From positions 1 to 64,000 of IMG/VR virus record IMGVR_UViG_3300044732_000293: a stretch of 64,000 bases of DNA; one strand, written 5' to 3'. Positions 1-64,000 of this stretch are shown here, in pieces. The stretch comes from a virus. Positions within the stretch are counted from its first letter, which is position 1. The number at the start of each line of letters is the position of its first letter. A model generated the notes under the pieces. It had not been told where the DNA came from. It saw nothing but the letters and a program-made list of their open reading frames with translations, and searched no databases. A program made the position numbers and the translations under genes.

Positions 1-2
1 AC

Positions 3-182
3 GATCAGGTGTTAATCTTGCACAATGTGCCTCGTTTTAACAACCCTTCTAGCACTTTTGATAATGATCAGTATTTGATCGTAGTTCACGTACCAGCTGG
101 TACTTCAACTAGCTCAATTACTAACTTCATTGCATCTAGTGCAAGTGCGGCTGGTAATGCAGTAACTTTAGAGACTGTATAA
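3..182 (+). CDS. 3' end of a probable virion (capsid-region) protein, partial
   Basis: Open frame from the window edge to TAA at 180-182: ...HNVPRFNNPSSTFDNDQYLIVVHVPAG...LETV*. Followed by a strong terminator, as expected for a highly expressed structural gene. Not in the ORF track. Confidence 0.55.
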   Translation, partial: DQVLILHNVPRFNNPSSTFDNDQYLIVVHVPAGTSTSSITNFIASSASAAGNAVTLETV

Positions 183-200
183 TCTATTTACTCTATAGAC

Positions 201-236
201 AAAAGGGAGGAACCAAAAGTTCTTCCCTTTTTTGTT
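201..236 (+). terminator. Rho-independent terminator
   Basis: AAAAGGGAGGAAC-caaaa-GTTCTTCCCTTTT hairpin followed by a U-tract. Confidence 0.85.
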
Positions 237-259
237 TTGGAGAAGTCCAAAAAAATGTT

Positions 260-310
260 TATATTATTTATGTAGACTAAGTCTATTTCTATATTAAATT
301 TTTAAAGTTT
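260..310 (+). promoter_or_regulatory. Putative phage promoter box TATATTA-N3/4-TGTAGAC plus palindromic box AAATTTTTAAAGTTT (296-310)
   Basis: The same box recurs at 24776, 30881 and 44273, always intergenic and upstream of a start codon. Confidence 0.6.
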
Positions 311-316
311 ATCATA

Positions 317-871
317 ATGGCTACCAAACATCAGCTAAGTTTAGAGCTACCAGAATCTAACAATATTAAGGTTTTCCGTGTATTTGACACCAGTATTTAT
401 GCTGAGGGTATGACTATTGATTGTGGTACACTACGTATAACTTCACCTGGTTTTAACTTGCCAGTATCTATAGAAACCCTACCTAACTTTAACTTAGTAC
501 TTTCTGCATGTAGCTTAGGATTACAAAGAAGTTTTTGTGGGGAAAATTTTCAGAATATTCCAGATGGTATTTATGTGATTAACTATTCAGTATCACCTAA
601 CTCATCTGTATTTGTTGAGTATAATCATTTAAGGACTGCTCAAACTATGAATCAGTATTATAATATTTTAGCTTCTTTAGAATTAGCTGCTTGTGATCCA
701 GAACCTGAGATCAAAGAAAAGCTTGCTGAGTTAAGAATGATAAAAAGTTTTATTGAAGCAGCTAAAGGTAAAGTGGAATACGCTCATGAGCCTGAAGCAG
801 GTATGGAATTATTTGGTTATGCTAAAAAAAGATTAAGTAAATTAGTAAGCAGTATGGCTTGCTATACTTAA
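317..871 (+). CDS. Virion structural protein (head-tail region), 184 aa
   Basis: ORF with a beta-rich N-terminal part and helical C-terminus; lies between the capsid-region gene and the fibre genes. Confidence 0.5.
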   Translation: MATKHQLSLELPESNNIKVFRVFDTSIYAEGMTIDCGTLRITSPGFNLPVSIETLPNFNLVLSACSLGLQRSFCGENFQNIPDGIYVINYSVSPNSSVFVEYNHLRTAQTMNQYYNILASLELAACDPEPEIKEKLAELRMIKSFIEAAKGKVEYAHEPEAGMELFGYAKKRLSKLVSSMACYT

Positions 872-876
872 CTTTG
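869..876 (+). promoter_or_regulatory. Bacteroidota-type -7 promoter element TAACTTTG
   Basis: Exact TAnnTTTG ending 22 nt before the ATG at 898; no clear -33 TTTG. Confidence 0.4.
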
Positions 877-897
877 TAATTATAAAAACCAACATAT

Positions 898-1092
898 ATG
901 AGAACATGTACTAACTGTGGCTCTCAAATTACCTGTAGTTGTCAAGACAGAGTAGCCACTGATGGAAAAAAAGTTTGTGGTAGCTGTATTGTAAGCTATG
1001 AACAAAAATTAATTGCACAAAGAAACTTAGATAGTCAGCAAAATGGAGAGATCCAAGCTAGTCTTACTATGGATGAAAAATTTAACTCTTAA
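898..1092 (+). CDS. Small Cys-rich (Zn-finger or disulfide) protein
   Basis: CTNC...CSC...CGSC in 64 aa. Confidence 0.6.
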   Translation: MRTCTNCGSQITCSCQDRVATDGKKVCGSCIVSYEQKLIAQRNLDSQQNGEIQASLTMDEKFNS

Positions 1093-1103
1093 CTAAAAGA
1101 TAG

Positions 1104-1703
1104 ATGAAGAACTTCTTATTTCATAAAACAAAACATACTTTAAACTATGCTGATTCTGTTTACAGAAAGTTTAAAGAAATTAGATATGGTATAAGTTCTT
1201 GTAAGCCAGAATTAGAATCTGACTTAATATTTATGAGAAAAGAGTTAACTGATTGGCAAGCTTTTGATGATGCAGGTGCTTTAACAACATCTAATTTACA
1301 ACATCAAACTTGGTTACCAGTAGAGTATGATCACAATATATACTTACATGGTGGTCATGGTTATTATATGACTAATGAAAACATTGGTCCACAAAGATTG
1401 GCTATTAACTATCAAGTTAGCGGTGCACCTGACACAAGTGTTATTCAAGTAAATGCTCATGGAGCTATTACTAGAATTAATCTTAGTCCGGCTATCACAA
1501 TTAATAATAACATGTCTTATGTATACACTCAAGCTGCTCCTGCATTAGTATGGATGGTTGAGCATAAAATGGGCTTTAAACCTAGTGTATTTACAGAAGA
1601 TGCTTCAGGAACTGATATACAAGGTGTTATTGAATATGTTGATCTTAATAACTTAAGAATTACGTTTAATCAACCTGTTGCAGGAAAAGCATACTTATCA
1701 TAA
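1104..1703 (+). CDS. Tail/fibre-associated structural protein
   Basis: C-terminal beta domain (YTQ..WMVEHKMGFKPSV..GKAYLS) paralogous to the C-terminus of the next ORF. Confidence 0.6.
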   Translation: MKNFLFHKTKHTLNYADSVYRKFKEIRYGISSCKPELESDLIFMRKELTDWQAFDDAGALTTSNLQHQTWLPVEYDHNIYLHGGHGYYMTNENIGPQRLAINYQVSGAPDTSVIQVNAHGAITRINLSPAITINNNMSYVYTQAAPALVWMVEHKMGFKPSVFTEDASGTDIQGVIEYVDLNNLRITFNQPVAGKAYLS

Positions 1704-2230
1704 TGGCATTACAGAAGATATATATAGACTATGACTTTAATAAGAATAGTATTCTTAATGCTAAGTTACAACCTGTAACTACTGCAGAAAGAAATACGTT
1801 AGGGTCTGGTTATAATTCTAACGATGCTGGTATTATCGTATATGACACTACATTAAAAATGGTGTACTCATGGGACGGTAATGAATGGGATCAAGTAAGT
1901 TTATCCGATACTCAACTTGCTCAAATAGCTGAGGCTTTTAATAAAACAGTAGTTGATATTACTGTAACATCTGATAATGAGAATAGAACTATTATTCTTA
2001 CATATAGAGACACACTTTCTATACAAGAGACTTACAAGTTTTCTCATATTCATACTCAAACGGTTTCATCTTCTACATGGAGCATAACACATAATTTAAA
2101 TAAATACCCATCTGTTTCTGTAGTTGATTCAAGTAATGAAGAAGTTATTGGGGAAGTACAACATATTAATTCTAATTCATTAACAGTTAAATTTTCTGCA
2201 CCATTTAGTGGGAAAGCATTTTTAAACTAA
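1703..2230 (+). CDS. Tail/fibre-associated structural protein
   Basis: YDTT..WDGNEW module plus HTQ..WSITHNLNKYPSV..GKAFLN domain; TAATG stop/start coupling with the upstream ORF. Confidence 0.65.
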   Translation: MALQKIYIDYDFNKNSILNAKLQPVTTAERNTLGSGYNSNDAGIIVYDTTLKMVYSWDGNEWDQVSLSDTQLAQIAEAFNKTVVDITVTSDNENRTIILTYRDTLSIQETYKFSHIHTQTVSSSTWSITHNLNKYPSVSVVDSSNEEVIGEVQHINSNSLTVKFSAPFSGKAFLN

Positions 2231-2246
2231 TTATAATACAAATACT

Positions 2247-3458
2247 ATGTCTAAAAAGTTTTTAACCAATCTGGACCTCACACAAAACCAGATTTTAAAC
2301 GTAGCGGTTCACAACAAAGTTGGTCCACCGTCTAGTCCAGTAGTTGGTCAAATCTATTTTGACACTACTCCTTCAGTTTTAAGAATGTTCTTCTGGGATG
2401 GCACCGCATGGGTGGATATGTCAGGAGATATTCAAGACGTTCTTGGTGGTGCTGGTCTTACAGCATCTACATCTGCTAATGGTGATGTAATTACATTAGA
2501 TGTAAATGTAGATAATGCCACTATTGAAATTGATTCTGATAGTCTTAGAGTTAAAGATCTTGGTATTGTTACTGGCAAGTTAGCTAACTCTGCAGTTACT
2601 ACTGTAAAGATTAATGCTAATGCTGTAACTTTTGATAAGTTACAACAAGTTGCTAATCTAACAGTAATTGGTAATGTATCTGGTGCTACAGCTAATCCAG
2701 CTGAAGTTAGCATTATCACAGATATGGCTAACTCTAGTTCTACTACACTTGCTACATCTACAGCAATCAAAACTTATATTGATGCTAACGTAGGTAGTCT
2801 AGGTAACTTAGAAGGAGCATGGGACGCATCTAGTGGTTCATTTCCTGTAGGATCAAGTCCAGTTGCTGGCACTAAAGCTGGTGATTACTGGTATGTATCT
2901 ACAGCAGGTACAACAGGTGGTGTTGCATTTAATGTTGGTGACGTAATTGTTGCTAAAAGTAATAATGCTTCTACATCTTCTGCTGCTGACTGGATTCAAT
3001 TAGAAGTTAATAGAGATCAAGCTACTACAACTGTATTAGGATTGGTATTTCTTGCTACAAATGCAGAAACACAAACTGGTACAGACACTGTAAAAGCAGT
3101 AACACCTTCTGCTTTATCTTCTAGAACAGCTACAGAAACTCGTACAGGTATTGCAGAAATTGCAACTGATGCTGAGTTAACAGCTGGTACAGATGATACT
3201 AGAATTGTTACTCCTTTAAAATTAAAGACTTATTTAGATAACAGAACTGGTGGTTATGCTGCAAACATTGGAGGTGCTGGCACTTCTTATGCTTTATCAC
3301 ATGGCTTAAACACTGTTGATGTAATCGTGATGGTTAAAGATAATACTACATTGGAAGAAGTTATTACAGATGTAGTTATTACAGATGCTGCTACAGTAAC
3401 TGTAAGTTTTGCTACAGCACCTTCTGCTAATGCGTATCGTGTAATCATCAAGAAATAA
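2247..3458 (+). CDS. Tail fibre / fibre-base protein, 403 aa
   Basis: GQIYFDTT..WDGTAW module, AVTTVKI repeats, and AT.T..G...AT.AE...GTD....VTP fibre repeats. Confidence 0.7.
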   Translation: MSKKFLTNLDLTQNQILNVAVHNKVGPPSSPVVGQIYFDTTPSVLRMFFWDGTAWVDMSGDIQDVLGGAGLTASTSANGDVITLDVNVDNATIEIDSDSLRVKDLGIVTGKLANSAVTTVKINANAVTFDKLQQVANLTVIGNVSGATANPAEVSIITDMANSSSTTLATSTAIKTYIDANVGSLGNLEGAWDASSGSFPVGSSPVAGTKAGDYWYVSTAGTTGGVAFNVGDVIVAKSNNASTSSAADWIQLEVNRDQATTTVLGLVFLATNAETQTGTDTVKAVTPSALSSRTATETRTGIAEIATDAELTAGTDDTRIVTPLKLKTYLDNRTGGYAANIGGAGTSYALSHGLNTVDVIVMVKDNTTLEEVITDVVITDAATVTVSFATAPSANAYRVIIKK

Positions 3459-3468
3459 TAAACTCTGA

Positions 3469-6400
3469 ATGAAATTTCTATCTGACATACTAGCTAAAGC
3501 TGGTCTGACAGTAGATGGTGTAGTTACACTTAACAATACTGCTACTGGTCAGACTCCTGATGCTAATGACAATTCTACTAAGTTAGCAACCACTGCGTGG
3601 GTTAGAACTTTCGTTCAACCTTATAGTCTACCTATTGCCTCAGCTAGTGTGCTTGGAGGAATTAAAGTAGGTGCAGGATTATCTATTAATCCTAGTACAG
3701 GTGTTTTATCAGCATCAGCAGCAGGAATTAGTACAAGAGATATTTGTACATTTATAGCAACTGCTGGTCAAACTACTTTTTCTTGTTCTTACACTGTAGA
3801 TCAAGTTGATGTTTTTTACAATGGTTCTAAACTAGGTGCTTCTGAATTTACAGCAAGTAATGGAACAACTGTAGTTTTAAACACAGCTTGTAAAGTTGGA
3901 GACTATCTAGAAATTGTTTCTTGGGTAGCTGGTGCAGGTTTATCTTCTAGTAGAACAATTACTATTAACGGGGTTACATACGATCTTACTGCAAATAGAT
4001 CTTGGTCTGCATTACCAGTTGGTGGTGTAGCTGGAGATATTTTAGCTAAAGTAGATGGTACTGATTATAATGCTACATGGATTCCTAATTATACAAGTCA
4101 GGTACAACATTATGTAAAACTTAGTGCTACAATGACTGCTGGTACAGCGGTTTATGTATCTGGTTCTACAGGAGGTTCAGGTACAAATATGATTGTATCC
4201 AAAGCATCCAATGCTTCAGAAGCAACTTCTTCTAAAACATTAGGTCTTCTTAAAACAGGTGGTGTTACAAATGATGAAGTGTTTGTTGTAACAGAAGGTT
4301 TACTTGCAGGTTTAGATACAAGTACAGCTAATGCTGGTGATCCAGTATGGTTAGGAACTAATGGAGGACTTATATTTGGTTTATTAAATAAACCTACAGC
4401 TCCAGCTCATTTAGTATTTATTGGTGTTGTTACACGTGTACAATCAAATAACGGTGAGATTTTTGTAAAAGTACAAAACGGTTTTGAGCTAGATGAGCTT
4501 CATAATTTATCTGTAGCTAGTCCATCTGATGGTGACATGATTAAATATGTAGCATCTACAGGTTTATGGACTAAGATTGCTGCATCAACTACTAATATTG
4601 TAGAAGGTACGAACCTTTATTATACTACTGCTAGAGCAAATACTGATTTTGATACAAGACTTGCTACTAAGTCTACTACTAACTTAGCTGAGGGCACTAA
4701 CTTATACTACACGGATACACGTGTAGGTACATATCTTACAAATAACTCTTACGCTACTCAAACTTATGTAAACACAGCAGTTTCTAATTTAGTAGATGCT
4801 GCTCCTGGTACATTAGATACATTAAATGAGTTAGCGGCTGCCCTTGGGGACGATCCTAACTTTGCTACTACAGTGGCAACAAGCATAGGTACAAAAGTTC
4901 CAAATACTAGAACGATAACTATTAACGGAACAGCATACGATTTATCTGCTGACCGTTCTTGGACTATAAACTCTATGGTATATCCTGGAGCAGGTATTGC
5001 GGTTTCTACAGGTTCTGCATGGGGTACAAGTATTACAAATAATTCTACAAATTGGAACACAGCTTATGGATGGGGTAACCATGCTTCTGCTGGTTATCTT
5101 ACAGGAATTACAAGTAGTCAAGTTACTACTGCATTAGGTTTTACACCTTATAATAATACAAATCCTTCTGGCTATATTAGTTCTTATACAGAGACTGATA
5201 CACTAGCAAGTGTTACTGCTAGAGGAGCTAGCACATCTACTAGAACGACATTTACTGAAGTAGGAGCAACAAGAGAAGGCTCTGATAGTGTTGCTGTAGG
5301 TCCTTGGTTTAGATGGACAAATGTTGCTGAAAGTAGACAAATGCTTACTCAGTTAAATGCAAGTTTTGGATTAACAACTTGGGCATATAACGGTTCTGCT
5401 TGGTTATCTGCAATGACATTAACACAAGGAGGTGTATTAAGTACATCAGCAAGTATTAATGCAGGAGATAGTATAACTTTACAGGGAGAATTATATTTTG
5501 GTAGTGCAAATTCAAATAGATATTTTAGATTAGTAAAATCAGGAACTGCAGAATCTGCAGGTGTTTTAAATTATCAATTTTATACTGGTTCAAGTTGGGT
5601 AACAAAATCTACATTAAACAATAGTGGTAATGTAACCTACGCAGGAACATTGACTACAAGTGGAACAATAACGAGTAATGGTGGGGCGGCTCATTCTATT
5701 GCAGCAACATCATCTCAAAGATATATTATACAAGCATTAAACACTTCAAATAGCATTAACTCTGTATATGGTTGGTGGTGGTTTCATAATACTAATGGTG
5801 ATATGGGATTCCATGCTGATGGAGTAGGAGACATATTAAATATTACAAGAGGAGGTGGAGCAACTATTAATGGTAATACTATTTTAACAGCAGGCAACTA
5901 TAGTTCTTATTCATTACCACTTAGTGGTGGTACTATGAGTGGTACACCTATATTTACTGCTGCTTGGAGCAATGCTAGTGGAGATTATACAGGAATAACA
6001 AATCCAGCTTATAAAGTTGATGTAACTTCTGGTTATTGGAGAGTTGTTTATAAAGGAGCCCATTCATCAGTTAGTGGTGTATATAATTTTGAAACTGGTA
6101 AGAATGTTTATTGGGGTGAGCCTACTGACACAGGAGATTATATATTTAGAGGTAGGACTATGAAATGGGCGGCTAGTAATGGATCAGAATATGTTCTTTT
6201 ACATGCTAACAACTATAATTCTTATTCTCCAACTTTAACGGGTGTTGGTGCATCTGGTACATGGAGTATTACTGCAACAGGTAACGTTGTATCAAGAGGT
6301 ACAAGTTGGAATGATGGAACAGTAATAGGAAACACTGTTGGAATGTTAGCATGGAAGAACTATGGTAACGGCCACGTTATTTTTGATGCTTCTCAAAGTA

Positions 6401-8064
6401 CTTCTCCTAGTGGAACTTCTGTAAATAATACAAATCCGCAAAATAACTGGACTGCTACATATCCTACATTAATGGGATGGAATGGGTCTGGTACATATGG
6501 TGTAAGAGTAGATTCAGCAAGAGTAGCTGATAGTTCTGGTTCAGCTAGCTCTGTTCCTTGGACAGGAGTGTCAGCAGGAAGAAGAACTAACTATGATCTT
6601 GAGTTTCAACCTGCCGTTAATAATTATGCAGGATTTGCTTTCTTTGGTACTAACAGTTCTAATGCAGGATATTTTCTTATAAGAGGTGGAGCAGATAATG
6701 ATGTTTATACTGAAAATGGAATTACTTTAGTAGCTGATCAAGGTTGGTTAACTTTAGCTCAAAGAACTACTGCTAGTAAGGGTGTTAGAATTATGACAGG
6801 TTCTAGCACTTCTGCTACAAGAATATCAATTACAGATTCTTATAGTACTTTTAGTAATAATATTAAATTTGCAGGGTCTACTAACAATGCTTACTTAGGT
6901 AGTAGTGATTGGGGTTTTAGAGTAACTAATGATAACGGATATATCCAATTTGGTCCTGCTAATAATTCTTGGTCTCATATATATTCAGATAAGTCTTTTT
7001 ACTTTAACCAAGAGTTATATGTAAATGGTCAACAAGTAATTCATTCAGGAAACATAGGTTCACAATCTGTAAGTAATGCAACTACTGTTGGTAGTGTAGG
7101 TATTGGAAATATTGTTAGAAAAGATACGACAGGTCAATATCTTAGAGCTTATTATCAATATGGTAGTTATTTAACTTCTGAAACTCCTCAGAATTTAGTA
7201 GATCAAGGTATACAAGGTGGAGGACTAAGAGTTGATTTTATGCACCCTAGTTATACAGGTAGTGGTGGTTGGAATCATGTTATAACATGGTCTGGTTATA
7301 ATGGTTATAATATGTATCAACTTGGAGGACATTATGACGGTGGTACTGGAACTGATCTTTGGGTAAGGTCTGAAGCAAATCATGGTCTAAGTTCTTGGAC
7401 ATCTTGGAGAAGACTATTAAATAGTTCAAATTATTCTTCCTATGCTTTACCTTTAAGTGGAGGTACTATGTCTGGACCTATAAGAAGAAGTGGTCATGCT
7501 TCTACTTTTTTTGAAGGTTCTTATAATAATGTTGGAGGAAACTCTGATAAAACTAATCCAATATATACTATTGGTAGTGCTTATAATCCATCAGATAGTT
7601 CATTAGGAAGTATGTATGGTATTGGTTATGCCCATCCTAATTTATGGGGATCTGGAAAAACTAATGGTTGGGGGATGTATGTTTGTAGTGCTGGTGTAAT
7701 AGATGTAACAATTGGTGGAGATGGTGGATCTACATCAATATGGGCTAAAACAGATATAGTAGCGTATTCAGATGCTAGAGTAAAAGAAAATGTAGAAGTA
7801 ATAGAAAATGCTTTAGAAAAAGTTCAGGCTATACGTGGTGTTACTTTTACCAGAAATGATGTAAAAGATAAAACAAAACGTAGTACAGGAGTAATAGCTC
7901 AGGAAGTATTAACTGTTTTACCAGAAGTGGTTAGTGGTACAGAAGAAGATATGTATTCTGTAGCTTATGGAAATATGGCAGGTTTATTCATTGAGGCTAT
8001 CAAAGAACTTAAAGCAGAGAACGATGCTTTAAAAGAAATATTAAAACGTAATAATATTATATAA
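3469..8064 (+). CDS. Long tail fibre 1 with C-terminal intramolecular chaperone (Peptidase_S74-like), 1531 aa
   Basis: G/S/T-rich; APGTLDTLNELAAALGDDPNFATT fibre motif; YSDARVKENV autocleavage site followed by GVIAQEV and a terminal coiled coil. Confidence 0.9.
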   Translation: MKFLSDILAKAGLTVDGVVTLNNTATGQTPDANDNSTKLATTAWVRTFVQPYSLPIASASVLGGIKVGAGLSINPSTGVLSASAAGISTRDICTFIATAGQTTFSCSYTVDQVDVFYNGSKLGASEFTASNGTTVVLNTACKVGDYLEIVSWVAGAGLSSSRTITINGVTYDLTANRSWSALPVGGVAGDILAKVDGTDYNATWIPNYTSQVQHYVKLSATMTAGTAVYVSGSTGGSGTNMIVSKASNASEATSSKTLGLLKTGGVTNDEVFVVTEGLLAGLDTSTANAGDPVWLGTNGGLIFGLLNKPTAPAHLVFIGVVTRVQSNNGEIFVKVQNGFELDELHNLSVASPSDGDMIKYVASTGLWTKIAASTTNIVEGTNLYYTTARANTDFDTRLATKSTTNLAEGTNLYYTDTRVGTYLTNNSYATQTYVNTAVSNLVDAAPGTLDTLNELAAALGDDPNFATTVATSIGTKVPNTRTITINGTAYDLSADRSWTINSMVYPGAGIAVSTGSAWGTSITNNSTNWNTAYGWGNHASAGYLTGITSSQVTTALGFTPYNNTNPSGYISSYTETDTLASVTARGASTSTRTTFTEVGATREGSDSVAVGPWFRWTNVAESRQMLTQLNASFGLTTWAYNGSAWLSAMTLTQGGVLSTSASINAGDSITLQGELYFGSANSNRYFRLVKSGTAESAGVLNYQFYTGSSWVTKSTLNNSGNVTYAGTLTTSGTITSNGGAAHSIAATSSQRYIIQALNTSNSINSVYGWWWFHNTNGDMGFHADGVGDILNITRGGGATINGNTILTAGNYSSYSLPLSGGTMSGTPIFTAAWSNASGDYTGITNPAYKVDVTSGYWRVVYKGAHSSVSGVYNFETGKNVYWGEPTDTGDYIFRGRTMKWAASNGSEYVLLHANNYNSYSPTLTGVGASGTWSITATGNVVSRGTSWNDGTVIGNTVGMLAWKNYGNGHVIFDASQSTSPSGTSVNNTNPQNNWTATYPTLMGWNGSGTYGVRVDSARVADSSGSASSVPWTGVSAGRRTNYDLEFQPAVNNYAGFAFFGTNSSNAGYFLIRGGADNDVYTENGITLVADQGWLTLAQRTTASKGVRIMTGSSTSATRISITDSYSTFSNNIKFAGSTNNAYLGSSDWGFRVTNDNGYIQFGPANNSWSHIYSDKSFYFNQELYVNGQQVIHSGNIGSQSVSNATTVGSVGIGNIVRKDTTGQYLRAYYQYGSYLTSETPQNLVDQGIQGGGLRVDFMHPSYTGSGGWNHVITWSGYNGYNMYQLGGHYDGGTGTDLWVRSEANHGLSSWTSWRRLLNSSNYSSYALPLSGGTMSGPIRRSGHASTFFEGSYNNVGGNSDKTNPIYTIGSAYNPSDSSLGSMYGIGYAHPNLWGSGKTNGWGMYVCSAGVIDVTIGGDGGSTSIWAKTDIVAYSDARVKENVEVIENALEKVQAIRGVTFTRNDVKDKTKRSTGVIAQEVLTVLPEVVSGTEEDMYSVAYGNMAGLFIEAIKELKAENDALKEILKRNNII

Positions 8065-11000
8065 TGGGTAATACTAGAAATACAGGCTATTTACAGAACA
8101 TCGTATTATATGATGCAAATGATAATATAACATTACCTGCAAGACTTGCTGTTACTGGAACTGTTTCTGTTAATAACACTACTCCTTATGATACTACCCA
8201 GTTTTCATTAGATGTTAATGGTGGATTGATAGTAAAAAATATTAACAAGACTGCTCAGTTTGTTTTAATAAATTCTAATCCAGCTTCTGGTGGTAATAAC
8301 GCATTTGTTGTTCATACCGTTGGTGGAACATCAGCTTCTTCTTATGCAGATATTCAAGGATATTATGGTACATCTATAGCAGGCAGTACTGTTCTTAGAT
8401 TAAACCCACAAGGCGGTAATGTACTTGTAGGGAGTCTTGCCGGAACAGGAAGCAGAATGGTGGTAGCTAGTTCTACAGGAGTTTTATCAACACAAGCTAT
8501 AGTTACATTAGGTGACCTTAGTGGTGTTTCTACTGCTAGAACAATTACAATTAATGGCACTACTCAAGATCTAAGTGCAAATAGAACTTGGACTCTTTAT
8601 ACAGATGATATTTCTGAAGACGGTTCACCTGTAAATCTTTGGTTTACAAATGCTAGAGCTAGAGCTGCAATTAGTGTAACTGGTTCAGGATCATATGATT
8701 CTGCAACAGGTGTAATTACAGTTACAGGAGGTGTAACAGCTGTTAATACAAAAACAGGAGATGTAACATTAACTACTTCTGATATTACTGAAGGAACAAG
8801 ATTATACTATACCGACACAAGAGTTGGAACATATCTTACTAGTAATAGTTATGCAACTCAATCTTATGTAACTACACAGATAGCTAATTTGGTTGATTCA
8901 GCACCAGGAACTCTTGACACACTTAATGAACTTGCTGCAGCTTTAGGAGATGATCCTAACTTTGCTACAAGTGTTGCTACATCTATTGGGACGAAACAAG
9001 CTCAGCTTAATGGCACTGGTTTTGTAAAAATAAGCGGAACCACTATAAGTTATGATAACTCTACCTACTTAACCTCGTTTACTGAGACAGATCCTATATA
9101 TGTAGCTAGTTCATGGTATAGTACAACTAATAACGCCTCTAACTGGAATACTGCATACGGCTGGGGTAATCATGCTAGTGCAGGATATTTAACTACTAGT
9201 TCTGCAGCTAGTACTTATGCTTCTCTTACAGGAGCTTATGCTAATCCAGCTTTTGTAGCATCATTGGCTTATTCTAAATTAACTGGTGTACCAAGTACAT
9301 TTACTCCTTCTTCTCATACTCATGCAATATCTGAAGTCACAGGATTACAAACAGCGTTAGATGGTAAGCAAGCTTCTCTTGGTTTTACTCCTTACAATGC
9401 TACCAATCCTAGTGGTTATATAACCTCTTCATCATTAAGTTCTTATGTACCATACAATGGTGCAACATCCTTACTTAATTTAGGTGTATATGCTATATTT
9501 AGTGGAAATCATTATATAGATACACCTGCTGGTATTGTAATGTTTAAACATGGAGTTGGAACAACTTTAGCAAATTCAGGTTATTCAGGAATTGGTCCAT
9601 CAGGAACAGATGGTATGCAGTTGTCATTCAATGGTACAGCTAACACTATTATATTTAGAAACAATTTACTTTCTACAGGTAGAATTTATTCTTTACCTAA
9701 TGCTTCAGGAACATTAGCATTAACAAGCGATATTCCAACTAACTTAAATCAGTTGACAAATGGACCAGGATATATTACTTCTTATACTGAAACTGATACT
9801 TTAGCTTCTGTTACGGGAAGAGGAGCTTCTACATCAAGTAATGTTACTTTTTCAGGAATAACAAGATTAGGTAGCTCTGGTTATAATACATACATTAATG
9901 GTGGGTTAATGCTTAGAGATTATGGTAATAGCTCATTAACAAATGGTAGGTTTTATTATCAAGATGATGCATGGCATTTTAGAGGTGGTGGTGAAGGAGA
10001 AGCTGATGTAACGTCAGATACTGAAATGTATATTAGAAATGGAAATATTGAAAGATTAGTTATACATGCAGGAAATATTGGTTCTCAATCTGTAAACTAT
10101 GCAAACTCAGCTGGTTCTGCGGGTTCTGCTGGTACTGCAGATAATATAGATGGTTGGAGTTTTGTTAATACAGGAAGCAATAGTGGCACAAATGCTAATA
10201 CTATTGCAAGTAATGGTATTAGTTATGCAACATCAAATGTTAATTTATTTGGACAAACAGATGGAGCTCTTTATTCTCAGGCTTATAATTCAGATTGGCA
10301 ACATCAAATATATGGTGATTATAGAACTGGACAATTGGCGGTTCGTGGTAAGCAATCTGGATCTTGGACTGGATGGAGAACTATAATTGATTCTTCTACT
10401 ATTGGATCTCAGTCTGTATCTTATGCAACTACTGCAGGTTCTGCTGGTTCAGCATTTGGTATGGGTTATGATGGTAATGCTATATCTGGAATGGGGCCTA
10501 TATCAACATGGGATTCTAGACCTGGTGTTGGTATGGCTGGTTTTGGTATTAGCTGGCATACTGGTGTATCTATTTCAGGATATCCAGGATATGGTGGTGT
10601 AAGACTTTATTCAGCAGGGTATCCTACACATGCTTCTTCAGTATTAAGACTTGAGGCTTCTACAGCCGTTTATACATTTGGTGGGTTATACTCAGATGGT
10701 AATGCTGTTATACATGCTGGTAATATTAGTTCTCAACCAGTAGTTACAATTCAAGATGCTCCACCATCTGGTTCTGCAGGTAGATTATGGTGGGAAAGTG
10801 ATACTGGTAAATTAAAAGTTTACTATGGTAGTGCTTGGGTTGATGCTACTCCTATTCCAGATTCATCTCTTTTCTTTGCTAAAGCAGGAGGATCTATTAC
10901 TGGAGATGTATCAATTGGACAAACTCTTAACGTAGTAGGAAACACACTTGTTCAAGGTAACATTAATGCGTTTGGTGATATAACAGCTTATAGTAGTTCA

Positions 11001-11294
11001 GATGCTAGATTAAAAGATAACATTACTGTTATTGAATCACCACTTGAAAAATTATCTAAAATAAACGGTGTATCATTTAACTGGAATGATAAACAATCTG
11101 TATATGAAGTAGGTGCAAAAGACTATGGGGTTATTGCACAAGAAGTTGAAGAAGTATTACCTGAACTTGTAACTACAAGAGATAATGGATATAAAGCTGT
11201 ACGTTATGAAAAAATAGTATCTTTGTTAATAGAAGCAATTAAAGAGCAACAAACTCAGATTAATAACTTAACTGATAAACTTAACAAGTTATAA
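8064..11294 (+). CDS. Long tail fibre 2 with S74-like chaperone, 1076 aa
   Basis: Same fibre modules as fibre 1; SSDARLKDNI...GVIAQEVEEVLPELV C-terminus. Confidence 0.9.
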   Translation: MGNTRNTGYLQNIVLYDANDNITLPARLAVTGTVSVNNTTPYDTTQFSLDVNGGLIVKNINKTAQFVLINSNPASGGNNAFVVHTVGGTSASSYADIQGYYGTSIAGSTVLRLNPQGGNVLVGSLAGTGSRMVVASSTGVLSTQAIVTLGDLSGVSTARTITINGTTQDLSANRTWTLYTDDISEDGSPVNLWFTNARARAAISVTGSGSYDSATGVITVTGGVTAVNTKTGDVTLTTSDITEGTRLYYTDTRVGTYLTSNSYATQSYVTTQIANLVDSAPGTLDTLNELAAALGDDPNFATSVATSIGTKQAQLNGTGFVKISGTTISYDNSTYLTSFTETDPIYVASSWYSTTNNASNWNTAYGWGNHASAGYLTTSSAASTYASLTGAYANPAFVASLAYSKLTGVPSTFTPSSHTHAISEVTGLQTALDGKQASLGFTPYNATNPSGYITSSSLSSYVPYNGATSLLNLGVYAIFSGNHYIDTPAGIVMFKHGVGTTLANSGYSGIGPSGTDGMQLSFNGTANTIIFRNNLLSTGRIYSLPNASGTLALTSDIPTNLNQLTNGPGYITSYTETDTLASVTGRGASTSSNVTFSGITRLGSSGYNTYINGGLMLRDYGNSSLTNGRFYYQDDAWHFRGGGEGEADVTSDTEMYIRNGNIERLVIHAGNIGSQSVNYANSAGSAGSAGTADNIDGWSFVNTGSNSGTNANTIASNGISYATSNVNLFGQTDGALYSQAYNSDWQHQIYGDYRTGQLAVRGKQSGSWTGWRTIIDSSTIGSQSVSYATTAGSAGSAFGMGYDGNAISGMGPISTWDSRPGVGMAGFGISWHTGVSISGYPGYGGVRLYSAGYPTHASSVLRLEASTAVYTFGGLYSDGNAVIHAGNISSQPVVTIQDAPPSGSAGRLWWESDTGKLKVYYGSAWVDATPIPDSSLFFAKAGGSITGDVSIGQTLNVVGNTLVQGNINAFGDITAYSSSDARLKDNITVIESPLEKLSKINGVSFNWNDKQSVYEVGAKDYGVIAQEVEEVLPELVTTRDNGYKAVRYEKIVSLLIEAIKEQQTQINNLTDKLNKL

Positions 11295-11295
11295 G

Positions 11296-12330
11296 ATGGC
11301 AATAAGTTTTCCTTCTTCTCCATCAACAGGTGATCAGTTTCCAGCATCAAACGGAAGAGTTTATCTTTGGGATGGTACTTGGACTACTAAAGCAGATACT
11401 ACAACACCTAATCCTTTTGCAGCTAAGCCGTTTAAGTTTAGATCTATTTACACAAGAGGATATATGGCAGGAGGTTATAAAAATGCATCTCCATGGAAAA
11501 ATCTTAATAGAACTGTACATTCTACAGATATTACAACAAACCTTGGAGATCAGATAGATTATGGTGGTGCATATGTAGATGCGGGTCATAGTGATTATAA
11601 CATGTTTATATATGGTCTTGATGATGCTTTTTCTGGAGCTAGTACACATACATCTTCTATTAGTATGCTTACAGAAGTTAAAAGAACACATGACTCTAGT
11701 TGGAATACTAAAACTACAAGAGATGATGTTGGATGTATAATGAACTCAACATTGACAATGGCTTACATTACAGCCGGGGGATCAACAGCTACAGATAAAC
11801 ATAATTATGTTACAGAAGTAATGTATAATGCTGGATCTGCTCCAGCTGGTCCTACAGCTGGAGATACGTATGGTAACGTAGCAGCGTGGCAAGGAGAGTT
11901 TAAAGGTTGGATTTGGAAAACGGGTCAAGGTGGAAACTTTACGTTTGCTACTGAAACCTGGAGTTCTGGTGGTACGACTGTAGCTACAGATGGATGGGGT
12001 AAAGGATTATCTACTAAGCATGGACATGCTTATGTAAAAAATGGGGGTAACATTGTAACAGGTGCTTATAAGTTAAATGATACTTCTGGTGCTCAAATAA
12101 GAACTGACTTAAACTTTGATAACTCTGGAGAGGAAAATTATCAAACTGGACAAAACTGGGGATACTGTGTTGGTCATTATAACGGTGCTCAAAATAATAA
12201 TACCTATAAGGTACATTCAATAACAGATGTTTATACAGTACTAGGATCTGATTCTCAACCAAAAGGACATGACGGTGCGTCATCCGGAGGGTGTGCGTCA
12301 GCTAGTGCGTTAATTTTAGGAGGACTATAA
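11296..12330 (+). CDS. Kelch-like beta-propeller protein A with N-terminal FPSSPSTG..WDGTW module
   Basis: Repeating aromatic-GG blades (GYMAGGY, AYITAGG); clear paralogue of the next ORF. Confidence 0.55.
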   Translation: MAISFPSSPSTGDQFPASNGRVYLWDGTWTTKADTTTPNPFAAKPFKFRSIYTRGYMAGGYKNASPWKNLNRTVHSTDITTNLGDQIDYGGAYVDAGHSDYNMFIYGLDDAFSGASTHTSSISMLTEVKRTHDSSWNTKTTRDDVGCIMNSTLTMAYITAGGSTATDKHNYVTEVMYNAGSAPAGPTAGDTYGNVAAWQGEFKGWIWKTGQGGNFTFATETWSSGGTTVATDGWGKGLSTKHGHAYVKNGGNIVTGAYKLNDTSGAQIRTDLNFDNSGEENYQTGQNWGYCVGHYNGAQNNNTYKVHSITDVYTVLGSDSQPKGHDGASSGGCASASALILGGL

Positions 12331-12331
12331 T

Positions 12332-13369
12332 ATGGCATTTTCATTTCCATCATCACCAAGTACAGGAACGTTATTTACAGCTCCTAGTGGTGTTATGTAT
12401 GTTTGGGACGGAAGTTGGACAACAATGGGAGACACTCAAGCGTCTAACCCATTCAGTAATAGTTTTTTATATAGATCTATTTATACAAAAGGATACATGA
12501 ATGGTGGATATAAAAATAGTTCTCCTTGGAGGAATGTTAATAAAACTATTCATTCTACAGATATGACAACTAACTTAGGAGATAAGTTAGTTTATAATAG
12601 TAGTTACGTTGGTGGAGGATTTAGTGATTATAATAGTTATATTTATCCTAGTACAGGAGCTGTTGGTGGTGCTGGTACAATTGTAGAATCTATGAACATG
12701 GCTAATGAAACAATGTTTGCATTAGACTCAGCTAGATATTTAAAAACTACACGTAGTGACTGTGAAGCTTTAATGACACCTGCTTTAACAGCTGCATATA
12801 TAGTTGGTGGTGGTACTACTGCAGTTGACAGACATAACTTTACTACAGATATTATGTTTTCTGCAGGAACAGCTCCAGCATCTCCATTAAGTGGAGGTAC
12901 AGGTGGAGGTCTTGGTTCTTTATTTGGTAGATTTAAAGCTTGGATTTCTCAAGGTGCAGGATCATCATTTACTTGGGCTACAGAAACATGGGCTACAGGA
13001 GGAATGAGCTGGGCAACAGATGGTCAACCTAAAGGTTTATCTAGTAAACATGGTCATGGTTATGGTGGAGTAGGTAGTTATCCCGGTTCTTCTTATGTTT
13101 ATAAGTTTAGTGAAGCAACAGGTTCAAATCTTGCTACAGTTAATAGAGCTAAAAATAATGGTGAAGAAAACTGGCAGATAGGTCAAAACTGGGGATATAT
13201 GCTTGGGGCATATGATTCATCACCTCTTGGTCAGAATAATGATGCTGAAAGAATTAATTATTTAACTGATACATACACACAATTAGGTAGTGACACTCAA
13301 CCAAAAGGTCATGATGGGGCATCCTCAGGATCTTGTGCTACAGGTTCAGCAGCATTTGTTGGTTACTAA
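12332..13369 (+). CDS. Kelch-like beta-propeller protein B (paralogue of A)
   Basis: Shares RSIYT.GYM.GGYKN.SPW, KGLS.KHGH, GEEN.Q.GQNWGY and QPKGHDGASSG with 11296-12330. Confidence 0.55.
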   Translation: MAFSFPSSPSTGTLFTAPSGVMYVWDGSWTTMGDTQASNPFSNSFLYRSIYTKGYMNGGYKNSSPWRNVNKTIHSTDMTTNLGDKLVYNSSYVGGGFSDYNSYIYPSTGAVGGAGTIVESMNMANETMFALDSARYLKTTRSDCEALMTPALTAAYIVGGGTTAVDRHNFTTDIMFSAGTAPASPLSGGTGGGLGSLFGRFKAWISQGAGSSFTWATETWATGGMSWATDGQPKGLSSKHGHGYGGVGSYPGSSYVYKFSEATGSNLATVNRAKNNGEENWQIGQNWGYMLGAYDSSPLGQNNDAERINYLTDTYTQLGSDTQPKGHDGASSGSCATGSAAFVGY

Positions 13370-13389
13370 TTAATATATTTGTACATTTG
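13355..13389 (+). promoter_or_regulatory. Bacteroidota-type promoter (TTTG ... TATATTTG/TACATTTG)
   Basis: TTTG at 13355-13358 and tandem TAnnTTTG at 13374-13381 and 13382-13389, upstream of the ATG at 13416. Confidence 0.55.
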
Positions 13390-13415
13390 TAAAAATGTAT
13401 TTAAACTAATATAGA

Positions 13416-13958
13416 ATGAAATATTTTATTGTAAGATTTTATAAAGAAGTTCCTCAAATTACAGGAATGACTTCTATTGGTTGGCTTGACTCATATGGTA
13501 TTTTTTCTGCTACTGCTGAAGCAGAAGCTGAATTACTTACTTTAAATCTTAGTATGGAAGAACTTACTGAAGATGAAGCTTTAATTGGATCTAAATTTTA
13601 TAGTATTTCAAGAGAGTTTCGTAAAGCTTATTCTGCAGTAGAAGGACTAGAGCCAGATGAAGAAGGTGGTTCTAAAACTAAGGTTTATCATACAGACCAT
13701 ACTAAAGCCGTTACTCTTAGCTTAATGAAGAAGATTGCTAAGCGTAGAGTTGTAGATGAGTTTAATCGTAGAGAAAATCAAACTGGTAAAGAAAGTATTC
13801 TTACTTCTATTGATGCTGCTGCTACTATTTGGGACTTAAATATTCTTAGAGAAGATTTATTAGGTGTAGAAATGCCTTTATATCAAGCTCAAGAAATGGG
13901 ATTGCTTAATGAAAATGGTATACGTATTGTACCTGTTGATTATAGTAAAGGATTTTAA
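13416..13958 (+). CDS. Hypothetical acidic protein, possibly an assembly chaperone
   Basis: 180-aa ORF; the function is inferred from context only. Confidence 0.45.
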   Translation: MKYFIVRFYKEVPQITGMTSIGWLDSYGIFSATAEAEAELLTLNLSMEELTEDEALIGSKFYSISREFRKAYSAVEGLEPDEEGGSKTKVYHTDHTKAVTLSLMKKIAKRRVVDEFNRRENQTGKESILTSIDAAATIWDLNILREDLLGVEMPLYQAQEMGLLNENGIRIVPVDYSKGF

Positions 13959-13979
13959 TTAATAACAAAAAACCAATTT

Positions 13980-14849
13980 ATGAGAAAAGTGAAGATGCTA
14001 CTAGCAGCTTTATTTGTTACTGTATTGTCATTTGGTCAATATAGTAACAGTGCAATTAGACAAGGAACTGAAGAAGCTCTTAAGTCTCAGGATACAACTA
14101 AAAATGAGTTACAAGCTATAGTTGTAATTGCAAAGAAGGTACCGTTGATGACTAAGGTGGGTCCTTACAATCAACCTCTTTGGACAACAATTAGAATGTT
14201 TCCATCTACTAGAGTTTATGTAATGAACCCTCCAGGTACTGCAATGTATGAGAAGTGGTTTGATGTTAGACAGAGAAGAAATGGTGCAGCTCAAATTAGA
14301 ATGAGAGATGAATTTACATTTGGTTTAGGTAAAAGACTTCAATTAGATCTTTATTCTCATACAGTGTATGATGGTTTAAATGGAGATAAGACTTTTAAAT
14401 GGAGAGGATTTTCTTGGGAGTTTAGATATGCTTTAGCTGACTGGGGTAAGATTTGGGGTAACCCAACTCTTTACTATGAGATGAAAATGTTAGATGGTCG
14501 TTGGGGCATTGAACCTAAATTATTACTAGGTGATAAGATTGGTAAAAAAGGAGTATGGGGATTTAATGCTATTTATGAAGGTAATTTAGCTAGCACTAAA
14601 GAAGAGCAGGAAAGAGAATATGCTTATACAGCATCTTATGCTAATATAATTAATAATGATTTGTCTCTTGGTGTATCACATATGTTTAGATATAATGACT
14701 ATGAGGGTGGTTCAGAAGAGTGGTATGTTGGTCCGTTAGTTCAATATCGTTTTAGTAACAAAGGTTATTTAAACATTGAGCATATGCCAGGTCTTAACCA
14801 AGATGCAAAACAATCAAGAACTTTAATTATTTTTGGCTGGAGATTTTAA
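13980..14849 (+). CDS. Outer-membrane beta-barrel protein with signal peptide
   Basis: Sec signal peptide (MRKVKMLLAALFVTVLSFG/Q), alternating amphipathic beta strands rich in aromatics, and a C-terminal ...LIIFGWRF BAM-type signal. Confidence 0.75.
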   Translation: MRKVKMLLAALFVTVLSFGQYSNSAIRQGTEEALKSQDTTKNELQAIVVIAKKVPLMTKVGPYNQPLWTTIRMFPSTRVYVMNPPGTAMYEKWFDVRQRRNGAAQIRMRDEFTFGLGKRLQLDLYSHTVYDGLNGDKTFKWRGFSWEFRYALADWGKIWGNPTLYYEMKMLDGRWGIEPKLLLGDKIGKKGVWGFNAIYEGNLASTKEEQEREYAYTASYANIINNDLSLGVSHMFRYNDYEGGSEEWYVGPLVQYRFSNKGYLNIEHMPGLNQDAKQSRTLIIFGWRF

Positions 14850-14860
14850 ATAAAACAACA

Positions 14861-15574
14861 ATGGAAAAACAAGACGTTATAAAACTAGCAGAAAGTCATG
14901 GTGGATGGAGTATGAGTGATTTTCAAAGTAGATACTTTGTAGTTAATTCACAAGTAACTGATTATCGTAGAGTTAGACAAGCTTTACTAGAAATTGAAAC
15001 ACGTATTGCTGCTAAGAAACAAATTATCCGTGATACTAAAAGATCACAGGTTAAACTAAAGATTAAAGAAAAAGAGCTTGTAGCTCAATTAGATGATCTT
15101 GAAAAAGAACTTATTCTTTTAGACATAGATCAACTTCAGTATGATATTTCTGTATATGAAAAGAAGTTAAGAATTGTAGAAGAAGAGCTTGACGAGTTTG
15201 CAAAACTTGTTGTTGAGATTGTTCCTACTATAGAAGAGTTAGAGACATATAAAGAACATAATGATGAGCTTGAAAGAGAGTATTGGATTTCCCGTATGGC
15301 AAAACAAGCTAGTGTAGATATGATAACCACTGGAAGAATTGGTGCTGGTAATTTAGACTCAATTGCTATGATGGCATCACAAGATCAAGTTTTAACTATT
15401 GGTTCTGCTTTGTTAAACTCAAAGAAGCTTACTGCAGGTATTAATAAGATTGAACAAGCTCTTGATACTAATACCAGTCTTCTTGAAAGTAGTTTTTCTG
15501 GATTGTTTGAGAAGAGTGATTTTGTTAAACTGTTATCTGAAAAAAAGGAAAAAACGGATGGCCAAGATATTTAG
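14861..15574 (+). CDS. Coiled-coil protein, 237 aa
   Basis: Long heptad-like E/K/L-rich helix in the central part; overlaps the start of the U32 gene by 17 nt. Confidence 0.6.
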   Translation: MEKQDVIKLAESHGGWSMSDFQSRYFVVNSQVTDYRRVRQALLEIETRIAAKKQIIRDTKRSQVKLKIKEKELVAQLDDLEKELILLDIDQLQYDISVYEKKLRIVEEELDEFAKLVVEIVPTIEELETYKEHNDELEREYWISRMAKQASVDMITTGRIGAGNLDSIAMMASQDQVLTIGSALLNSKKLTAGINKIEQALDTNTSLLESSFSGLFEKSDFVKLLSEKKEKTDGQDI

Positions 15575-17168
15575 TCTACCAATCAATCCTAAGTTATCTG
15601 AAAAACAGTTTATAGAGTTTGTAGAGTTTTGTGACAAGTATAAAGACTATATTTCAGATCTATACTTTACATGTAGAGTTCCTCCATTTACACAAGATGC
15701 TATGGGTGATCTTTTTACTTCTAAGGATGATCCTCAGTATATGATTGATGTAGCACTTTATATTCAAGAAAGAACAGGAATAACAGCTTCTGCTACTTTT
15801 AATAATATATCGGTTAGACCAACACAGGAAAATTTAGATCTTTGGATTGAATCTTTTAAACCTATATATACTAAAGGAGTTAGATTATGTACACTACCTT
15901 TTAATCATTGGTTGTTAACTGGTCAGATTCAAAAAGAGTTTCCAGAGTTAGAAGTTAGAGCTTCTATATTGATGGATACAAAGACAGCCACAGATGCTTA
16001 TAATGTAGTGACAAGTGGTTTTCATTCTGTATGTATTGATAGAGCTCTAATGAGAGATCAAGATACTATAAAGAAGATAGTTAAGATAAAACGTAAAAAA
16101 CCTTTTAAACTTGTATTATTAGCTAATGAAGGTTGTTTAGGTAAATGTCCAGTGATGTCTGAGCATTACCATTATAATAATACTAGAACAACTGATAGTC
16201 AGTATTTTAACAATCCTATTAGTAGAGTGTCATGTCCAATGTGGGATGTTACTAATAAAGCGGTTGTATTAAAAACTGCAGATATCCCAGCTTGGAAAGA
16301 AGACTGGGATGAGTTTCTTGATATGGGAGTAGATATCTTTAAGATGCATGGTAGAGAAAACGTTAAGAAGATATATGATTCCATGAATATTGTCAGAAAC
16401 TACGCAGAGAATAAGACTATGTTATATGACATAAATCTTAAGATTAGTGAAGACAATGCTGCTAAGTGGAGGAAGATTATTAAAACCTGTCAGTTTGAAT
16501 GTTGGAGTTGTAACTTCTGTGATAGAATAGCTGGTGGTGAGTTAGATAAAAAAGCAGTTAGTGTTGCAAATATTCTAGTTGATAGCGTTAACTCAGATTT
16601 TGAAACAACAGTTCCAGGATTATCTAGTCCTAGAATTGATAAGCTTTTAAATGAACTTGGTAAAATATCAACAGGCTATTTAGAAATTGGTTGTCTTGGT
16701 GGTAGAACTTTTTCTAGTACTATTGCTGGTAATAAGTTAAATGCGTATGCTGTAGATAACTGGAAAGAAGGAGTAGCTGCAGAGAATAACTCTATTGATA
16801 TAACTGTTACCAAAGAAGACTTTGTTAAGAATATTCTACCATATAAAGGAGAGAATAAAATCAAAGTGTTTAACTGTGACTATATTGATGTAGATAAAAC
16901 CAATATTAAAGATATAGATTTATTTCTATATGATGGAGATCACTCACATAATAGTACAAGACTTGCAGTAGAGTATTTTGCAGACACATTTGCAGAAGAA
17001 TGTATTTTAGTTTTTGATGATGCTAATTGGGAAGGTGTAGTAAGTGGTGCTCTTGCAGGTATAGAAAAAGCTGGTTTAACTATTCAGTATGAGAAAAAAC
17101 TATTGAATAGTATAGAGGATAAAGATATGTGGTGGAATGGATTGTATATAGTGGTTGTTAAAAAGTAA
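15558..17168 (+). CDS. Peptidase-U32-family (Fe-S hydroxylase-like) domain fused to a class I SAM methyltransferase (Methyltransf_24-like)
   Basis: The likely start is the ATG at 15558 (MAKIFSLP), not 15450. U32-like motifs: LANEGCLGKCP..H, SCP, VDIFKMHGRE, plus CQFECWSCNFC. C-terminal MTase motifs: YLEIGCLGG, AVDNW, YDGDHS, VFDDANW. Confidence 0.75.
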   Translation: MAKIFSLPINPKLSEKQFIEFVEFCDKYKDYISDLYFTCRVPPFTQDAMGDLFTSKDDPQYMIDVALYIQERTGITASATFNNISVRPTQENLDLWIESFKPIYTKGVRLCTLPFNHWLLTGQIQKEFPELEVRASILMDTKTATDAYNVVTSGFHSVCIDRALMRDQDTIKKIVKIKRKKPFKLVLLANEGCLGKCPVMSEHYHYNNTRTTDSQYFNNPISRVSCPMWDVTNKAVVLKTADIPAWKEDWDEFLDMGVDIFKMHGRENVKKIYDSMNIVRNYAENKTMLYDINLKISEDNAAKWRKIIKTCQFECWSCNFCDRIAGGELDKKAVSVANILVDSVNSDFETTVPGLSSPRIDKLLNELGKISTGYLEIGCLGGRTFSSTIAGNKLNAYAVDNWKEGVAAENNSIDITVTKEDFVKNILPYKGENKIKVFNCDYIDVDKTNIKDIDLFLYDGDHSHNSTRLAVEYFADTFAEECILVFDDANWEGVVSGALAGIEKAGLTIQYEKKLLNSIEDKDMWWNGLYIVVVKK

Positions 17169-17170
17169 TT

Positions 17171-18043
17171 ATGGAAGTATTAATTAAATTATTAGATGGT
17201 ATATGGTTTGTCCCTTTTGTGGCAGGTATTATGTTTTTAACTAATATAATTAATGCCAAGGGATACTTTGTACCGTTTTATAAGTTTTTGGAAAAGAAGA
17301 TAAAGTCTAAAAGATTACTGATTGCTTTAATTAGTGCAGTGTCTGGAGTACTTCCAGTTCCAGGTAGAGTTATAATTAGTGCAGGGGCACTTGATACGTT
17401 AGCACCAAATGATGATAGAAAAAAGAAGTATGGTATAATAAACTATCTATCTACTCATCATTATTATCTCTGGTCTCCATTGGAAGCTACGGTATTAATT
17501 CCACTTTCTGTATTAGGTATAAGTTACTTTTACTTATTATCTATAGTTGCTCCTTTGCTAATAACTATTATTGGGATTACACTATATTACATATTTTATG
17601 TTCTTAAAGAAGATGATATTGTAATAAGTAAAATAGAGCATAAAAAAGATAAGACTATAAAAAATATAAAGTGGGATGTGGTAATGCTGACAGCTTTGGT
17701 TATTATTCTAGGCAATGGAATAAAGATGTACTCAGATACTATTGTAAACTTTCTTATGTCTTTTAATAGTGGTGTGTTTTTTGCATCTATTATAGCTTTT
17801 ATAAGCAGTTTTGTTTTAGGATCTAGTAGTAAGTTTGCAGGAATAACTACATTGTTAGTTACAGTTTTTGGTCTGAATTACTTACCACTATTTTTTGCAT
17901 TAGGTTATTCTGGTTATTTAGTAAGTCCAATGCACAAATGTTTGGTAATTACAAAAAGTTACTTTAACTTAAGTATAGAGCTATATAAGATCCTACTTCT
18001 TATAGGGGCAGTTTTAGTTACAGTAGGATATTTGTTAGTATAA
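17171..18043 (+). CDS. Polytopic inner-membrane permease, DUF401 / IT-superfamily-like
   Basis: About 8-9 hydrophobic segments; SGVLPVPG, THHYYLWSPLE and GYLVSPMHKCLV..SYF resemble DUF401 signatures. Confidence 0.65.
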   Translation: MEVLIKLLDGIWFVPFVAGIMFLTNIINAKGYFVPFYKFLEKKIKSKRLLIALISAVSGVLPVPGRVIISAGALDTLAPNDDRKKKYGIINYLSTHHYYLWSPLEATVLIPLSVLGISYFYLLSIVAPLLITIIGITLYYIFYVLKEDDIVISKIEHKKDKTIKNIKWDVVMLTALVIILGNGIKMYSDTIVNFLMSFNSGVFFASIIAFISSFVLGSSSKFAGITTLLVTVFGLNYLPLFFALGYSGYLVSPMHKCLVITKSYFNLSIELYKILLLIGAVLVTVGYLLV

Positions 18044-18054
18044 AATTTTAATTA

Positions 18055-18900
18055 ATGCCATTACAATCATCAGGTGCTATAAGCATCAGTCAAATAAGAA
18101 CAGAACTAGGATCTAGTTCATATAGTCTTAGAACACTATCTGCGGCTGCTGGTAAATCTACACCAGATGCTATGAGTGAGTTTTATGGGTATAGTAATGT
18201 ATCATGGCCTAGTGGTATGACAGCTAGATATGATGTTGCTAACTATACAGGTAGTACAATACCTGACTCAACAGGCAATGGATATACTATGTCAGTATCA
18301 GGAGTAACTTATGTTTCAAACGGTGGTAATCCGTATATACAAACAGCTATTGGTTCTTCTAATCAATCTATTACTGGTAACTCTTCTTTATATGGATCTG
18401 ATTTTACTTGGTGTACAGCATTAGCTATAACAGGATCAAACGGTGACTGGGGTAGTTTCTGGTGGTCAGAAGCTGGATCTAAAAACTTTTTATCTGCTCA
18501 CTATGCTCCAAACTGGAACCAAACAAGTTCATGGTTTCCAAGATTTGACACAGCAAGTGCGTCATACGTTCCTTGGAACAGTGGTATGGGTACAACTAAC
18601 AACGGTACTAGTCCAGTTAGTGCATCTGCAGATTATATATCAACAAGTCCTATGCATTTGTTAACTATTAGAAAAAGTGGTAATACTCTTACATGGTGGG
18701 ATAACACTACTTGTATTTGGACTTTTACAGGGTTTAGTACATTTAGTATTGGTGCACCTAATCAGGAGGTAGGATTTTTAAACAGAAATGGCGGTGGTTA
18801 TGTAACTCCAGCTAAATGGAGATTTATGGGAATGTTTAATAGAGCATTATCTGATGCTGAAATCGGTACTGTACAAACTTTAATGACATCTTATTCTTAA
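18055..18900 (+). CDS. Fibre-tip adhesin with ConA/LamG-like domain
   Basis: N-terminal MPLQSSGAISISQIRTELG...MSEFYG motif typical of fibre-tip proteins; C-terminal LamG-like ...FNRALSDAEI. Confidence 0.7.
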   Translation: MPLQSSGAISISQIRTELGSSSYSLRTLSAAAGKSTPDAMSEFYGYSNVSWPSGMTARYDVANYTGSTIPDSTGNGYTMSVSGVTYVSNGGNPYIQTAIGSSNQSITGNSSLYGSDFTWCTALAITGSNGDWGSFWWSEAGSKNFLSAHYAPNWNQTSSWFPRFDTASASYVPWNSGMGTTNNGTSPVSASADYISTSPMHLLTIRKSGNTLTWWDNTTCIWTFTGFSTFSIGAPNQEVGFLNRNGGGYVTPAKWRFMGMFNRALSDAEIGTVQTLMTSYS

Positions 18901-18918
18901 CTATAACATTATATTATT

Positions 18919-19080
18919 ATGACTTACTCTTTTAATTTTAATTTAAAACTATTTATTAAGTATATCTTAGTTGTTTTATTTTCTTTAATGATAGTAAAAT
19001 TATTAACTTTTACTCCTGGTAAAATGATTATTACTAATCCAATTCACAGGATCTCAGCTGATTCTGTAAACGCATTCTAA
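18919..19080 (+). CDS. Small single-pass membrane protein, 53 aa (below the ORF-track cutoff)
   Basis: ATG at 18919 to TAA at 19080 fills the gap between adjacent genes; hydrophobic stretch YILVVLFSLMIVKLLTF. Confidence 0.5.
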   Translation: MTYSFNFNLKLFIKYILVVLFSLMIVKLLTFTPGKMIITNPIHRISADSVNAF

Positions 19081-19100
19081 TATAATATAAATACTTTTTA

Positions 19101-22100
19101 ATGGCAGCTCTACTAAATGTAAAACAATTTGTAAGATTTGATGAACATGGTAATTTGAATGTTCCCAATAAGCTATTGGTAGCTTGTCAAGCTCATGTAC
19201 AAACTCCGCTGCTTGGTGATAATTCTAATAGAGTAGCTACAACAGAATGGGTAAGAGCACAATTAACAAATGTAACAGGAGTTTCTTTTTCTGAAACTGA
19301 TCCTATTTGGGCATCTGATAAAACTTATTATTATACTAAGTTACAATCTGATGCTAGATATTTACAATCATTTACAGAAACAGACCCTACTGTACCAGCT
19401 TGGGCTAAGACAAGTGTTAAGCCTACATATACTTTTGCTGAACTATTATCTAAGCCTACAACAATTGCAGGATATGGTATAACAGATATACCTACAACAC
19501 TTCCAGCATCTGATGTGTATGCTTGGGCTAAAGCTGCTACTAAGCCTAGTTATGCTTATAGTGAGATAACAGGACTACCTACATTATTTTCAGGTAGCTA
19601 TGCTGATTTAACAAATAAGCCTACATTATTTAGTGGTGCTTATACTGATTTGACTGGTAAGCCAACTTTGTTTAGTGGTGCATATGCAGACCTTACAGGT
19701 AAACCTACTATACCTACTAATAATAATGAGCTTACTAACGGTGCTGGTTACCTAACAAGTTATACAGAGACTGATCCAATTTGGACATCTGAAAAAGCTA
19801 ATTATGCTTTAAAGACTTATGTTGATACTAGCATTTCTAACTTAGTTGCTTCTGCACCTGCAACATTAAATACTCTTAATGAGTTAGCTTTAGCTCTCGG
19901 TAGTGATGCTAATTTTGCTACTACAGTATCTACTAGTATAGGAAATAGAGTACCTTATACAGGTGCAACTGGAAATGTTAATTTAGGAAACAATAGTTTA
20001 TCACTAGGTACAGCTGGCACAGCAGGATCAACGATTTCATTGCTAGGTACACTTAATGACTACATATCTGTGGGCACAGTAGGTTGTCAAGTTCAAATAT
20101 TGCCTGCTAGCATTAAACTTATTGACAATCAGGCTGGTGGCAGTTTAACATTATTTTTAAGGGCTGCTGGTTTGACTACAGGTGTAAATAGAACAATTTC
20201 ATTTCCAAATGCAGACGGCACAGTAGCATTGACATCAAACCTTAGTAATTATGTTACTTTAGATACTGCACAAGTTATAACAGGCTCAAAGATATTTGGC
20301 AGTAGTGTAAGTATTATTACAAGTGGTCAAGCATCTTTATCGGTATTATCATCAACAGGAAATAGTGCATTAATACTTGGCTATGTAAACAATGTATTAA
20401 AAGGTACAATAGATATTAGTGCAACAGAGTTTAAGTTAATTAGTGCTATTGATAATATCTTAAAATTCCAATCAAGTACAAATTTTAGAGCATCTTTGAT
20501 ATTTAGTAATTCGGCTGATTACAATTACACATTCCCTGCTGCAAGTGGAACTTTAGCTTTAACAAGTCAAATACCTTCTACTACAGGTTTTGTTCCATAC
20601 ACAGGTGCAACTGGTAGTTTATATTTAGGCAATAATGATGTAGAAACAAGGTTTGTGATGATAGAGGGTGATGGTACGCAAGGTGGTATTTTAAGTTTTA
20701 AACAATATGCATCTTCATGGCAATCAACAACAAATCATACAAACATTTATGCTACAGGTACAAATAAATTAAATTTTTCATTTTTTCAGACAGGCGGTGG
20801 AGGTAAATTTTTTAATTTTGATGTTTCATCTTTAAGTAGCACAGGTAGAACATATACAATGCCTGATGCTAGTGGTACAATAGCATTGATATCTGATATT
20901 ACTACATATAGTTTACCTATAGCAAGTGCTAGTGTTTTTGGTGGTATAAAAGTGGGTACTAATCTTTCTATAGATGTTAATGGTGTTTTATCATCAACAG
21001 ATACAAATACATGGAATGCTAATACTAAAGATGTAGCTGGTTATGTTTCCGCTCCAGGAGCAGTAGCAAACAAAGTATGGAAAACAGACGGAAGTGGAAA
21101 TCCTGCTTGGCGTGATGATGCTGATACTATTGTTACATCATTAGCTTGGACTAGTATTACTAGTAGACCAACTGCATTATCTCAGTTTACAAATGACTTA
21201 GGAAACTATGGTAGTTGGATTACATCTTCTGGGACGGCAGCTGCTGTAAGTCAAACTGTTGCAGCCAACGTAGAGGGTAATTTAGTATATGGAAATATGG
21301 CTGACAATGACCAGTTTAGAATAAGAATTGGCGGAGCATCAAATGCAGGATGGGTAGAATTAGCTACAGCTGATGATGGAACTGAGCCTATTTATGTCAG
21401 ACAATATACAGGAGTATTTACAACAGTTGCTAGAACAGCTACTTTGTTAGATGGATCTGGTAATACATCATTTCCTGGCTCAGTAACTGCAAATAATTTT
21501 ATAGGTTATTTAACTGGAAATATTAGTGGTAGTGCAGATTCTGCAACATATGGAAGATATGCTTATGATTCTGGGTTAAATGGTGGAAGTGTTGGATATA
21601 AAGAACCAGCTGCTTTACATGTAAATTATGCTACTGATTCTCTTAGGACTACATATGCCCAGATTGGATTTTATGTAAGAAACTATACTGCTCTTGGTGC
21701 AAGAAACGCAGAGATGACGTTTTATTGGTCTGGACAATCAGGTCAACCTACATGGTTATGGGGTAGTAATAATGGTACAGACATATATGTATGGAATCCA
21801 GCAAACTTTTCTGTAAATTATGCTACTACTGCTGGTAGTGCTACTGATGCTACTAAACTTCCACTAGCTGGGGGAACATTAACAGGTGATTTAGGTATTA
21901 ATGGGGGAGCTGGGAATGTTCCTTTGTCTATGAATAGTACAGAGCCTTATATGCACATTATTGCAAATGGTGCAAGTAATACAGCTGGTATTAGACTTTA
22001 TCCTACAAATGGTTACAATGCGTTGATAGGTAACTTTAGAGCTTCTGGTGAATTAGTACTTGTAGCTTCTAACACAGAAGCTGTATTTATTAATAGTAAT

Positions 22101-22553
22101 AGTATACGTGTAAATAAGTATAGATTTAATGGGAATGGTACATTGTCTGGTAATGGATTAGTTGAAATTGTTGATATGGCTGAGGTTGGGATGGCAACAC
22201 AAGCAAATTCATATAGATGGTATAGTGCTAATGCTGCTTCTATATTAATGTCATTAAATACATCAGGGGATCTTACTGCTAATGCATTCTTTGAATCTTC
22301 AGATATTAGATATAAAGATGTAATTGAAACTAATCCTAACTTAACTCTTGAAGGACTTGATGTTATTAAGTTTACACGAAGAGGTAGTAAACTTATTAGA
22401 TATGGTTACTCAGCTCAACAAGTTAAATCTTTATCAGAAGATTTAGTAGGTGGTACTAAAGATGATTTAACTGTAAATTATTCTGATGTACACACTCTTA
22501 AAATAGCGGCTTTAGAAAAACGTATTGCAGAACTTGAAGCTAAATTAAAATAA
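19101..22553 (+). CDS. Long tail fibre 3 with short S74-like chaperone, 1150 aa
   Basis: ETDP repeats, SAPATLNTLNELALALG motif, P..SGT.AL.S repeats, and SSDIRYKDVI...GYSAQQV C-terminus. Confidence 0.88.
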   Translation: MAALLNVKQFVRFDEHGNLNVPNKLLVACQAHVQTPLLGDNSNRVATTEWVRAQLTNVTGVSFSETDPIWASDKTYYYTKLQSDARYLQSFTETDPTVPAWAKTSVKPTYTFAELLSKPTTIAGYGITDIPTTLPASDVYAWAKAATKPSYAYSEITGLPTLFSGSYADLTNKPTLFSGAYTDLTGKPTLFSGAYADLTGKPTIPTNNNELTNGAGYLTSYTETDPIWTSEKANYALKTYVDTSISNLVASAPATLNTLNELALALGSDANFATTVSTSIGNRVPYTGATGNVNLGNNSLSLGTAGTAGSTISLLGTLNDYISVGTVGCQVQILPASIKLIDNQAGGSLTLFLRAAGLTTGVNRTISFPNADGTVALTSNLSNYVTLDTAQVITGSKIFGSSVSIITSGQASLSVLSSTGNSALILGYVNNVLKGTIDISATEFKLISAIDNILKFQSSTNFRASLIFSNSADYNYTFPAASGTLALTSQIPSTTGFVPYTGATGSLYLGNNDVETRFVMIEGDGTQGGILSFKQYASSWQSTTNHTNIYATGTNKLNFSFFQTGGGGKFFNFDVSSLSSTGRTYTMPDASGTIALISDITTYSLPIASASVFGGIKVGTNLSIDVNGVLSSTDTNTWNANTKDVAGYVSAPGAVANKVWKTDGSGNPAWRDDADTIVTSLAWTSITSRPTALSQFTNDLGNYGSWITSSGTAAAVSQTVAANVEGNLVYGNMADNDQFRIRIGGASNAGWVELATADDGTEPIYVRQYTGVFTTVARTATLLDGSGNTSFPGSVTANNFIGYLTGNISGSADSATYGRYAYDSGLNGGSVGYKEPAALHVNYATDSLRTTYAQIGFYVRNYTALGARNAEMTFYWSGQSGQPTWLWGSNNGTDIYVWNPANFSVNYATTAGSATDATKLPLAGGTLTGDLGINGGAGNVPLSMNSTEPYMHIIANGASNTAGIRLYPTNGYNALIGNFRASGELVLVASNTEAVFINSNSIRVNKYRFNGNGTLSGNGLVEIVDMAEVGMATQANSYRWYSANAASILMSLNTSGDLTANAFFESSDIRYKDVIETNPNLTLEGLDVIKFTRRGSKLIRYGYSAQQVKSLSEDLVGGTKDDLTVNYSDVHTLKIAALEKRIAELEAKLK
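19578..19703 (+). repeat. Three tandem 42-bp coding repeats (PTLFSGxYxDLTxK)
   Basis: PTLFSGSYADLTNK / PTLFSGAYTDLTGK / PTLFSGAYADLTGK in the shaft of fibre 3. Confidence 0.85.
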
Positions 22554-22554
22554 C

Positions 22555-24087
22555 ATGGCGTATAATGATTTAGAAAATAATCAAACTGTTAGTTTTACTA
22601 ATTTACAAAGTGGAGTTTCACAAGGTATATTTACTGCTAAAGCTACAATACCAACTAGTAATAGACAGGTAACAAAAGCTCAAGTTGATTCTTATATAAA
22701 TATTAATACAGCACTTCCATCATATATTGCAAAACCATCAAATAAATTAATTACTAAAGGAGATCTATCAGGAATTACTTCTACTTCTTCCTATATATTA
22801 TATGGTGTGGCAGGTAACACTGCTTATAAATCTATAGATGGAGGAACCACTTTTACAGCTTTACCAGGTTTAACAACAGCTTATAGTTGGACAGGAATAG
22901 CAGGAGATAGTTCAGGAAATTATATAGCTGTTATATCCAATTCATTAAATCTTGGAGTTTACATATCTACTGATGGAGGTGCTACATTTTCAGCAAGATC
23001 AATAAGTGGAGTTTTTGCTAATTTTTATCCAACAGGTGTAGCTATGTCTAATAATGGACAGTATATAGGTATATCAGGTTTAACAAACCTTTTAAATGCA
23101 GAAGGTGATAAGCAAGCGTTACTTGTAGCTTCATCAAATTACGGTAGTTCATTTGGCACTATTTATACAGATTCTATGAATGTTAATATGTATAAAAATT
23201 ATCCATTTAAAATATCTGTATCAGGTAATGGTCAATATATGACTGCTATTTATTCTTATGAAGTACAACCACCTCTGCCATGGCTTAACAACCCACGTCC
23301 TTGGTCATTTAGAATTTATTCAACTAATTACGGAGATACATGGACTAGAAGTTCAGGTAGTGAGTTTACAAGGTTTCTTGATATTGCATTAGATGGAACA
23401 GGTCAGAATCAGTTTTTAACCGCTGATTGGTGTAGGCCTGGGATATTTGGATTAGAAGGTATAAAAGCTTTTGTTACAAATAATTTTGGTGCTGGTTGGA
23501 GTGAAAGATATTCATTCATTGTTGATTATTATGGTGGTGATCTTCGTAAACAACAAGGTTTTGTTTCTGCAACTATATCAGATAACGGACAAGTTATGGT
23601 AGGAGCTACAAATCAAGCTGTATCAACTCCTAATTATGTAAACATGCCATCAACTCCTCCTTTGGTAATAAGATCATTTAATTCAGGTAATTCTTTTACA
23701 CCTAGTTTTGGATGGTACAATTGTGTACAAATAGCTGGTGGTACAGCTGTCACTACAGGTATTACAAATAACTATATTGCAATGATGCTAAATAATATAG
23801 GACAGTTTAATTATAGTAAAACAGGTGGAGAAAATTTTATACCTAAAGCTACAACAGCTCGTGCTTGGAATCAAATTTATAGAAAAGCTCTTATATATAA
23901 TCCAAATAATTATCCTGCTGCTGGAACGTTTATTAATAGTGTATGTGTAAATTGTGATTTATACGCTATAAGAGCAGATGGTAATGGAGGAACCTATCAG
24001 GCAGAAGTACTTCAGTATAATACAGAAGCATGTTGCACTATTGGTCCAGGTGGTGGAGGCGGTGGGGGTGATGGAGATATTGTATAA
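22555..24087 (+). CDS. Fibre-tip receptor-binding protein with BNR/Asp-box beta-propeller
   Basis: About 7 Asp-box-like motifs (SIDGGTTF, STDGGATF, SSNYGSSF, STNYGDTW, TNNFGAGW, SFNSGNSF, SKTGGENF); lies directly after fibre 3. Confidence 0.7.
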   Translation: MAYNDLENNQTVSFTNLQSGVSQGIFTAKATIPTSNRQVTKAQVDSYININTALPSYIAKPSNKLITKGDLSGITSTSSYILYGVAGNTAYKSIDGGTTFTALPGLTTAYSWTGIAGDSSGNYIAVISNSLNLGVYISTDGGATFSARSISGVFANFYPTGVAMSNNGQYIGISGLTNLLNAEGDKQALLVASSNYGSSFGTIYTDSMNVNMYKNYPFKISVSGNGQYMTAIYSYEVQPPLPWLNNPRPWSFRIYSTNYGDTWTRSSGSEFTRFLDIALDGTGQNQFLTADWCRPGIFGLEGIKAFVTNNFGAGWSERYSFIVDYYGGDLRKQQGFVSATISDNGQVMVGATNQAVSTPNYVNMPSTPPLVIRSFNSGNSFTPSFGWYNCVQIAGGTAVTTGITNNYIAMMLNNIGQFNYSKTGGENFIPKATTARAWNQIYRKALIYNPNNYPAAGTFINSVCVNCDLYAIRADGNGGTYQAEVLQYNTEACCTIGPGGGGGGGDGDIV

Positions 24088-24134
24088 TCCACATATGTTA
24101 ATATGTCATTGGCATAGTTATTGATTAATCTATA

Positions 24135-24142
24135 TAACTTTG
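24135..24142 (+). promoter_or_regulatory. Bacteroidota-type -7 element TAACTTTG
   Basis: Exact TAnnTTTG in the intergenic gap upstream of the ATG at 24170. Confidence 0.45.
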
Positions 24143-24169
24143 TATTGATTAATCTTTTAAAACCCATTT

Positions 24170-24685
24170 ATGGAAAAAATTACATTAAAACTTTATGAGT
24201 TCTACAATCTAGAAGCTGAACTCAATGGCTTAACCAACCAACAAACTGGTGAAAAAACTAGCTCTGGTTTATTACAAGAAAAGTTACCTTTAGTAACTAA
24301 GTACTGGTTATCTGACCTAGGTAAGAAAGTAGCAGCTGAAAAGGCTGCAGTGGAAGAACTTAAAAATGACTTGATCAAGAAGTATGGTAAAGAGGACGAC
24401 AAAGGTGGTATCTCTATCCCTATGGTAATTGATGAAGTGGATGCTGAAGGAAATGTAGTGTATACTACTCCTGATGCTGAAGGTAAGTCTTCTCCTAAAA
24501 AAGTGTTAAACCCAGACTTTCAGCAGTTTGAAAAAGAGTTCAATGAGCTTTTACAGACTGAGAAAGAATTAGAATATAGCACTATTAAATTAGCAGATTT
24601 TGCTAATGTAGAAACCTCTGAAAACTATAGTACTTTCTTTAAGCTTGTAAAAGTGGAAGAAGCTAAGGTAGTTCCTATGAATTAG
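24170..24685 (+). CDS. Hypothetical acidic helical protein (possible fibre chaperone)
   Basis: 171-aa ORF; the function is inferred from context only. Confidence 0.5.
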   Translation: MEKITLKLYEFYNLEAELNGLTNQQTGEKTSSGLLQEKLPLVTKYWLSDLGKKVAAEKAAVEELKNDLIKKYGKEDDKGGISIPMVIDEVDAEGNVVYTTPDAEGKSSPKKVLNPDFQQFEKEFNELLQTEKELEYSTIKLADFANVETSENYSTFFKLVKVEEAKVVPMN

Positions 24686-24722
24686 TAGTAGCGGGGCTGC
24701 TGTCCTATCCATTATACGTAAT

Positions 24723-24754
24723 AAACCATCTAGAGAAATCTAGGTGGTTTTTTT
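24723..24754 (+). terminator. Rho-independent terminator
   Basis: AAACCATCTAGA-gaaa-TCTAGGTGGTTT stem with a GNRA loop, followed by TTTT. Confidence 0.9.
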
Positions 24755-24775
24755 GTTATTATACTCAATTTTCCG

Positions 24776-24793
24776 TATATTATATTGTAGACT
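24776..24793 (+). promoter_or_regulatory. Putative phage promoter box TATATTATATTGTAGACT
   Basis: Matches the box at 260-278; lies just after a terminator and before the ATG at 24821. Confidence 0.6.
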
Positions 24794-24820
24794 TATACAA
24801 AACTTTAAACTTTTAATATT

Positions 24821-25324
24821 ATGGCACTAAAAATTACTAGCCAAATTGGAACAGATCGTGGAATTACTTCTGAAGCTTATGTAAGAATTGCTGACTATCA
24901 AGTTAGTAAATACGGATCTGCTAACTTTAGAATTGAATTATATCAATCTCAAGATGATGTAGTTTTTCCTGGTACATACCCTGGACCTAATATGTCTGGT
25001 ACTGGACCAGCTCGTAACCAACAAATTGGTGAAAGTTTATATGTAGCTATGACTAAGCAAGTTACTGAAACTGTTACAGTTAGACGTATGGTTCCTGTTG
25101 AAGTTACAGAAGAAGTACCTGGTGCCCCAGATGCTGATGGAAACTCTACAACCACTACTACAATTCGTACAGAAATGCAAGAGCAAGATGTAGAAGAAAC
25201 TGTTACTAAAACTGTACCTGATATGTCAGGAGCAGAAGGTGTAGATATTTTTGCTTTTGGATATGGTAAATTAAAAGCTAAACTTCAAGATTTATTTGGA
25301 GAAGCAAACGTTGTTGATTGTTAA
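24821..25324 (+). CDS. Hypothetical tail-associated protein, 167 aa
   Basis: ORF in the structural block; first gene after a promoter-like box. Confidence 0.55.
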   Translation: MALKITSQIGTDRGITSEAYVRIADYQVSKYGSANFRIELYQSQDDVVFPGTYPGPNMSGTGPARNQQIGESLYVAMTKQVTETVTVRRMVPVEVTEEVPGAPDADGNSTTTTTIRTEMQEQDVEETVTKTVPDMSGAEGVDIFAFGYGKLKAKLQDLFGEANVVDC

Positions 25325-25348
25325 TAACTCATTGATATATAAGTACTT

Positions 25349-26575
25349 ATGCTACCTACAAAATCTAATACTGCTGATAAGGGTTGTGCTCCAGTCTCTT
25401 CCAATTGCGTAATTTGGCAGGGTCCTAACCTGTCATGTATCAACCTTTGCAACGGTGATACCGTATCAGATGTAGTCTACAAACTTGCCGTAGAACTATG
25501 TGATTTACAAGCCCAGTTAGATCTTTCTGATCTTGACTTATCTTGTGTAGTGCAAGCTTGTCAAACTTGCCCAGAGCCAGTAAAAACCCTATCAGCCGTA
25601 TTGGATCTTATTATCACAAAGACATGTGATATAGAGCAAATTATTACTGATTTACAAAATGGTACTAGTGATTATGTAGAACCAAATTTAACTCTTCCTG
25701 CTTGTTTACAGTATGTAAATGCTCAGGGTCAGAATGTTACTTCAGTTCCTCACACTACATTTAGTAGCACAATGGCTACTAAGGTTTGTGCTCTTAATAC
25801 TTTAGTAAATACTCATACTAGCCAGATTACTGGTCATGAAAATAGAATTGTAGTTCTTGAAAACAAAACTGCAGACTTACTTCCTACAATTGTTCCAAAC
25901 TGTATATATGGATCTGACACTTCTGCTAAAACTCTTAACCAAGCTTTAGATACTTTAGAAGATCAGTTTTGTGTTCTTAGAGGAACTTTAGGAACTACTA
26001 CTGCTATTACAGCTGCAGCTGCTCAACAATGTGCGGGTTTAGCTCAAGCTACAGCATTTTCTCAAAATGGTACTTTAGGAAACATTCCAGGATGGAAACC
26101 TACTGTAACTACTCTTGCTGATTCTTTCCATAATCTATGGTTGACAGTATGTGACATGAGATCTGCTATGAAAGATGTTCTTACATCAGGTTCTGGTGGA
26201 GGTGCATGTTCTGGCTTTATTCTTAAGTTTGCTGCTTATGCTGATAACAATCGTCAAAATGTTACTTTAAGATTTGATACTTATACAACTATTCCTTCAG
26301 GGTTTACAGATTGTGATGGGGCAGGTGCTACTGTTACAATTAAAGATAATACTGGTAAAACTTATACAGGACGTGTAGTATTATCAACTGCAGTAAGTAA
26401 TACATCAGGTGTAACATTTGCTCTTGCATCATCAGGTTTGAATTTTTCTTCACCATATACTATTACAGTAGATGGTTGTGTAATCAAAGATGGTGTTTCT
26501 TGTAACAAAACTTATACTGAAACTATTACTGTTCCTTGTCCTACTGTAACAGGTGTAACAGCAACATTAGCTTAA
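25349..26575 (+). CDS. Cys-rich virion structural protein, 408 aa
   Basis: More than 20 Cys; SSNCVIWQGPNLSC motif, short coiled coils and a C-terminal beta domain. Confidence 0.6.
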   Translation: MLPTKSNTADKGCAPVSSNCVIWQGPNLSCINLCNGDTVSDVVYKLAVELCDLQAQLDLSDLDLSCVVQACQTCPEPVKTLSAVLDLIITKTCDIEQIITDLQNGTSDYVEPNLTLPACLQYVNAQGQNVTSVPHTTFSSTMATKVCALNTLVNTHTSQITGHENRIVVLENKTADLLPTIVPNCIYGSDTSAKTLNQALDTLEDQFCVLRGTLGTTTAITAAAAQQCAGLAQATAFSQNGTLGNIPGWKPTVTTLADSFHNLWLTVCDMRSAMKDVLTSGSGGGACSGFILKFAAYADNNRQNVTLRFDTYTTIPSGFTDCDGAGATVTIKDNTGKTYTGRVVLSTAVSNTSGVTFALASSGLNFSSPYTITVDGCVIKDGVSCNKTYTETITVPCPTVTGVTATLA

Positions 26576-26594
26576 TATTTAAAATAATTATACT

Positions 26595-27041
26595 ATGGCT
26601 TGTCAAGGTTGTAATGATACTGCTCTTCCACTGACCAACTGCAATGATGGTTGTGCAGATTGTAGTCCTACAAATGCAGTAGGATTACCTGATTGCCCTC
26701 CATCTAGTGAACCTTGTGAAGATTTATTATATAGTGAGTGTTTAAAATACACTGGTCCTAATTTACCTACTCTGGGTATTACTAACGGCATGCGTTTAAA
26801 GACTGCATTAGCAGCTTTGAATGTTGTACTATTAGGAGCTAATCCACCAGCAAAAAATCATGTAATCACTGTAACTGCTGTACAAAAGAAAGCTACTGTT
26901 GAATACTTAAATAAACTTGGAGTAATTACTTCAATCACTGTTACTAATACAACTAGTCCTCAAACTATTTGTGCTTTGGTAAATACACCAGCTGTTGTAT
27001 CTGGTAGCGGTAGTATTTCACTTACTACTACAACTTGCTAA
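26595..27041 (+). CDS. Cys-rich virion structural protein, 148 aa
   Basis: SECLKYTGPNLP resembles SNCVIWQGPNLS of the previous ORF. Confidence 0.55.
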   Translation: MACQGCNDTALPLTNCNDGCADCSPTNAVGLPDCPPSSEPCEDLLYSECLKYTGPNLPTLGITNGMRLKTALAALNVVLLGANPPAKNHVITVTAVQKKATVEYLNKLGVITSITVTNTTSPQTICALVNTPAVVSGSGSISLTTTTC

Positions 27042-27050
27042 AACTAATAT

Positions 27051-27482
27051 ATGTTACCTGAATGTGATAAATATAGAGTGCTAAGTTTAAGCTTTGCTAA
27101 TCCTGAAGTAGAACCAGCTAATGGTTATAATGTTCAATGGAGAGCTGTAGGAAATACTGAATGGAATACTGTAGTGGGAGTACTTAATAATCCTATTCTT
27201 ATTCCAAATGTTCCGGCTTGTTATAATATTGAAGGAACTATACAAGCAAATTGTGGGGATGGCAACTTAGGTAAGACTAGCTACTTTGCTGTATCTGGTT
27301 CTGTTAAAACTTGTTTTTTATATTCATTAGCTACAAACGGTACTACATATACTTATACATCTTGTAGTACAAATCAACCTACTTCTGTAACGGTAGGATC
27401 AAGTGGTGCTGTTACGATTTCAGCTTATGAAGGTAGTATTAGTCCTATGACAGGAGTATCACGTTTAGATGTAATTGCATAA
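27051..27482 (+). CDS. FnIII/Ig-like structural protein
   Basis: GYNVQWR...EGTIQANCG module shared with the next two ORFs. Confidence 0.55.
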   Translation: MLPECDKYRVLSLSFANPEVEPANGYNVQWRAVGNTEWNTVVGVLNNPILIPNVPACYNIEGTIQANCGDGNLGKTSYFAVSGSVKTCFLYSLATNGTTYTYTSCSTNQPTSVTVGSSGAVTISAYEGSISPMTGVSRLDVIA

Positions 27483-27485
27483 TAA

Positions 27486-28043
27486 ATGGCAACACTAACT
27501 ATAAATTTTACTGGTACAACACCTGCTCCAATTGGAGGTTACGTAGTTAAATACTGGCCTGTTGGAAGACCTAATGATGGTGATGGAAAAACTGTTACAG
27601 CAAGTCCTGCTGTTTTTAATAATGTTCCTGCCGGTGTATATGATGGAACAATTCAAGCTGCCTGTGGCGGTGGAGTTTTAAGTACTCCTGTTACATTTAA
27701 TGTAAACCTTGTTGAAACAGTTCCTTATTCAATTACTGGAGGCACACCTAGTGCAAGTTGTGGAAACTCAGCATCAGGTGTTCTTGTAGTTAACACTGCA
27801 GGTTATAAAGCTAGAGTTACTACAGTATATTATAGCGGAACTGGATCAAGACCAGGAGCTACTCTTACTATTAAACAAGGACAAAATGTAATAGCTACAG
27901 TAAGTTCTCCAGTAACTGTAAACAACACTCCTCTCACTGTAGCATCTGCTAATATTCCTATTGGAAATTATACATGGATTCTTACAGAAGTTAATTGTAG
28001 TAATGGTAGTGGAGTATCTTCATTTTCAATGTCTAATTCATAA
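27486..28043 (+). CDS. FnIII/Ig-like structural protein
   Basis: LTINFT..GGYVVKYWP...DGTIQAACG. Confidence 0.55.
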   Translation: MATLTINFTGTTPAPIGGYVVKYWPVGRPNDGDGKTVTASPAVFNNVPAGVYDGTIQAACGGGVLSTPVTFNVNLVETVPYSITGGTPSASCGNSASGVLVVNTAGYKARVTTVYYSGTGSRPGATLTIKQGQNVIATVSSPVTVNNTPLTVASANIPIGNYTWILTEVNCSNGSGVSSFSMSNS

Positions 28044-28046
28044 TAG

Positions 28047-29360
28047 ATGCCATATAGTTTAACCATAAATTTTACACCTCCAACTGGAAATGGTTATCAG
28101 TTTGTAACTGAGTACCGAGTTAAATATTGGCCAACAAGTAGTCCTACTAATGTTAGTACAGTATTTACTACTGCATTTCCATTAGTACTTACTGATTTAA
28201 ATCTTAGTAGCTATTCTGGGACAATAGAAGCTAAATGTGGAACTAACTATGGAACTCCAAGATCTTTTGGTCCAATAGTTATTGCAGGTGGCGGTGGTGG
28301 TACACCAAGTACTCCAGCATGTCCTTATAGAGTTGTGCTTTATGAAGATGAATCCGTAAGTTATCCTACTGGAGCATCTGGTAATACAACAGGTTGCCCT
28401 AAACCTGGTTATAGAATTAAACTTACTACTGAAGGTGGGGCTCTTGTAACTACATCTACAGCGTTAACTGTAGGTGTTACTTATACTGTTGAAACAGGAG
28501 ATTGTGCTAATCCTATAAGTGTTGAAACTTTTTCTACTACCCTTACTATCCCTGCAGGTTCTTCTATATCTTCTGGTGCAGCAGGAACAAGTTCAAGTTG
28601 TTATAATTATCATGTAGTTGGTAATAATGGTACAAATGATAGAGAATCAATTGATTGGTCATATGTTAGTTGTGCAGGTCTTACAATTAATCGTAGTATT
28701 GTAAATACTGCTGATACTGATGTATGTGCAAGACAAGGTAGTATTAGCGGTTCTGTTGACGAAACTGAGGGTACAGCTTGTGGTACTGTTACTACATCTG
28801 GTGCATATTTACAAGTAACTCAAGCTAATCAAAGAATTAGTAGTGTTAGTTTTTCAGCAGGAAATCCTACTACATTAGTAAACGGAACTCTTACTTGCAA
28901 TTTAACTTACGTTGGTGGTTCTGCAACTTTGCCTACTCAAAATATTTATTTAAATGTAACAGAAACTACAGCAGGATCAAGTAAGACAATAACATGGTAT
29001 TTTTCAAATAGTGCAAGTGGTCCTATAAATGCTAGTCTTCCTTTTGATGTAAAACTATCATATGAAGCTAGTGGATATGGTGTATCAGGAGGTTCACAAA
29101 ATGTATTGTCTACAATAGATGTAACTAGTTTAGAGATAGCTTCTAGTGAAACCATGCAAGGTCAAGGTACTACTGCTTATAACTGGGTTAGTGTGTTTAA
29201 TTTAGAAGTATCATTTAGATCAAGTATTTCTGGTAATTATACTACACCTATTACAATGCTTAACTCATCAGGAGGCTACCAAAATAATCCTGTTAGTTAT
29301 ACATATAATGGTACTATTTATAAAATTAATTTATATAGAAATCCTACTACAGCTTATTAA
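28047..29360 (+). CDS. Multi-domain FnIII/Ig-like structural protein, 437 aa
   Basis: LTINFT..EYRVKYWP...SGTIEAKCG followed by further S/T/G-rich beta domains. Confidence 0.55.
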   Translation: MPYSLTINFTPPTGNGYQFVTEYRVKYWPTSSPTNVSTVFTTAFPLVLTDLNLSSYSGTIEAKCGTNYGTPRSFGPIVIAGGGGGTPSTPACPYRVVLYEDESVSYPTGASGNTTGCPKPGYRIKLTTEGGALVTTSTALTVGVTYTVETGDCANPISVETFSTTLTIPAGSSISSGAAGTSSSCYNYHVVGNNGTNDRESIDWSYVSCAGLTINRSIVNTADTDVCARQGSISGSVDETEGTACGTVTTSGAYLQVTQANQRISSVSFSAGNPTTLVNGTLTCNLTYVGGSATLPTQNIYLNVTETTAGSSKTITWYFSNSASGPINASLPFDVKLSYEASGYGVSGGSQNVLSTIDVTSLEIASSETMQGQGTTAYNWVSVFNLEVSFRSSISGNYTTPITMLNSSGGYQNNPVSYTYNGTIYKINLYRNPTTAY

Positions 29361-29407
29361 AATAATAAAAAAGTCAGTGGTTTTGTTGGTTTCCACCTGA
29401 CAAACAA

Positions 29408-29441
29408 AGCCCTGCCATTTCTATGGTGGGGCTATATTTTT
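29408..29441 (+). terminator. Probable Rho-independent terminator
   Basis: AGCCCTGCCAT-ttct-ATGGTGGGGCT hairpin (with G-U pairs) followed by ATATTTTT. Confidence 0.7.
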
Positions 29442-29527
29442 AAACCAATGTGGATATTATGTGTATAATAAAAGTTGTAAGTAATAATTTTACTCTAACT
29501 TTATACACCATATACTAAACTCTACTT

Positions 29528-30841
29528 ATGAATTTAATTAATCAGGTCTATGGGTCTCTTCGTTGGAAGAAAACAGATGAAGTCTGTGCAGCTAAATTAG
29601 GTATTTCTCTTCAAAAATACCAAGAAATTAAAAAACAAATTTATCAAACTAAGGAGCTTTTGCAAACTGAACTTGACAGTAGTCTTGTAGACATTGTTGG
29701 TAAAAGAATGTTAGAGCTTATTGATGATGAAACTATTAAGAATCAATATATCTTAGACCTTGAGAATCAATTAGTTGATGCTATTAATCAAAATAAAGAA
29801 AAGGTTGTTGAATTTAAAGAAAACCTAGAAGATGGTACAGCTGAGATTAAAGGTATAGCTTTTGCTGAACCTAAAAGTCCTGAAGAAATTATTAGAATTC
29901 TTAAGATAGATACTGAAAAGTGGAAGCTTAGTTCTTATTGGAATAAGCAACATAAAGATTACTGGTTGGTTTCAGCCATGGTTACCCAAAAGAAACCAGA
30001 GGCTCAGGATTTCTTAGCTGAGACTCTTAAAAATTTCAAGCCTAAATATACACCCGTTGCAAAGGTACTGGTAAATGACAAGTTTTCTGAATCCACTGTG
30101 GGGGTTTTGAGTATTCAAGACCTTCACTTTGGTAAAGAGAACAATGAGACTATTGTAGAAGATTTTAAAAAAGCTATAGAAAGTCTTGTTTTAAGATCTT
30201 ACCAATCACATCAAGTAGACAAGATTGTTTATGTTATAGGAGGAGACTTATTAAACATGGATACATTTCATGGTAGTACTACTTCTGGAACATTAGTTGA
30301 CTCAGACCAAAGAGCTCAGGATGCCTATAATGATGCATTTGAAGCTATGTACTGGTCTATTAACTATATTAAGCAATTCTGTAACACTTTGGATGTAGTG
30401 TACCTTCCTGGCAATCATGATAGATTATCTTCTTATCATCTAGTACATGCTTTATCTAAATGCTTTAATGACCTTAGTGTTAGATTTGATGCTGGGTATG
30501 CTGAAAGAAAAGTTGTAGTTTATGGTCAAAACTTTTTAGCTTTTGAACATGGCGATGTGACTAAGAAGATGACAGCTTTAGTTTATGCAACAGAGTTTCC
30601 AATTGAATGGGGACAAACTATGTATCGTACATGTTACACAGGACACTTTCATACTAAAAAAGTAACAGAGTTTGTAACAGATAATGAGATACATGGTTTC
30701 TCTATTAAACATCTACCTAGTCTTTGTAAATCAGATTACTGGCATTATCATAATAAGTTTACAGGTTCTAAGCGTCAAGCTGTTATGGAAATACATAGTA
30801 TTACTAAAGGTAAAATTTCTGAGTTTACCTATACAGCTTAA
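29528..30841 (+). CDS. Calcineurin-like metallophosphoesterase with N-terminal HTH-like/helical extension
   Basis: All five motifs present: DLHFG, GGDLLN, PGNHD, EHGD, GHFH. Confidence 0.85.
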   Translation: MNLINQVYGSLRWKKTDEVCAAKLGISLQKYQEIKKQIYQTKELLQTELDSSLVDIVGKRMLELIDDETIKNQYILDLENQLVDAINQNKEKVVEFKENLEDGTAEIKGIAFAEPKSPEEIIRILKIDTEKWKLSSYWNKQHKDYWLVSAMVTQKKPEAQDFLAETLKNFKPKYTPVAKVLVNDKFSESTVGVLSIQDLHFGKENNETIVEDFKKAIESLVLRSYQSHQVDKIVYVIGGDLLNMDTFHGSTTSGTLVDSDQRAQDAYNDAFEAMYWSINYIKQFCNTLDVVYLPGNHDRLSSYHLVHALSKCFNDLSVRFDAGYAERKVVVYGQNFLAFEHGDVTKKMTALVYATEFPIEWGQTMYRTCYTGHFHTKKVTEFVTDNEIHGFSIKHLPSLCKSDYWHYHNKFTGSKRQAVMEIHSITKGKISEFTYTA

Positions 30842-30897
30842 ACTTTAAAAGTTTAGCTAGGAAACTTCATAGATTTTTCGTAAATTATTAATGTAGA
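30840..30897 (+). promoter_or_regulatory. Tandem palindromic boxes plus promoter-like box
   Basis: AAACTTTAAAAGTTT (30840-30854), AAACTTCATAGATTT (30862-30876), TAAATTATTAATGTAGA (30881-30897). Confidence 0.65.
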
Positions 30898-30903
30898 ACT
30901 ATA

Positions 30904-31488
30904 GTGAAAATATACCAAAAGCCAGATTTAAACGCTCCTAGATACAGACCTAAAAAGTTAAACCTAACAAACACAGATTTTTATAACAGGTTTGTTGAGG
31001 AAAATCCTAAATATGCTTCTATAACTTATGATAAGTTTAAAGAGGTTATTAAAACTTTTAATGGTAAGATTTGGGAAACTGCAGTTAATGAAAGAGATGG
31101 TGTAGAATTACCTGAACAGCTTGGGTATATTTTTATTGGTACTTGTCCTAGATCTAAAAAGAAGAACACAGATTTTAAAAAGTCAGAACATTACGGGAAG
31201 ACTGTACAGAATCAAAATTGGGAATCAGATCAGTGTATTGCTAAAATATTCTATACCAATTTTGAAACTAAATATAGGTTTAAGCATAATGATATGTGGG
31301 GCTTTTCTGCTGTTAGAGATTTTAAAAGAACAGTGGCTAAAACATATCCTATAGAATGGAAAAAGTATGTGGTAGTAGATAACCTAGTAAGAGTGAGTCG
31401 GATTTTTAGAAAAGAGAAGTTTAAGGACTTTAAGAGAAATGAAACTATAGATTTATTAAAAGATTATGATGAGTTTAATTTAGACTAA
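30904..31488 (+). CDS. HU/IHF-like DNA-binding protein (crAss-like)
   Basis: GTG start; basic protein; helix followed by DGVELPEQLGYIFIG, an HU/IHF-type beta segment. Its position before the tail ring genes matches crAss-like phages. Confidence 0.6.
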   Translation: MKIYQKPDLNAPRYRPKKLNLTNTDFYNRFVEENPKYASITYDKFKEVIKTFNGKIWETAVNERDGVELPEQLGYIFIGTCPRSKKKNTDFKKSEHYGKTVQNQNWESDQCIAKIFYTNFETKYRFKHNDMWGFSAVRDFKRTVAKTYPIEWKKYVVVDNLVRVSRIFRKEKFKDFKRNETIDLLKDYDEFNLD

Positions 31489-31489
31489 T

Positions 31490-32164
31490 ATGTCAAAGAA
31501 TACAGTGGGAGATATCATCTCAAGAATACGTAGCCAAGTAAAAGCTGTGAGACAAGACTCTATGCTTACTGACCGTCTTATATATAGTTTTGTACTTAAG
31601 CATTCTAAATGGTTAATGAAACGTGAAGACAGTAAGAATAAGCTTATGGCTTTTTCTGGGGTTATGCAAACTATGGACCATGTTGAACTTGTAGAAGTTG
31701 ACAAGGTTCAAGCTATGTGTACTGGTTTAAGTTCTGATTGTACAATTAAAAGAACTAAAGCTAAGCTTCCAGTTTTCTTACAGGGTTATTACGGTCCTTT
31801 AGTAAGAACTGTAGCTTCTTTAGATGGTTCTGAGGAATTACAACCTATTCTTCCTACAACTTACTTAGCATTAAGTAAGAGTAAGAATTTTAAATATAAC
31901 AAGACTAAATACTACTGGTTCTTAGATAACTATATGTACTTTCCTAATCTTGATTGGGATGGTATACGTGTAGAAGGAATCTTTGAAGATGATATTAGTG
32001 CATATACATGTGCAGCTGATTCTTGTATTACAAGAACAGATTTGCAGTTTAATGTACCAGACTATCTTCACGGAGAAGTAGAAGCAGCTGTATTAAAAGA
32101 TCTTATTTCTATGTACCAATTACCTTCAGATATTTCTGCTGATAAACAAAATCCTTTAAGATAA
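31490..32164 (+). CDS. Tail ring / head-tail adaptor protein
   Basis: N-terminal helical TVGDIISRIR..., central beta region, C-terminal helix; synteny with crAss-like tail genes. Confidence 0.55.
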   Translation: MSKNTVGDIISRIRSQVKAVRQDSMLTDRLIYSFVLKHSKWLMKREDSKNKLMAFSGVMQTMDHVELVEVDKVQAMCTGLSSDCTIKRTKAKLPVFLQGYYGPLVRTVASLDGSEELQPILPTTYLALSKSKNFKYNKTKYYWFLDNYMYFPNLDWDGIRVEGIFEDDISAYTCAADSCITRTDLQFNVPDYLHGEVEAAVLKDLISMYQLPSDISADKQNPLR

Positions 32165-32165
32165 A

Positions 32166-32405
32166 ATGGCAAAAGCTTATAAAAAGTATATTCTTATTGA
32201 CCATGGTAATAATAGACATGTGTTTATTAATAGCCTTGGTGAACTAACTGCATGGTTTGCTGGTCAGACTCCTGCTGTAGATATTAGTACATTACCTGTA
32301 GATGGTACTGGTCTATTTACTACATTAAAACTTATCAGAACAGACAATGGGGTTATAGTACCAATTAAGAAAGTAGTTAACAACGCATCAGTTTGTTTTC
32401 AATAA
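32166..32405 (+). CDS. Hypothetical protein, 79 aa
   Basis: Tightly packed ORF in the tail operon. Confidence 0.5.
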   Translation: MAKAYKKYILIDHGNNRHVFINSLGELTAWFAGQTPAVDISTLPVDGTGLFTTLKLIRTDNGVIVPIKKVVNNASVCFQ

Positions 32406-32412
32406 TTAAGAA

Positions 32413-33294
32413 ATGAATACAGAATTAAAATATAGAACCTTTGATGAACTCTTAGATGAGGTATCTGTAGACTTTAAAGTTTATAGTAATGAAGGTATGA
32501 TTGAACCTGGAGAACTTATCAAGGTGGCTCAAAGAGTTACTTATGATCTTGGTTTACGTATCCACAAAACAAAGGAAGTTATTTTAGATGTTGAAAAAAG
32601 AAGGGCTAAATTACCTGATGATTTTTATGTGGTAAATTATGCAATGCTAATTGGTAGATATAAAATTAGTACTCCAGCTATTCAAGGTGATCAAAGAGAA
32701 TCCGTATGTGTAGCATCTGTATGTAGAAAATGTCATGGTAATTCTAATGAATGTGGCTGTGATGATCTTTATTCTGTAGCTGTAGATGTACATGGTGATG
32801 ACTCAGGAAGTTTAGTACTAGTACAAAAGATTAAGTCAGAAACTAGAGTGTATGATCATTTTGAAAGAATTCATTTAGGTGGAGGTAAGTATTTACAAAA
32901 TGATGAGTTACATGGTGATAGACCGTGTCCTAATAATGGAGAAATAAAAAATGGATATATTTATACTAATTTACAAGAGGGTAAAATATATCTTTCCTAT
33001 GAAGGAGCATTAGAAGATGATGAAGGTAATTTACTTGTGTTAGATCATCCAATGATTAATGAGTATTATGAGTATGCGTTAAAACAACGTATTCTAGAAA
33101 ACTTATTTATGTCAGGTGAAGAAGTTTCTCAAAAGATGCAACTAATTGAAACTAGATTAAGAGCTGCAAGAAATTATGCACTTACTATTGTTAATACTCC
33201 AAACTTCTCAGAAATGAAAAAGTTATGGGAAATGAATCGTAGAGCTCAGTATAATAAATATTATGATATGTTCAAGTCTGGACCACAATTTTAA
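32413..33294 (+). CDS. Tail tubular/ring protein (P22 gp4-like, crAss-type)
   Basis: LPDDFY..., IYLSY.G..EDDEGNLLV motifs; lies upstream of the muzzle gene. Confidence 0.6.
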   Translation: MNTELKYRTFDELLDEVSVDFKVYSNEGMIEPGELIKVAQRVTYDLGLRIHKTKEVILDVEKRRAKLPDDFYVVNYAMLIGRYKISTPAIQGDQRESVCVASVCRKCHGNSNECGCDDLYSVAVDVHGDDSGSLVLVQKIKSETRVYDHFERIHLGGGKYLQNDELHGDRPCPNNGEIKNGYIYTNLQEGKIYLSYEGALEDDEGNLLVLDHPMINEYYEYALKQRILENLFMSGEEVSQKMQLIETRLRAARNYALTIVNTPNFSEMKKLWEMNRRAQYNKYYDMFKSGPQF

Positions 33295-33299
33295 TTTTT

Positions 33300-33662
33300 A
33301 TGAAAGTAACTACTACTATTAAACTACCTACATACAGTTGTGAACTTGTTGTACTTATAGTAGATAGTGTAGCTGAAGAAGCTGAAAAGCTTTACAAGAA
33401 ATATAAGTTAAAAGAAGACTTTGGAGATGAAGCAGAGGGAGCTGTAATTATGTTAGATATAGATAAATATTATCTTTTAATAGGTAACAAGTTTTTATCT
33501 CATAATACATTAGCTCATGAAATATACCATGCTGTAGTTAGAGTAACAGAAGATAGAGGAATTTTAGAAGAAGAAGCTCAAGCGTGGTTAGCCGGTCATG
33601 TAACTGGCGTTATTTATAAATTTTTACATAAGAAGAATCTTGTTATAACTCATGGCAGATAA
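33300..33662 (+). CDS. Small zincin-like metallopeptidase
   Basis: LAHEIYHAV (HExxH) and a downstream EEEAQAWL with a candidate third Glu ligand. Confidence 0.6.
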   Translation: MKVTTTIKLPTYSCELVVLIVDSVAEEAEKLYKKYKLKEDFGDEAEGAVIMLDIDKYYLLIGNKFLSHNTLAHEIYHAVVRVTEDRGILEEEAQAWLAGHVTGVIYKFLHKKNLVITHGR

Positions 33663-36600
33663 CACACAACAGAATCCGGGAGCTACTACCAATACCTTTA
33701 ATAAAGGGATGGTAAAAGATTATAACGAGACTTTCGTAGGAGAAGGTTTATGGACGCATGCTCGTAATGCTGTGAACAATTCTCATGACGGTCAAGTTGG
33801 AGTTCTTGGTAATGAGCCAGGTAATACATTGTGTGCTCAACTTCCTTATACACTCATAGGGTCTATACATCTTAATGATGATCAATGGGCTGTCTTTACA
33901 ACTGATGATGTTAACTCAGAGATAGGAATCTTTGATGAATCTGAATGTTCTTATAGAAAGGTAGTTAATGATCCAGGTCTTAATTTTAATAGAGCTAATT
34001 TAATTACAGGAGCTTATCGTAAAAGATATGACTGTGAAAGATTAATCTATTGGGATGATGGTATTAATCCATCAAGGGTTATGGATATTGATAATCCTCC
34101 ATACATGTTTGTTCCTGAAAGAGCTGGAGATTCTGTATCAAGACATTATAAATTAGTAGCTGGAGCCTGTGGAGATGGAACAGGTGTTACAGTAGTTACT
34201 TATAAAGATACTAATGGAGCTAAAAAAGTTGTTAGAGTTCCAGCTAATCAAACATATCAATTTGCTACATGGGATAAAGGATCGGTTTCTGTAAAACAAG
34301 AAACATGTAAACCTCTTCCATGTTATAATACTACGGTTACTCAGAAATTACTTGATGGACGTAAGAGTGAATACAGAACTTGTATGTCTATAAAAGAAGC
34401 TAGGGAGATTCAGTTTCCTGGAGGTAAGTTAGATCCTAATATTAAAGTTGTACAAAAGACTGATGAAGGATGTGAGTGTAGTTTTTATGATGACAATGAT
34501 ATAACTGTTTACAGTTTAACTGATATTACTAGTCAGTTTTTAACAGACGTTGGAGAAAATTGTATACTTAAAAAATATACAGATCAGCTTGATACTGAGA
34601 GACTTAGACTAGTTCCTTTTTTAACACATCCTTGTTTGTCTTTACAAAAAGGAAAGGTGGCAGGTACATTACCTAATGGTTCTTACCAAGTGGTAATGGC
34701 TTACACAATTAATCAGAATAAGATATCTGATTATATTGGATTCTCTGATATACAATCATTATTTTCTCATGAGAATTTAAACGGATCTCTTGAGTTAACT
34801 ATATCTAGTATAGACGTAGATTTTGATGAATTTGAATTAGTAATACTTTCTACAGTTAATGGTCAAACAACTGCTAAGAAGTTAGGAATATACTATACTA
34901 CTCAGAAGACTATTTATATTGATCAGATTCCAGCAGATGCTATTAGTATTCCCATTAGTAACATCCCATTAAGATCTGAACCTATAGATAAGACTGATGC
35001 TATGTACACTGTAAATAACTACTTGTTAAGAGTAGGTACTTATAGTAAGTTTCAATTTAACTATCAGTTACAAGCTAATAAGATTAAAACTTCTTGGGTT
35101 GCTGTAAAGTATCCAGAAGATTATTATAGAAAAGGTGGTAATAATACTACCTATATGAGAGATGAACAATATGCTTTCTTCATTCGTTGGATTTACAACA
35201 CAGGAGAACGTAGTGCGTCTTTTCATATTCCAGGTAGATTTTCAGATCCTAGTGATTTACAAACAGCTATTGGTCAAGATGCTTTTGAAACAAGAGATGG
35301 AGTACCTAGACTTAATTGGCAAGTTAAAAACACAGCTAGCGTAACAGCACTATCTAACACTCCTTTAGGAGATGGTGGTACTATTATTGCAAAAGGACTT
35401 ATGGGTTATTGGGAATCTAATGAGATTTATCCAGCTGATAAACCAGAACTTTGGGGACCATTATGTGGTGCTCAGATTAGACACCATAAATTTCCTGATG
35501 TAACAACGCATCCTGCTCTTAATCATGTAGTAGATAATGGATCTAATATCGTAGTGCTAGGTGTACAATTTGAAAACATTACTCATCCTGTAGACAACTA
35601 TGGTAATGATATACCAGAAATAGTAGGATACGAAATACTTCGTGGATCTAGAGAAGGACAGAAATCTATTGTGGCTAAAGGTATGTTTTCTAATATGAGA
35701 GAGTATGCTATTCCAGGTAATAGTTCTATAAAAGGTTTATATCAAAATTATCCTTATAATGATTTAAGAGCTGATTCTCTTTTAACTTCTGATAGAAATA
35801 TATTTGAAAAAGGAAGTGCTGATATTAATTTAGGATATCCTTTAACAGGATATAAGAAAGATCACTTTTCTTTTCATAGTCCAGATACTACATTCTCAAA
35901 ACCTTTTTTATCTTTTAATGAAGCTAAAATTGAAACTGAAATATATGGTCAAGTAGAAGGAACTTTTTCAACTCCTTATAAGCATCCTAAGTTTAAATTG
36001 CTTACTAACTTTAGTTCTAGTTTAGCTAGTATTGTTGGTACTATTGCTTCTTTAGGGAACTACTTAGGAGCTATTGCTAATGATAGTAATATTGCTTTAC
36101 AAGGAACAAATGAATTACCATATACTAAAAAACTTACTCTTCAAAAAGTTACTAACCATGCTCTTACTTTTGGTGGTGGTGGAAGCTTTTTAGGAACAGG
36201 TGGTAGTGCTACAGTATCTGTACCTAACCCTGTAATTGTTGCTTATAATACTGCTATTGGAATTTATAATGCTGCTGTAGCTATTGCAATGACTTACATT
36301 GAAGCTCAAACTACTGGTGAACAGTTATTTAGAATTATGTATGCTCTTGTACCAAGAAGACAGTTTGCTCTTCAGTATGATAGTCATGCGTATTTTAATA
36401 ATTTCAAACCTGTTTACGTAGGTAACCAAAGACGTAAAGTAGAAAATGCGGTTTATGTAAGTCCTGATATTCAGGGATTTGATGCTAACTATCAAATTAA
36501 TAACTTACATAGAAGTAATTATGTAGCTATTAAATTAGGTCAAGATATTTCTGATCCTACTACACAAGATACTTCTAGATTTAGAATTGGTGAAAAAGGT

Positions 36601-38676
36601 GGTAAATTAGATACTCCTGTAACTTCTACGGCATCAGCATTTTATGGTTCTCTTAAAGTGAGTATACCATCTCAGTATGGTCAACTTGAAAGTATTAAAC
36701 AAATACCTATTTCTAACTGTATTCGTGAAGTGGTTGCAGGTACTCAAGCTAAGTATAAAACAGATGTTCTATTTGGTGGAGATGTGTACATTAATAGATT
36801 TACAGAAAAGAATCCTTTCTTTTTCTTTAACTCATGGTTAATGGGTGAACCAGATGAAATGGAATATGATTATAGAAACTATGGTAACGTAGCATACCCT
36901 AGATTCTGGGTAGATAGTAATAAAACTACATTTAGATTATTTAATGCTGCTAGTAATAATAGACATTTAGATGAAAGAGAAAGTGATCTTTTCTATGTAA
37001 AGAAAGGATATTTCTATTTATTCTTTAACGGGGTAAAAGATTTCTTCTGTGAGTCTGAGGTTAATACAGCTAATAGAGATTGGGAAGATGTAATGAACAA
37101 GCGTCATTATGATCCGCATAGATTTACAGATTATAGAGCTTTATTTAGATCCGACTTTATTAAAGATGGTAACTATTATAAGTATGACTATTCTTTAAGT
37201 GTATCTAAATTATACTCTAACTATATTTCTTGGGGTAATATATTACCAAGAGACTATGATCCTAAAGTGGCTGAGACATGTTATGTGTACAGACCTAATA
37301 GAGTTATTTATTCTTTACCACAGGAATCAGAACTTAAAAAAGATAATTGGAGAATATTCTTAGCTAATAACTATAAATCATTCCAATCTAAAGTTACAGC
37401 TATTAAACCTATAAATAAAACAGGTGCTTTGTTCATGATGAACTACATGAGTCCTATGCAGTTTGTAGGTGTAGATACGGTACAGACAGATGTTGGTACT
37501 AAACTTACTGTAGGAGATGGTGGTTTATTTAATCAAGCTCTTCAAAATTTAGTTAACACAGATGACTCTTATGAGTATGGTTCTAACCAAAGTAAGTTTT
37601 CATCTGTATCAACTCCTTACGGTGTAACATGGGTTAGTCAGAATCAAGGAAAGATATTTAACTATGCTGGCGGACTAGAAGAGATTTCTAAGAATGGGAT
37701 GAAATGGTGGTTTGCTAAATACTTACCTAGTGATTTATTAAAGGTGTATCCAAATTATCCTTTACATGATAATCCTGTAAAAGGTGTAGGTGTTCAAGTG
37801 ATCTATGATAATACTAATGAGATTATATACATTACTAAAAAAGACTTTAAGCCTAAACGTAGTGATTACGTATATGATAGCGATGGTTGTTTTTATATAT
37901 CATCTAATAATGTAAAGACTGAAATACATCTTACAAATAAGGAATACTTTGAAGATGCTAGCTGGACTATATCATATGATCCTAAAGCTAAGAGTTGGTT
38001 AAGTTTCCATGACTGGGAACCCACTTTTATGTTACCAGGTAAGTCTCATTTCATGTCTGTTAACAAGGATACTATATGGAAGCATAATATGAAAACAGAT
38101 GAATTCTGTAACTTCTACGATATAGACTATCCATTTGAGGTTGAGTTTATTTCTGCAACAGGTCAGCAGGTTAATAGCCTTAGAAGTGTTGAATATATGT
38201 TAGAGGCTTATAAGTATTCTAATGATGGTAAAGATAAGTTCCATGTATTAGATGAAAACTTTGATCAGGCTATTATATATAATTCTGAGCAAGTATCTGG
38301 TCTTCTTGAATTAGAAATTAAACCTAAAGGAAATCCTTTCTTAGCATTAAGCTATCCTATAGTTAATAGTGATTATATTAAGATCTTATTTGCTAAAGAA
38401 GAAAATAAATATAGATTTAACCAATTTTTTGATATTACAAAAGACCGTGGTGAATTTGATACATCTGGTTTAGTTCATCCTTCTATGTTTAATACAAAGG
38501 CTAATGGTTATGAATTTAATATTAATCCTGCATATGTAAACTATAAGAAGGCTGTAACAGAACGTAAGAAATTCCGTCATAATGTAAACAGAGTGTTTTT
38601 AAAGAAACATGTGAGTGGTGATGTTAAATTACTATTTAAATTATCTAATCAGAAATTACAAAGTTCTTTACGATGA
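33652..38676 (+). CDS. Tail stabilisation / muzzle protein (P22 gp10-like, crAss-type), 1674 aa
   Basis: N-terminal NTFNKGMVKD..HARNA, RDEQYAFFIRW, GGDVYINRF and SWTISYDP..WLSFHDW; size and synteny fit. Confidence 0.75.
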   Translation: MADNTQQNPGATTNTFNKGMVKDYNETFVGEGLWTHARNAVNNSHDGQVGVLGNEPGNTLCAQLPYTLIGSIHLNDDQWAVFTTDDVNSEIGIFDESECSYRKVVNDPGLNFNRANLITGAYRKRYDCERLIYWDDGINPSRVMDIDNPPYMFVPERAGDSVSRHYKLVAGACGDGTGVTVVTYKDTNGAKKVVRVPANQTYQFATWDKGSVSVKQETCKPLPCYNTTVTQKLLDGRKSEYRTCMSIKEAREIQFPGGKLDPNIKVVQKTDEGCECSFYDDNDITVYSLTDITSQFLTDVGENCILKKYTDQLDTERLRLVPFLTHPCLSLQKGKVAGTLPNGSYQVVMAYTINQNKISDYIGFSDIQSLFSHENLNGSLELTISSIDVDFDEFELVILSTVNGQTTAKKLGIYYTTQKTIYIDQIPADAISIPISNIPLRSEPIDKTDAMYTVNNYLLRVGTYSKFQFNYQLQANKIKTSWVAVKYPEDYYRKGGNNTTYMRDEQYAFFIRWIYNTGERSASFHIPGRFSDPSDLQTAIGQDAFETRDGVPRLNWQVKNTASVTALSNTPLGDGGTIIAKGLMGYWESNEIYPADKPELWGPLCGAQIRHHKFPDVTTHPALNHVVDNGSNIVVLGVQFENITHPVDNYGNDIPEIVGYEILRGSREGQKSIVAKGMFSNMREYAIPGNSSIKGLYQNYPYNDLRADSLLTSDRNIFEKGSADINLGYPLTGYKKDHFSFHSPDTTFSKPFLSFNEAKIETEIYGQVEGTFSTPYKHPKFKLLTNFSSSLASIVGTIASLGNYLGAIANDSNIALQGTNELPYTKKLTLQKVTNHALTFGGGGSFLGTGGSATVSVPNPVIVAYNTAIGIYNAAVAIAMTYIEAQTTGEQLFRIMYALVPRRQFALQYDSHAYFNNFKPVYVGNQRRKVENAVYVSPDIQGFDANYQINNLHRSNYVAIKLGQDISDPTTQDTSRFRIGEKGGKLDTPVTSTASAFYGSLKVSIPSQYGQLESIKQIPISNCIREVVAGTQAKYKTDVLFGGDVYINRFTEKNPFFFFNSWLMGEPDEMEYDYRNYGNVAYPRFWVDSNKTTFRLFNAASNNRHLDERESDLFYVKKGYFYLFFNGVKDFFCESEVNTANRDWEDVMNKRHYDPHRFTDYRALFRSDFIKDGNYYKYDYSLSVSKLYSNYISWGNILPRDYDPKVAETCYVYRPNRVIYSLPQESELKKDNWRIFLANNYKSFQSKVTAIKPINKTGALFMMNYMSPMQFVGVDTVQTDVGTKLTVGDGGLFNQALQNLVNTDDSYEYGSNQSKFSSVSTPYGVTWVSQNQGKIFNYAGGLEEISKNGMKWWFAKYLPSDLLKVYPNYPLHDNPVKGVGVQVIYDNTNEIIYITKKDFKPKRSDYVYDSDGCFYISSNNVKTEIHLTNKEYFEDASWTISYDPKAKSWLSFHDWEPTFMLPGKSHFMSVNKDTIWKHNMKTDEFCNFYDIDYPFEVEFISATGQQVNSLRSVEYMLEAYKYSNDGKDKFHVLDENFDQAIIYNSEQVSGLLELEIKPKGNPFLALSYPIVNSDYIKILFAKEENKYRFNQFFDITKDRGEFDTSGLVHPSMFNTKANGYEFNINPAYVNYKKAVTERKKFRHNVNRVFLKKHVSGDVKLLFKLSNQKLQSSLR

Positions 38677-41177
38677 CCTATAATAAAACATTATTAAATA
38701 GTATACATAAACCTTTGAAAAAATCTCAGGGTGGTGGTACTTTTAATGGTAAACCTACTGTTAAACAAATCATGCAGATGCCTGATAAAAGGTATGCACC
38801 TAGTCCTGCAGTTATGAATACTAAAGCAGGTTTAGCAGCCGCTAGTATAATGAGTGGTCCTTTTTCATTTATACCTGGTACAGCATCTGCTGTATACGAT
38901 CTTGGTACTTCAGCTCGTTATGCAATGGATGGTCAATGGGATAATGCAAAAGAAGATTTAATATCTGCAGGTTTAAATGCAATTCCTACTGCTGGTGTAT
39001 ATGCTGCTTTAGCAGGTATGGGAAAGTTACAAAAAGCTGCTAGAGCCAGAGCTGCTATAAGAAGTGCAAAAGGTGCTATGAATGCAAAAGACATTGCAGG
39101 ATCAAGTACTATCAGAAACAATATTACAGGTCTTGTCCAAGAGTTTGATAAAACTGGTAAAGAAATTAGTTCTATGAGACCTAGGTCAGCAGCTGAGGTT
39201 AAAGCTTATAATCAAAATTTAAAGAGTCAGTATAGAACAGGAGCTACTCCTGAAGGACCTGCTGAGCTTATGCCTTTTAGATCTCCTGATTTTGCAGGTG
39301 GCGGAATGATTGTAGATCCTATGGGACAGTGGGCTCATCCTGGAAAAAACACTCGTATACCTGGTGATGATGAAAATAATAAAACTAATATAACTATGAA
39401 AGGCGTTAACTATCCTGTACTTGGTATAGGTTCTAATGGTAAAAGTATGATGATGTATCCTGAACAAGATTATGAATTTGGTGGTGCCTCTTATGTAGAT
39501 GAATATCCTATGATGGGTAAAGGTGGAGAAATGATACGTAGAGCTGATGGTTCATATTCTAAAAGAGGTTTATGGGATAATATTCGTGCCAATAAGGGTA
39601 GTGGTAAAAAGCCTACTAAACAAATGTTAGAACAAGAAAAGAAAATTAAAGCTAAAAATATGGCAAACGGTGGTACCAACAATCCTGGTTTTGAAGCCCT
39701 GCCTGAATATGTACAGGCTAAAATATTAAGTCAAATGGGTTACGGTGGTTATTATAATCCTTATATGGAAGAGGGTGGTGAACCAAATGGTGGTATGGCA
39801 TTAGGTCAGATTATGGCTGTAGCTGATAAGATGAATAAGTTACGTGAGTTTGTTTCTCCTGAAGAAAACTTAGATCCATGGATTGCTTCTAAGTTAGCTG
39901 TAATGGATGATAGTGCAGCTGCTATTGCTGACTATATGATGTATAATCCTGAAGCTCAAGGAGAGGGTACTGAAGAAGAAATGGGAGAAGAGTATGAACA
40001 AGAGGGTGAAGAAGAAACAATGGCTAATGGTGGATACGTTGTAACTAGAAGTAATGATAGAAAAGGTAAGACACATAAAGTGACAGGTCCTGATGGAACT
40101 GTTAAATACTTTGGGGATTCTAAATTAGGACAACACCCTAAAGATCCTGAACGTAAAAAAGCTTTCTATGCTCGTCATAAAAAGAACTTAGAAAATAATC
40201 CTTTCTTTAGAGCATTTGCTAGAAAGACTTGGAAAGAAGGTGGTTCTACATTTAGTGGTAATGCATGGTATGGTAATGGCGGAACTAATAATGCAGGTTT
40301 TAAAGCTCTTCCTGATTATGTACAACATCAAATCTTATCTAATATGGCCTACGGTGGACAACCTTGCTACGAATGTGGTGGTATGTACGCTGATGGCGGA
40401 TACTACGATTGTCCTGATCAAGAAAAAGATCCTGTAACAGGTAAGTGTAGTGCTGAAGTAGCTCGTGGTAAACAAGCAGCGGCTGCTAATAAAGCAGCTA
40501 ATGCTGATATGAATGCATGGGCTAAACAAGTAGCTGCTATAGATAAAGAAAATGCTAGACAAGATGCTGCTCAGTATGCTGGACAATTAGGATTTGATTA
40601 TGATTGGATGCAGTCTCCTGTAGATAAAGCAGAGAAAAAAGCTGCTATGGCTCAATATAAACAATTCTTTCAGCAGAATCCTAAAACATTTGTAGCTGAT
40701 GATACATCTGGATTTAGTCCTGAACAGAAATATATTATTGCTAGTAAGTTAAAACAGAAATCATCAACTCCTATGGGATCTAAAGCTTTTCAACAAAAGT
40801 TTAATCAAGATCCTAGGTTTATGGATTTAGGACGTTTACAGTCTGATATTGTACCAATGATGGGCGGATGGGATGCTACTAGAAATTATTTATTTGGTAA
40901 TAAAGAATATGGTGGTATTCATATTAACCCAGCTAATAAAGGTAAGTTTACTGCATCAGCTAAAAGAGCAGGCATGGGTGTACAGGAATTTGCATCTCAA
41001 GTGCTAGCTAATAAGGAAGATTATTCTTCTACTCAAGTAAAAAGAGCTAACTTTGCACGTAATGCTGCAGGTTGGAATAAGGCTGATGGTGGTCCGATAG
41101 CTGGACAAGAAATGGATGTCACTCCAGAAGAGTTAGAAATGCTTCGTCAACAAGGTTATCAATTTGAAATATTATAA
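38673..41177 (+). CDS. Internal virion/cargo protein composed of mini-modules separated by xxxGG motifs, 834 aa
   Basis: At least 13 xxxGG motifs and an internal 30-aa duplication; lies directly after the muzzle gene. Confidence 0.6.
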   Translation: MTYNKTLLNSIHKPLKKSQGGGTFNGKPTVKQIMQMPDKRYAPSPAVMNTKAGLAAASIMSGPFSFIPGTASAVYDLGTSARYAMDGQWDNAKEDLISAGLNAIPTAGVYAALAGMGKLQKAARARAAIRSAKGAMNAKDIAGSSTIRNNITGLVQEFDKTGKEISSMRPRSAAEVKAYNQNLKSQYRTGATPEGPAELMPFRSPDFAGGGMIVDPMGQWAHPGKNTRIPGDDENNKTNITMKGVNYPVLGIGSNGKSMMMYPEQDYEFGGASYVDEYPMMGKGGEMIRRADGSYSKRGLWDNIRANKGSGKKPTKQMLEQEKKIKAKNMANGGTNNPGFEALPEYVQAKILSQMGYGGYYNPYMEEGGEPNGGMALGQIMAVADKMNKLREFVSPEENLDPWIASKLAVMDDSAAAIADYMMYNPEAQGEGTEEEMGEEYEQEGEEETMANGGYVVTRSNDRKGKTHKVTGPDGTVKYFGDSKLGQHPKDPERKKAFYARHKKNLENNPFFRAFARKTWKEGGSTFSGNAWYGNGGTNNAGFKALPDYVQHQILSNMAYGGQPCYECGGMYADGGYYDCPDQEKDPVTGKCSAEVARGKQAAAANKAANADMNAWAKQVAAIDKENARQDAAQYAGQLGFDYDWMQSPVDKAEKKAAMAQYKQFFQQNPKTFVADDTSGFSPEQKYIIASKLKQKSSTPMGSKAFQQKFNQDPRFMDLGRLQSDIVPMMGGWDATRNYLFGNKEYGGIHINPANKGKFTASAKRAGMGVQEFASQVLANKEDYSSTQVKRANFARNAAGWNKADGGPIAGQEMDVTPEELEMLRQQGYQFEIL
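39660..40358 (+). repeat. Two copies of a 30-codon module (39660-39749 and 40269-40358)
   Basis: MANGGTNNPGFEALPEYVQAKILSQMGYGG vs YGNGGTNNAGFKALPDYVQHQILSNMAYGG. Confidence 0.85.
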
Positions 41178-41182
41178 GCATA

Positions 41183-44100
41183 ATGAAAATACGTATTACA
41201 GGAAAATCTTTACCTAAAGCTCAAAATGGAAAACCAATTAATTATAAAAATTGGGTTGAGATTAATGGGACAAAAGTTTATGAGGGTGAAGCAGGATATG
41301 AAGAAGCTAGTAAAAAAGCTCAAGATGAATTTGCTCCAGCAAGAGCTCAGATAGCTGCGTGGAAAGCTAGTAAAGGTAAACCACCTGCTACAGTTACTGC
41401 ACAAAGCAATCCACAAGCTGCAGGAACTTCTACACTTCAGAATAATAATCCTTTTCAGGGAGTTACTAACTTTTTTAATAAGTCTGTTAAACCGTTATTC
41501 CAAAGAAATTCACAACAACCTACTGCTCCAGTTCAACAAAATGTAAATACTGGTTTTAGTTTAGGTAATCCTGGTAACCAGACTTTTTTTACTCCAACGG
41601 GTAATAGTAGTAATCCTTATACATGGATGCCAACTGGTCAAAGTTTAGCTGCTCAACCTACACCACAAGCTTCACAGCCTGCTGCTCCTAGCAATCCATT
41701 ACTAACCTGGAACAATCTTGGTTTACCTACAGATCCTGCTTATATTAACAATGGTCTTATAGATAGTAAAAAAGGTTATGTAACAAAACAAGATACAGAG
41801 AAGTTGTTTAATGACATGAGATCACAAGGAAAGAATCTTCAGAACACTTTTGATACTGGATCTGCTAAAGATGTTAGACAAGCTATTGCTAATTATAATT
41901 CTCAATTTGGTACAGAGTTAAAAGATCCTAGATTGATTAAACTAGGAGCTAAAGGTAGAAAAACTGTAGGACTTCTTGGAAAAGGAGCAGATGCTCTTCA
42001 ACAAGGTATAGCTGTAACTAGTGCTCTTACTGACTTTATTGATAATAAGAATCAGCAGAATAGATTTAACTCTTATATGAGAGATCAACAGATGTCTGAT
42101 AATTTATATCCTGCTGTGCAAGGTTCTCGTGGAGATTATGTTCAGACAGGTACATCTTATGGTGCATTTAGACCAGATCAAATGGTTGTTAACAAAGGTA
42201 TGTTTGCTCAAATGGGTGGAGAATTAAATATAGATAATATGAAAATACGTATAACATCTGGACCAAACAAAATGGAATATGGTGGTCAAGCTAAAAATGG
42301 CTATGGATTAGATCTAGGAAGTGGTCGTATCTATGAAGATATGAATCAAAGTTCTTTTGATAATGCTAGCAATACTATGTCAGAAATTAAGAATCCTAAT
42401 GAGCCGTATGTATTAGAAACAGAAGGTGATGAGGAAGTACTTCGTCCTGATGGAACTAAGTTTAGACTTAAAGGAAAGAGTCATGCTGAAGGTGGTATTA
42501 AAAATACTGCATCTCAGATACCAACAGGATCTTTTGTATATTCTAAAAAACTTAAAGAAACTAATCCAGAAATCTTAGGAGCGTTTAATAAAACTTATAA
42601 GCGTGGTGGAGTATCTTATTCAGATATATCTAAGCAGTATGATTTAAATAAGTTTAAAGCAATCTTAGATGATCCTAACGCAGATCCTTTAGCTAAGTCT
42701 ACAGCTCAAATGATGAGTGATAATTATAAGAAGAAACTTGGTCAGTTAGCTTTAGCTCAAGAAAGTAAAAAAGGTTTTAAAGATGGTGTACCACAAGTGT
42801 ATACAAACTCAGTTGAACAAGCTGCTTATGGTGGTTATATAGATACATTTGCATTAGGAGGTGCTTCTTATTTATTAGGAGCAGAACAAATAAATCCATA
42901 TGCTGGTGGTAAAGAAAAAACTCCAACAGGAAAAAGTAATAAGTATGATCGTGGTAAAGAATATTTAGAAAACTGGGAGAAGTTTATTCCTGGTGTTAGT
43001 AAGTTATCTAATAAAGAAGCTCAGAGTAAAATCTATGATCTTATTTATGAACAGAATCCAGATGCTATTAATGAGATGTGGACAAAGTATGGTTTAACTA
43101 ATGAGGGTAAGAAATATAAAGATTTAAGTGGTTTAACTAAAAATGGTAGATTTACTAAGCAACTTAGTGCAGATCAGTTAAAAAGTTTAAAGAAAGCTTA
43201 TGTAGATGGATACTTTGGAGCTCGTCAATTAGATCCTAGTGCTATTCCACCTCCACCACCTCCTCCTCCGCCACCCCCTCCACCGCCTCCTCCACCACCA
43301 CCGCCCCCTCCTCCTCCTCCATTGATTCCTCCTCCAATAGAGAGAGGTAAGATTCCTCCTGTTCCTTATGATTTTCTTGCTCCTGATAAGATGAGTATGT
43401 TGGCGGCTGGATTAAATCCTCCTAAGAAATACTTACCTTATTATGCAAATTATAAGGCTAATTTACCTACTCCTACATTCTATAGTCCAGAACGTGAGCT
43501 AGCGGCTAATGCTGAACAAGCTAATATTATGACTCAGAGTCTTGCAAATTTTGCAAATCCTCAAGCATTTATGAGCAATGCATCTGCTGTACAAGGTAAG
43601 GCTGCTGAACAAGCTGCTAACACATTAGGTAAGTATAATAACTTAAATGTTGGTGTAGCTAATCAGTTTTCTCCAATGATAGCTGAGACTTTGAATAAAC
43701 AAGCTATGTATGCTGCTGAAAGAGCTAATGAGTTGTTTAAAGGTAATGTTATTGCTAATCAACAATATGATAACTCTAAACGAGCTTATGTTAATAATCT
43801 TGCTAAATCTTATGCTAATGCATGGAACAATCGTATGAACTTAGGAGATATTAATGATAGCATGGCTTATTATTATAAAGATCCTGCTACAGGAAGAAAT
43901 GTATTTAAAGGTCCTGTTGGAAGTATAAAAGATTTAGGAATGTATGGAAGTTCTTCAAACATGATGGGTATGAATCAACCAGCTCCTGTAGGTAATTTAG
44001 GTAATGCTTATAATAGTTTATATAAAGACTATTTAGCTCAGTTACAAGATTCTGACATGACTGCTGAGGAAAAAAAGAAACAAGCATCTAAATTAGCTAA

Positions 44101-44233
44101 TTTAGGTATACAAAGTATGAGATCAACCAGAACAGTTAATTCAAGAAACCCTTTTCAATTTAATCAAAGAAACACACAGTATACTGGTTTAGAAAACTTC
44201 TCTGATGAAGATTTCATGGATGACCAAGAATAA
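41183..44233 (+). CDS. Internal virion/cargo protein with a poly-proline tract, 1016 aa
   Basis: Cys-free, Q/N/G-rich; ETEGDE..GKSHAEGG motif; 25 consecutive Pro. Confidence 0.65.
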   Translation: MKIRITGKSLPKAQNGKPINYKNWVEINGTKVYEGEAGYEEASKKAQDEFAPARAQIAAWKASKGKPPATVTAQSNPQAAGTSTLQNNNPFQGVTNFFNKSVKPLFQRNSQQPTAPVQQNVNTGFSLGNPGNQTFFTPTGNSSNPYTWMPTGQSLAAQPTPQASQPAAPSNPLLTWNNLGLPTDPAYINNGLIDSKKGYVTKQDTEKLFNDMRSQGKNLQNTFDTGSAKDVRQAIANYNSQFGTELKDPRLIKLGAKGRKTVGLLGKGADALQQGIAVTSALTDFIDNKNQQNRFNSYMRDQQMSDNLYPAVQGSRGDYVQTGTSYGAFRPDQMVVNKGMFAQMGGELNIDNMKIRITSGPNKMEYGGQAKNGYGLDLGSGRIYEDMNQSSFDNASNTMSEIKNPNEPYVLETEGDEEVLRPDGTKFRLKGKSHAEGGIKNTASQIPTGSFVYSKKLKETNPEILGAFNKTYKRGGVSYSDISKQYDLNKFKAILDDPNADPLAKSTAQMMSDNYKKKLGQLALAQESKKGFKDGVPQVYTNSVEQAAYGGYIDTFALGGASYLLGAEQINPYAGGKEKTPTGKSNKYDRGKEYLENWEKFIPGVSKLSNKEAQSKIYDLIYEQNPDAINEMWTKYGLTNEGKKYKDLSGLTKNGRFTKQLSADQLKSLKKAYVDGYFGARQLDPSAIPPPPPPPPPPPPPPPPPPPPPPPPPLIPPPIERGKIPPVPYDFLAPDKMSMLAAGLNPPKKYLPYYANYKANLPTPTFYSPERELAANAEQANIMTQSLANFANPQAFMSNASAVQGKAAEQAANTLGKYNNLNVGVANQFSPMIAETLNKQAMYAAERANELFKGNVIANQQYDNSKRAYVNNLAKSYANAWNNRMNLGDINDSMAYYYKDPATGRNVFKGPVGSIKDLGMYGSSSNMMGMNQPAPVGNLGNAYNSLYKDYLAQLQDSDMTAEEKKKQASKLANLGIQSMRSTRTVNSRNPFQFNQRNTQYTGLENFSDEDFMDDQE
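43247..43321 (+). repeat. (CCN)25 poly-proline tract
   Basis: 25 consecutive Pro codons using all four synonymous codons. Confidence 0.95.
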
Positions 44234-44289
44234 ACCTATTAAGTTTAGTTTTAAACTTTAAAGATTTTATAGTATATTATTATGTAAAC
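44232..44289 (+). promoter_or_regulatory. Tandem palindromic boxes plus promoter-like box
   Basis: AAACCTATTAAGTTT (44232-44246), AAACTTTAAAGATTT (44253-44267), TATATTATTATGTAAAC (44273-44289); colinear with 30840-30897. Confidence 0.65.
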
Positions 44290-44292
44290 AAT

Positions 44293-45672
44293 ATGGCAAG
44301 TTATATCCCAAATATTACAGACGTCTTTCCAGAACCAGTGCTTTACAGTCCTGATTTTAATAGGATTGAAAGAATGCTGCAGCAGAGAGAAGGTATGTAC
44401 AAGCAAGGAGCTCAACGAGTAAAAAACTTGTATGAGTCAGTTTTTAATTCCAGTATGTTAAGAAGTGATAACATCCAAAGAAGAGATGCTTATCTTAAAG
44501 CAATTGATGAAGGTCTTAAAACTGTCTCTGCTCTTGACTTATCTCTTCCTCAAAATCAGGAAATAGCTAGTAAGTTATTTGAACCTGTTACTACAGATCA
44601 AAGTATAGTAAAAGATATTCAATTTACTAAACAGTATCAGAGTGAATCAGCTAAAGCTGAACAACTTAGATCTTCTCAAGATCCTGCTATTAGAAAACAA
44701 TACTGGGATACAGGTATGAAAGCTTTGCAATATCAAGCAGAAGAGTTTAAGAATGCAAATAGTAATGAAGCATTAAGTATGGGTAGTCCTAGTTATACAC
44801 CTAACGTAGATCTATTTGAGCTATCTCAGAAAATGTATAAAGATGCAGGTATTAGTATAACTCAGGATAGTGTAAATGGTGGTTATATAATTACTCAAAA
44901 GAATGGAGATAATGCTATGCCTCTTACTCAATCCATGGTTAACATGATGTTTGATCAAGATCCAGCTATTAAGTCTATGATTCAAACTCAAGCTTATGTA
45001 AATCGTAAAGATGAGATAGGTGCTAGAGCTCCTAAGTATAAAGGTAATACTGCTTTAGCAGAACAAGAATATACTAATGAAATAATAACTGACCTAGCTT
45101 CTCAACAAAATGCTCAATTAGATATTGATACAGCTTCTTTAGGTATACTTAGATCTAATGTAGAAAAGTGGGAAAAAATGATTAAGTCTAAAGGTATTGT
45201 TCCAGGAAGTAAAGATCATGAAGAGTATATGATGGCAGTGGGCAAATTAGATATGATGGAGAAGACCGTTACTCATGGTAGAAATAATTTATTACAGATG
45301 CAGAATATTGATAAAACTAACTTAGCTGATTTAAGAACAGCTGCTGATGGTGCAATATCTTCTGTATTATATCAAAAGTTAACAGGTCAACTTTCTAAAT
45401 TCTTGGCATTTAAAGATGCAAGTGTAAAAATAAAAGCTGATCCTTTTGCTTTATCTAGTCATAATTCTAACTTATCTTTGGGAAGAGCTCAAATAATGGA
45501 ATCTATTAGACAAGGTAATAGAATTAAAACATTAGAAAAGAGAAAAGAATTAGGACTTGGTAGTGGTAGTGGTGGTTCTGGTAAAACTGGACCTATTGTT
45601 ATAGATGAAAAAGGAAATTCTACTGGACCTATTAATCCACAAGATATAATAGACGGACTAAAAAAAGATTAA
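44293..45672 (+). CDS. Cargo/ejection protein, helical, 459 aa
   Basis: Cys-free helical protein at the head of the operon leading to the vRNAP. Confidence 0.6.
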   Translation: MASYIPNITDVFPEPVLYSPDFNRIERMLQQREGMYKQGAQRVKNLYESVFNSSMLRSDNIQRRDAYLKAIDEGLKTVSALDLSLPQNQEIASKLFEPVTTDQSIVKDIQFTKQYQSESAKAEQLRSSQDPAIRKQYWDTGMKALQYQAEEFKNANSNEALSMGSPSYTPNVDLFELSQKMYKDAGISITQDSVNGGYIITQKNGDNAMPLTQSMVNMMFDQDPAIKSMIQTQAYVNRKDEIGARAPKYKGNTALAEQEYTNEIITDLASQQNAQLDIDTASLGILRSNVEKWEKMIKSKGIVPGSKDHEEYMMAVGKLDMMEKTVTHGRNNLLQMQNIDKTNLADLRTAADGAISSVLYQKLTGQLSKFLAFKDASVKIKADPFALSSHNSNLSLGRAQIMESIRQGNRIKTLEKRKELGLGSGSGGSGKTGPIVIDEKGNSTGPINPQDIIDGLKKD

Positions 45673-45676
45673 TATT

Positions 45677-47539
45677 ATGGCTGATATTATAGAAAACAAT
45701 AGTTTTATGGAAACACCTCCATTGGAAAATCTTGATGAAACAATGATTGACCAACCTACTATTGAAACAGAGGGTGGGGAAGGTGATCCTATCAAGAAAG
45801 GTGCTACTTCTGTAAAGAAGAATACCACTCCAAAGTATGATAATGATTTTGGTCAATTAAATACCACTGCAGCTGAAACTAGTAAAAAACTAGCTGAGTT
45901 TGCTCAGATGGTGTTTAAAACTGCAGGAGTAACTCCTACACATAAAGGTAAACCTATTACAGATTTATCTACAATCTCTACTGTAGTATCAGATAGTAAA
46001 GCTGCTCAAGAATTATATACACAAGCCTTAAGTGCTTTAGAGTCTCCAGATTTAGATGAAGATTCTATAGCTAAATTCTATACACAAGTATTTGAAATAG
46101 AAAGTGGATTTAATCGTTCTGCTGCTATTAAGCAACAGATTAATAAAAATCAAAAGCTTGTTGCTAGTTCTTTAGATGCAAAACGTAAAAATGCAAGTCC
46201 TTATTATTCTTTACTTCTTGATGCTAATGGTGATTTTGTATCTAAAGAACAATATAAGCGTAATGTAAGAAAGTATTATGAGGATGACCAAGCTCAGTTT
46301 CTTAAAAATAATCCTAGAGAAGCCACTTTTGATTATCGTGGAAATCCTACACAATGGATGAGAACTGATATGCCTAACCCAATGGCAGGTAAAATGTATA
46401 AAGATAAGTCTGGTAGATGGATACAACTAGATTCAAGACCTAAATTGCAAGGAACTACTGAAGGTTGGGATTTAACTTTCCAAGCCCGTATGATGAATAA
46501 TGCTAAAGCAATGAGAGAAAGGATTGAAAGTTATGATGATGCTATACAGCAGATTAAAGATGATTATAATGTAAATAATCAAATTACTACAGTAAAAACT
46601 ACAGAGGAAGGTGTATTTAAAGAGGGAGGTTCTGATGCTACAACATCATTAAGTTCATCATTTAGTTTTGATGGTGATGATTTTTTAAATAGAGATGCTA
46701 AAGGAAATATTCTTAAAGTAGAAGATGCAAGTTCTAAAAGTAAAGAAGCTAATATATTTAAACCTGAATTTAAAAACTTATACAATCTAGTAGATAGAAC
46801 TAAATCTATGGAAGGAGCTATTATTGTATCGGGATCTCCTGAAGATTATGCTAGTGGTGTACCTGATAAGACAGATGATAAAGTAAAAGCAAGTTTAAAT
46901 CAGTTTAATATTGATTTAGATGAACATATTAAAACCTTTTTTTCTCATAGTAAGAAATTAACTGCTACTAAGTTAAAAGGAAGACCAGCTGGAAATGTAA
47001 GTTTTCAACCAATTGCTTCTGGAAATGAAAACTATCAAGCATATCATATTACATTTGGTTCAGGTTATGCTGAAAAACATGCGGGTAGTGAAAAGAAAAA
47101 GAAGGAACATCCTGAGTATCAAAAAGGTATTACAATATTTGTTCCTAAAGATAAGGCAGGAGCAACTAGAATTGGTGCTGCATCTTTAAGAGGAAGTACT
47201 ATTTCTAATACAGAAGCTGCTATAAACATGAGTAGTGATAATACTTATAGATTTACTATACCTGGAGCAGGAACTATTGAAGCTTCTAAAATAGGTGATA
47301 GTGCATATACAGTTAGTGGTAATTTTGTAAACTACAATAGAAATACTGGTAAGTATGATACTATTGCCATTAATCCTAAAAAATTTGAAATAGGTGCAAG
47401 TATGGCACTTGATATGGACGGTCATATAAAAGAAAATGTAGATAGTCTTATAAGTAATCTAATAAAAAATAGAACTATAAAAAACTTTCATAATTCTCAG
47501 AAAGGTGTTACTGATCCTAACTTATTAAAACGTAACTAA
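45677..47539 (+). CDS. Cargo/ejection protein, 620 aa
   Basis: Cys-free; located in the ejection-protein operon. Confidence 0.55.
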   Translation: MADIIENNSFMETPPLENLDETMIDQPTIETEGGEGDPIKKGATSVKKNTTPKYDNDFGQLNTTAAETSKKLAEFAQMVFKTAGVTPTHKGKPITDLSTISTVVSDSKAAQELYTQALSALESPDLDEDSIAKFYTQVFEIESGFNRSAAIKQQINKNQKLVASSLDAKRKNASPYYSLLLDANGDFVSKEQYKRNVRKYYEDDQAQFLKNNPREATFDYRGNPTQWMRTDMPNPMAGKMYKDKSGRWIQLDSRPKLQGTTEGWDLTFQARMMNNAKAMRERIESYDDAIQQIKDDYNVNNQITTVKTTEEGVFKEGGSDATTSLSSSFSFDGDDFLNRDAKGNILKVEDASSKSKEANIFKPEFKNLYNLVDRTKSMEGAIIVSGSPEDYASGVPDKTDDKVKASLNQFNIDLDEHIKTFFSHSKKLTATKLKGRPAGNVSFQPIASGNENYQAYHITFGSGYAEKHAGSEKKKKEHPEYQKGITIFVPKDKAGATRIGAASLRGSTISNTEAAINMSSDNTYRFTIPGAGTIEASKIGDSAYTVSGNFVNYNRNTGKYDTIAINPKKFEIGASMALDMDGHIKENVDSLISNLIKNRTIKNFHNSQKGVTDPNLLKRN

Positions 47540-47542
47540 TTT

Positions 47543-50500
47543 ATGGCAGCATTAGAAAATAATAACTTAGGAATGTCTAGTTCTGAAGATCAAGCTGTCA
47601 CAGAAAATCAAGTGGATCTATCATTAGATTTATCTACAGCTGATAGTCCTATTGATCCTTTGAATGATTATAATTTAGATAACATTCAAGCTCAGAATAA
47701 TAGTGTAGAGCAAGGAACTCCTGCTGTTAATAATACTCCTCAAGATCCTCCTACTAAAAAGAAAGTATATACAGAAGCTGACATTGTAGCTTTAGAAAAT
47801 CAACAGAGAAAGTCTACTAAAGAGTGGGCTGAGTATGGTTCAATGATGGCTACAAAAAAATATGTAGATCCTAATCAGGCTGCTAGAAAGATATCATTTG
47901 ATTCTAAAAAAACAAGATTAGATAGATATTTAGGATATGGTACAGAAACTTTTAACAAAGTAGGCTTTAGTCCATTTGCTAATAATGAAGAAGTATTTAA
48001 TAAGAATACTACAATGTGGCAGGACTATAAAAGAATGTCAGGCAACGCTGCTGCTTTAACATGGTTAGGGTTTAAACAGAACTTTGCTTTTGGTGCATTA
48101 GATTTTAATACTGAAGAAGAAAATACTAGAAAATATCAAGAGCTTAGTGATATAGGTATGTCTAGTAAAGGTGGTGTAGGTGCCTTTGGTAATAATTTAA
48201 TTCTTAATGGTGGATATGGTATTGGTGTTGGGTATAGCATATTAACAGAAGAACTTCTTATGTTAGGAGCAGAAGGTTTAACTTTTGGTGGAGCAACTCC
48301 ATTGGTTGCCGCTCGTACTGCTCAAAACTTAACTAAACTTGGAAAGCTTCGTGCAATGTTTAGTGGTGCTGCTAGTAGTGGTTTTAAAAGTGTTGAACTA
48401 GCTAGAACCGGTCTTAATGTATTTAAGTCATTGAAAGGTGCAGATAAAGCTAAAGATTTTTATACATCAATAAAAACTTTTGGTAAAGCTACAGGTAACT
48501 TTCTTAATCCTTTAGCTAGAGTTACTGATGATATTATGACAGGAAGTAATGTTGTTAGAAATGCTAGCAATATGGCTAAAATGTCTAAAACATTTGGTTC
48601 TTTCTATAGAGACGTAAGAGATATTAATGTAGCTCTTGGAGAATCTAAATTAGAAGGAGGTACTAAGAAACAAGAAGTTATTGACTTTGAAATTAATAAG
48701 TATAAGGAAGCTAATGGTAAAATGCCAGAGGGCAAAGACTTACAAAACATATATGCTAAAGCTGAAGATGTATATCAAGGTGTTGTAGGTTTAAACTTAC
48801 CTATTATATATTATACAAACCGTATTACGTTTGATGGTCTATTTAAATTTAGAGGTTTTAAAACTTTAGAACAAGCTGGTAAAACTGTAGATCTTTCTAG
48901 CAAAGGTATTAAGTTTACAGCTGGTAAAGGATTTAGTGTTGAAGCAGCTAAGAAATGGTCACAAGTTAGTCTTAGAAAGTATCCAGGTATGATGTGGAAC
49001 TATTCTAAACGTAATATATCTGAAGGTTTACAGGAGAACTTACAGAATGTAATCTCTGACGGTGTTGGGGATTATTATGATGCTGTATATAAAGATCCTA
49101 CATTAGGTGGATTTAACTTTGCAGCAGCAACTGCAGCTACCAATCTTAAAAAAGAATTTACTTCTGCTCGTGGTGCTGAAACTTTTCTTACAGGTTTCTT
49201 AATGGGAGCTGTAGCAGGTCCAGCACAAAGTGTATTCCTTACTGAAACTCCAGGACTTTACTATAGAGGTAAAGATCTTGTAATGAAGACTAATGACTTT
49301 AAAGCTTATAAAGCTAAGAAGGCTGAACAAATTAAAGAGAAGGTAACTACACTTAATGAATTATACAAGAACCCATTAGATTTCTTTAGTGCTACTCAAG
49401 AGAATGCTGCTTCTCAGAATGCTGCATACACTACAATGATGCAGGCTGAGGATAATGGTGATGCTAAAACATACCAAGATACTAAAGATATTAGTTTATT
49501 TAATCATGTATTTACATCTATTAATAATGGAACATTTGATGATCTTATAGATGGTTATAAGCAAATGGCTAAGTTAGATCCTAAGGAGCTAGCTGACTAT
49601 CTTAAAGTGGAAGATGTAACTAAAGCTAAAGATAAGATACAAGAGGTTATTACAAGAGCTGAGCAGATTCAATCTACTTATAATAAGGTTAACTCTAAGT
49701 TTCAAAATCCATTTAATCCTTCTCAGTACAAGCCTGGTGACCCAGAGCATGAAAGAGAAGCTATTGCTTATACAGCTTTTGAAAGAGCTAAAAGAAGTTT
49801 AGCTGTAGCTGAGCATGGCTTTGAACGTAGTATAGAAAGAATGGAAAGTCTTTACCAAGATATTTCTACTAATCGTCCTATAGAGAAATCTAGTAATTCT
49901 GATTATAGTATATTGCTAAATGCTGAGTCTATTAAGAATGAGATATATACTCTTAGAAAAGAGATTGCATCATTTGGTCCGGAGTCTCAACAGAATCCTG
50001 AACAAAAGAAGTTAGCTAAACAAAAGCTTCAAAAGTTAGAAGACCTTCAAGAGTACAGAGATAATCTTGATAGTCATTTGGCAGCTATTAAAAGCCAAGA
50101 AAGCATTCAGAATGGTGAGTTTGTAATTCAACCTATTGCTGAATCATATGAGTCTTTAAGAAATAGTTATAAGAAGTATTTAAAAAATATTGCTAAGTTA
50201 TCTGGTGATTATGTATTTGATAATAAAATAGATGATTCATTTGATAAGCTTGCAGATTACTATTCTTTAAATAATGATGCTAAGAATCTTAGTAATGTTA
50301 TTAATACATTGTTAGATCCAACTAACTTATATGCTCATGCCGAGACTATAAATGACAAGCTTAATAAAATTTTTGAGGATAGAGGAAGAAGCTTTGAAGA
50401 GCAAATGGAAAGCTATTCTAGAATGGCAGAGATGAATGCTTTAATAGAAGAGTTGGCTAAAGCAGGAGTGGTAATTGATCAAGATGAATTTGTAGAATAT

Positions 50501-52129
50501 ATTAAAAGTGGTAAGCGTCCTACTAAGTTTTTAGATAAGGATACAGGTAAACCTGTAGACCCAGAATCTGAAAAAGCTAAAGATGCTCAGCATGCATTTG
50601 ATGTAGATGACCAAATCAAGAATAGACCTAGTCCTACTACTCCTAATGTAACTACAGAAGCTGCGGCTACTCCAACAGAAGCAGAACCTACTATAGAAGA
50701 AGAGTTAGTAGCTGCAGGAGTGTCAGAAGAAGAACAAGCTTTGCGTAAGGCTTACCGTGATTACTTATCTGAAAATCCAGATGCTGACGTTAGTTATGAA
50801 GACTTTGTAACTCAATCTGCTAAAGCTGCTAGAATTAAGAAAGACTTTGCTCAAAAGAAAGTTGAGCCAGTTGCTGTTGAACCAATAGAAGAAGCTCCAG
50901 CTGAACCTACTTCTGTAGCAGAAGCTCCGGTTGTAAAAGAAGAAGTTGCAGAAGCCGCTTCTGTAGTAGACTTAAATGCAGAACTAGAAAAACAGTTTAC
51001 TGAAGAAAGAGATCAAAAGCTTTCAGATTTGATGCCTCTCTACGCTACAGCTAGAAAGACTATGATGCAATTAGGGGATGAAGCGTTAGATCCAGAAGAC
51101 CGTAATATTTTAGCAGATCCTGTTAAGTATTTAGAAGGTCGCATTGCACAAGGGGAATATAGTTTACAGCTAGATATAGATAAGTTAAAAGCACTTGATA
51201 CTAATAATCCTGATAATGCTAAGAAAGCTGAAAACTTACAACGTGATATTGATACAGAAAAAATTGTTTTAGAAAAGACAAACGTTAAACTTGAGCAGAT
51301 AAAGGCTGTAATAGCTGAGTATAATGATAAGATGAGTAGAATAGGAGAAACTGTTGTTACGTCTGCTCCAGATACGTTTAATTTAGATATTCGTACAACT
51401 GTTGCAGAGAATCTATACAAACAATTGCTAGCTGGTAAAGCTTATGCAGACTTTACTCCTAATGAGTTAAATCTTATAAATACTTTATCATTTGAAAGAA
51501 GAGAAGAAATTAAATCGGAGTATGAAGAAACGCAGAGATCGGCAGAAAAAACCGGTACCCAAAAAGCTCAGGATCTAATAAATTCCGTATCTTCTATTAG
51601 GGACTTGCCTAATCTTAACTCTAGTGTAGCTAATGGGGTAACTGTCAAGATTATAGCTCTTATGAGAGATAATCCAGATATCAAAGCTTCAGATGTTACT
51701 ACTATGATAGATGTTAAACGCAAGGAATTTATAGAAAATCTACAAACTTCTGACTTAAAACCAGGGGATATTATTACCTTTGCTGATGGTAAAAAGGGTA
51801 TGGTTAAAAAGTCATCTAACCAAGAGGTAAGTATTAAACTACCTAGGGTTGCAGATGTTTTAGTCTTAAACCAAGAAGACCTATCAAAAAGAATAACTAT
51901 GGTAGAAGCAGGAACAGTAGCAAAAGCTAAAGCAGAACCTCCAGTAGAGATTGCTGAAAGTGATAAGAAAGAAGTAGAAGCATCTAGAGATGCTGTAGAT
52001 GGGTTTACGTCTAATGCTGCTAAAGTACAAGAGCTTAATAAAGAAATACTTGCTAACACTGGTAAGGATAATAGTGCTAATGTAAATAACTTAATTGACA
52101 AACTTGGTTGTAAGACCAATGCTAAATAA
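47543..52129 (+). CDS. Giant ejection protein with Gly-rich membrane-inserting segments, 1528 aa
   Basis: Hydrophobic G/A-rich segments (GGYGIGVGYSILTEELLMLGAEGLTFGG; FLTGFLMGAVAG), long helices, and an SH3/KOW-like LKPGDIITFADGKKG near the C-terminus; single Cys at residue 1523. Confidence 0.7.
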   Translation: MAALENNNLGMSSSEDQAVTENQVDLSLDLSTADSPIDPLNDYNLDNIQAQNNSVEQGTPAVNNTPQDPPTKKKVYTEADIVALENQQRKSTKEWAEYGSMMATKKYVDPNQAARKISFDSKKTRLDRYLGYGTETFNKVGFSPFANNEEVFNKNTTMWQDYKRMSGNAAALTWLGFKQNFAFGALDFNTEEENTRKYQELSDIGMSSKGGVGAFGNNLILNGGYGIGVGYSILTEELLMLGAEGLTFGGATPLVAARTAQNLTKLGKLRAMFSGAASSGFKSVELARTGLNVFKSLKGADKAKDFYTSIKTFGKATGNFLNPLARVTDDIMTGSNVVRNASNMAKMSKTFGSFYRDVRDINVALGESKLEGGTKKQEVIDFEINKYKEANGKMPEGKDLQNIYAKAEDVYQGVVGLNLPIIYYTNRITFDGLFKFRGFKTLEQAGKTVDLSSKGIKFTAGKGFSVEAAKKWSQVSLRKYPGMMWNYSKRNISEGLQENLQNVISDGVGDYYDAVYKDPTLGGFNFAAATAATNLKKEFTSARGAETFLTGFLMGAVAGPAQSVFLTETPGLYYRGKDLVMKTNDFKAYKAKKAEQIKEKVTTLNELYKNPLDFFSATQENAASQNAAYTTMMQAEDNGDAKTYQDTKDISLFNHVFTSINNGTFDDLIDGYKQMAKLDPKELADYLKVEDVTKAKDKIQEVITRAEQIQSTYNKVNSKFQNPFNPSQYKPGDPEHEREAIAYTAFERAKRSLAVAEHGFERSIERMESLYQDISTNRPIEKSSNSDYSILLNAESIKNEIYTLRKEIASFGPESQQNPEQKKLAKQKLQKLEDLQEYRDNLDSHLAAIKSQESIQNGEFVIQPIAESYESLRNSYKKYLKNIAKLSGDYVFDNKIDDSFDKLADYYSLNNDAKNLSNVINTLLDPTNLYAHAETINDKLNKIFEDRGRSFEEQMESYSRMAEMNALIEELAKAGVVIDQDEFVEYIKSGKRPTKFLDKDTGKPVDPESEKAKDAQHAFDVDDQIKNRPSPTTPNVTTEAAATPTEAEPTIEEELVAAGVSEEEQALRKAYRDYLSENPDADVSYEDFVTQSAKAARIKKDFAQKKVEPVAVEPIEEAPAEPTSVAEAPVVKEEVAEAASVVDLNAELEKQFTEERDQKLSDLMPLYATARKTMMQLGDEALDPEDRNILADPVKYLEGRIAQGEYSLQLDIDKLKALDTNNPDNAKKAENLQRDIDTEKIVLEKTNVKLEQIKAVIAEYNDKMSRIGETVVTSAPDTFNLDIRTTVAENLYKQLLAGKAYADFTPNELNLINTLSFERREEIKSEYEETQRSAEKTGTQKAQDLINSVSSIRDLPNLNSSVANGVTVKIIALMRDNPDIKASDVTTMIDVKRKEFIENLQTSDLKPGDIITFADGKKGMVKKSSNQEVSIKLPRVADVLVLNQEDLSKRITMVEAGTVAKAKAEPPVEIAESDKKEVEASRDAVDGFTSNAAKVQELNKEILANTGKDNSANVNNLIDKLGCKTNAK

Positions 52130-52134
52130 TAATT

Positions 52135-55100
52135 ATGGCTTGTAGATTATCAGATGAACAGGTAGAAGCGTTATATACAACAGTTCTTGGTGATATAGTT
52201 GCTACTAAGAATAGTGGTGGAATATATAATCCAGATACTGCTATACGTACATTATATCAAACTTTAATGGCAGCGGGTGCTGACCAGACAAATGCTCTTG
52301 ACTATATTCAGCATGTTCCAAGAATGATCAATGCTGCTTATGGTAGTTTAGAAGAGATAGCTGATTACTTACAGGATAGTAATGTAAGTATTGATAATCT
52401 AAATAAAATGAGAAGAGACTTTAAGGACATTAATAATGTTATGTCTTTTCTTGATTTAAATAATAACACTATAGAGATTATAGAAGAGATTGTAGAAGAT
52501 AGCAATCCTTCCACTCCTGTAGTTCCTACTGATGTATACACTGAGATTGAGAACTCAGATGTTGAAAAGAAACAGAAGTTATATAATAATCGTTCCTTTA
52601 TAGCTGCTCCTGAAACGGCATTAGCTGTTTTTAATCAGGAAGCTCAAGACTACGATGGTGCTGTAGCAGAAGATAACATTGCAGATCCTGATCCTAAGAA
52701 GAAAACTTACTATGCTGTAGTAAGAAAGATCAATGCTTTAATGAACTTATTAAATGCTAGTACTGCTAACAATCTTAAAATGGGTACCACAACTGGTATC
52801 TTTATGAATTTAGTAAAGGCTTCATCTATTGATGAGGCTGACTTATATGTTTCAGACACAAAATTTATTAACCAGAGTGAAGAAAACAGAGCATATCATA
52901 ATGATTCTGCTTTGGCACTCGTATATACAGACAAAAATGGTAAAGTATTATATTTTGATGAAGAAGGTAATATCACAAGTAAAGAAGCTGGCGGTAAACT
53001 TGTTTACGGCAAAATAAGAAATGTTTACTCTGATGCTAGAACAGGAAACAAGTATGTGCCTAGAGTACAAACTGTAGAGAGAAAGGTTGAGAAAGGTATG
53101 GGAACTCAAGAAGAGTTACAAGCTGAAAGACAAAAAGAGATTGATGTTTTAGAAGGTGCTCGTAAATTTCTTAAAGAAAATCCTACAGGATCTTTAATGT
53201 TTTCTATTACTCCTGGTAGAAATGGATATGTTAATGAAGACTTTAGTACTATTAATACTATTGGTTCTATACAATTACCTGATGGATTTAAACCTACAGT
53301 GGCTAAAGAAGATACTGGTATCTATAAGTCTGGTGGTGTATACTTTCATGTTCCAGGTTATTCTCTTCCTATTCTTGTACGTAGACCTAAGTTTAGCCAA
53401 TTAAATAATAATCTAGCTGAGAACTTAGCTGACTTGTTATTTGATAATACTAATAATAAACAGTCTAATGCTGAAAAGATTGCTATTGTAAAACAGTTTA
53501 CATATAGTAATGACACTAAAGTATTTGACCGTGACGGTAAGATTTTTGTAAAGCAAGGAGAGCAAGAGTTAGATACCACTGTTGCTGCTAATCGTGAAGC
53601 ATTCTTACAGAACTTAAATGGTCAAGTAGTAAACATTAATAAAGACTTAGTTAATGGTTACGTAGATATGCCTGTAAATCTAGATGGTAGTGTACAAGTT
53701 CAAAAGGAGTTATACAATAACTTTTTAACTAGTAACTTCTATACTCACTTAGCTAAAAATGCTGAGGGTAAGGTGGTAAGCATGAATGCTTATAACAATA
53801 TCTTTCCTACAGTAGAATCTCAAACTAAGTTATTTGGAGAAACTAAGACTACTAAAACTGCTCCTGTTAGTTTAACGGAAGCTACTCCTACAGATAATAA
53901 GATTAGTCCTTTAGCTGAATTGCTAAAGAATACTGACTTCTCTTTAAAGAAATCTATATTAGAGAACAGTGATGCTACAGAAGAGCAGATTGAAAAAGCA
54001 AGAGCTTGGTATACTAGTAGCCCATTAGCTAAAGTGGTTCCTTTTGAAACTATGTTTCATGTAGTGAACTCAAATGCATTAGCTACATTTACTTTATCTG
54101 GTATTACTCTATTCCAAGGATCTAACTACACTGACTTATACCATGAGGGATGGCATGCTTTCTCTCAATTGTTTTTAACTAGAGATCAGAAAGTTGATTT
54201 ATATAATGAAACTAGAAAGCTTACAGGATCTTTTAAAACTGCTGATGGTAGAACTATAAAGTTCAGTGCAGCTAGTGATATTCAATTAGAAGAATTCTTA
54301 GCAGAAGACTACCGTAAATACGGTATGGCTGATGGTAAGTATATAGTTGCTGGTAGAGGAACTCGTAATACATTATTTAGACGTATACTAAACTTCTTAA
54401 AGGCTGTATTTAAAGGATACAGTATTAAAGATGCTATTAGTGAAGCTACAGCTATTCCTAAGATAGGAGAGCTTTATGAAAAGCTTTACATAGGAAATAT
54501 TAATGACTATAGTGCATCATTAAACAATGTACAGTTTAAGATATTAAACAAAGGTGCTCAACCTTTAGATGATAAGAATATTGACGGTGGATTAAACTAC
54601 CAAGATTCTATGACTCTTGTAGAAACTATTGATTCATTGATGGCTTCTACATTACAAGACTATGGAGTTAATCTTGGTGTACTATTTACTAATCCAGAAT
54701 TTACTGCTCCATTATATGCAGAGATTAAGAATAAATTAGAGAACATGTTAAATGCTCCTGATCTTTCTGAAAGCTCTAAAAGAATATTAAACTTTGCTTT
54801 AAATGAGTGGGGTGATTATACAGCTGTTAGCAAAGGAGAACAGGAGTTAGGTGTTATTGCATTTCATAAGAAGAGATCTTCTTATTTAACTTTTGATGAA
54901 AAGTATTCAGATCTAACTGGAGCTGAACAAGATATTAATGAAAATGCAGCTGATGTAGTTAAAGATGAAGACAACCAATTATCTATTACAGAAAATGAAG
55001 CTCGTGAAAGTTTTGGAGCTAATGCTTTTGAACGCAAGGGTAATGAGTTATCAGTTAGAGAACTAGCTAGTAACCAAACTGTATATTTAATTAAGAGTCT

Positions 55101-58100
55101 TCCAGCTTTAGATAAGAACGGTAAGGTGGAAATGAATGCTTTAGGTGTTCCTAAATTAACTGACTTTAATAGAACCTGGGGAGTTGTTATAAATACTGTA
55201 CAGGGAGCTATTGATGAGGTGGATATGTATAGAAAGCTTAGTGAAGCATCTACTAGATTTCCTGAATTAAAGGCTTTAGTTGAACGTCTAGGTGATCCTA
55301 TGGAAAAGACTCAGACTTCAGACTGGCCGGCTATGAACATGTGGATTAACTTCCATCGTGATTTTAGTGTGTACCGTGTACCTGTTAGAGAAGTTCGTAT
55401 AGTTAAAAGTGAAATTCCAGGAGAAGAAGGATCTACATTTAGTGTAGAGTTCACTGAAACTAACCCTACATTTAAGCAAGTTGAGAATACCTTTAAGTCT
55501 CAGTTTGATGCTGTAAGAAACAATAAGTATGTACGAAATACTCCTCAAGGTAATCAATTAAATATAGAGTCTATACTTAATGATTTTCCTAAGAGCACTC
55601 TTATGAGTGGTACATCTAAACTTAACTCTGAGCAAGCTATTAAGTTTTTAAAAGCTATTGGTTTATACATGACTGATAACCAAGCAGTTAGAGAAAGTTT
55701 AAATGAAAATTATACAGCAGTTACTTATTTACATTCTGCTCTATCTAGAATTAACTATTTTAATTCTTCTAAAGAGGCTGGTAGTAAAATAACTATCAAT
55801 AGTCCAATAGACTTTTTACGTAATGAATTAAAGAACGTTACTACTAAAGATAGTAAGGGTAACACTACTCTTTTACATAAAGGGGAGTCTTCTAATATAG
55901 AAAAGCTTCTTAATATAGAAGGAACTAACTCTGGTAAGTATAGTAATAATTCTGTAGAAAACGTTAATGGAGATTCTATATTTGATCTATCATTAAACAA
56001 TACAGTTACTAAACAGTTTGCTGAGTTGAATGCTGCAGGAAAGAACTATAATGATGTAGTTGGAAAGCCTCACATGGCTCATTTAAATTTTAGAAATAAT
56101 CCAGCTGCTAAATACAGCATTTGGATGAACAGTATGTTCCATATTCCTACAGGTAACTTTGAGACAGCTAACATGAATCAAAGAAGAGTGGGTAAGACTA
56201 ATGCTGAAACTGTTACTATTGATATAGTAAACTTAGATGGTATTAAAGAAGTGGTTAGCAATGAGGCTAAAGCTCAATTTAGAGTGAATGGTATTAAGAC
56301 TACTTCTGCTGACCCAGCTACTAAGTTTATAATGGACTTACATACTATGTTGATGAGAGGTGTGATTGAAGCCCCTAGACATGCTTCTAAATCTACAGCA
56401 TATGGTTACTCAGTATCTTTACTCAATACACCATTTAATGCCAAATCTCGTCACTTATACATCAGTAGTGAGTACTTTGCAGATGATGCTGTAGCTAACA
56501 ATGCTACGGTAGCTATGCTTAAGCCAAAGATTGCTGCTGAGATGGAACGTATAGCTATGCTTAGGGCAGGTATGCTTCCTAATATTCCTGGGTTTAATGA
56601 AAGAGGTCAAACCTTTACAATGTTTGATGACATTCTTTCTGATGGATTAAAGGCAGACTTAATAGAAATGGCTAATGCTGATGACTCATTAGTGCTTCTA
56701 GAAGATGCTGAGTTATCAAAAAGAATATCTAATGATATATCTAAGTATATAAATAGATTAACTCAAGAGAATCTAGATGTGTTTGGTGAAATGCCATTCA
56801 TTTCTAAAGATATCTTAAGAGGTGGAGCTAGAGGATCTGCTAAAAGTATTGTGAGTTTAATAGGTGCCGGGGCTAATTTAACTGATGCTCAACTTAAGAC
56901 AATAGCTCTTAAGTCATTCACTGTAAATGCTCTTATCCATAATATGGAAAGCATGGCTATGGTCTATGGAGACTTAGCTATGTATAATCATAATAAAGAA
57001 GAGTTTCATAAGCGTAATGCTTCTATAGGATCTACTGGTAGAATTTTTGCTTCTGGTCAAGCTACTACTAACTTTGTAAATAACCTTGGTAGAGCCTATG
57101 CTAAAAAGATAGGAGCTACTGAAAGAACCTTTGATGGCAGTATTAACTCAGTGATATTTAAAGATAATAACGTTGAATCAGTATATTATAATGAATATCT
57201 TGATGCTCTTGTTGCTAAAGGATATACTAAAGAACAAGCTGCTTCTGTATTAAAACCTTATTCAGAAATGAATGAAGGTGATGCTCAAGGATGGGTAACT
57301 TTTGATTCTTACCGTATGTTCTCTATTTTAGAAGGAGCATGGTCTGAGAAGCAGAATGATCTTTATAACAAGATTATTAATGAAGAAGAGGTTGATCCTA
57401 AAGAAATTAGTGAATTCTTCCCTACAAAGAAGTTTCAGTATGCTGGTCCTGTTAAGAGTGACAAGTTACATTTACAAGCTTTTCATAAGTTCTCATTAGT
57501 ACCGTTAATCCCTAGTTTAATTAAAGGGACTAATATGCAAACCGTGCATGATAACTTAGTTAAACAACAAGTGGATTATGCTCTATTTGAATCTGGAAGT
57601 AAGTTAGCTACTATTACTAAAGATGGTCAGTATGATGATCTATATGATAATAAAGAAGAGAGAACTACTAAGCCTTGGAATCAAGGAGATGCTGAGTACA
57701 CTACTAATAAAGTGTTTATTCAGTATTTAAAAGATCAAGTGGATATTCAATCTACTTGGAAAAACAAAACTGTATTCTCCACTCAGCTTAGAAAGTTGAT
57801 TATCAATGACTTATTTAAACAAGGTATAGCTACATCTAAAGACTTTAACAAGTTAGTAACTGACTTTGAGGGTTTACTTGATGATCTTCAGACTAAAAAG
57901 AAGAATGAGTTACTTGCTGAAGCTGGTTGGACACAAGATAAAAAAGGAAACTATAACGGTAGTGTAAAAAGTCTAATGGACTTTGTTGAAAGAGAGTTAG
58001 CTCGTCAAGAACTACCTGAGCATGATGTAGACTTTGTAAGAGAGAGTTCTGATATTAATAGTATTAAGAGAGACTTAAGCTTTAGCCTTAACGCTGAGAA

Positions 58101-61100
58101 GATTGAAAAGTTGTTAAACTCTATCGTAATTAAACGATTAGTTCGTCAGAAGATGAACGGTGAGCAGTTAGTACAAGTTTCTGGAGCTGGCTTTGAGTCT
58201 AGTACTAAGTTAACTAACCCTACAGAAGAAGATATTAAGAACTATCGTGGTACTAATGACTTACCTACATACCGTCCTGGTAAAGGAAAGAACGGTAAGA
58301 CTAGTGCAATGAAAGTTAAGATTGCAATGAAAGGGGACTATTATAAGTTACTTGAGCTTAAACATACTGACGGAGAAAAGATTGGTACAAGAGAGCGTTT
58401 GAATGAAGTGCTTAAAAATGATGAGTGGTTAGATAAAAACGATAACCGTAAGCTTATTACTATGGTAGGTGTACGTATTCCTGTGCAAGGATTAAACTCT
58501 ATGGAGTTTATGGAAGTGTATGAGTTCCTTCCTGAAGAAGCAGGGTCTATTGTTATACCTCCAGCTGAGATTGTGGCTAAATCTGGATCTGACTTTGATA
58601 TTGATAAGTTAACTATATTCCAACCTAACTATTCTAAGAATAGCAAGCAGGCTAAGTATAGTACAAATGATAATGTTAAAGGTACAGAGAATAAGATTAT
58701 TGAAAAGATCCGTGAGATTTTAGAGCATCCTGATAACTTTGAAGCTCTTATTCGTCCAAACAATACTGATATTGTTAAAGGAGTAGCAGATAACTTAGCT
58801 AGTAAGAATGTTCAAGGATACAATCCTTTGGCTAATAAAACTAGAGAAACTGCTAATAAGATTAGTCCTACTCGTACTTTAGAACCTAGATATAATCTAT
58901 ATAAGCATGAGTCTAATAACATTGGGAAAAAGACTTTAGGTATTGGTGCTGTAGATAATGCCTACTCATCTATCTTTAAAAGAATAGGTGCTAGATTAGA
59001 GACTCAGTATACTCATTATCCAATTGATTTTGAAACTGGAGAATATAAGAGAGATAAAAAAACCGGTAAGATTGTACAACAAGTTCGTCCTATTAACATT
59101 AGAATGAAGCATAACAGTATGACTGTAGGTGGTAAATCTTATATTTCTTTATCTGATATTAATACAGTTAGTGGTGAAAAGATTTCTGACTTAATCTCTC
59201 AATTGATGAACGGTTGGGTGGATATTGAAAAAGATGCTTGGATCTTTAATATCAATGGTAACAATGTAGCTGGTCCAGTATTGTTATTCATGATTGAATC
59301 AGGTGTTGATTTTAAGACAGCTGCTCATTTTATATCTCAACCTTTAATTGTTGATTATATCAAACAAAGAGCTGCTTCCAATAGTCCTTTCTTTGAAGCA
59401 AGTGGCAAAGGAGAGAATAAGGGTAAAGGACTTAATAAATTTAATATTAAGAAGCAGTTTATACTAGACAACTTTGAGGATGATTTACCTATTAATAAAA
59501 GTACAGGAGAACCTATTGTAAGCAATGATGGTATATATAAAATCATTAATAAGTACAATGAGGGTGTTGAATATACTAGTGATAATCTATTAGGTGTTAT
59601 TGAGAATAAAGACACTACTTCTTCTATGGCTAAAGCGGCTTTATTACATTTCTTTGAATTAGAAGACTTAATGAGTCAATTGACCAATATTAAACTAACG
59701 GTTAACTTAGATACAGCTCCTTCTAAATCATTGTTTTCTGCTCAAGAAAGACTTAGTAAAATATCTAAGTTAAATATTGTAGATGCTGTGCCAGCTGACA
59801 TGGTTAGAAAGATATTGAATGAGTCTCCTATTAAGTCATTCCTTGTACAAGACTTTCAGTTAAAACTATGGGAGCCTTTAATGAAGCTTAGAGGAGATGC
59901 TAACATAAATAGCTTCTTAATAAATAAGATTGCTACTAAGTCTTATACAAATAGTTTTGATGATGCTGAGAAATATGTAGCTACATTTAAAAATGACCTT
60001 CCTTTATATCTTTTACAGAATCATTTAAAGGGGATGGACATTACTAAGATTACTGAATACAAAGGCTTACTTATAGATAACGCTATTCCTGTACAAAATG
60101 TTCAGATTAAGAACGGTGCTTATGTAAAAGAAGGCGTAATGTATGTAGATATAGATCAGATAAAGTCTGACTTTGCAAGCATGGCTTATACAGATAAGGG
60201 TACTTATAAAGAATCAGGATTGGCTACTCTTCCTGCTCAAGCTTTTAAGATGGGTGAGACAAGTGCTAACTTCCAAGAGTATTCTAACTATGTACTAGAG
60301 CGTGAGTATTTAAGATCTATCCTTCCAGTAAGAGATAAAGAAAGCAGAGAAAGCTATGAGAATAGACTTAGAGATAGAGCTTTGGAAAGAACATTTAACT
60401 TCTATACTATGCTTAAGTCTGATAATAGTATTGCAGATGAGTTTAATAGAATTAAATCTAAGTATCCTGAGTTAGAAAAAGACTACATGATCTTTGATCA
60501 ATTAGGTTATAGTCCAGGTAGCAAGTTTGATATGAACAAACTTAAGACTCTTAAGTTAAAGTCAAGTAAGCTTGATGCTGATATGGCTAATGTTCTTCAT
60601 GAAAATCTTCAGAGACTTGCTGACCCAGCAACAATTAAAGTAACTAATCCTGTAGCTAACGCTGAGATATCTAAGTTCTTTAGTAGAATGATTATATCAG
60701 AATACTTGAGAGCAGGTATTAGCAAGACTAATGATAGTATTGCAATGATTTTACCTTCAGAATCTTTAATGAAGCTTTTGGAAGAGCCTATGAGTAAGTT
60801 GACTAAAGAAGGATTGACTGATGAGTTTTTAGAAAAGTATTCTAATTTGTTTGATTCAAACTGGTCTAAGTCTGCTACAGCAGTTCGTAATAGATTCAGA
60901 AACTATATCCAAACTACTAAACCTACAATACAAGAACCTATTACAGAAGCTACTGCGGTAACTCCTATCACTCCTTCTATAGCTAGTTTTAAAAATAAGT
61001 TTGCAAAGAGTGAGCTTGAGCCTATATTAAACGCTAATAAAAACACTATATTTGTATACCCTGTAAATGAAAACGGTACAGGTGATAACATTGCTAAAGT

Positions 61101-61494
61101 GTACAGTGACGCTGGAAATAGTGCGGGTGTAGTTTTAAAAGCTGTAGGAAAGAACTGGACAGATGCCACTTATGATTCTAACATTAGTTTTATAAACCAA
61201 TCATTAGATGTTATTGGTGCTCATTTAAGTAATGGTTTCCAAGTAGCATTCCCTGAGTTTGGTTTAAACTTAACTAAGGTTAAAGAGGAATCAGTAGATT
61301 TTTTAACTAAGTCTGCTCCTAAAACGTTTGACTATTTGGCTACAGAGTTATATAAAAGATTTGGATACGTTCATCCTGGAGCTGAGCAAATGCTAGGCTT
61401 TAGAAAAGAGTTCCAATCCAATCAACCTATATCAGACCAAGAGATTGATGCTGCTATTAATAAGAAATTTGAAGATTCTAAAAACTGTAATTAA
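52135..61494 (+). CDS. Virion-encapsidated DNA-dependent RNA polymerase (crAss-like, single chain) with an upstream zincin-like domain, 3119 aa
   Basis: Catalytic GSDFDIDKL (DFDID at 58591-58605) preceded by VRIPVQGLNSM; DAQG and HEGWH (54142-54156) motifs. Matches the phi14:2/crAss-type vRNAP signature. Confidence 0.92.
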   Translation: MACRLSDEQVEALYTTVLGDIVATKNSGGIYNPDTAIRTLYQTLMAAGADQTNALDYIQHVPRMINAAYGSLEEIADYLQDSNVSIDNLNKMRRDFKDINNVMSFLDLNNNTIEIIEEIVEDSNPSTPVVPTDVYTEIENSDVEKKQKLYNNRSFIAAPETALAVFNQEAQDYDGAVAEDNIADPDPKKKTYYAVVRKINALMNLLNASTANNLKMGTTTGIFMNLVKASSIDEADLYVSDTKFINQSEENRAYHNDSALALVYTDKNGKVLYFDEEGNITSKEAGGKLVYGKIRNVYSDARTGNKYVPRVQTVERKVEKGMGTQEELQAERQKEIDVLEGARKFLKENPTGSLMFSITPGRNGYVNEDFSTINTIGSIQLPDGFKPTVAKEDTGIYKSGGVYFHVPGYSLPILVRRPKFSQLNNNLAENLADLLFDNTNNKQSNAEKIAIVKQFTYSNDTKVFDRDGKIFVKQGEQELDTTVAANREAFLQNLNGQVVNINKDLVNGYVDMPVNLDGSVQVQKELYNNFLTSNFYTHLAKNAEGKVVSMNAYNNIFPTVESQTKLFGETKTTKTAPVSLTEATPTDNKISPLAELLKNTDFSLKKSILENSDATEEQIEKARAWYTSSPLAKVVPFETMFHVVNSNALATFTLSGITLFQGSNYTDLYHEGWHAFSQLFLTRDQKVDLYNETRKLTGSFKTADGRTIKFSAASDIQLEEFLAEDYRKYGMADGKYIVAGRGTRNTLFRRILNFLKAVFKGYSIKDAISEATAIPKIGELYEKLYIGNINDYSASLNNVQFKILNKGAQPLDDKNIDGGLNYQDSMTLVETIDSLMASTLQDYGVNLGVLFTNPEFTAPLYAEIKNKLENMLNAPDLSESSKRILNFALNEWGDYTAVSKGEQELGVIAFHKKRSSYLTFDEKYSDLTGAEQDINENAADVVKDEDNQLSITENEARESFGANAFERKGNELSVRELASNQTVYLIKSLPALDKNGKVEMNALGVPKLTDFNRTWGVVINTVQGAIDEVDMYRKLSEASTRFPELKALVERLGDPMEKTQTSDWPAMNMWINFHRDFSVYRVPVREVRIVKSEIPGEEGSTFSVEFTETNPTFKQVENTFKSQFDAVRNNKYVRNTPQGNQLNIESILNDFPKSTLMSGTSKLNSEQAIKFLKAIGLYMTDNQAVRESLNENYTAVTYLHSALSRINYFNSSKEAGSKITINSPIDFLRNELKNVTTKDSKGNTTLLHKGESSNIEKLLNIEGTNSGKYSNNSVENVNGDSIFDLSLNNTVTKQFAELNAAGKNYNDVVGKPHMAHLNFRNNPAAKYSIWMNSMFHIPTGNFETANMNQRRVGKTNAETVTIDIVNLDGIKEVVSNEAKAQFRVNGIKTTSADPATKFIMDLHTMLMRGVIEAPRHASKSTAYGYSVSLLNTPFNAKSRHLYISSEYFADDAVANNATVAMLKPKIAAEMERIAMLRAGMLPNIPGFNERGQTFTMFDDILSDGLKADLIEMANADDSLVLLEDAELSKRISNDISKYINRLTQENLDVFGEMPFISKDILRGGARGSAKSIVSLIGAGANLTDAQLKTIALKSFTVNALIHNMESMAMVYGDLAMYNHNKEEFHKRNASIGSTGRIFASGQATTNFVNNLGRAYAKKIGATERTFDGSINSVIFKDNNVESVYYNEYLDALVAKGYTKEQAASVLKPYSEMNEGDAQGWVTFDSYRMFSILEGAWSEKQNDLYNKIINEEEVDPKEISEFFPTKKFQYAGPVKSDKLHLQAFHKFSLVPLIPSLIKGTNMQTVHDNLVKQQVDYALFESGSKLATITKDGQYDDLYDNKEERTTKPWNQGDAEYTTNKVFIQYLKDQVDIQSTWKNKTVFSTQLRKLIINDLFKQGIATSKDFNKLVTDFEGLLDDLQTKKKNELLAEAGWTQDKKGNYNGSVKSLMDFVERELARQELPEHDVDFVRESSDINSIKRDLSFSLNAEKIEKLLNSIVIKRLVRQKMNGEQLVQVSGAGFESSTKLTNPTEEDIKNYRGTNDLPTYRPGKGKNGKTSAMKVKIAMKGDYYKLLELKHTDGEKIGTRERLNEVLKNDEWLDKNDNRKLITMVGVRIPVQGLNSMEFMEVYEFLPEEAGSIVIPPAEIVAKSGSDFDIDKLTIFQPNYSKNSKQAKYSTNDNVKGTENKIIEKIREILEHPDNFEALIRPNNTDIVKGVADNLASKNVQGYNPLANKTRETANKISPTRTLEPRYNLYKHESNNIGKKTLGIGAVDNAYSSIFKRIGARLETQYTHYPIDFETGEYKRDKKTGKIVQQVRPINIRMKHNSMTVGGKSYISLSDINTVSGEKISDLISQLMNGWVDIEKDAWIFNINGNNVAGPVLLFMIESGVDFKTAAHFISQPLIVDYIKQRAASNSPFFEASGKGENKGKGLNKFNIKKQFILDNFEDDLPINKSTGEPIVSNDGIYKIINKYNEGVEYTSDNLLGVIENKDTTSSMAKAALLHFFELEDLMSQLTNIKLTVNLDTAPSKSLFSAQERLSKISKLNIVDAVPADMVRKILNESPIKSFLVQDFQLKLWEPLMKLRGDANINSFLINKIATKSYTNSFDDAEKYVATFKNDLPLYLLQNHLKGMDITKITEYKGLLIDNAIPVQNVQIKNGAYVKEGVMYVDIDQIKSDFASMAYTDKGTYKESGLATLPAQAFKMGETSANFQEYSNYVLEREYLRSILPVRDKESRESYENRLRDRALERTFNFYTMLKSDNSIADEFNRIKSKYPELEKDYMIFDQLGYSPGSKFDMNKLKTLKLKSSKLDADMANVLHENLQRLADPATIKVTNPVANAEISKFFSRMIISEYLRAGISKTNDSIAMILPSESLMKLLEEPMSKLTKEGLTDEFLEKYSNLFDSNWSKSATAVRNRFRNYIQTTKPTIQEPITEATAVTPITPSIASFKNKFAKSELEPILNANKNTIFVYPVNENGTGDNIAKVYSDAGNSAGVVLKAVGKNWTDATYDSNISFINQSLDVIGAHLSNGFQVAFPEFGLNLTKVKEESVDFLTKSAPKTFDYLATELYKRFGYVHPGAEQMLGFRKEFQSNQPISDQEIDAAINKKFEDSKNCN

Positions 61495-61500
61495 TAAAAT

Positions 61501-64000
61501 ATGGCTTGTAGTATAATCCGTAATAAAGAAACTAATCAACTTGAACAAGTATTGGCTCCTAATGGTAAGGAGTCTTTACTATTTAACGGTATTTTAGATA
61601 TTCAATATGATCCTGAGCAATCTTTAAGATTGTGGGCTCAAGTGTATACTGATTCTTTTAAGAAAGAAAAAGGTGATTGGGAAACAAACAAGGAAGAGTC
61701 AGGTGTACAGTTAGATCAAAATGGTGAACCTCTTATCCAATATATCACTGGACTAAATGAGGTGCCCCCTACAGATACAGAAGATTTTAATAAAGCTCCA
61801 AGTATTGAGAGTCAAAAGAAGACCATTGGTAATAACATTGCAGCTGAACTTGCCTTTACAATATCTAATAACTTAAATATTCCTTATAGTAATATTACTG
61901 CTAATGAAGCACGTGAAATAACTGAAGCTGCTAAAAACCCATGGAATGGTGAACCAGCTTTCTTCTTTGGAGGTAAAGTGTTCTTTGTACAAGATGGCTT
62001 TACAACTGATAGTGTATTACATGAATTCTCTCACCCACTAATAGCTGCAGTGTTTACTCAGAATAAAGACTTGTTTAATAAGTTATATTCTGACATCTTA
62101 ATGACTGAAGAGGGTAAAGCTATTTTAGAACAAGTTAAAGCTCTATATCCTGAGCTAGTAGAAGACGATACTCACTTTCAGCAAGAGATTCTTACTAGAG
62201 GATTGGCTAAAGAAGCTGAGAATGAAACTAATCAGATCAAGAACTCTAAGTCTTTTACAGACTTTATCAATAAGATGATCTTTGCTTTTAAACAAGCTTT
62301 ACGTAAGATCTTTGGAAAAGATGTAAAGATTGAAAAGCTTTCTACCAAAACCAATCTTTCTGAGTTAGCAGATATGCTAAGAAATGATCAGTTCAATATA
62401 AACACTGAGATATTTACAGAAGAAGATATGGTGGACTACCTGCGTGATATCTCTAACTTTACTAAAGAGTTGATGGCCGTAGAACAAAGTGAAATGGCTA
62501 TGGCTTCTAAAAGATTCTATAGCGTAGTTAGTAGTCAGATAAGACGTATTAGAGAAAATGGCAACTATAGTGAAGCCCGCAAGTTTTTAGTAGATGAGTA
62601 CACTAAACGTGGTGATCTTCAAGAACTTAAAGACACTCTTTCTAGTGCAGATATTGATAAATTACTAGATGAAATGTATGAAGATGTGCAAGCTCGTGAA
62701 AAAGCTGTACAAAGTTTTGTACATGCAACTCATCAATTAGATAAAGTTGCAAATAAAATTTATAGTCATATACAAGAGTTAGCTACTAAAGGTGATTCTC
62801 AAGAAGTTATTAAAGATATTTTTTATTATGACTTGTTAATGAGAAACTGGAGTACATTTATAGATCAAACTATAGATGGTCTTAGTGATGCTGGACTTCC
62901 TCCTAGTTCTGACTTTTCAAAATTAGCTTCAAGTATTAAAAATACAATTGATCAAAGTAGTAGAGCTATTAGTAAGATCTATGCTAATGCTCTTGATGGT
63001 GTAATGCTTGAGCACTTAAAACCGCTAGCTGAGGAAATAGATAGATACTATTCAGATATTATTAAACAGCTTACCGATACTAATCAGAAACAATCTGAGA
63101 TTGATAGAGTCCAAAAGAAGTGGGATGCTCATAAGTTAACTAAAGAAAGAGTTAATGATTTACTTACAGGTAATGCTAAAGATACTAATATTTTTTCCGC
63201 TTTTCTTGAATCATATACTAATAGTCCTGACCCTATAGTTGGTGGATTTGCTATGTTCTTAAAATCTTCTTACAATGATGTGGATGCTGAAATGCTTCGT
63301 TTAAGTAATGAAATGTCTACGGAGTTAGGTCCTTTATTAGATGCTGCTGGTTATAGTAATACAAACTTTGCTAAACTAATGAAAGAATTAGTTTATGAAG
63401 AAAATAAACCTTATCTAGATTCAAAAGATGGTTTAATGAAGACTAGAAAAGTTTTTGCTTTTAAGTCTCAATTTAAAGATCATTTAGTACAAGTTGCTAA
63501 TTTGCAACATGATTATAATTTAGCAGTAGCATCTGGTGATCAAGCTTTAGCTGATCAAAAGATTAAAGAAATTAGACAGCATAAAAGAGATTACTTCCAC
63601 CAAGAATACCTTGATGAGTATTATAACCGTGAGCAAATATATGATTCTGAAGAAGGTAAAGAAGCTTATAGAAGAAAACATGAGCTTTTAAATGAGATTA
63701 AAAATCTTACAGACCAAGAATATGACGTTGAGCATCTTCAAGAAATCTTATCTCAGAAGAAAATTTTATGGAGACAGTATTCTCAATTAGCTTCTTTAAC
63801 AGATGAGAACGGTAATCCTAAAGTTGGACGTGATCTTGAGATAGCTAAAATAGAACGTCAATATAGAAAAGAATCTAAAAAGTTCTTTGAATGGCTTCCT
63901 ACTAATAAGTTTGAATCCACATTAAGAAGAATGGAACAAGACTTGGTAGACCAAGGTATTGCTCCAGATAGTCAAGAGTTTAAGATAGCTAGAGATAAAT
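61501..64000 (+). CDS. Giant cargo protein, partial (more than 833 aa), with zincin-like HEFSH motif
   Basis: Manually translated: MACSIIRNKETNQLEQVLAPNGKESLLF...LDQNGEP...DSVLHEFSHPL (62020-62034). No stop before the window end, so it is absent from the ORF track. Confidence 0.85.
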   Translation, partial: MACSIIRNKETNQLEQVLAPNGKESLLFNGILDIQYDPEQSLRLWAQVYTDSFKKEKGDWETNKEESGVQLDQNGEPLIQYITGLNEVPPTDTEDFNKAPSIESQKKTIGNNIAAELAFTISNNLNIPYSNITANEAREITEAAKNPWNGEPAFFFGGKVFFVQDGFTTDSVLHEFSHPLIAAVFTQNKDLFNKLYSDILMTEEGKAILEQVKALYPELVEDDTHFQQEILTRGLAKEAENETNQIKNSKSFTDFINKMIFAFKQALRKIFGKDVKIEKLSTKTNLSELADMLRNDQFNINTEIFTEEDMVDYLRDISNFTKELMAVEQSEMAMASKRFYSVVSSQIRRIRENGNYSEARKFLVDEYTKRGDLQELKDTLSSADIDKLLDEMYEDVQAREKAVQSFVHATHQLDKVANKIYSHIQELATKGDSQEVIKDIFYYDLLMRNWSTFIDQTIDGLSDAGLPPSSDFSKLASSIKNTIDQSSRAISKIYANALDGVMLEHLKPLAEEIDRYYSDIIKQLTDTNQKQSEIDRVQKKWDAHKLTKERVNDLLTGNAKDTNIFSAFLESYTNSPDPIVGGFAMFLKSSYNDVDAEMLRLSNEMSTELGPLLDAAGYSNTNFAKLMKELVYEENKPYLDSKDGLMKTRKVFAFKSQFKDHLVQVANLQHDYNLAVASGDQALADQKIKEIRQHKRDYFHQEYLDEYYNREQIYDSEEGKEAYRRKHELLNEIKNLTDQEYDVEHLQEILSQKKILWRQYSQLASLTDENGNPKVGRDLEIAKIERQYRKESKKFFEWLPTNKFESTLRRMEQDLVDQGIAPDSQEFKIARDK

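What the first reader, a model, noticed from the sequence alone, without database searches (positions are those of the whole stretch)
11296..18043. Seven-gene cassette in the tail-fibre locus: OM beta-barrel, DUF401-like permease, U32 Fe-S enzyme/methyltransferase and twin propellers
Seen: between fibre 2 and a typical fibre-tip adhesin gene (18055) sit tightly coupled genes for two paralogous Kelch-like propellers, a 180-aa protein, a signal-peptide OM barrel, a coiled coil, a U32-MTase fusion and an inner-membrane permease. A host-type promoter lies at 13355-13389. Established: characterised U32 proteins (RlhA, TrhP, UbiU/UbiV) are Fe-S, O2-independent hydroxylases rather than proteases; DUF401 proteins are uncharacterised transporter-like membrane proteins. 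Inference: a phage-encoded two-membrane import route plus a cytoplasmic modifying enzyme. It could supply a metal or cofactor to mature or decorate the fibre-borne propellers, or it could remodel the host surface for superinfection exclusion. An uptake-plus-modification module embedded among fibre genes is not a system I can name.
Basis: partly seen in the sequence, partly recalled or inferred. Interest (0 to 1): 0.88.

Follow-up and report, generated by a model that had tools for sequence, protein, structure and literature searches.

The report
Phage fibre-locus tailoring-and-transport gene cassette
Between the tail-fibre genes of this uncultured phage lies a real gene block, shared by hundreds of phages but never studied, that joins propeller-shaped fibre proteins to an iron-sulfur-type enzyme fused to a methyltransferase and to an outer-membrane channel plus inner-membrane transporter; it probably decorates an aromatic ring, but its target is unknown.

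Summary
Seven tightly packed genes lie at 11296-18043. They encode two Kelch-fold propellers, a 180-aa protein, a signal-peptide outer-membrane barrel, a helical protein, a U32-fold domain fused to an O-methyltransferase, and a DUF401-type permease.

The U32 call holds only at fold level (Mk0906, Z 17.5). No Pfam U32 match exists, and the cysteine pattern differs.

Linkage is strong. Where flanks suffice, propeller and helical protein accompany the enzyme in 61/61 IMG/VR loci, and the permease in 41/63.

Three results appear in none of the earlier notes retrieved:
- The barrel is a regular cassette member in a large jumbo-phage lineage. Its stop overlaps the permease start in over 40 loci.
- In four contigs the radical-SAM/U32/methyltransferase slot is instead filled by a tryptophan-halogenase-family flavoenzyme. 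One further contig carries both.
- A cellular homologue sits beside an unrelated O-methyltransferase.

Together these point to tailoring of an electron-rich aromatic ring, linked to transport across the envelope. The target, the direction of transport and any link to the propellers remain inference.

The scan has flagged this cassette at least ten times on other DNA, with the same open question.

The parts
3469..8064 (+). Tail fibre 1 (context). It has a C-terminal intramolecular chaperone domain.
   Evidence: Pfam Peptidase_S74 E 1.3e-14 at residues 1434-1488.
8064..11294 (+). Tail fibre 2 (context). Its stop lies 1 nt before propeller A.
   Evidence: Pfam Peptidase_S74 E 1.5e-17; ORF table.
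11296..12330 (+). Propeller A: a six-bladed Kelch-like beta-propeller with a short N-terminal segment of about 45 aa and no signal peptide.
   Evidence: phrog_1417 E 3.9e-88. Model pLDDT 85.5. Foldseek hits to Kelch domains, E about 1e-14, TM about 0.8. No Pfam hit.
12332..13369 (+). Propeller B, a paralogue of A (53% identity).
   Evidence: phrog_1417 E 3.4e-61; alignment A3.
13355..13389 (+). Promoter-like string TTTG-N23-TACATTTG in the only gap of the cassette longer than 21 nt.
   Evidence: Sequence read directly. The pattern count is not above chance. That this is the Bacteroidota -33/-7 consensus is from memory.
13416..13958 (+). p180: a helper protein of unknown fold. Its family is present in 78 of 78 loci centred on the helical protein.
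   Evidence: phrog_1604 E 4.4e-14, C-terminal part only. HMM survey. No relative in the PDB.
13980..14849 (+). Outer-membrane beta-barrel candidate with a signal peptide and a C-terminal ...GWRF.
   Evidence: Pfam Phenol_MetA_deg E 0.009, below cut-off. At least 1455 homologues. Sits inside the same cassette in 44-47 of 50 barrel-centred loci. The fold itself was not modelled.
14861..15574 (+). cc: a helical or coiled-coil protein with a conserved C-terminal motif. It is the only component found in every variant of the cassette.
   Evidence: phrog_1409 E 1.6e-57. Invariant Q40, E44, R48, W142, G158 and G163 across RP12, the halogenase variant, cyanophages and this window.
15558..17168 (+). Enzyme. 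It consists of a U32-fold TIM barrel (residues 1-273), a Cys-rich segment with CX3CX2CX2C (312-322), and a cation-dependent-type O-methyltransferase domain (346-537).
   Evidence: phrog_1458 E 4.5e-133. Model pLDDT 93.2. VIA-align: 5d88 Z 17.5; O-methyltransferases Z 14-16.6. Seven invariant Cys. Pfam PF13578.
17171..18043 (+). Inner-membrane DUF401-type (ion-transporter superfamily) permease. It starts 2 nt after the enzyme's stop.
   Evidence: Pfam DUF401 E 4.8e-10. TIGR00529 E 5e-13, far below its equivalog cut-off. About 7-8 hydrophobic segments. Atlas score 0.97 to viral DUF401 clusters.
18055..18900 (+).
   Evidence: No hit in Pfam, PHROGs, NCBIfam or PADLOC. An ORF of similar size (277 aa) follows the permease in the near relative L159, but it was not compared with this protein.

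Best explanation
This is one copy of a mobile, late-type phage gene cassette.

**Core and options.** The constant core is one to three Kelch-fold propeller proteins encoded directly behind fibre genes, two helper proteins (p180 and the helical cc protein), and an enzyme that adds a substituent to an electron-rich aromatic ring. The optional part is a translationally coupled outer-membrane barrel plus inner-membrane DUF401-type permease.

**Proposed mechanism (inferred, not shown).**
1. The Fe-S-type U32-like domain hydroxylates an aromatic or heteroaromatic carbon, as the characterised U32 proteins do.
2. The fused cation-dependent-type O-methyltransferase caps the new hydroxyl, giving a methoxy group.
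3. In variant cassettes a flavin-dependent tryptophan-halogenase homologue does the equivalent electrophilic substitution.
4. The barrel/permease pair carries the small aromatic substrate or product across the two membranes; the direction is unknown.
5. The most likely substrate is a small indole- or phenol-type metabolite. A Trp or Tyr side chain of a cassette protein is the close second.

**Shown:** the folds, the linkage, the barrel-permease coupling and the enzyme swap. **Inferred:** the chemistry, the substrate, and the link between the transporter and the enzyme.
For: **Folds.**
- The best structural match of the N-domain is the U32 protein Mk0906 (Z 17.5). The next TIM barrel scores Z 13.2 with rmsd 5.3.
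- The C-domain has the O-methyltransferase fold, with TrmR among the hits (Z 14.8), and matches Pfam PF13578.
- Seven Cys are invariant over 34 diverse relatives.

**Linkage.**
- With enough flanking sequence, the enzyme is accompanied by a propeller in 61/61 loci, cc in 61/61, p180 in 55/61 and the permease in 41/63.
- Of 78 cc-centred loci, p180 is present in 78 and the propeller in 71.
- The cassette is also present in 126 isolated phages: T4-like cyanophages and Ralstonia jumbo phages.

**Transporter pair.** Barrel and permease are adjacent in 42 or 43 of 44 loci holding both, typically overlapping by 13 nt.

**Aromatic target.**
- In the contigs behind L108, L109, L138 and L150, the slot between p180 and the membrane-protein genes holds a Trp_halogenase-family protein instead of the U32-like enzyme and methyltransferase. 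Its scores are PF04820 E 4e-105, E 1e-80 to solved tryptophan halogenases, and 4e-69 to the cyanophage enzyme VirX1.
- The FDH motifs GxGxxG, WxWx[IT]P and EPxEST are visible in that protein.
- No U32-like gene was found on the 65-83 kb held for these contigs, while the positive controls matched.
- L165 carries the U32-methyltransferase fusion and also a halogenase homologue and a 2OG oxygenase.

**Independent pairing with O-methylation.** In the cellular locus L089 the U32-like domain stands alone, followed by a solute-binding protein and an O-methyltransferase of a different family, PF00891.

**Established knowledge (from memory).** TrhP-to-TrmR and UbiU/UbiV-to-UbiG are both hydroxylation followed by O-methylation.
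Against: - No activity, cofactor or substrate has been shown for any member.
- No Pfam U32 match exists for any of 65 relatives.
- Profile-profile homology to E. coli UbiU/UbiV/TrhP/RlhA is weak: 34% probability, E 4e-4, 109 columns, ending before the Cys region. The Cys spacing differs from U32.
- The halogenase variant is rare: four contigs in two lineages. Those contigs are only 19-25% complete, so a U32-like gene elsewhere in the genome is not excluded.
- In Syn9, halogenases lie in the same post-fibre island without any cassette gene. Co-location may therefore partly reflect a hypervariable island.
- Accessory genes seen in some loci fit protein or peptide maturation as well as they fit a small molecule: radical SAM, subtilase S8, Asp/Asn hydroxylase-like.
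- The permease and barrel are dispensable in most cyanophages.
- The barrel's similarity to a phenol-pathway outer-membrane family is below threshold.
Confidence: 0.4

Rival explanations
1. Protein maturation. The enzymes modify a Trp or Tyr side chain of a cassette protein, either a propeller or the universal cc protein. This would tune a virion fibre appendage or create a protein-derived cofactor. The membrane proteins would then be a separate add-on.
For: - The propeller and cc accompany the enzyme in 61/61 loci with enough flank.
- cc is the only component in every variant and has one invariant Trp, W142. The propellers have invariant Y61, W67 and Y93.
- Some lineages add a radical SAM enzyme, a subtilase or an Asp/Asn-hydroxylase-like oxygenase. 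These are typical of peptide or protein maturation.
- The cassette sits in the structural gene block, behind fibres carrying S74 chaperone domains.
Against: - No characterised U32 protein acts on a protein (from memory).
- The halogenase homologue is closest to free-tryptophan halogenases, E 1e-80 over its full length.
- RP12 has cc, the U32-like domain and the permease but no propeller within 9 kb.
- The enzyme-permease and barrel-permease coupling is left unexplained.
- Invariant aromatic residues can be purely structural.
Confidence: 0.3
2. Host-envelope remodelling. The enzyme alters a membrane-bound aromatic or glycan component of the host, such as a quinone, lipid or surface polysaccharide. 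The barrel and permease act in the envelope, for example to block superinfection or to stop progeny binding to debris.
For: - UbiU/UbiV act on membrane quinone precursors (from memory).
- Stand-alone cellular homologues lie beside a UDP-GlcNAc 2-epimerase, a GT1 glycosyltransferase and an NTP-transferase/UpxY-like gene.
- A relative of the methyltransferase domain is fused to a glycosyltransferase (P0251).
- Barrel-type phages carry glycan genes next to the cassette.
- Sugar O-methyltransferases are among the top fold matches.
Against: - The neighbourhoods come from only five cellular loci and are heterogeneous.
- The glycan genes in the phages are on the opposite strand, outside the cassette.
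- Carriers are lytic-type phages (T4-like, jumbo).
- This reading gives no role to the propellers.
- The halogenase swap is hard to fit to a glycan target.
Confidence: 0.13
3. Nucleic-acid modification. This would be a TrhP/TrmR-like pathway making 5-methoxyuridine in tRNA, or a hydroxylated and methylated base in rRNA or phage DNA.
For: - TrhP (U32) followed by TrmR (O-methyltransferase) is the closest characterised two-step logic.
- TrmR structures are among the fold matches, Z 14.8 and 14.1.
- JGI names relatives 'O-methyltransferase YrrM'.
Against: - TrmR is not distinguished from other O-methyltransferases, which score up to Z 16.6.
- The protein lacks the C-terminal domain of the RNA-acting U32 enzymes (E. 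coli TrhP and RlhA are 453 and 653 aa).
- Constant linkage to fibre-side propellers, a permease and an outer-membrane barrel has no place in an RNA pathway.
- A tryptophan-halogenase swap is not expected for a nucleic-acid target.
Confidence: 0.07
4. No common function. The genes are independent passengers of a hypervariable island behind the fibre gene. Their order reflects shared ancestry, not a shared task.
For: - In cyanophages the region between syntenic flanks holds different cargo. Syn9 carries two halogenases and 2OG oxygenases there instead of the cassette.
- The permease and barrel are optional.
Against:
- Identity is as low as 25-50% while order, 1-2 nt spacing or overlaps are kept.
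- The gene set persists through fusion and fission of the enzyme.
Confidence: 0.05

Closest known systems
U32 family Fe-S proteins (UbiU/UbiV, TrhP/YegQ, RlhA/YdcP; solved fold Mk0906, PDB 5d88)
   Same: The TIM-barrel fold is the best structural match, Z 17.5 over 225 residues. A weak in-register profile match covers barrel strands 3-6. Invariant cysteines follow the equivalent strand, so an Fe-S cluster is plausible.
   Different: No Pfam PF01136 hit for 65 relatives. The Cys pattern is C-x3-C...C plus an extra CX3CX2CX2C, rather than the U32 four-Cys motif. There is no U32 C-terminal domain. It is fused to a methyltransferase. It is almost entirely viral and linked to fibre genes.
TrhP then TrmR (tRNA U34 to ho5U to mo5U), and UbiU/V then UbiG
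   Same: A U32-type hydroxylation step paired with an O-methyltransferase. Here the two are fused, split into adjacent genes, or paired with an O-methyltransferase of another family (L089).
   Different: The substrate is unknown. The gene context (propellers, helper proteins, transporter pair) has no counterpart in these pathways.
Flavin-dependent tryptophan halogenases, including the cyanophage enzyme VirX1 (PDB 6qgm)
   Same: A close homologue (E 1e-80 to solved Trp halogenases, 4e-69 to VirX1) occupies the enzyme slot in variant cassettes. VirX1 is a characterised viral halogenase for which the review's table lists no natural product (PMC8407142).
   Different: This window has no halogenase. 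In Syn9 (NC_008296; Syn10 scored identically in the search) the halogenase genes lie in the same post-fibre island but without cassette genes.
DUF401 / TIGR00529 membrane proteins (ion-transporter superfamily)
   Same: The Pfam match is above cut-off. The protein is polytopic. The nearest Atlas clusters are DUF401, one of which also carries CitMHS.
   Different: It is shorter (290 aa against about 390) and matches in two pieces. It falls far below the TIGR00529 equivalog cut-off. The family itself is uncharacterised. It was found only as weak, partial hits in 9 of 401 sampled Bacteroidota genomes.
Phenol_MetA_deg-type outer-membrane barrels (PF13557)
   Same: A signal peptide, a C-terminal aromatic residue and a weak match to the C-terminal half of the model. 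One homologue carries the Pfam hit (P0397).
   Different: The score is below cut-off and the fold was not modelled here. The family is phage-borne: only 25-28% identical hits in 5 of 401 sampled Bacteroidota genomes.

Membership tests
Peptidase U32 family (PF01136) | Sequence match to the family model | tested here: not met
   No PF01136 hit at E <= 0.1 for the window protein, nor at E <= 0.01 for any of 65 relatives. No relative in the PDB by sequence.
Peptidase U32 family (PF01136) | U32-type TIM-barrel fold | tested here: met
   Mk0906 (5d88) is the top hit: Z 17.5, rmsd 3.1, 225 of 247 residues aligned. The next TIM barrel scores Z 13.2 with rmsd 5.3. Foldseek gives E 2e-7.
Peptidase U32 family (PF01136) | Profile-level homology to characterised members (UbiU, UbiV, TrhP, RlhA) | tested here: inconclusive
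   hhalign probability 34%, E 4e-4, 109 columns in register (phage residues 63-180 to UbiU 46-157).
Peptidase U32 family (PF01136) | Four conserved Cys binding a 4Fe-4S cluster | tested here: inconclusive
   C194, C198 and C227 are invariant after the equivalent strand, but with different spacing. A further invariant CX3CX2CX2C lies at 312-322. In the four E. coli proteins only C176 and C193 are invariant. The geometry could not be measured because no coordinates were available.
Peptidase U32 family (PF01136) | O2-independent, prephenate-dependent hydroxylation | not testable with these tools
   This needs biochemistry. No chorismate mutase gene is on this phage record.
Cation-dependent class I O-methyltransferases (Methyltransf_24 / COMT-TrmR type) | Sequence and fold of the SAM-dependent O-methyltransferase domain | tested here: met
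   PF13578 scores 32.7 bits against a cut-off of 26.3. Fold Z is 14-16.6 to O-methyltransferases, including TrmR 5zw3.
Cation-dependent class I O-methyltransferases (Methyltransf_24 / COMT-TrmR type) | Asp/Asp/Asn metal-binding triad | not tested
   D460, D488, D489 and N491 are invariant in close relatives. Their equivalence to the triad is inferred, not checked by superposition.
DUF401 (PF04165) / TIGR00529 | Match to the family model over its length | tested here: inconclusive
   Pfam 39.8 bits exceeds the cut-off of 24, but the match comes in two partial stretches. TIGR00529 scores 49 bits against a cut-off of 378. The Atlas score is 0.97 to viral DUF401 clusters.
Phenol_MetA_deg outer-membrane barrel (PF13557) | Match to the family model | tested here: not met
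   16.5 bits against a cut-off of 22, covering the C-terminal half only.
Phenol_MetA_deg outer-membrane barrel (PF13557) | Outer-membrane beta-barrel fold | not tested
Only sequence features support a barrel: signal peptide, alternating hydrophobicity and a terminal Phe.
Kelch-repeat beta-propellers | Six-bladed propeller with Kelch-type blades | tested here: met
   Foldseek TM about 0.8, rmsd about 3.1, to the Kelch domains of KLHL17, Keap1 and KLHL12.
Kelch-repeat beta-propellers | Kelch sequence motif (Pfam Kelch models) | tested here: not met
   No Pfam family at E <= 0.1.

The most novel reading that the evidence does not exclude
The cassette is a self-contained phage system that makes, or takes up and tailors, a small methoxylated or halogenated indole- or phenol-type molecule. 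It moves that molecule across both host membranes. The molecule is the ligand or cofactor of the fibre-borne Kelch propellers. This would be a phage-supplied 'adsorption cofactor' that switches or tunes fibre function, recalling the classical tryptophan requirement of some T4 strains for fibre deployment (from memory).
Probability: 0.12. Interest if true: 0.9.

Novelty: new variant of a known kind. Interest (0 to 1): 0.66.

Why it matters
- **Scale.** The enzyme family has at least 1458 representative clusters at 50% identity. The cassette sits in the receptor-recognition region of abundant aquatic phages, including cultured T4-like cyanophages. None of its genes has a known function.
- **A new enzyme branch.** It would add a virus-borne branch to the O2-independent U32 hydroxylase superfamily.
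- **A possible context for viral halogenases.** It may give a natural setting for enzymes such as VirX1, for which the review read here lists no natural product.
- **Phage-encoded transport.** It shows a phage encoding its own outer-membrane channel coupled to an inner-membrane transporter.
- **Testability.** The cassette occurs in cultured phages such as P-HM2, Syn33 and S-RIM12, and genetic engineering of marine cyanophages has been reported (PMC8776855, title and abstract only). The target could therefore be sought by mass spectrometry.

Tried and rejected
**Sequence and fold searches that gave nothing.**
- Sequence routes to U32 failed: Pfam, NCBIfam, PDB by profile.
- The cc and p180 proteins stayed unexplained. 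PDB profile searches gave only chance-level coiled-coil hits. The ESM Atlas score was at most 0.79. The PADLOC hit to JetC is coiled-coil noise.
- The radical SAM protein of relatives has no PDB relative.

**Absent from phage collections or from this record.**
- There is no near-identical DNA in the isolated-phage collection.
- This phage record has no chorismate mutase (self-supplied prephenate) and no halogenase.

**Host origin rejected.** The idea that the barrel and permease were recently taken from a Bacteroidota host was tested on 401 sampled genomes. The barrel gave 5 hits at 25-28% identity. DUF401 gave 9 weak partial hits in ORFs that are mostly 450-480 aa.

**His-motif idea rejected.** The 'KHGH/GHDG' histidines as a family-wide metal site do not hold. 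These His are not among the columns conserved at 90% or more.

- The scan for more halogenase-variant loci chose poor patterns and added only one unrelated locus.

**Literature.** Searches on DUF401, DUF7483, and U32 with phage or tail fibre found nothing on this cassette.

Full report
**1. What is in the window**

The window comes from a 100,841-bp IMG/VR virus record, about 78% complete, with about 33% G+C. According to another first-reader note, it carries a giant virion RNA polymerase gene further downstream.

Positions 3469-22553 form a run of + strand genes. fib1 (3469-8064) and fib2 (8064-11294) end in the Peptidase_S74 intramolecular chaperone domain typical of fibres and spikes.

Seven ORFs then follow with 1-46 nt gaps or overlaps:
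- propA, 11296-12330
- propB, 12332-13369
- p180, 13416-13958
- barrel, 13980-14849
- cc, 14861-15574
- enzyme, 15558-17168 (the ATG at 15558 is the conserved start)
- permease, 17171-18043

A 281-aa protein (18055-18900) and another long fibre-like ORF come next.

**2. Identity of each gene**

*Propellers.* They are 53% identical paralogues of phrog_1417, with no Pfam hit. A model built on 46 relatives (pLDDT 85.5) is a six-bladed Kelch-like propeller: KLHL17, Keap1 and KLHL12, E about 1e-14, TM about 0.8.

*Enzyme.* It belongs to phrog_1458. A model built on 65 relatives has pLDDT 93.2.
- Residues 1-273 match the U32 protein Mk0906 better than any other chain of 48,161 (Z 17.5, rmsd 3.1, 225 residues). 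The next TIM barrel reaches Z 13.2.
- Residues 346-537 have the class I O-methyltransferase fold (Z 14-16.6), with TrmR among many hits. They match Pfam Methyltransf_24 above cut-off.
- By sequence the N-domain is not a U32 member. No PF01136 hit exists for 65 relatives. A profile-profile comparison with E. coli UbiU, UbiV, TrhP and RlhA gives only 34% probability over 109 in-register columns.
- Seven cysteines are invariant over 34 diverse relatives: C194, C198 and C227, plus C312, C316, C319 and C322. One or two metal or Fe-S sites are therefore likely, but the pattern is not the U32 one.

*Permease.* It matches Pfam DUF401 above cut-off in two pieces, has about 7-8 hydrophobic segments, and is nearest to viral DUF401 clusters.

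*Barrel.* It has a signal peptide, no TM helix and a terminal ...GWRF, with a sub-threshold match to Phenol_MetA_deg. Its fold was not modelled.

*cc and p180.* They belong to phrog_1409 and phrog_1604 and have no detectable relatives of known function.

*Promoter-like string.* The string at 13355-13389 is there, but the pattern is not enriched in the window.

**3. Do the genes travel together?**

Yes.
- The enzyme occurs in 126 isolated phages: T4-like cyanophages and three Ralstonia jumbo-phage records.
- In S-H25, S-RIM12 and P-HM2 the order behind the tail-fibre gene is propeller, p180, cc, enzyme, with or without the permease. These are T4-like gene clusters 351-354 in P-HM2.
- In 80 IMG/VR loci centred on the enzyme, counting only loci with enough flank, a propeller is present in 61/61, cc in 61/61, p180 in 55/61, the permease in 41/63 and the barrel in 5/63.
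- In 78 loci centred on cc, p180 is present in 78 and the propeller in 71. The enzyme is present in 65, and most of the loci that lack it end soon after cc.
- Ralstonia phage RP12 keeps only cc, the U32-like domain (no methyltransferase) and the permease. It has no propeller within 9 kb.
- The enzyme also occurs split. Stand-alone N-domains and stand-alone methyltransferases are common among the 1458 representative clusters.

**4. The barrel and permease are a pair**

A scan centred on the barrel gave 50 loci. In 44-47 of them the barrel lies inside the same cassette, in the order: two or three propellers, cc, p180, radical SAM, U32-like domain, methyltransferase (separate genes here), barrel, permease.

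The barrel's stop overlaps the permease's start by 13 nt, for example L096 7980-8861 and 8849-9853. The two are adjacent in 42 or 43 of the 44 loci that hold both.

In the enzyme-centred set the barrel is next to the permease in all six loci that have it, even where the pair lies 5 kb from the enzyme. The window's own order, with cc and the enzyme between barrel and permease, is the exception. It is shared with its near relatives L100/L159 (one contig).

The barrel family has at least 1455 members. Neither it nor DUF401 is common in 401 sampled Bacteroidota genomes. Both look like phage-lineage genes rather than recent host captures.

**5. A swap in the enzyme slot**

In four contigs from two lineages (the halogenases are about 76% identical), the propellers, cc, p180 and permease are kept. 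The barrel is kept in three of the four.

The radical SAM, U32-like and methyltransferase genes are replaced by a 505-aa member of the tryptophan halogenase family. It scores PF04820 E 4e-105, E 1e-80 to solved tryptophan 5-, 6- and 7-halogenases over the full length, and 4e-69 to VirX1.

GxGxxG, a WxWx[IT]P-like motif and EPxEST are visible in it. No U32-like gene was found on the 65-83 kb held for these contigs, although they are only 19-25% complete. Control contigs matched.

A fifth contig (L165) carries the U32-methyltransferase fusion followed by a halogenase homologue (PF04820, E 5e-101) and a 2OG oxygenase.

VirX1 of cyanophage Syn10 is a characterised viral halogenase with an open active site, and the review's table lists no natural product for it (PMC8407142). 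In Syn9 (Syn10 scored identically in the search), two halogenase genes lie in the same post-fibre island between flanks that are syntenic with cassette-bearing cyanophages. No cassette genes are present there.

**6. Cellular homologues**

Stand-alone N-domains occur in a few MAGs.
- In L089 the gene is followed by a family-5 solute-binding protein and an O-methyltransferase of a different family, PF00891.
- In a Bacteroidales chromosome it lies between an AraC-type regulator, a UPF0489 protein and an S41 peptidase.
- A Deltaproteobacteria MAG has three copies, lying beside a B12-radical SAM gene, a UDP-GlcNAc 2-epimerase and a GT1 glycosyltransferase respectively.

The sample is small and mixed. 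The independent pairing with an O-methyltransferase is nevertheless notable.

**7. Reading**

The constant features are a propeller behind a fibre gene, two helper proteins and an enzyme. Three families fill or join the enzyme slot: U32-like, O-methyltransferase and flavin halogenase. What these three share is chemistry on electron-rich aromatic rings.

Both characterised U32 pathways hydroxylate a ring carbon that is then O-methylated (established knowledge, from memory). The fusion, its split forms and the L089 neighbourhood fit 'hydroxylate, then O-methylate'. A coupled outer-membrane channel and inner-membrane secondary transporter argue for a small molecule crossing the envelope.

I therefore favour tailoring of a small indole- or phenol-type compound, with the transporter pair carrying substrate or product (confidence about 0.4).

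The close rival is modification of a Trp or Tyr side chain of the propeller or of cc (about 0.3). cc is the only protein in every variant and has one invariant Trp. This rival is helped by accessory radical SAM, subtilase and Asp/Asn-hydroxylase-like genes in some lineages.

Envelope remodelling, a nucleic-acid target and 'no common function' are less likely, for the reasons given under rivals.

**8.

The cassette and the two-membrane pair are real and linked. Import, a metal or cofactor cargo, decoration of the propellers and superinfection exclusion are all untested. The His motifs behind the metal idea are not conserved.

**9. Novelty**

The scan has noted this cassette on other DNA many times, with the same conclusion that the target is unknown. 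No paper in the held library describes it.

- the barrel-permease coupling;
- the halogenase swap and co-occurrence;
- the finding that cc is universal;
- the cellular pairing with a second O-methyltransferase family.

I rate it a new variant of a known kind (U32-type hydroxylation plus O-methylation) in a setting with no described counterpart.

Noticed in passing
L096:10389-13075 (- strand); L108:10960-13791 (- strand); L153:12228-17215 (- strand): The jumbo-type phages with the barrel-bearing cassette carry a glycan-synthesis gene block on the opposite strand, just downstream. It holds two GT2 glycosyltransferases, an NAD-dependent epimerase/dehydratase, a UDP-galactopyranose mutase, GT1-type transferases and a Methyltransf_24 / rhamnosyl-O-methyltransferase-like gene.
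   Followed up: partly
L188:11292-13121, and the same 607-609 aa ORF in L191, L195, L197, L199, L203, L208, L209, L220, L221: A 609-aa subtilase (Peptidase_S8, E 7.5e-30 for L188) follows the split U32-like and methyltransferase genes in L188. An ORF of the same size and position is seen in nine further loci, which were not themselves scanned.
   Followed up: no
L155 (Synechococcus phage Syn9, NC_008296) 8488-11593: Two tandem tryptophan-halogenase genes and several 2OG oxygenases fill the same post-fibre island that holds the propeller/U32 cassette in S-RIM12 and S-H25. The flanks are syntenic: the fibre is about 80% identical and the small downstream genes are 45-85% identical.
   Followed up: partly
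L150:11281-13083 and L150:14086-14652: In one halogenase-type contig, a 600-aa ORF with no Pfam hit stands where the barrel is in its relatives. An Asp/Asn beta-hydroxylase-family protein follows the permease.
   Followed up: no
P0129 (553 aa, from the representative search): A relative has the U32-like N-domain fused to DUF7483 (E 1.3e-51) instead of the methyltransferase. Another (P0251) fuses a glycosyltransferase-like domain to the methyltransferase domain.
   Followed up: no
window 18919-19080: A 53-aa ORF with one strongly hydrophobic segment lies between the 281-aa protein and the next long fibre-like gene.
   Followed up: no
L086, L087, L090 (one Deltaproteobacteria MAG, 70% G+C): Three paralogous stand-alone U32-like genes lie on three contigs of one genome. 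They sit beside a B12-binding radical SAM gene, a UDP-GlcNAc 2-epimerase and a GT1 glycosyltransferase.
   Followed up: partly
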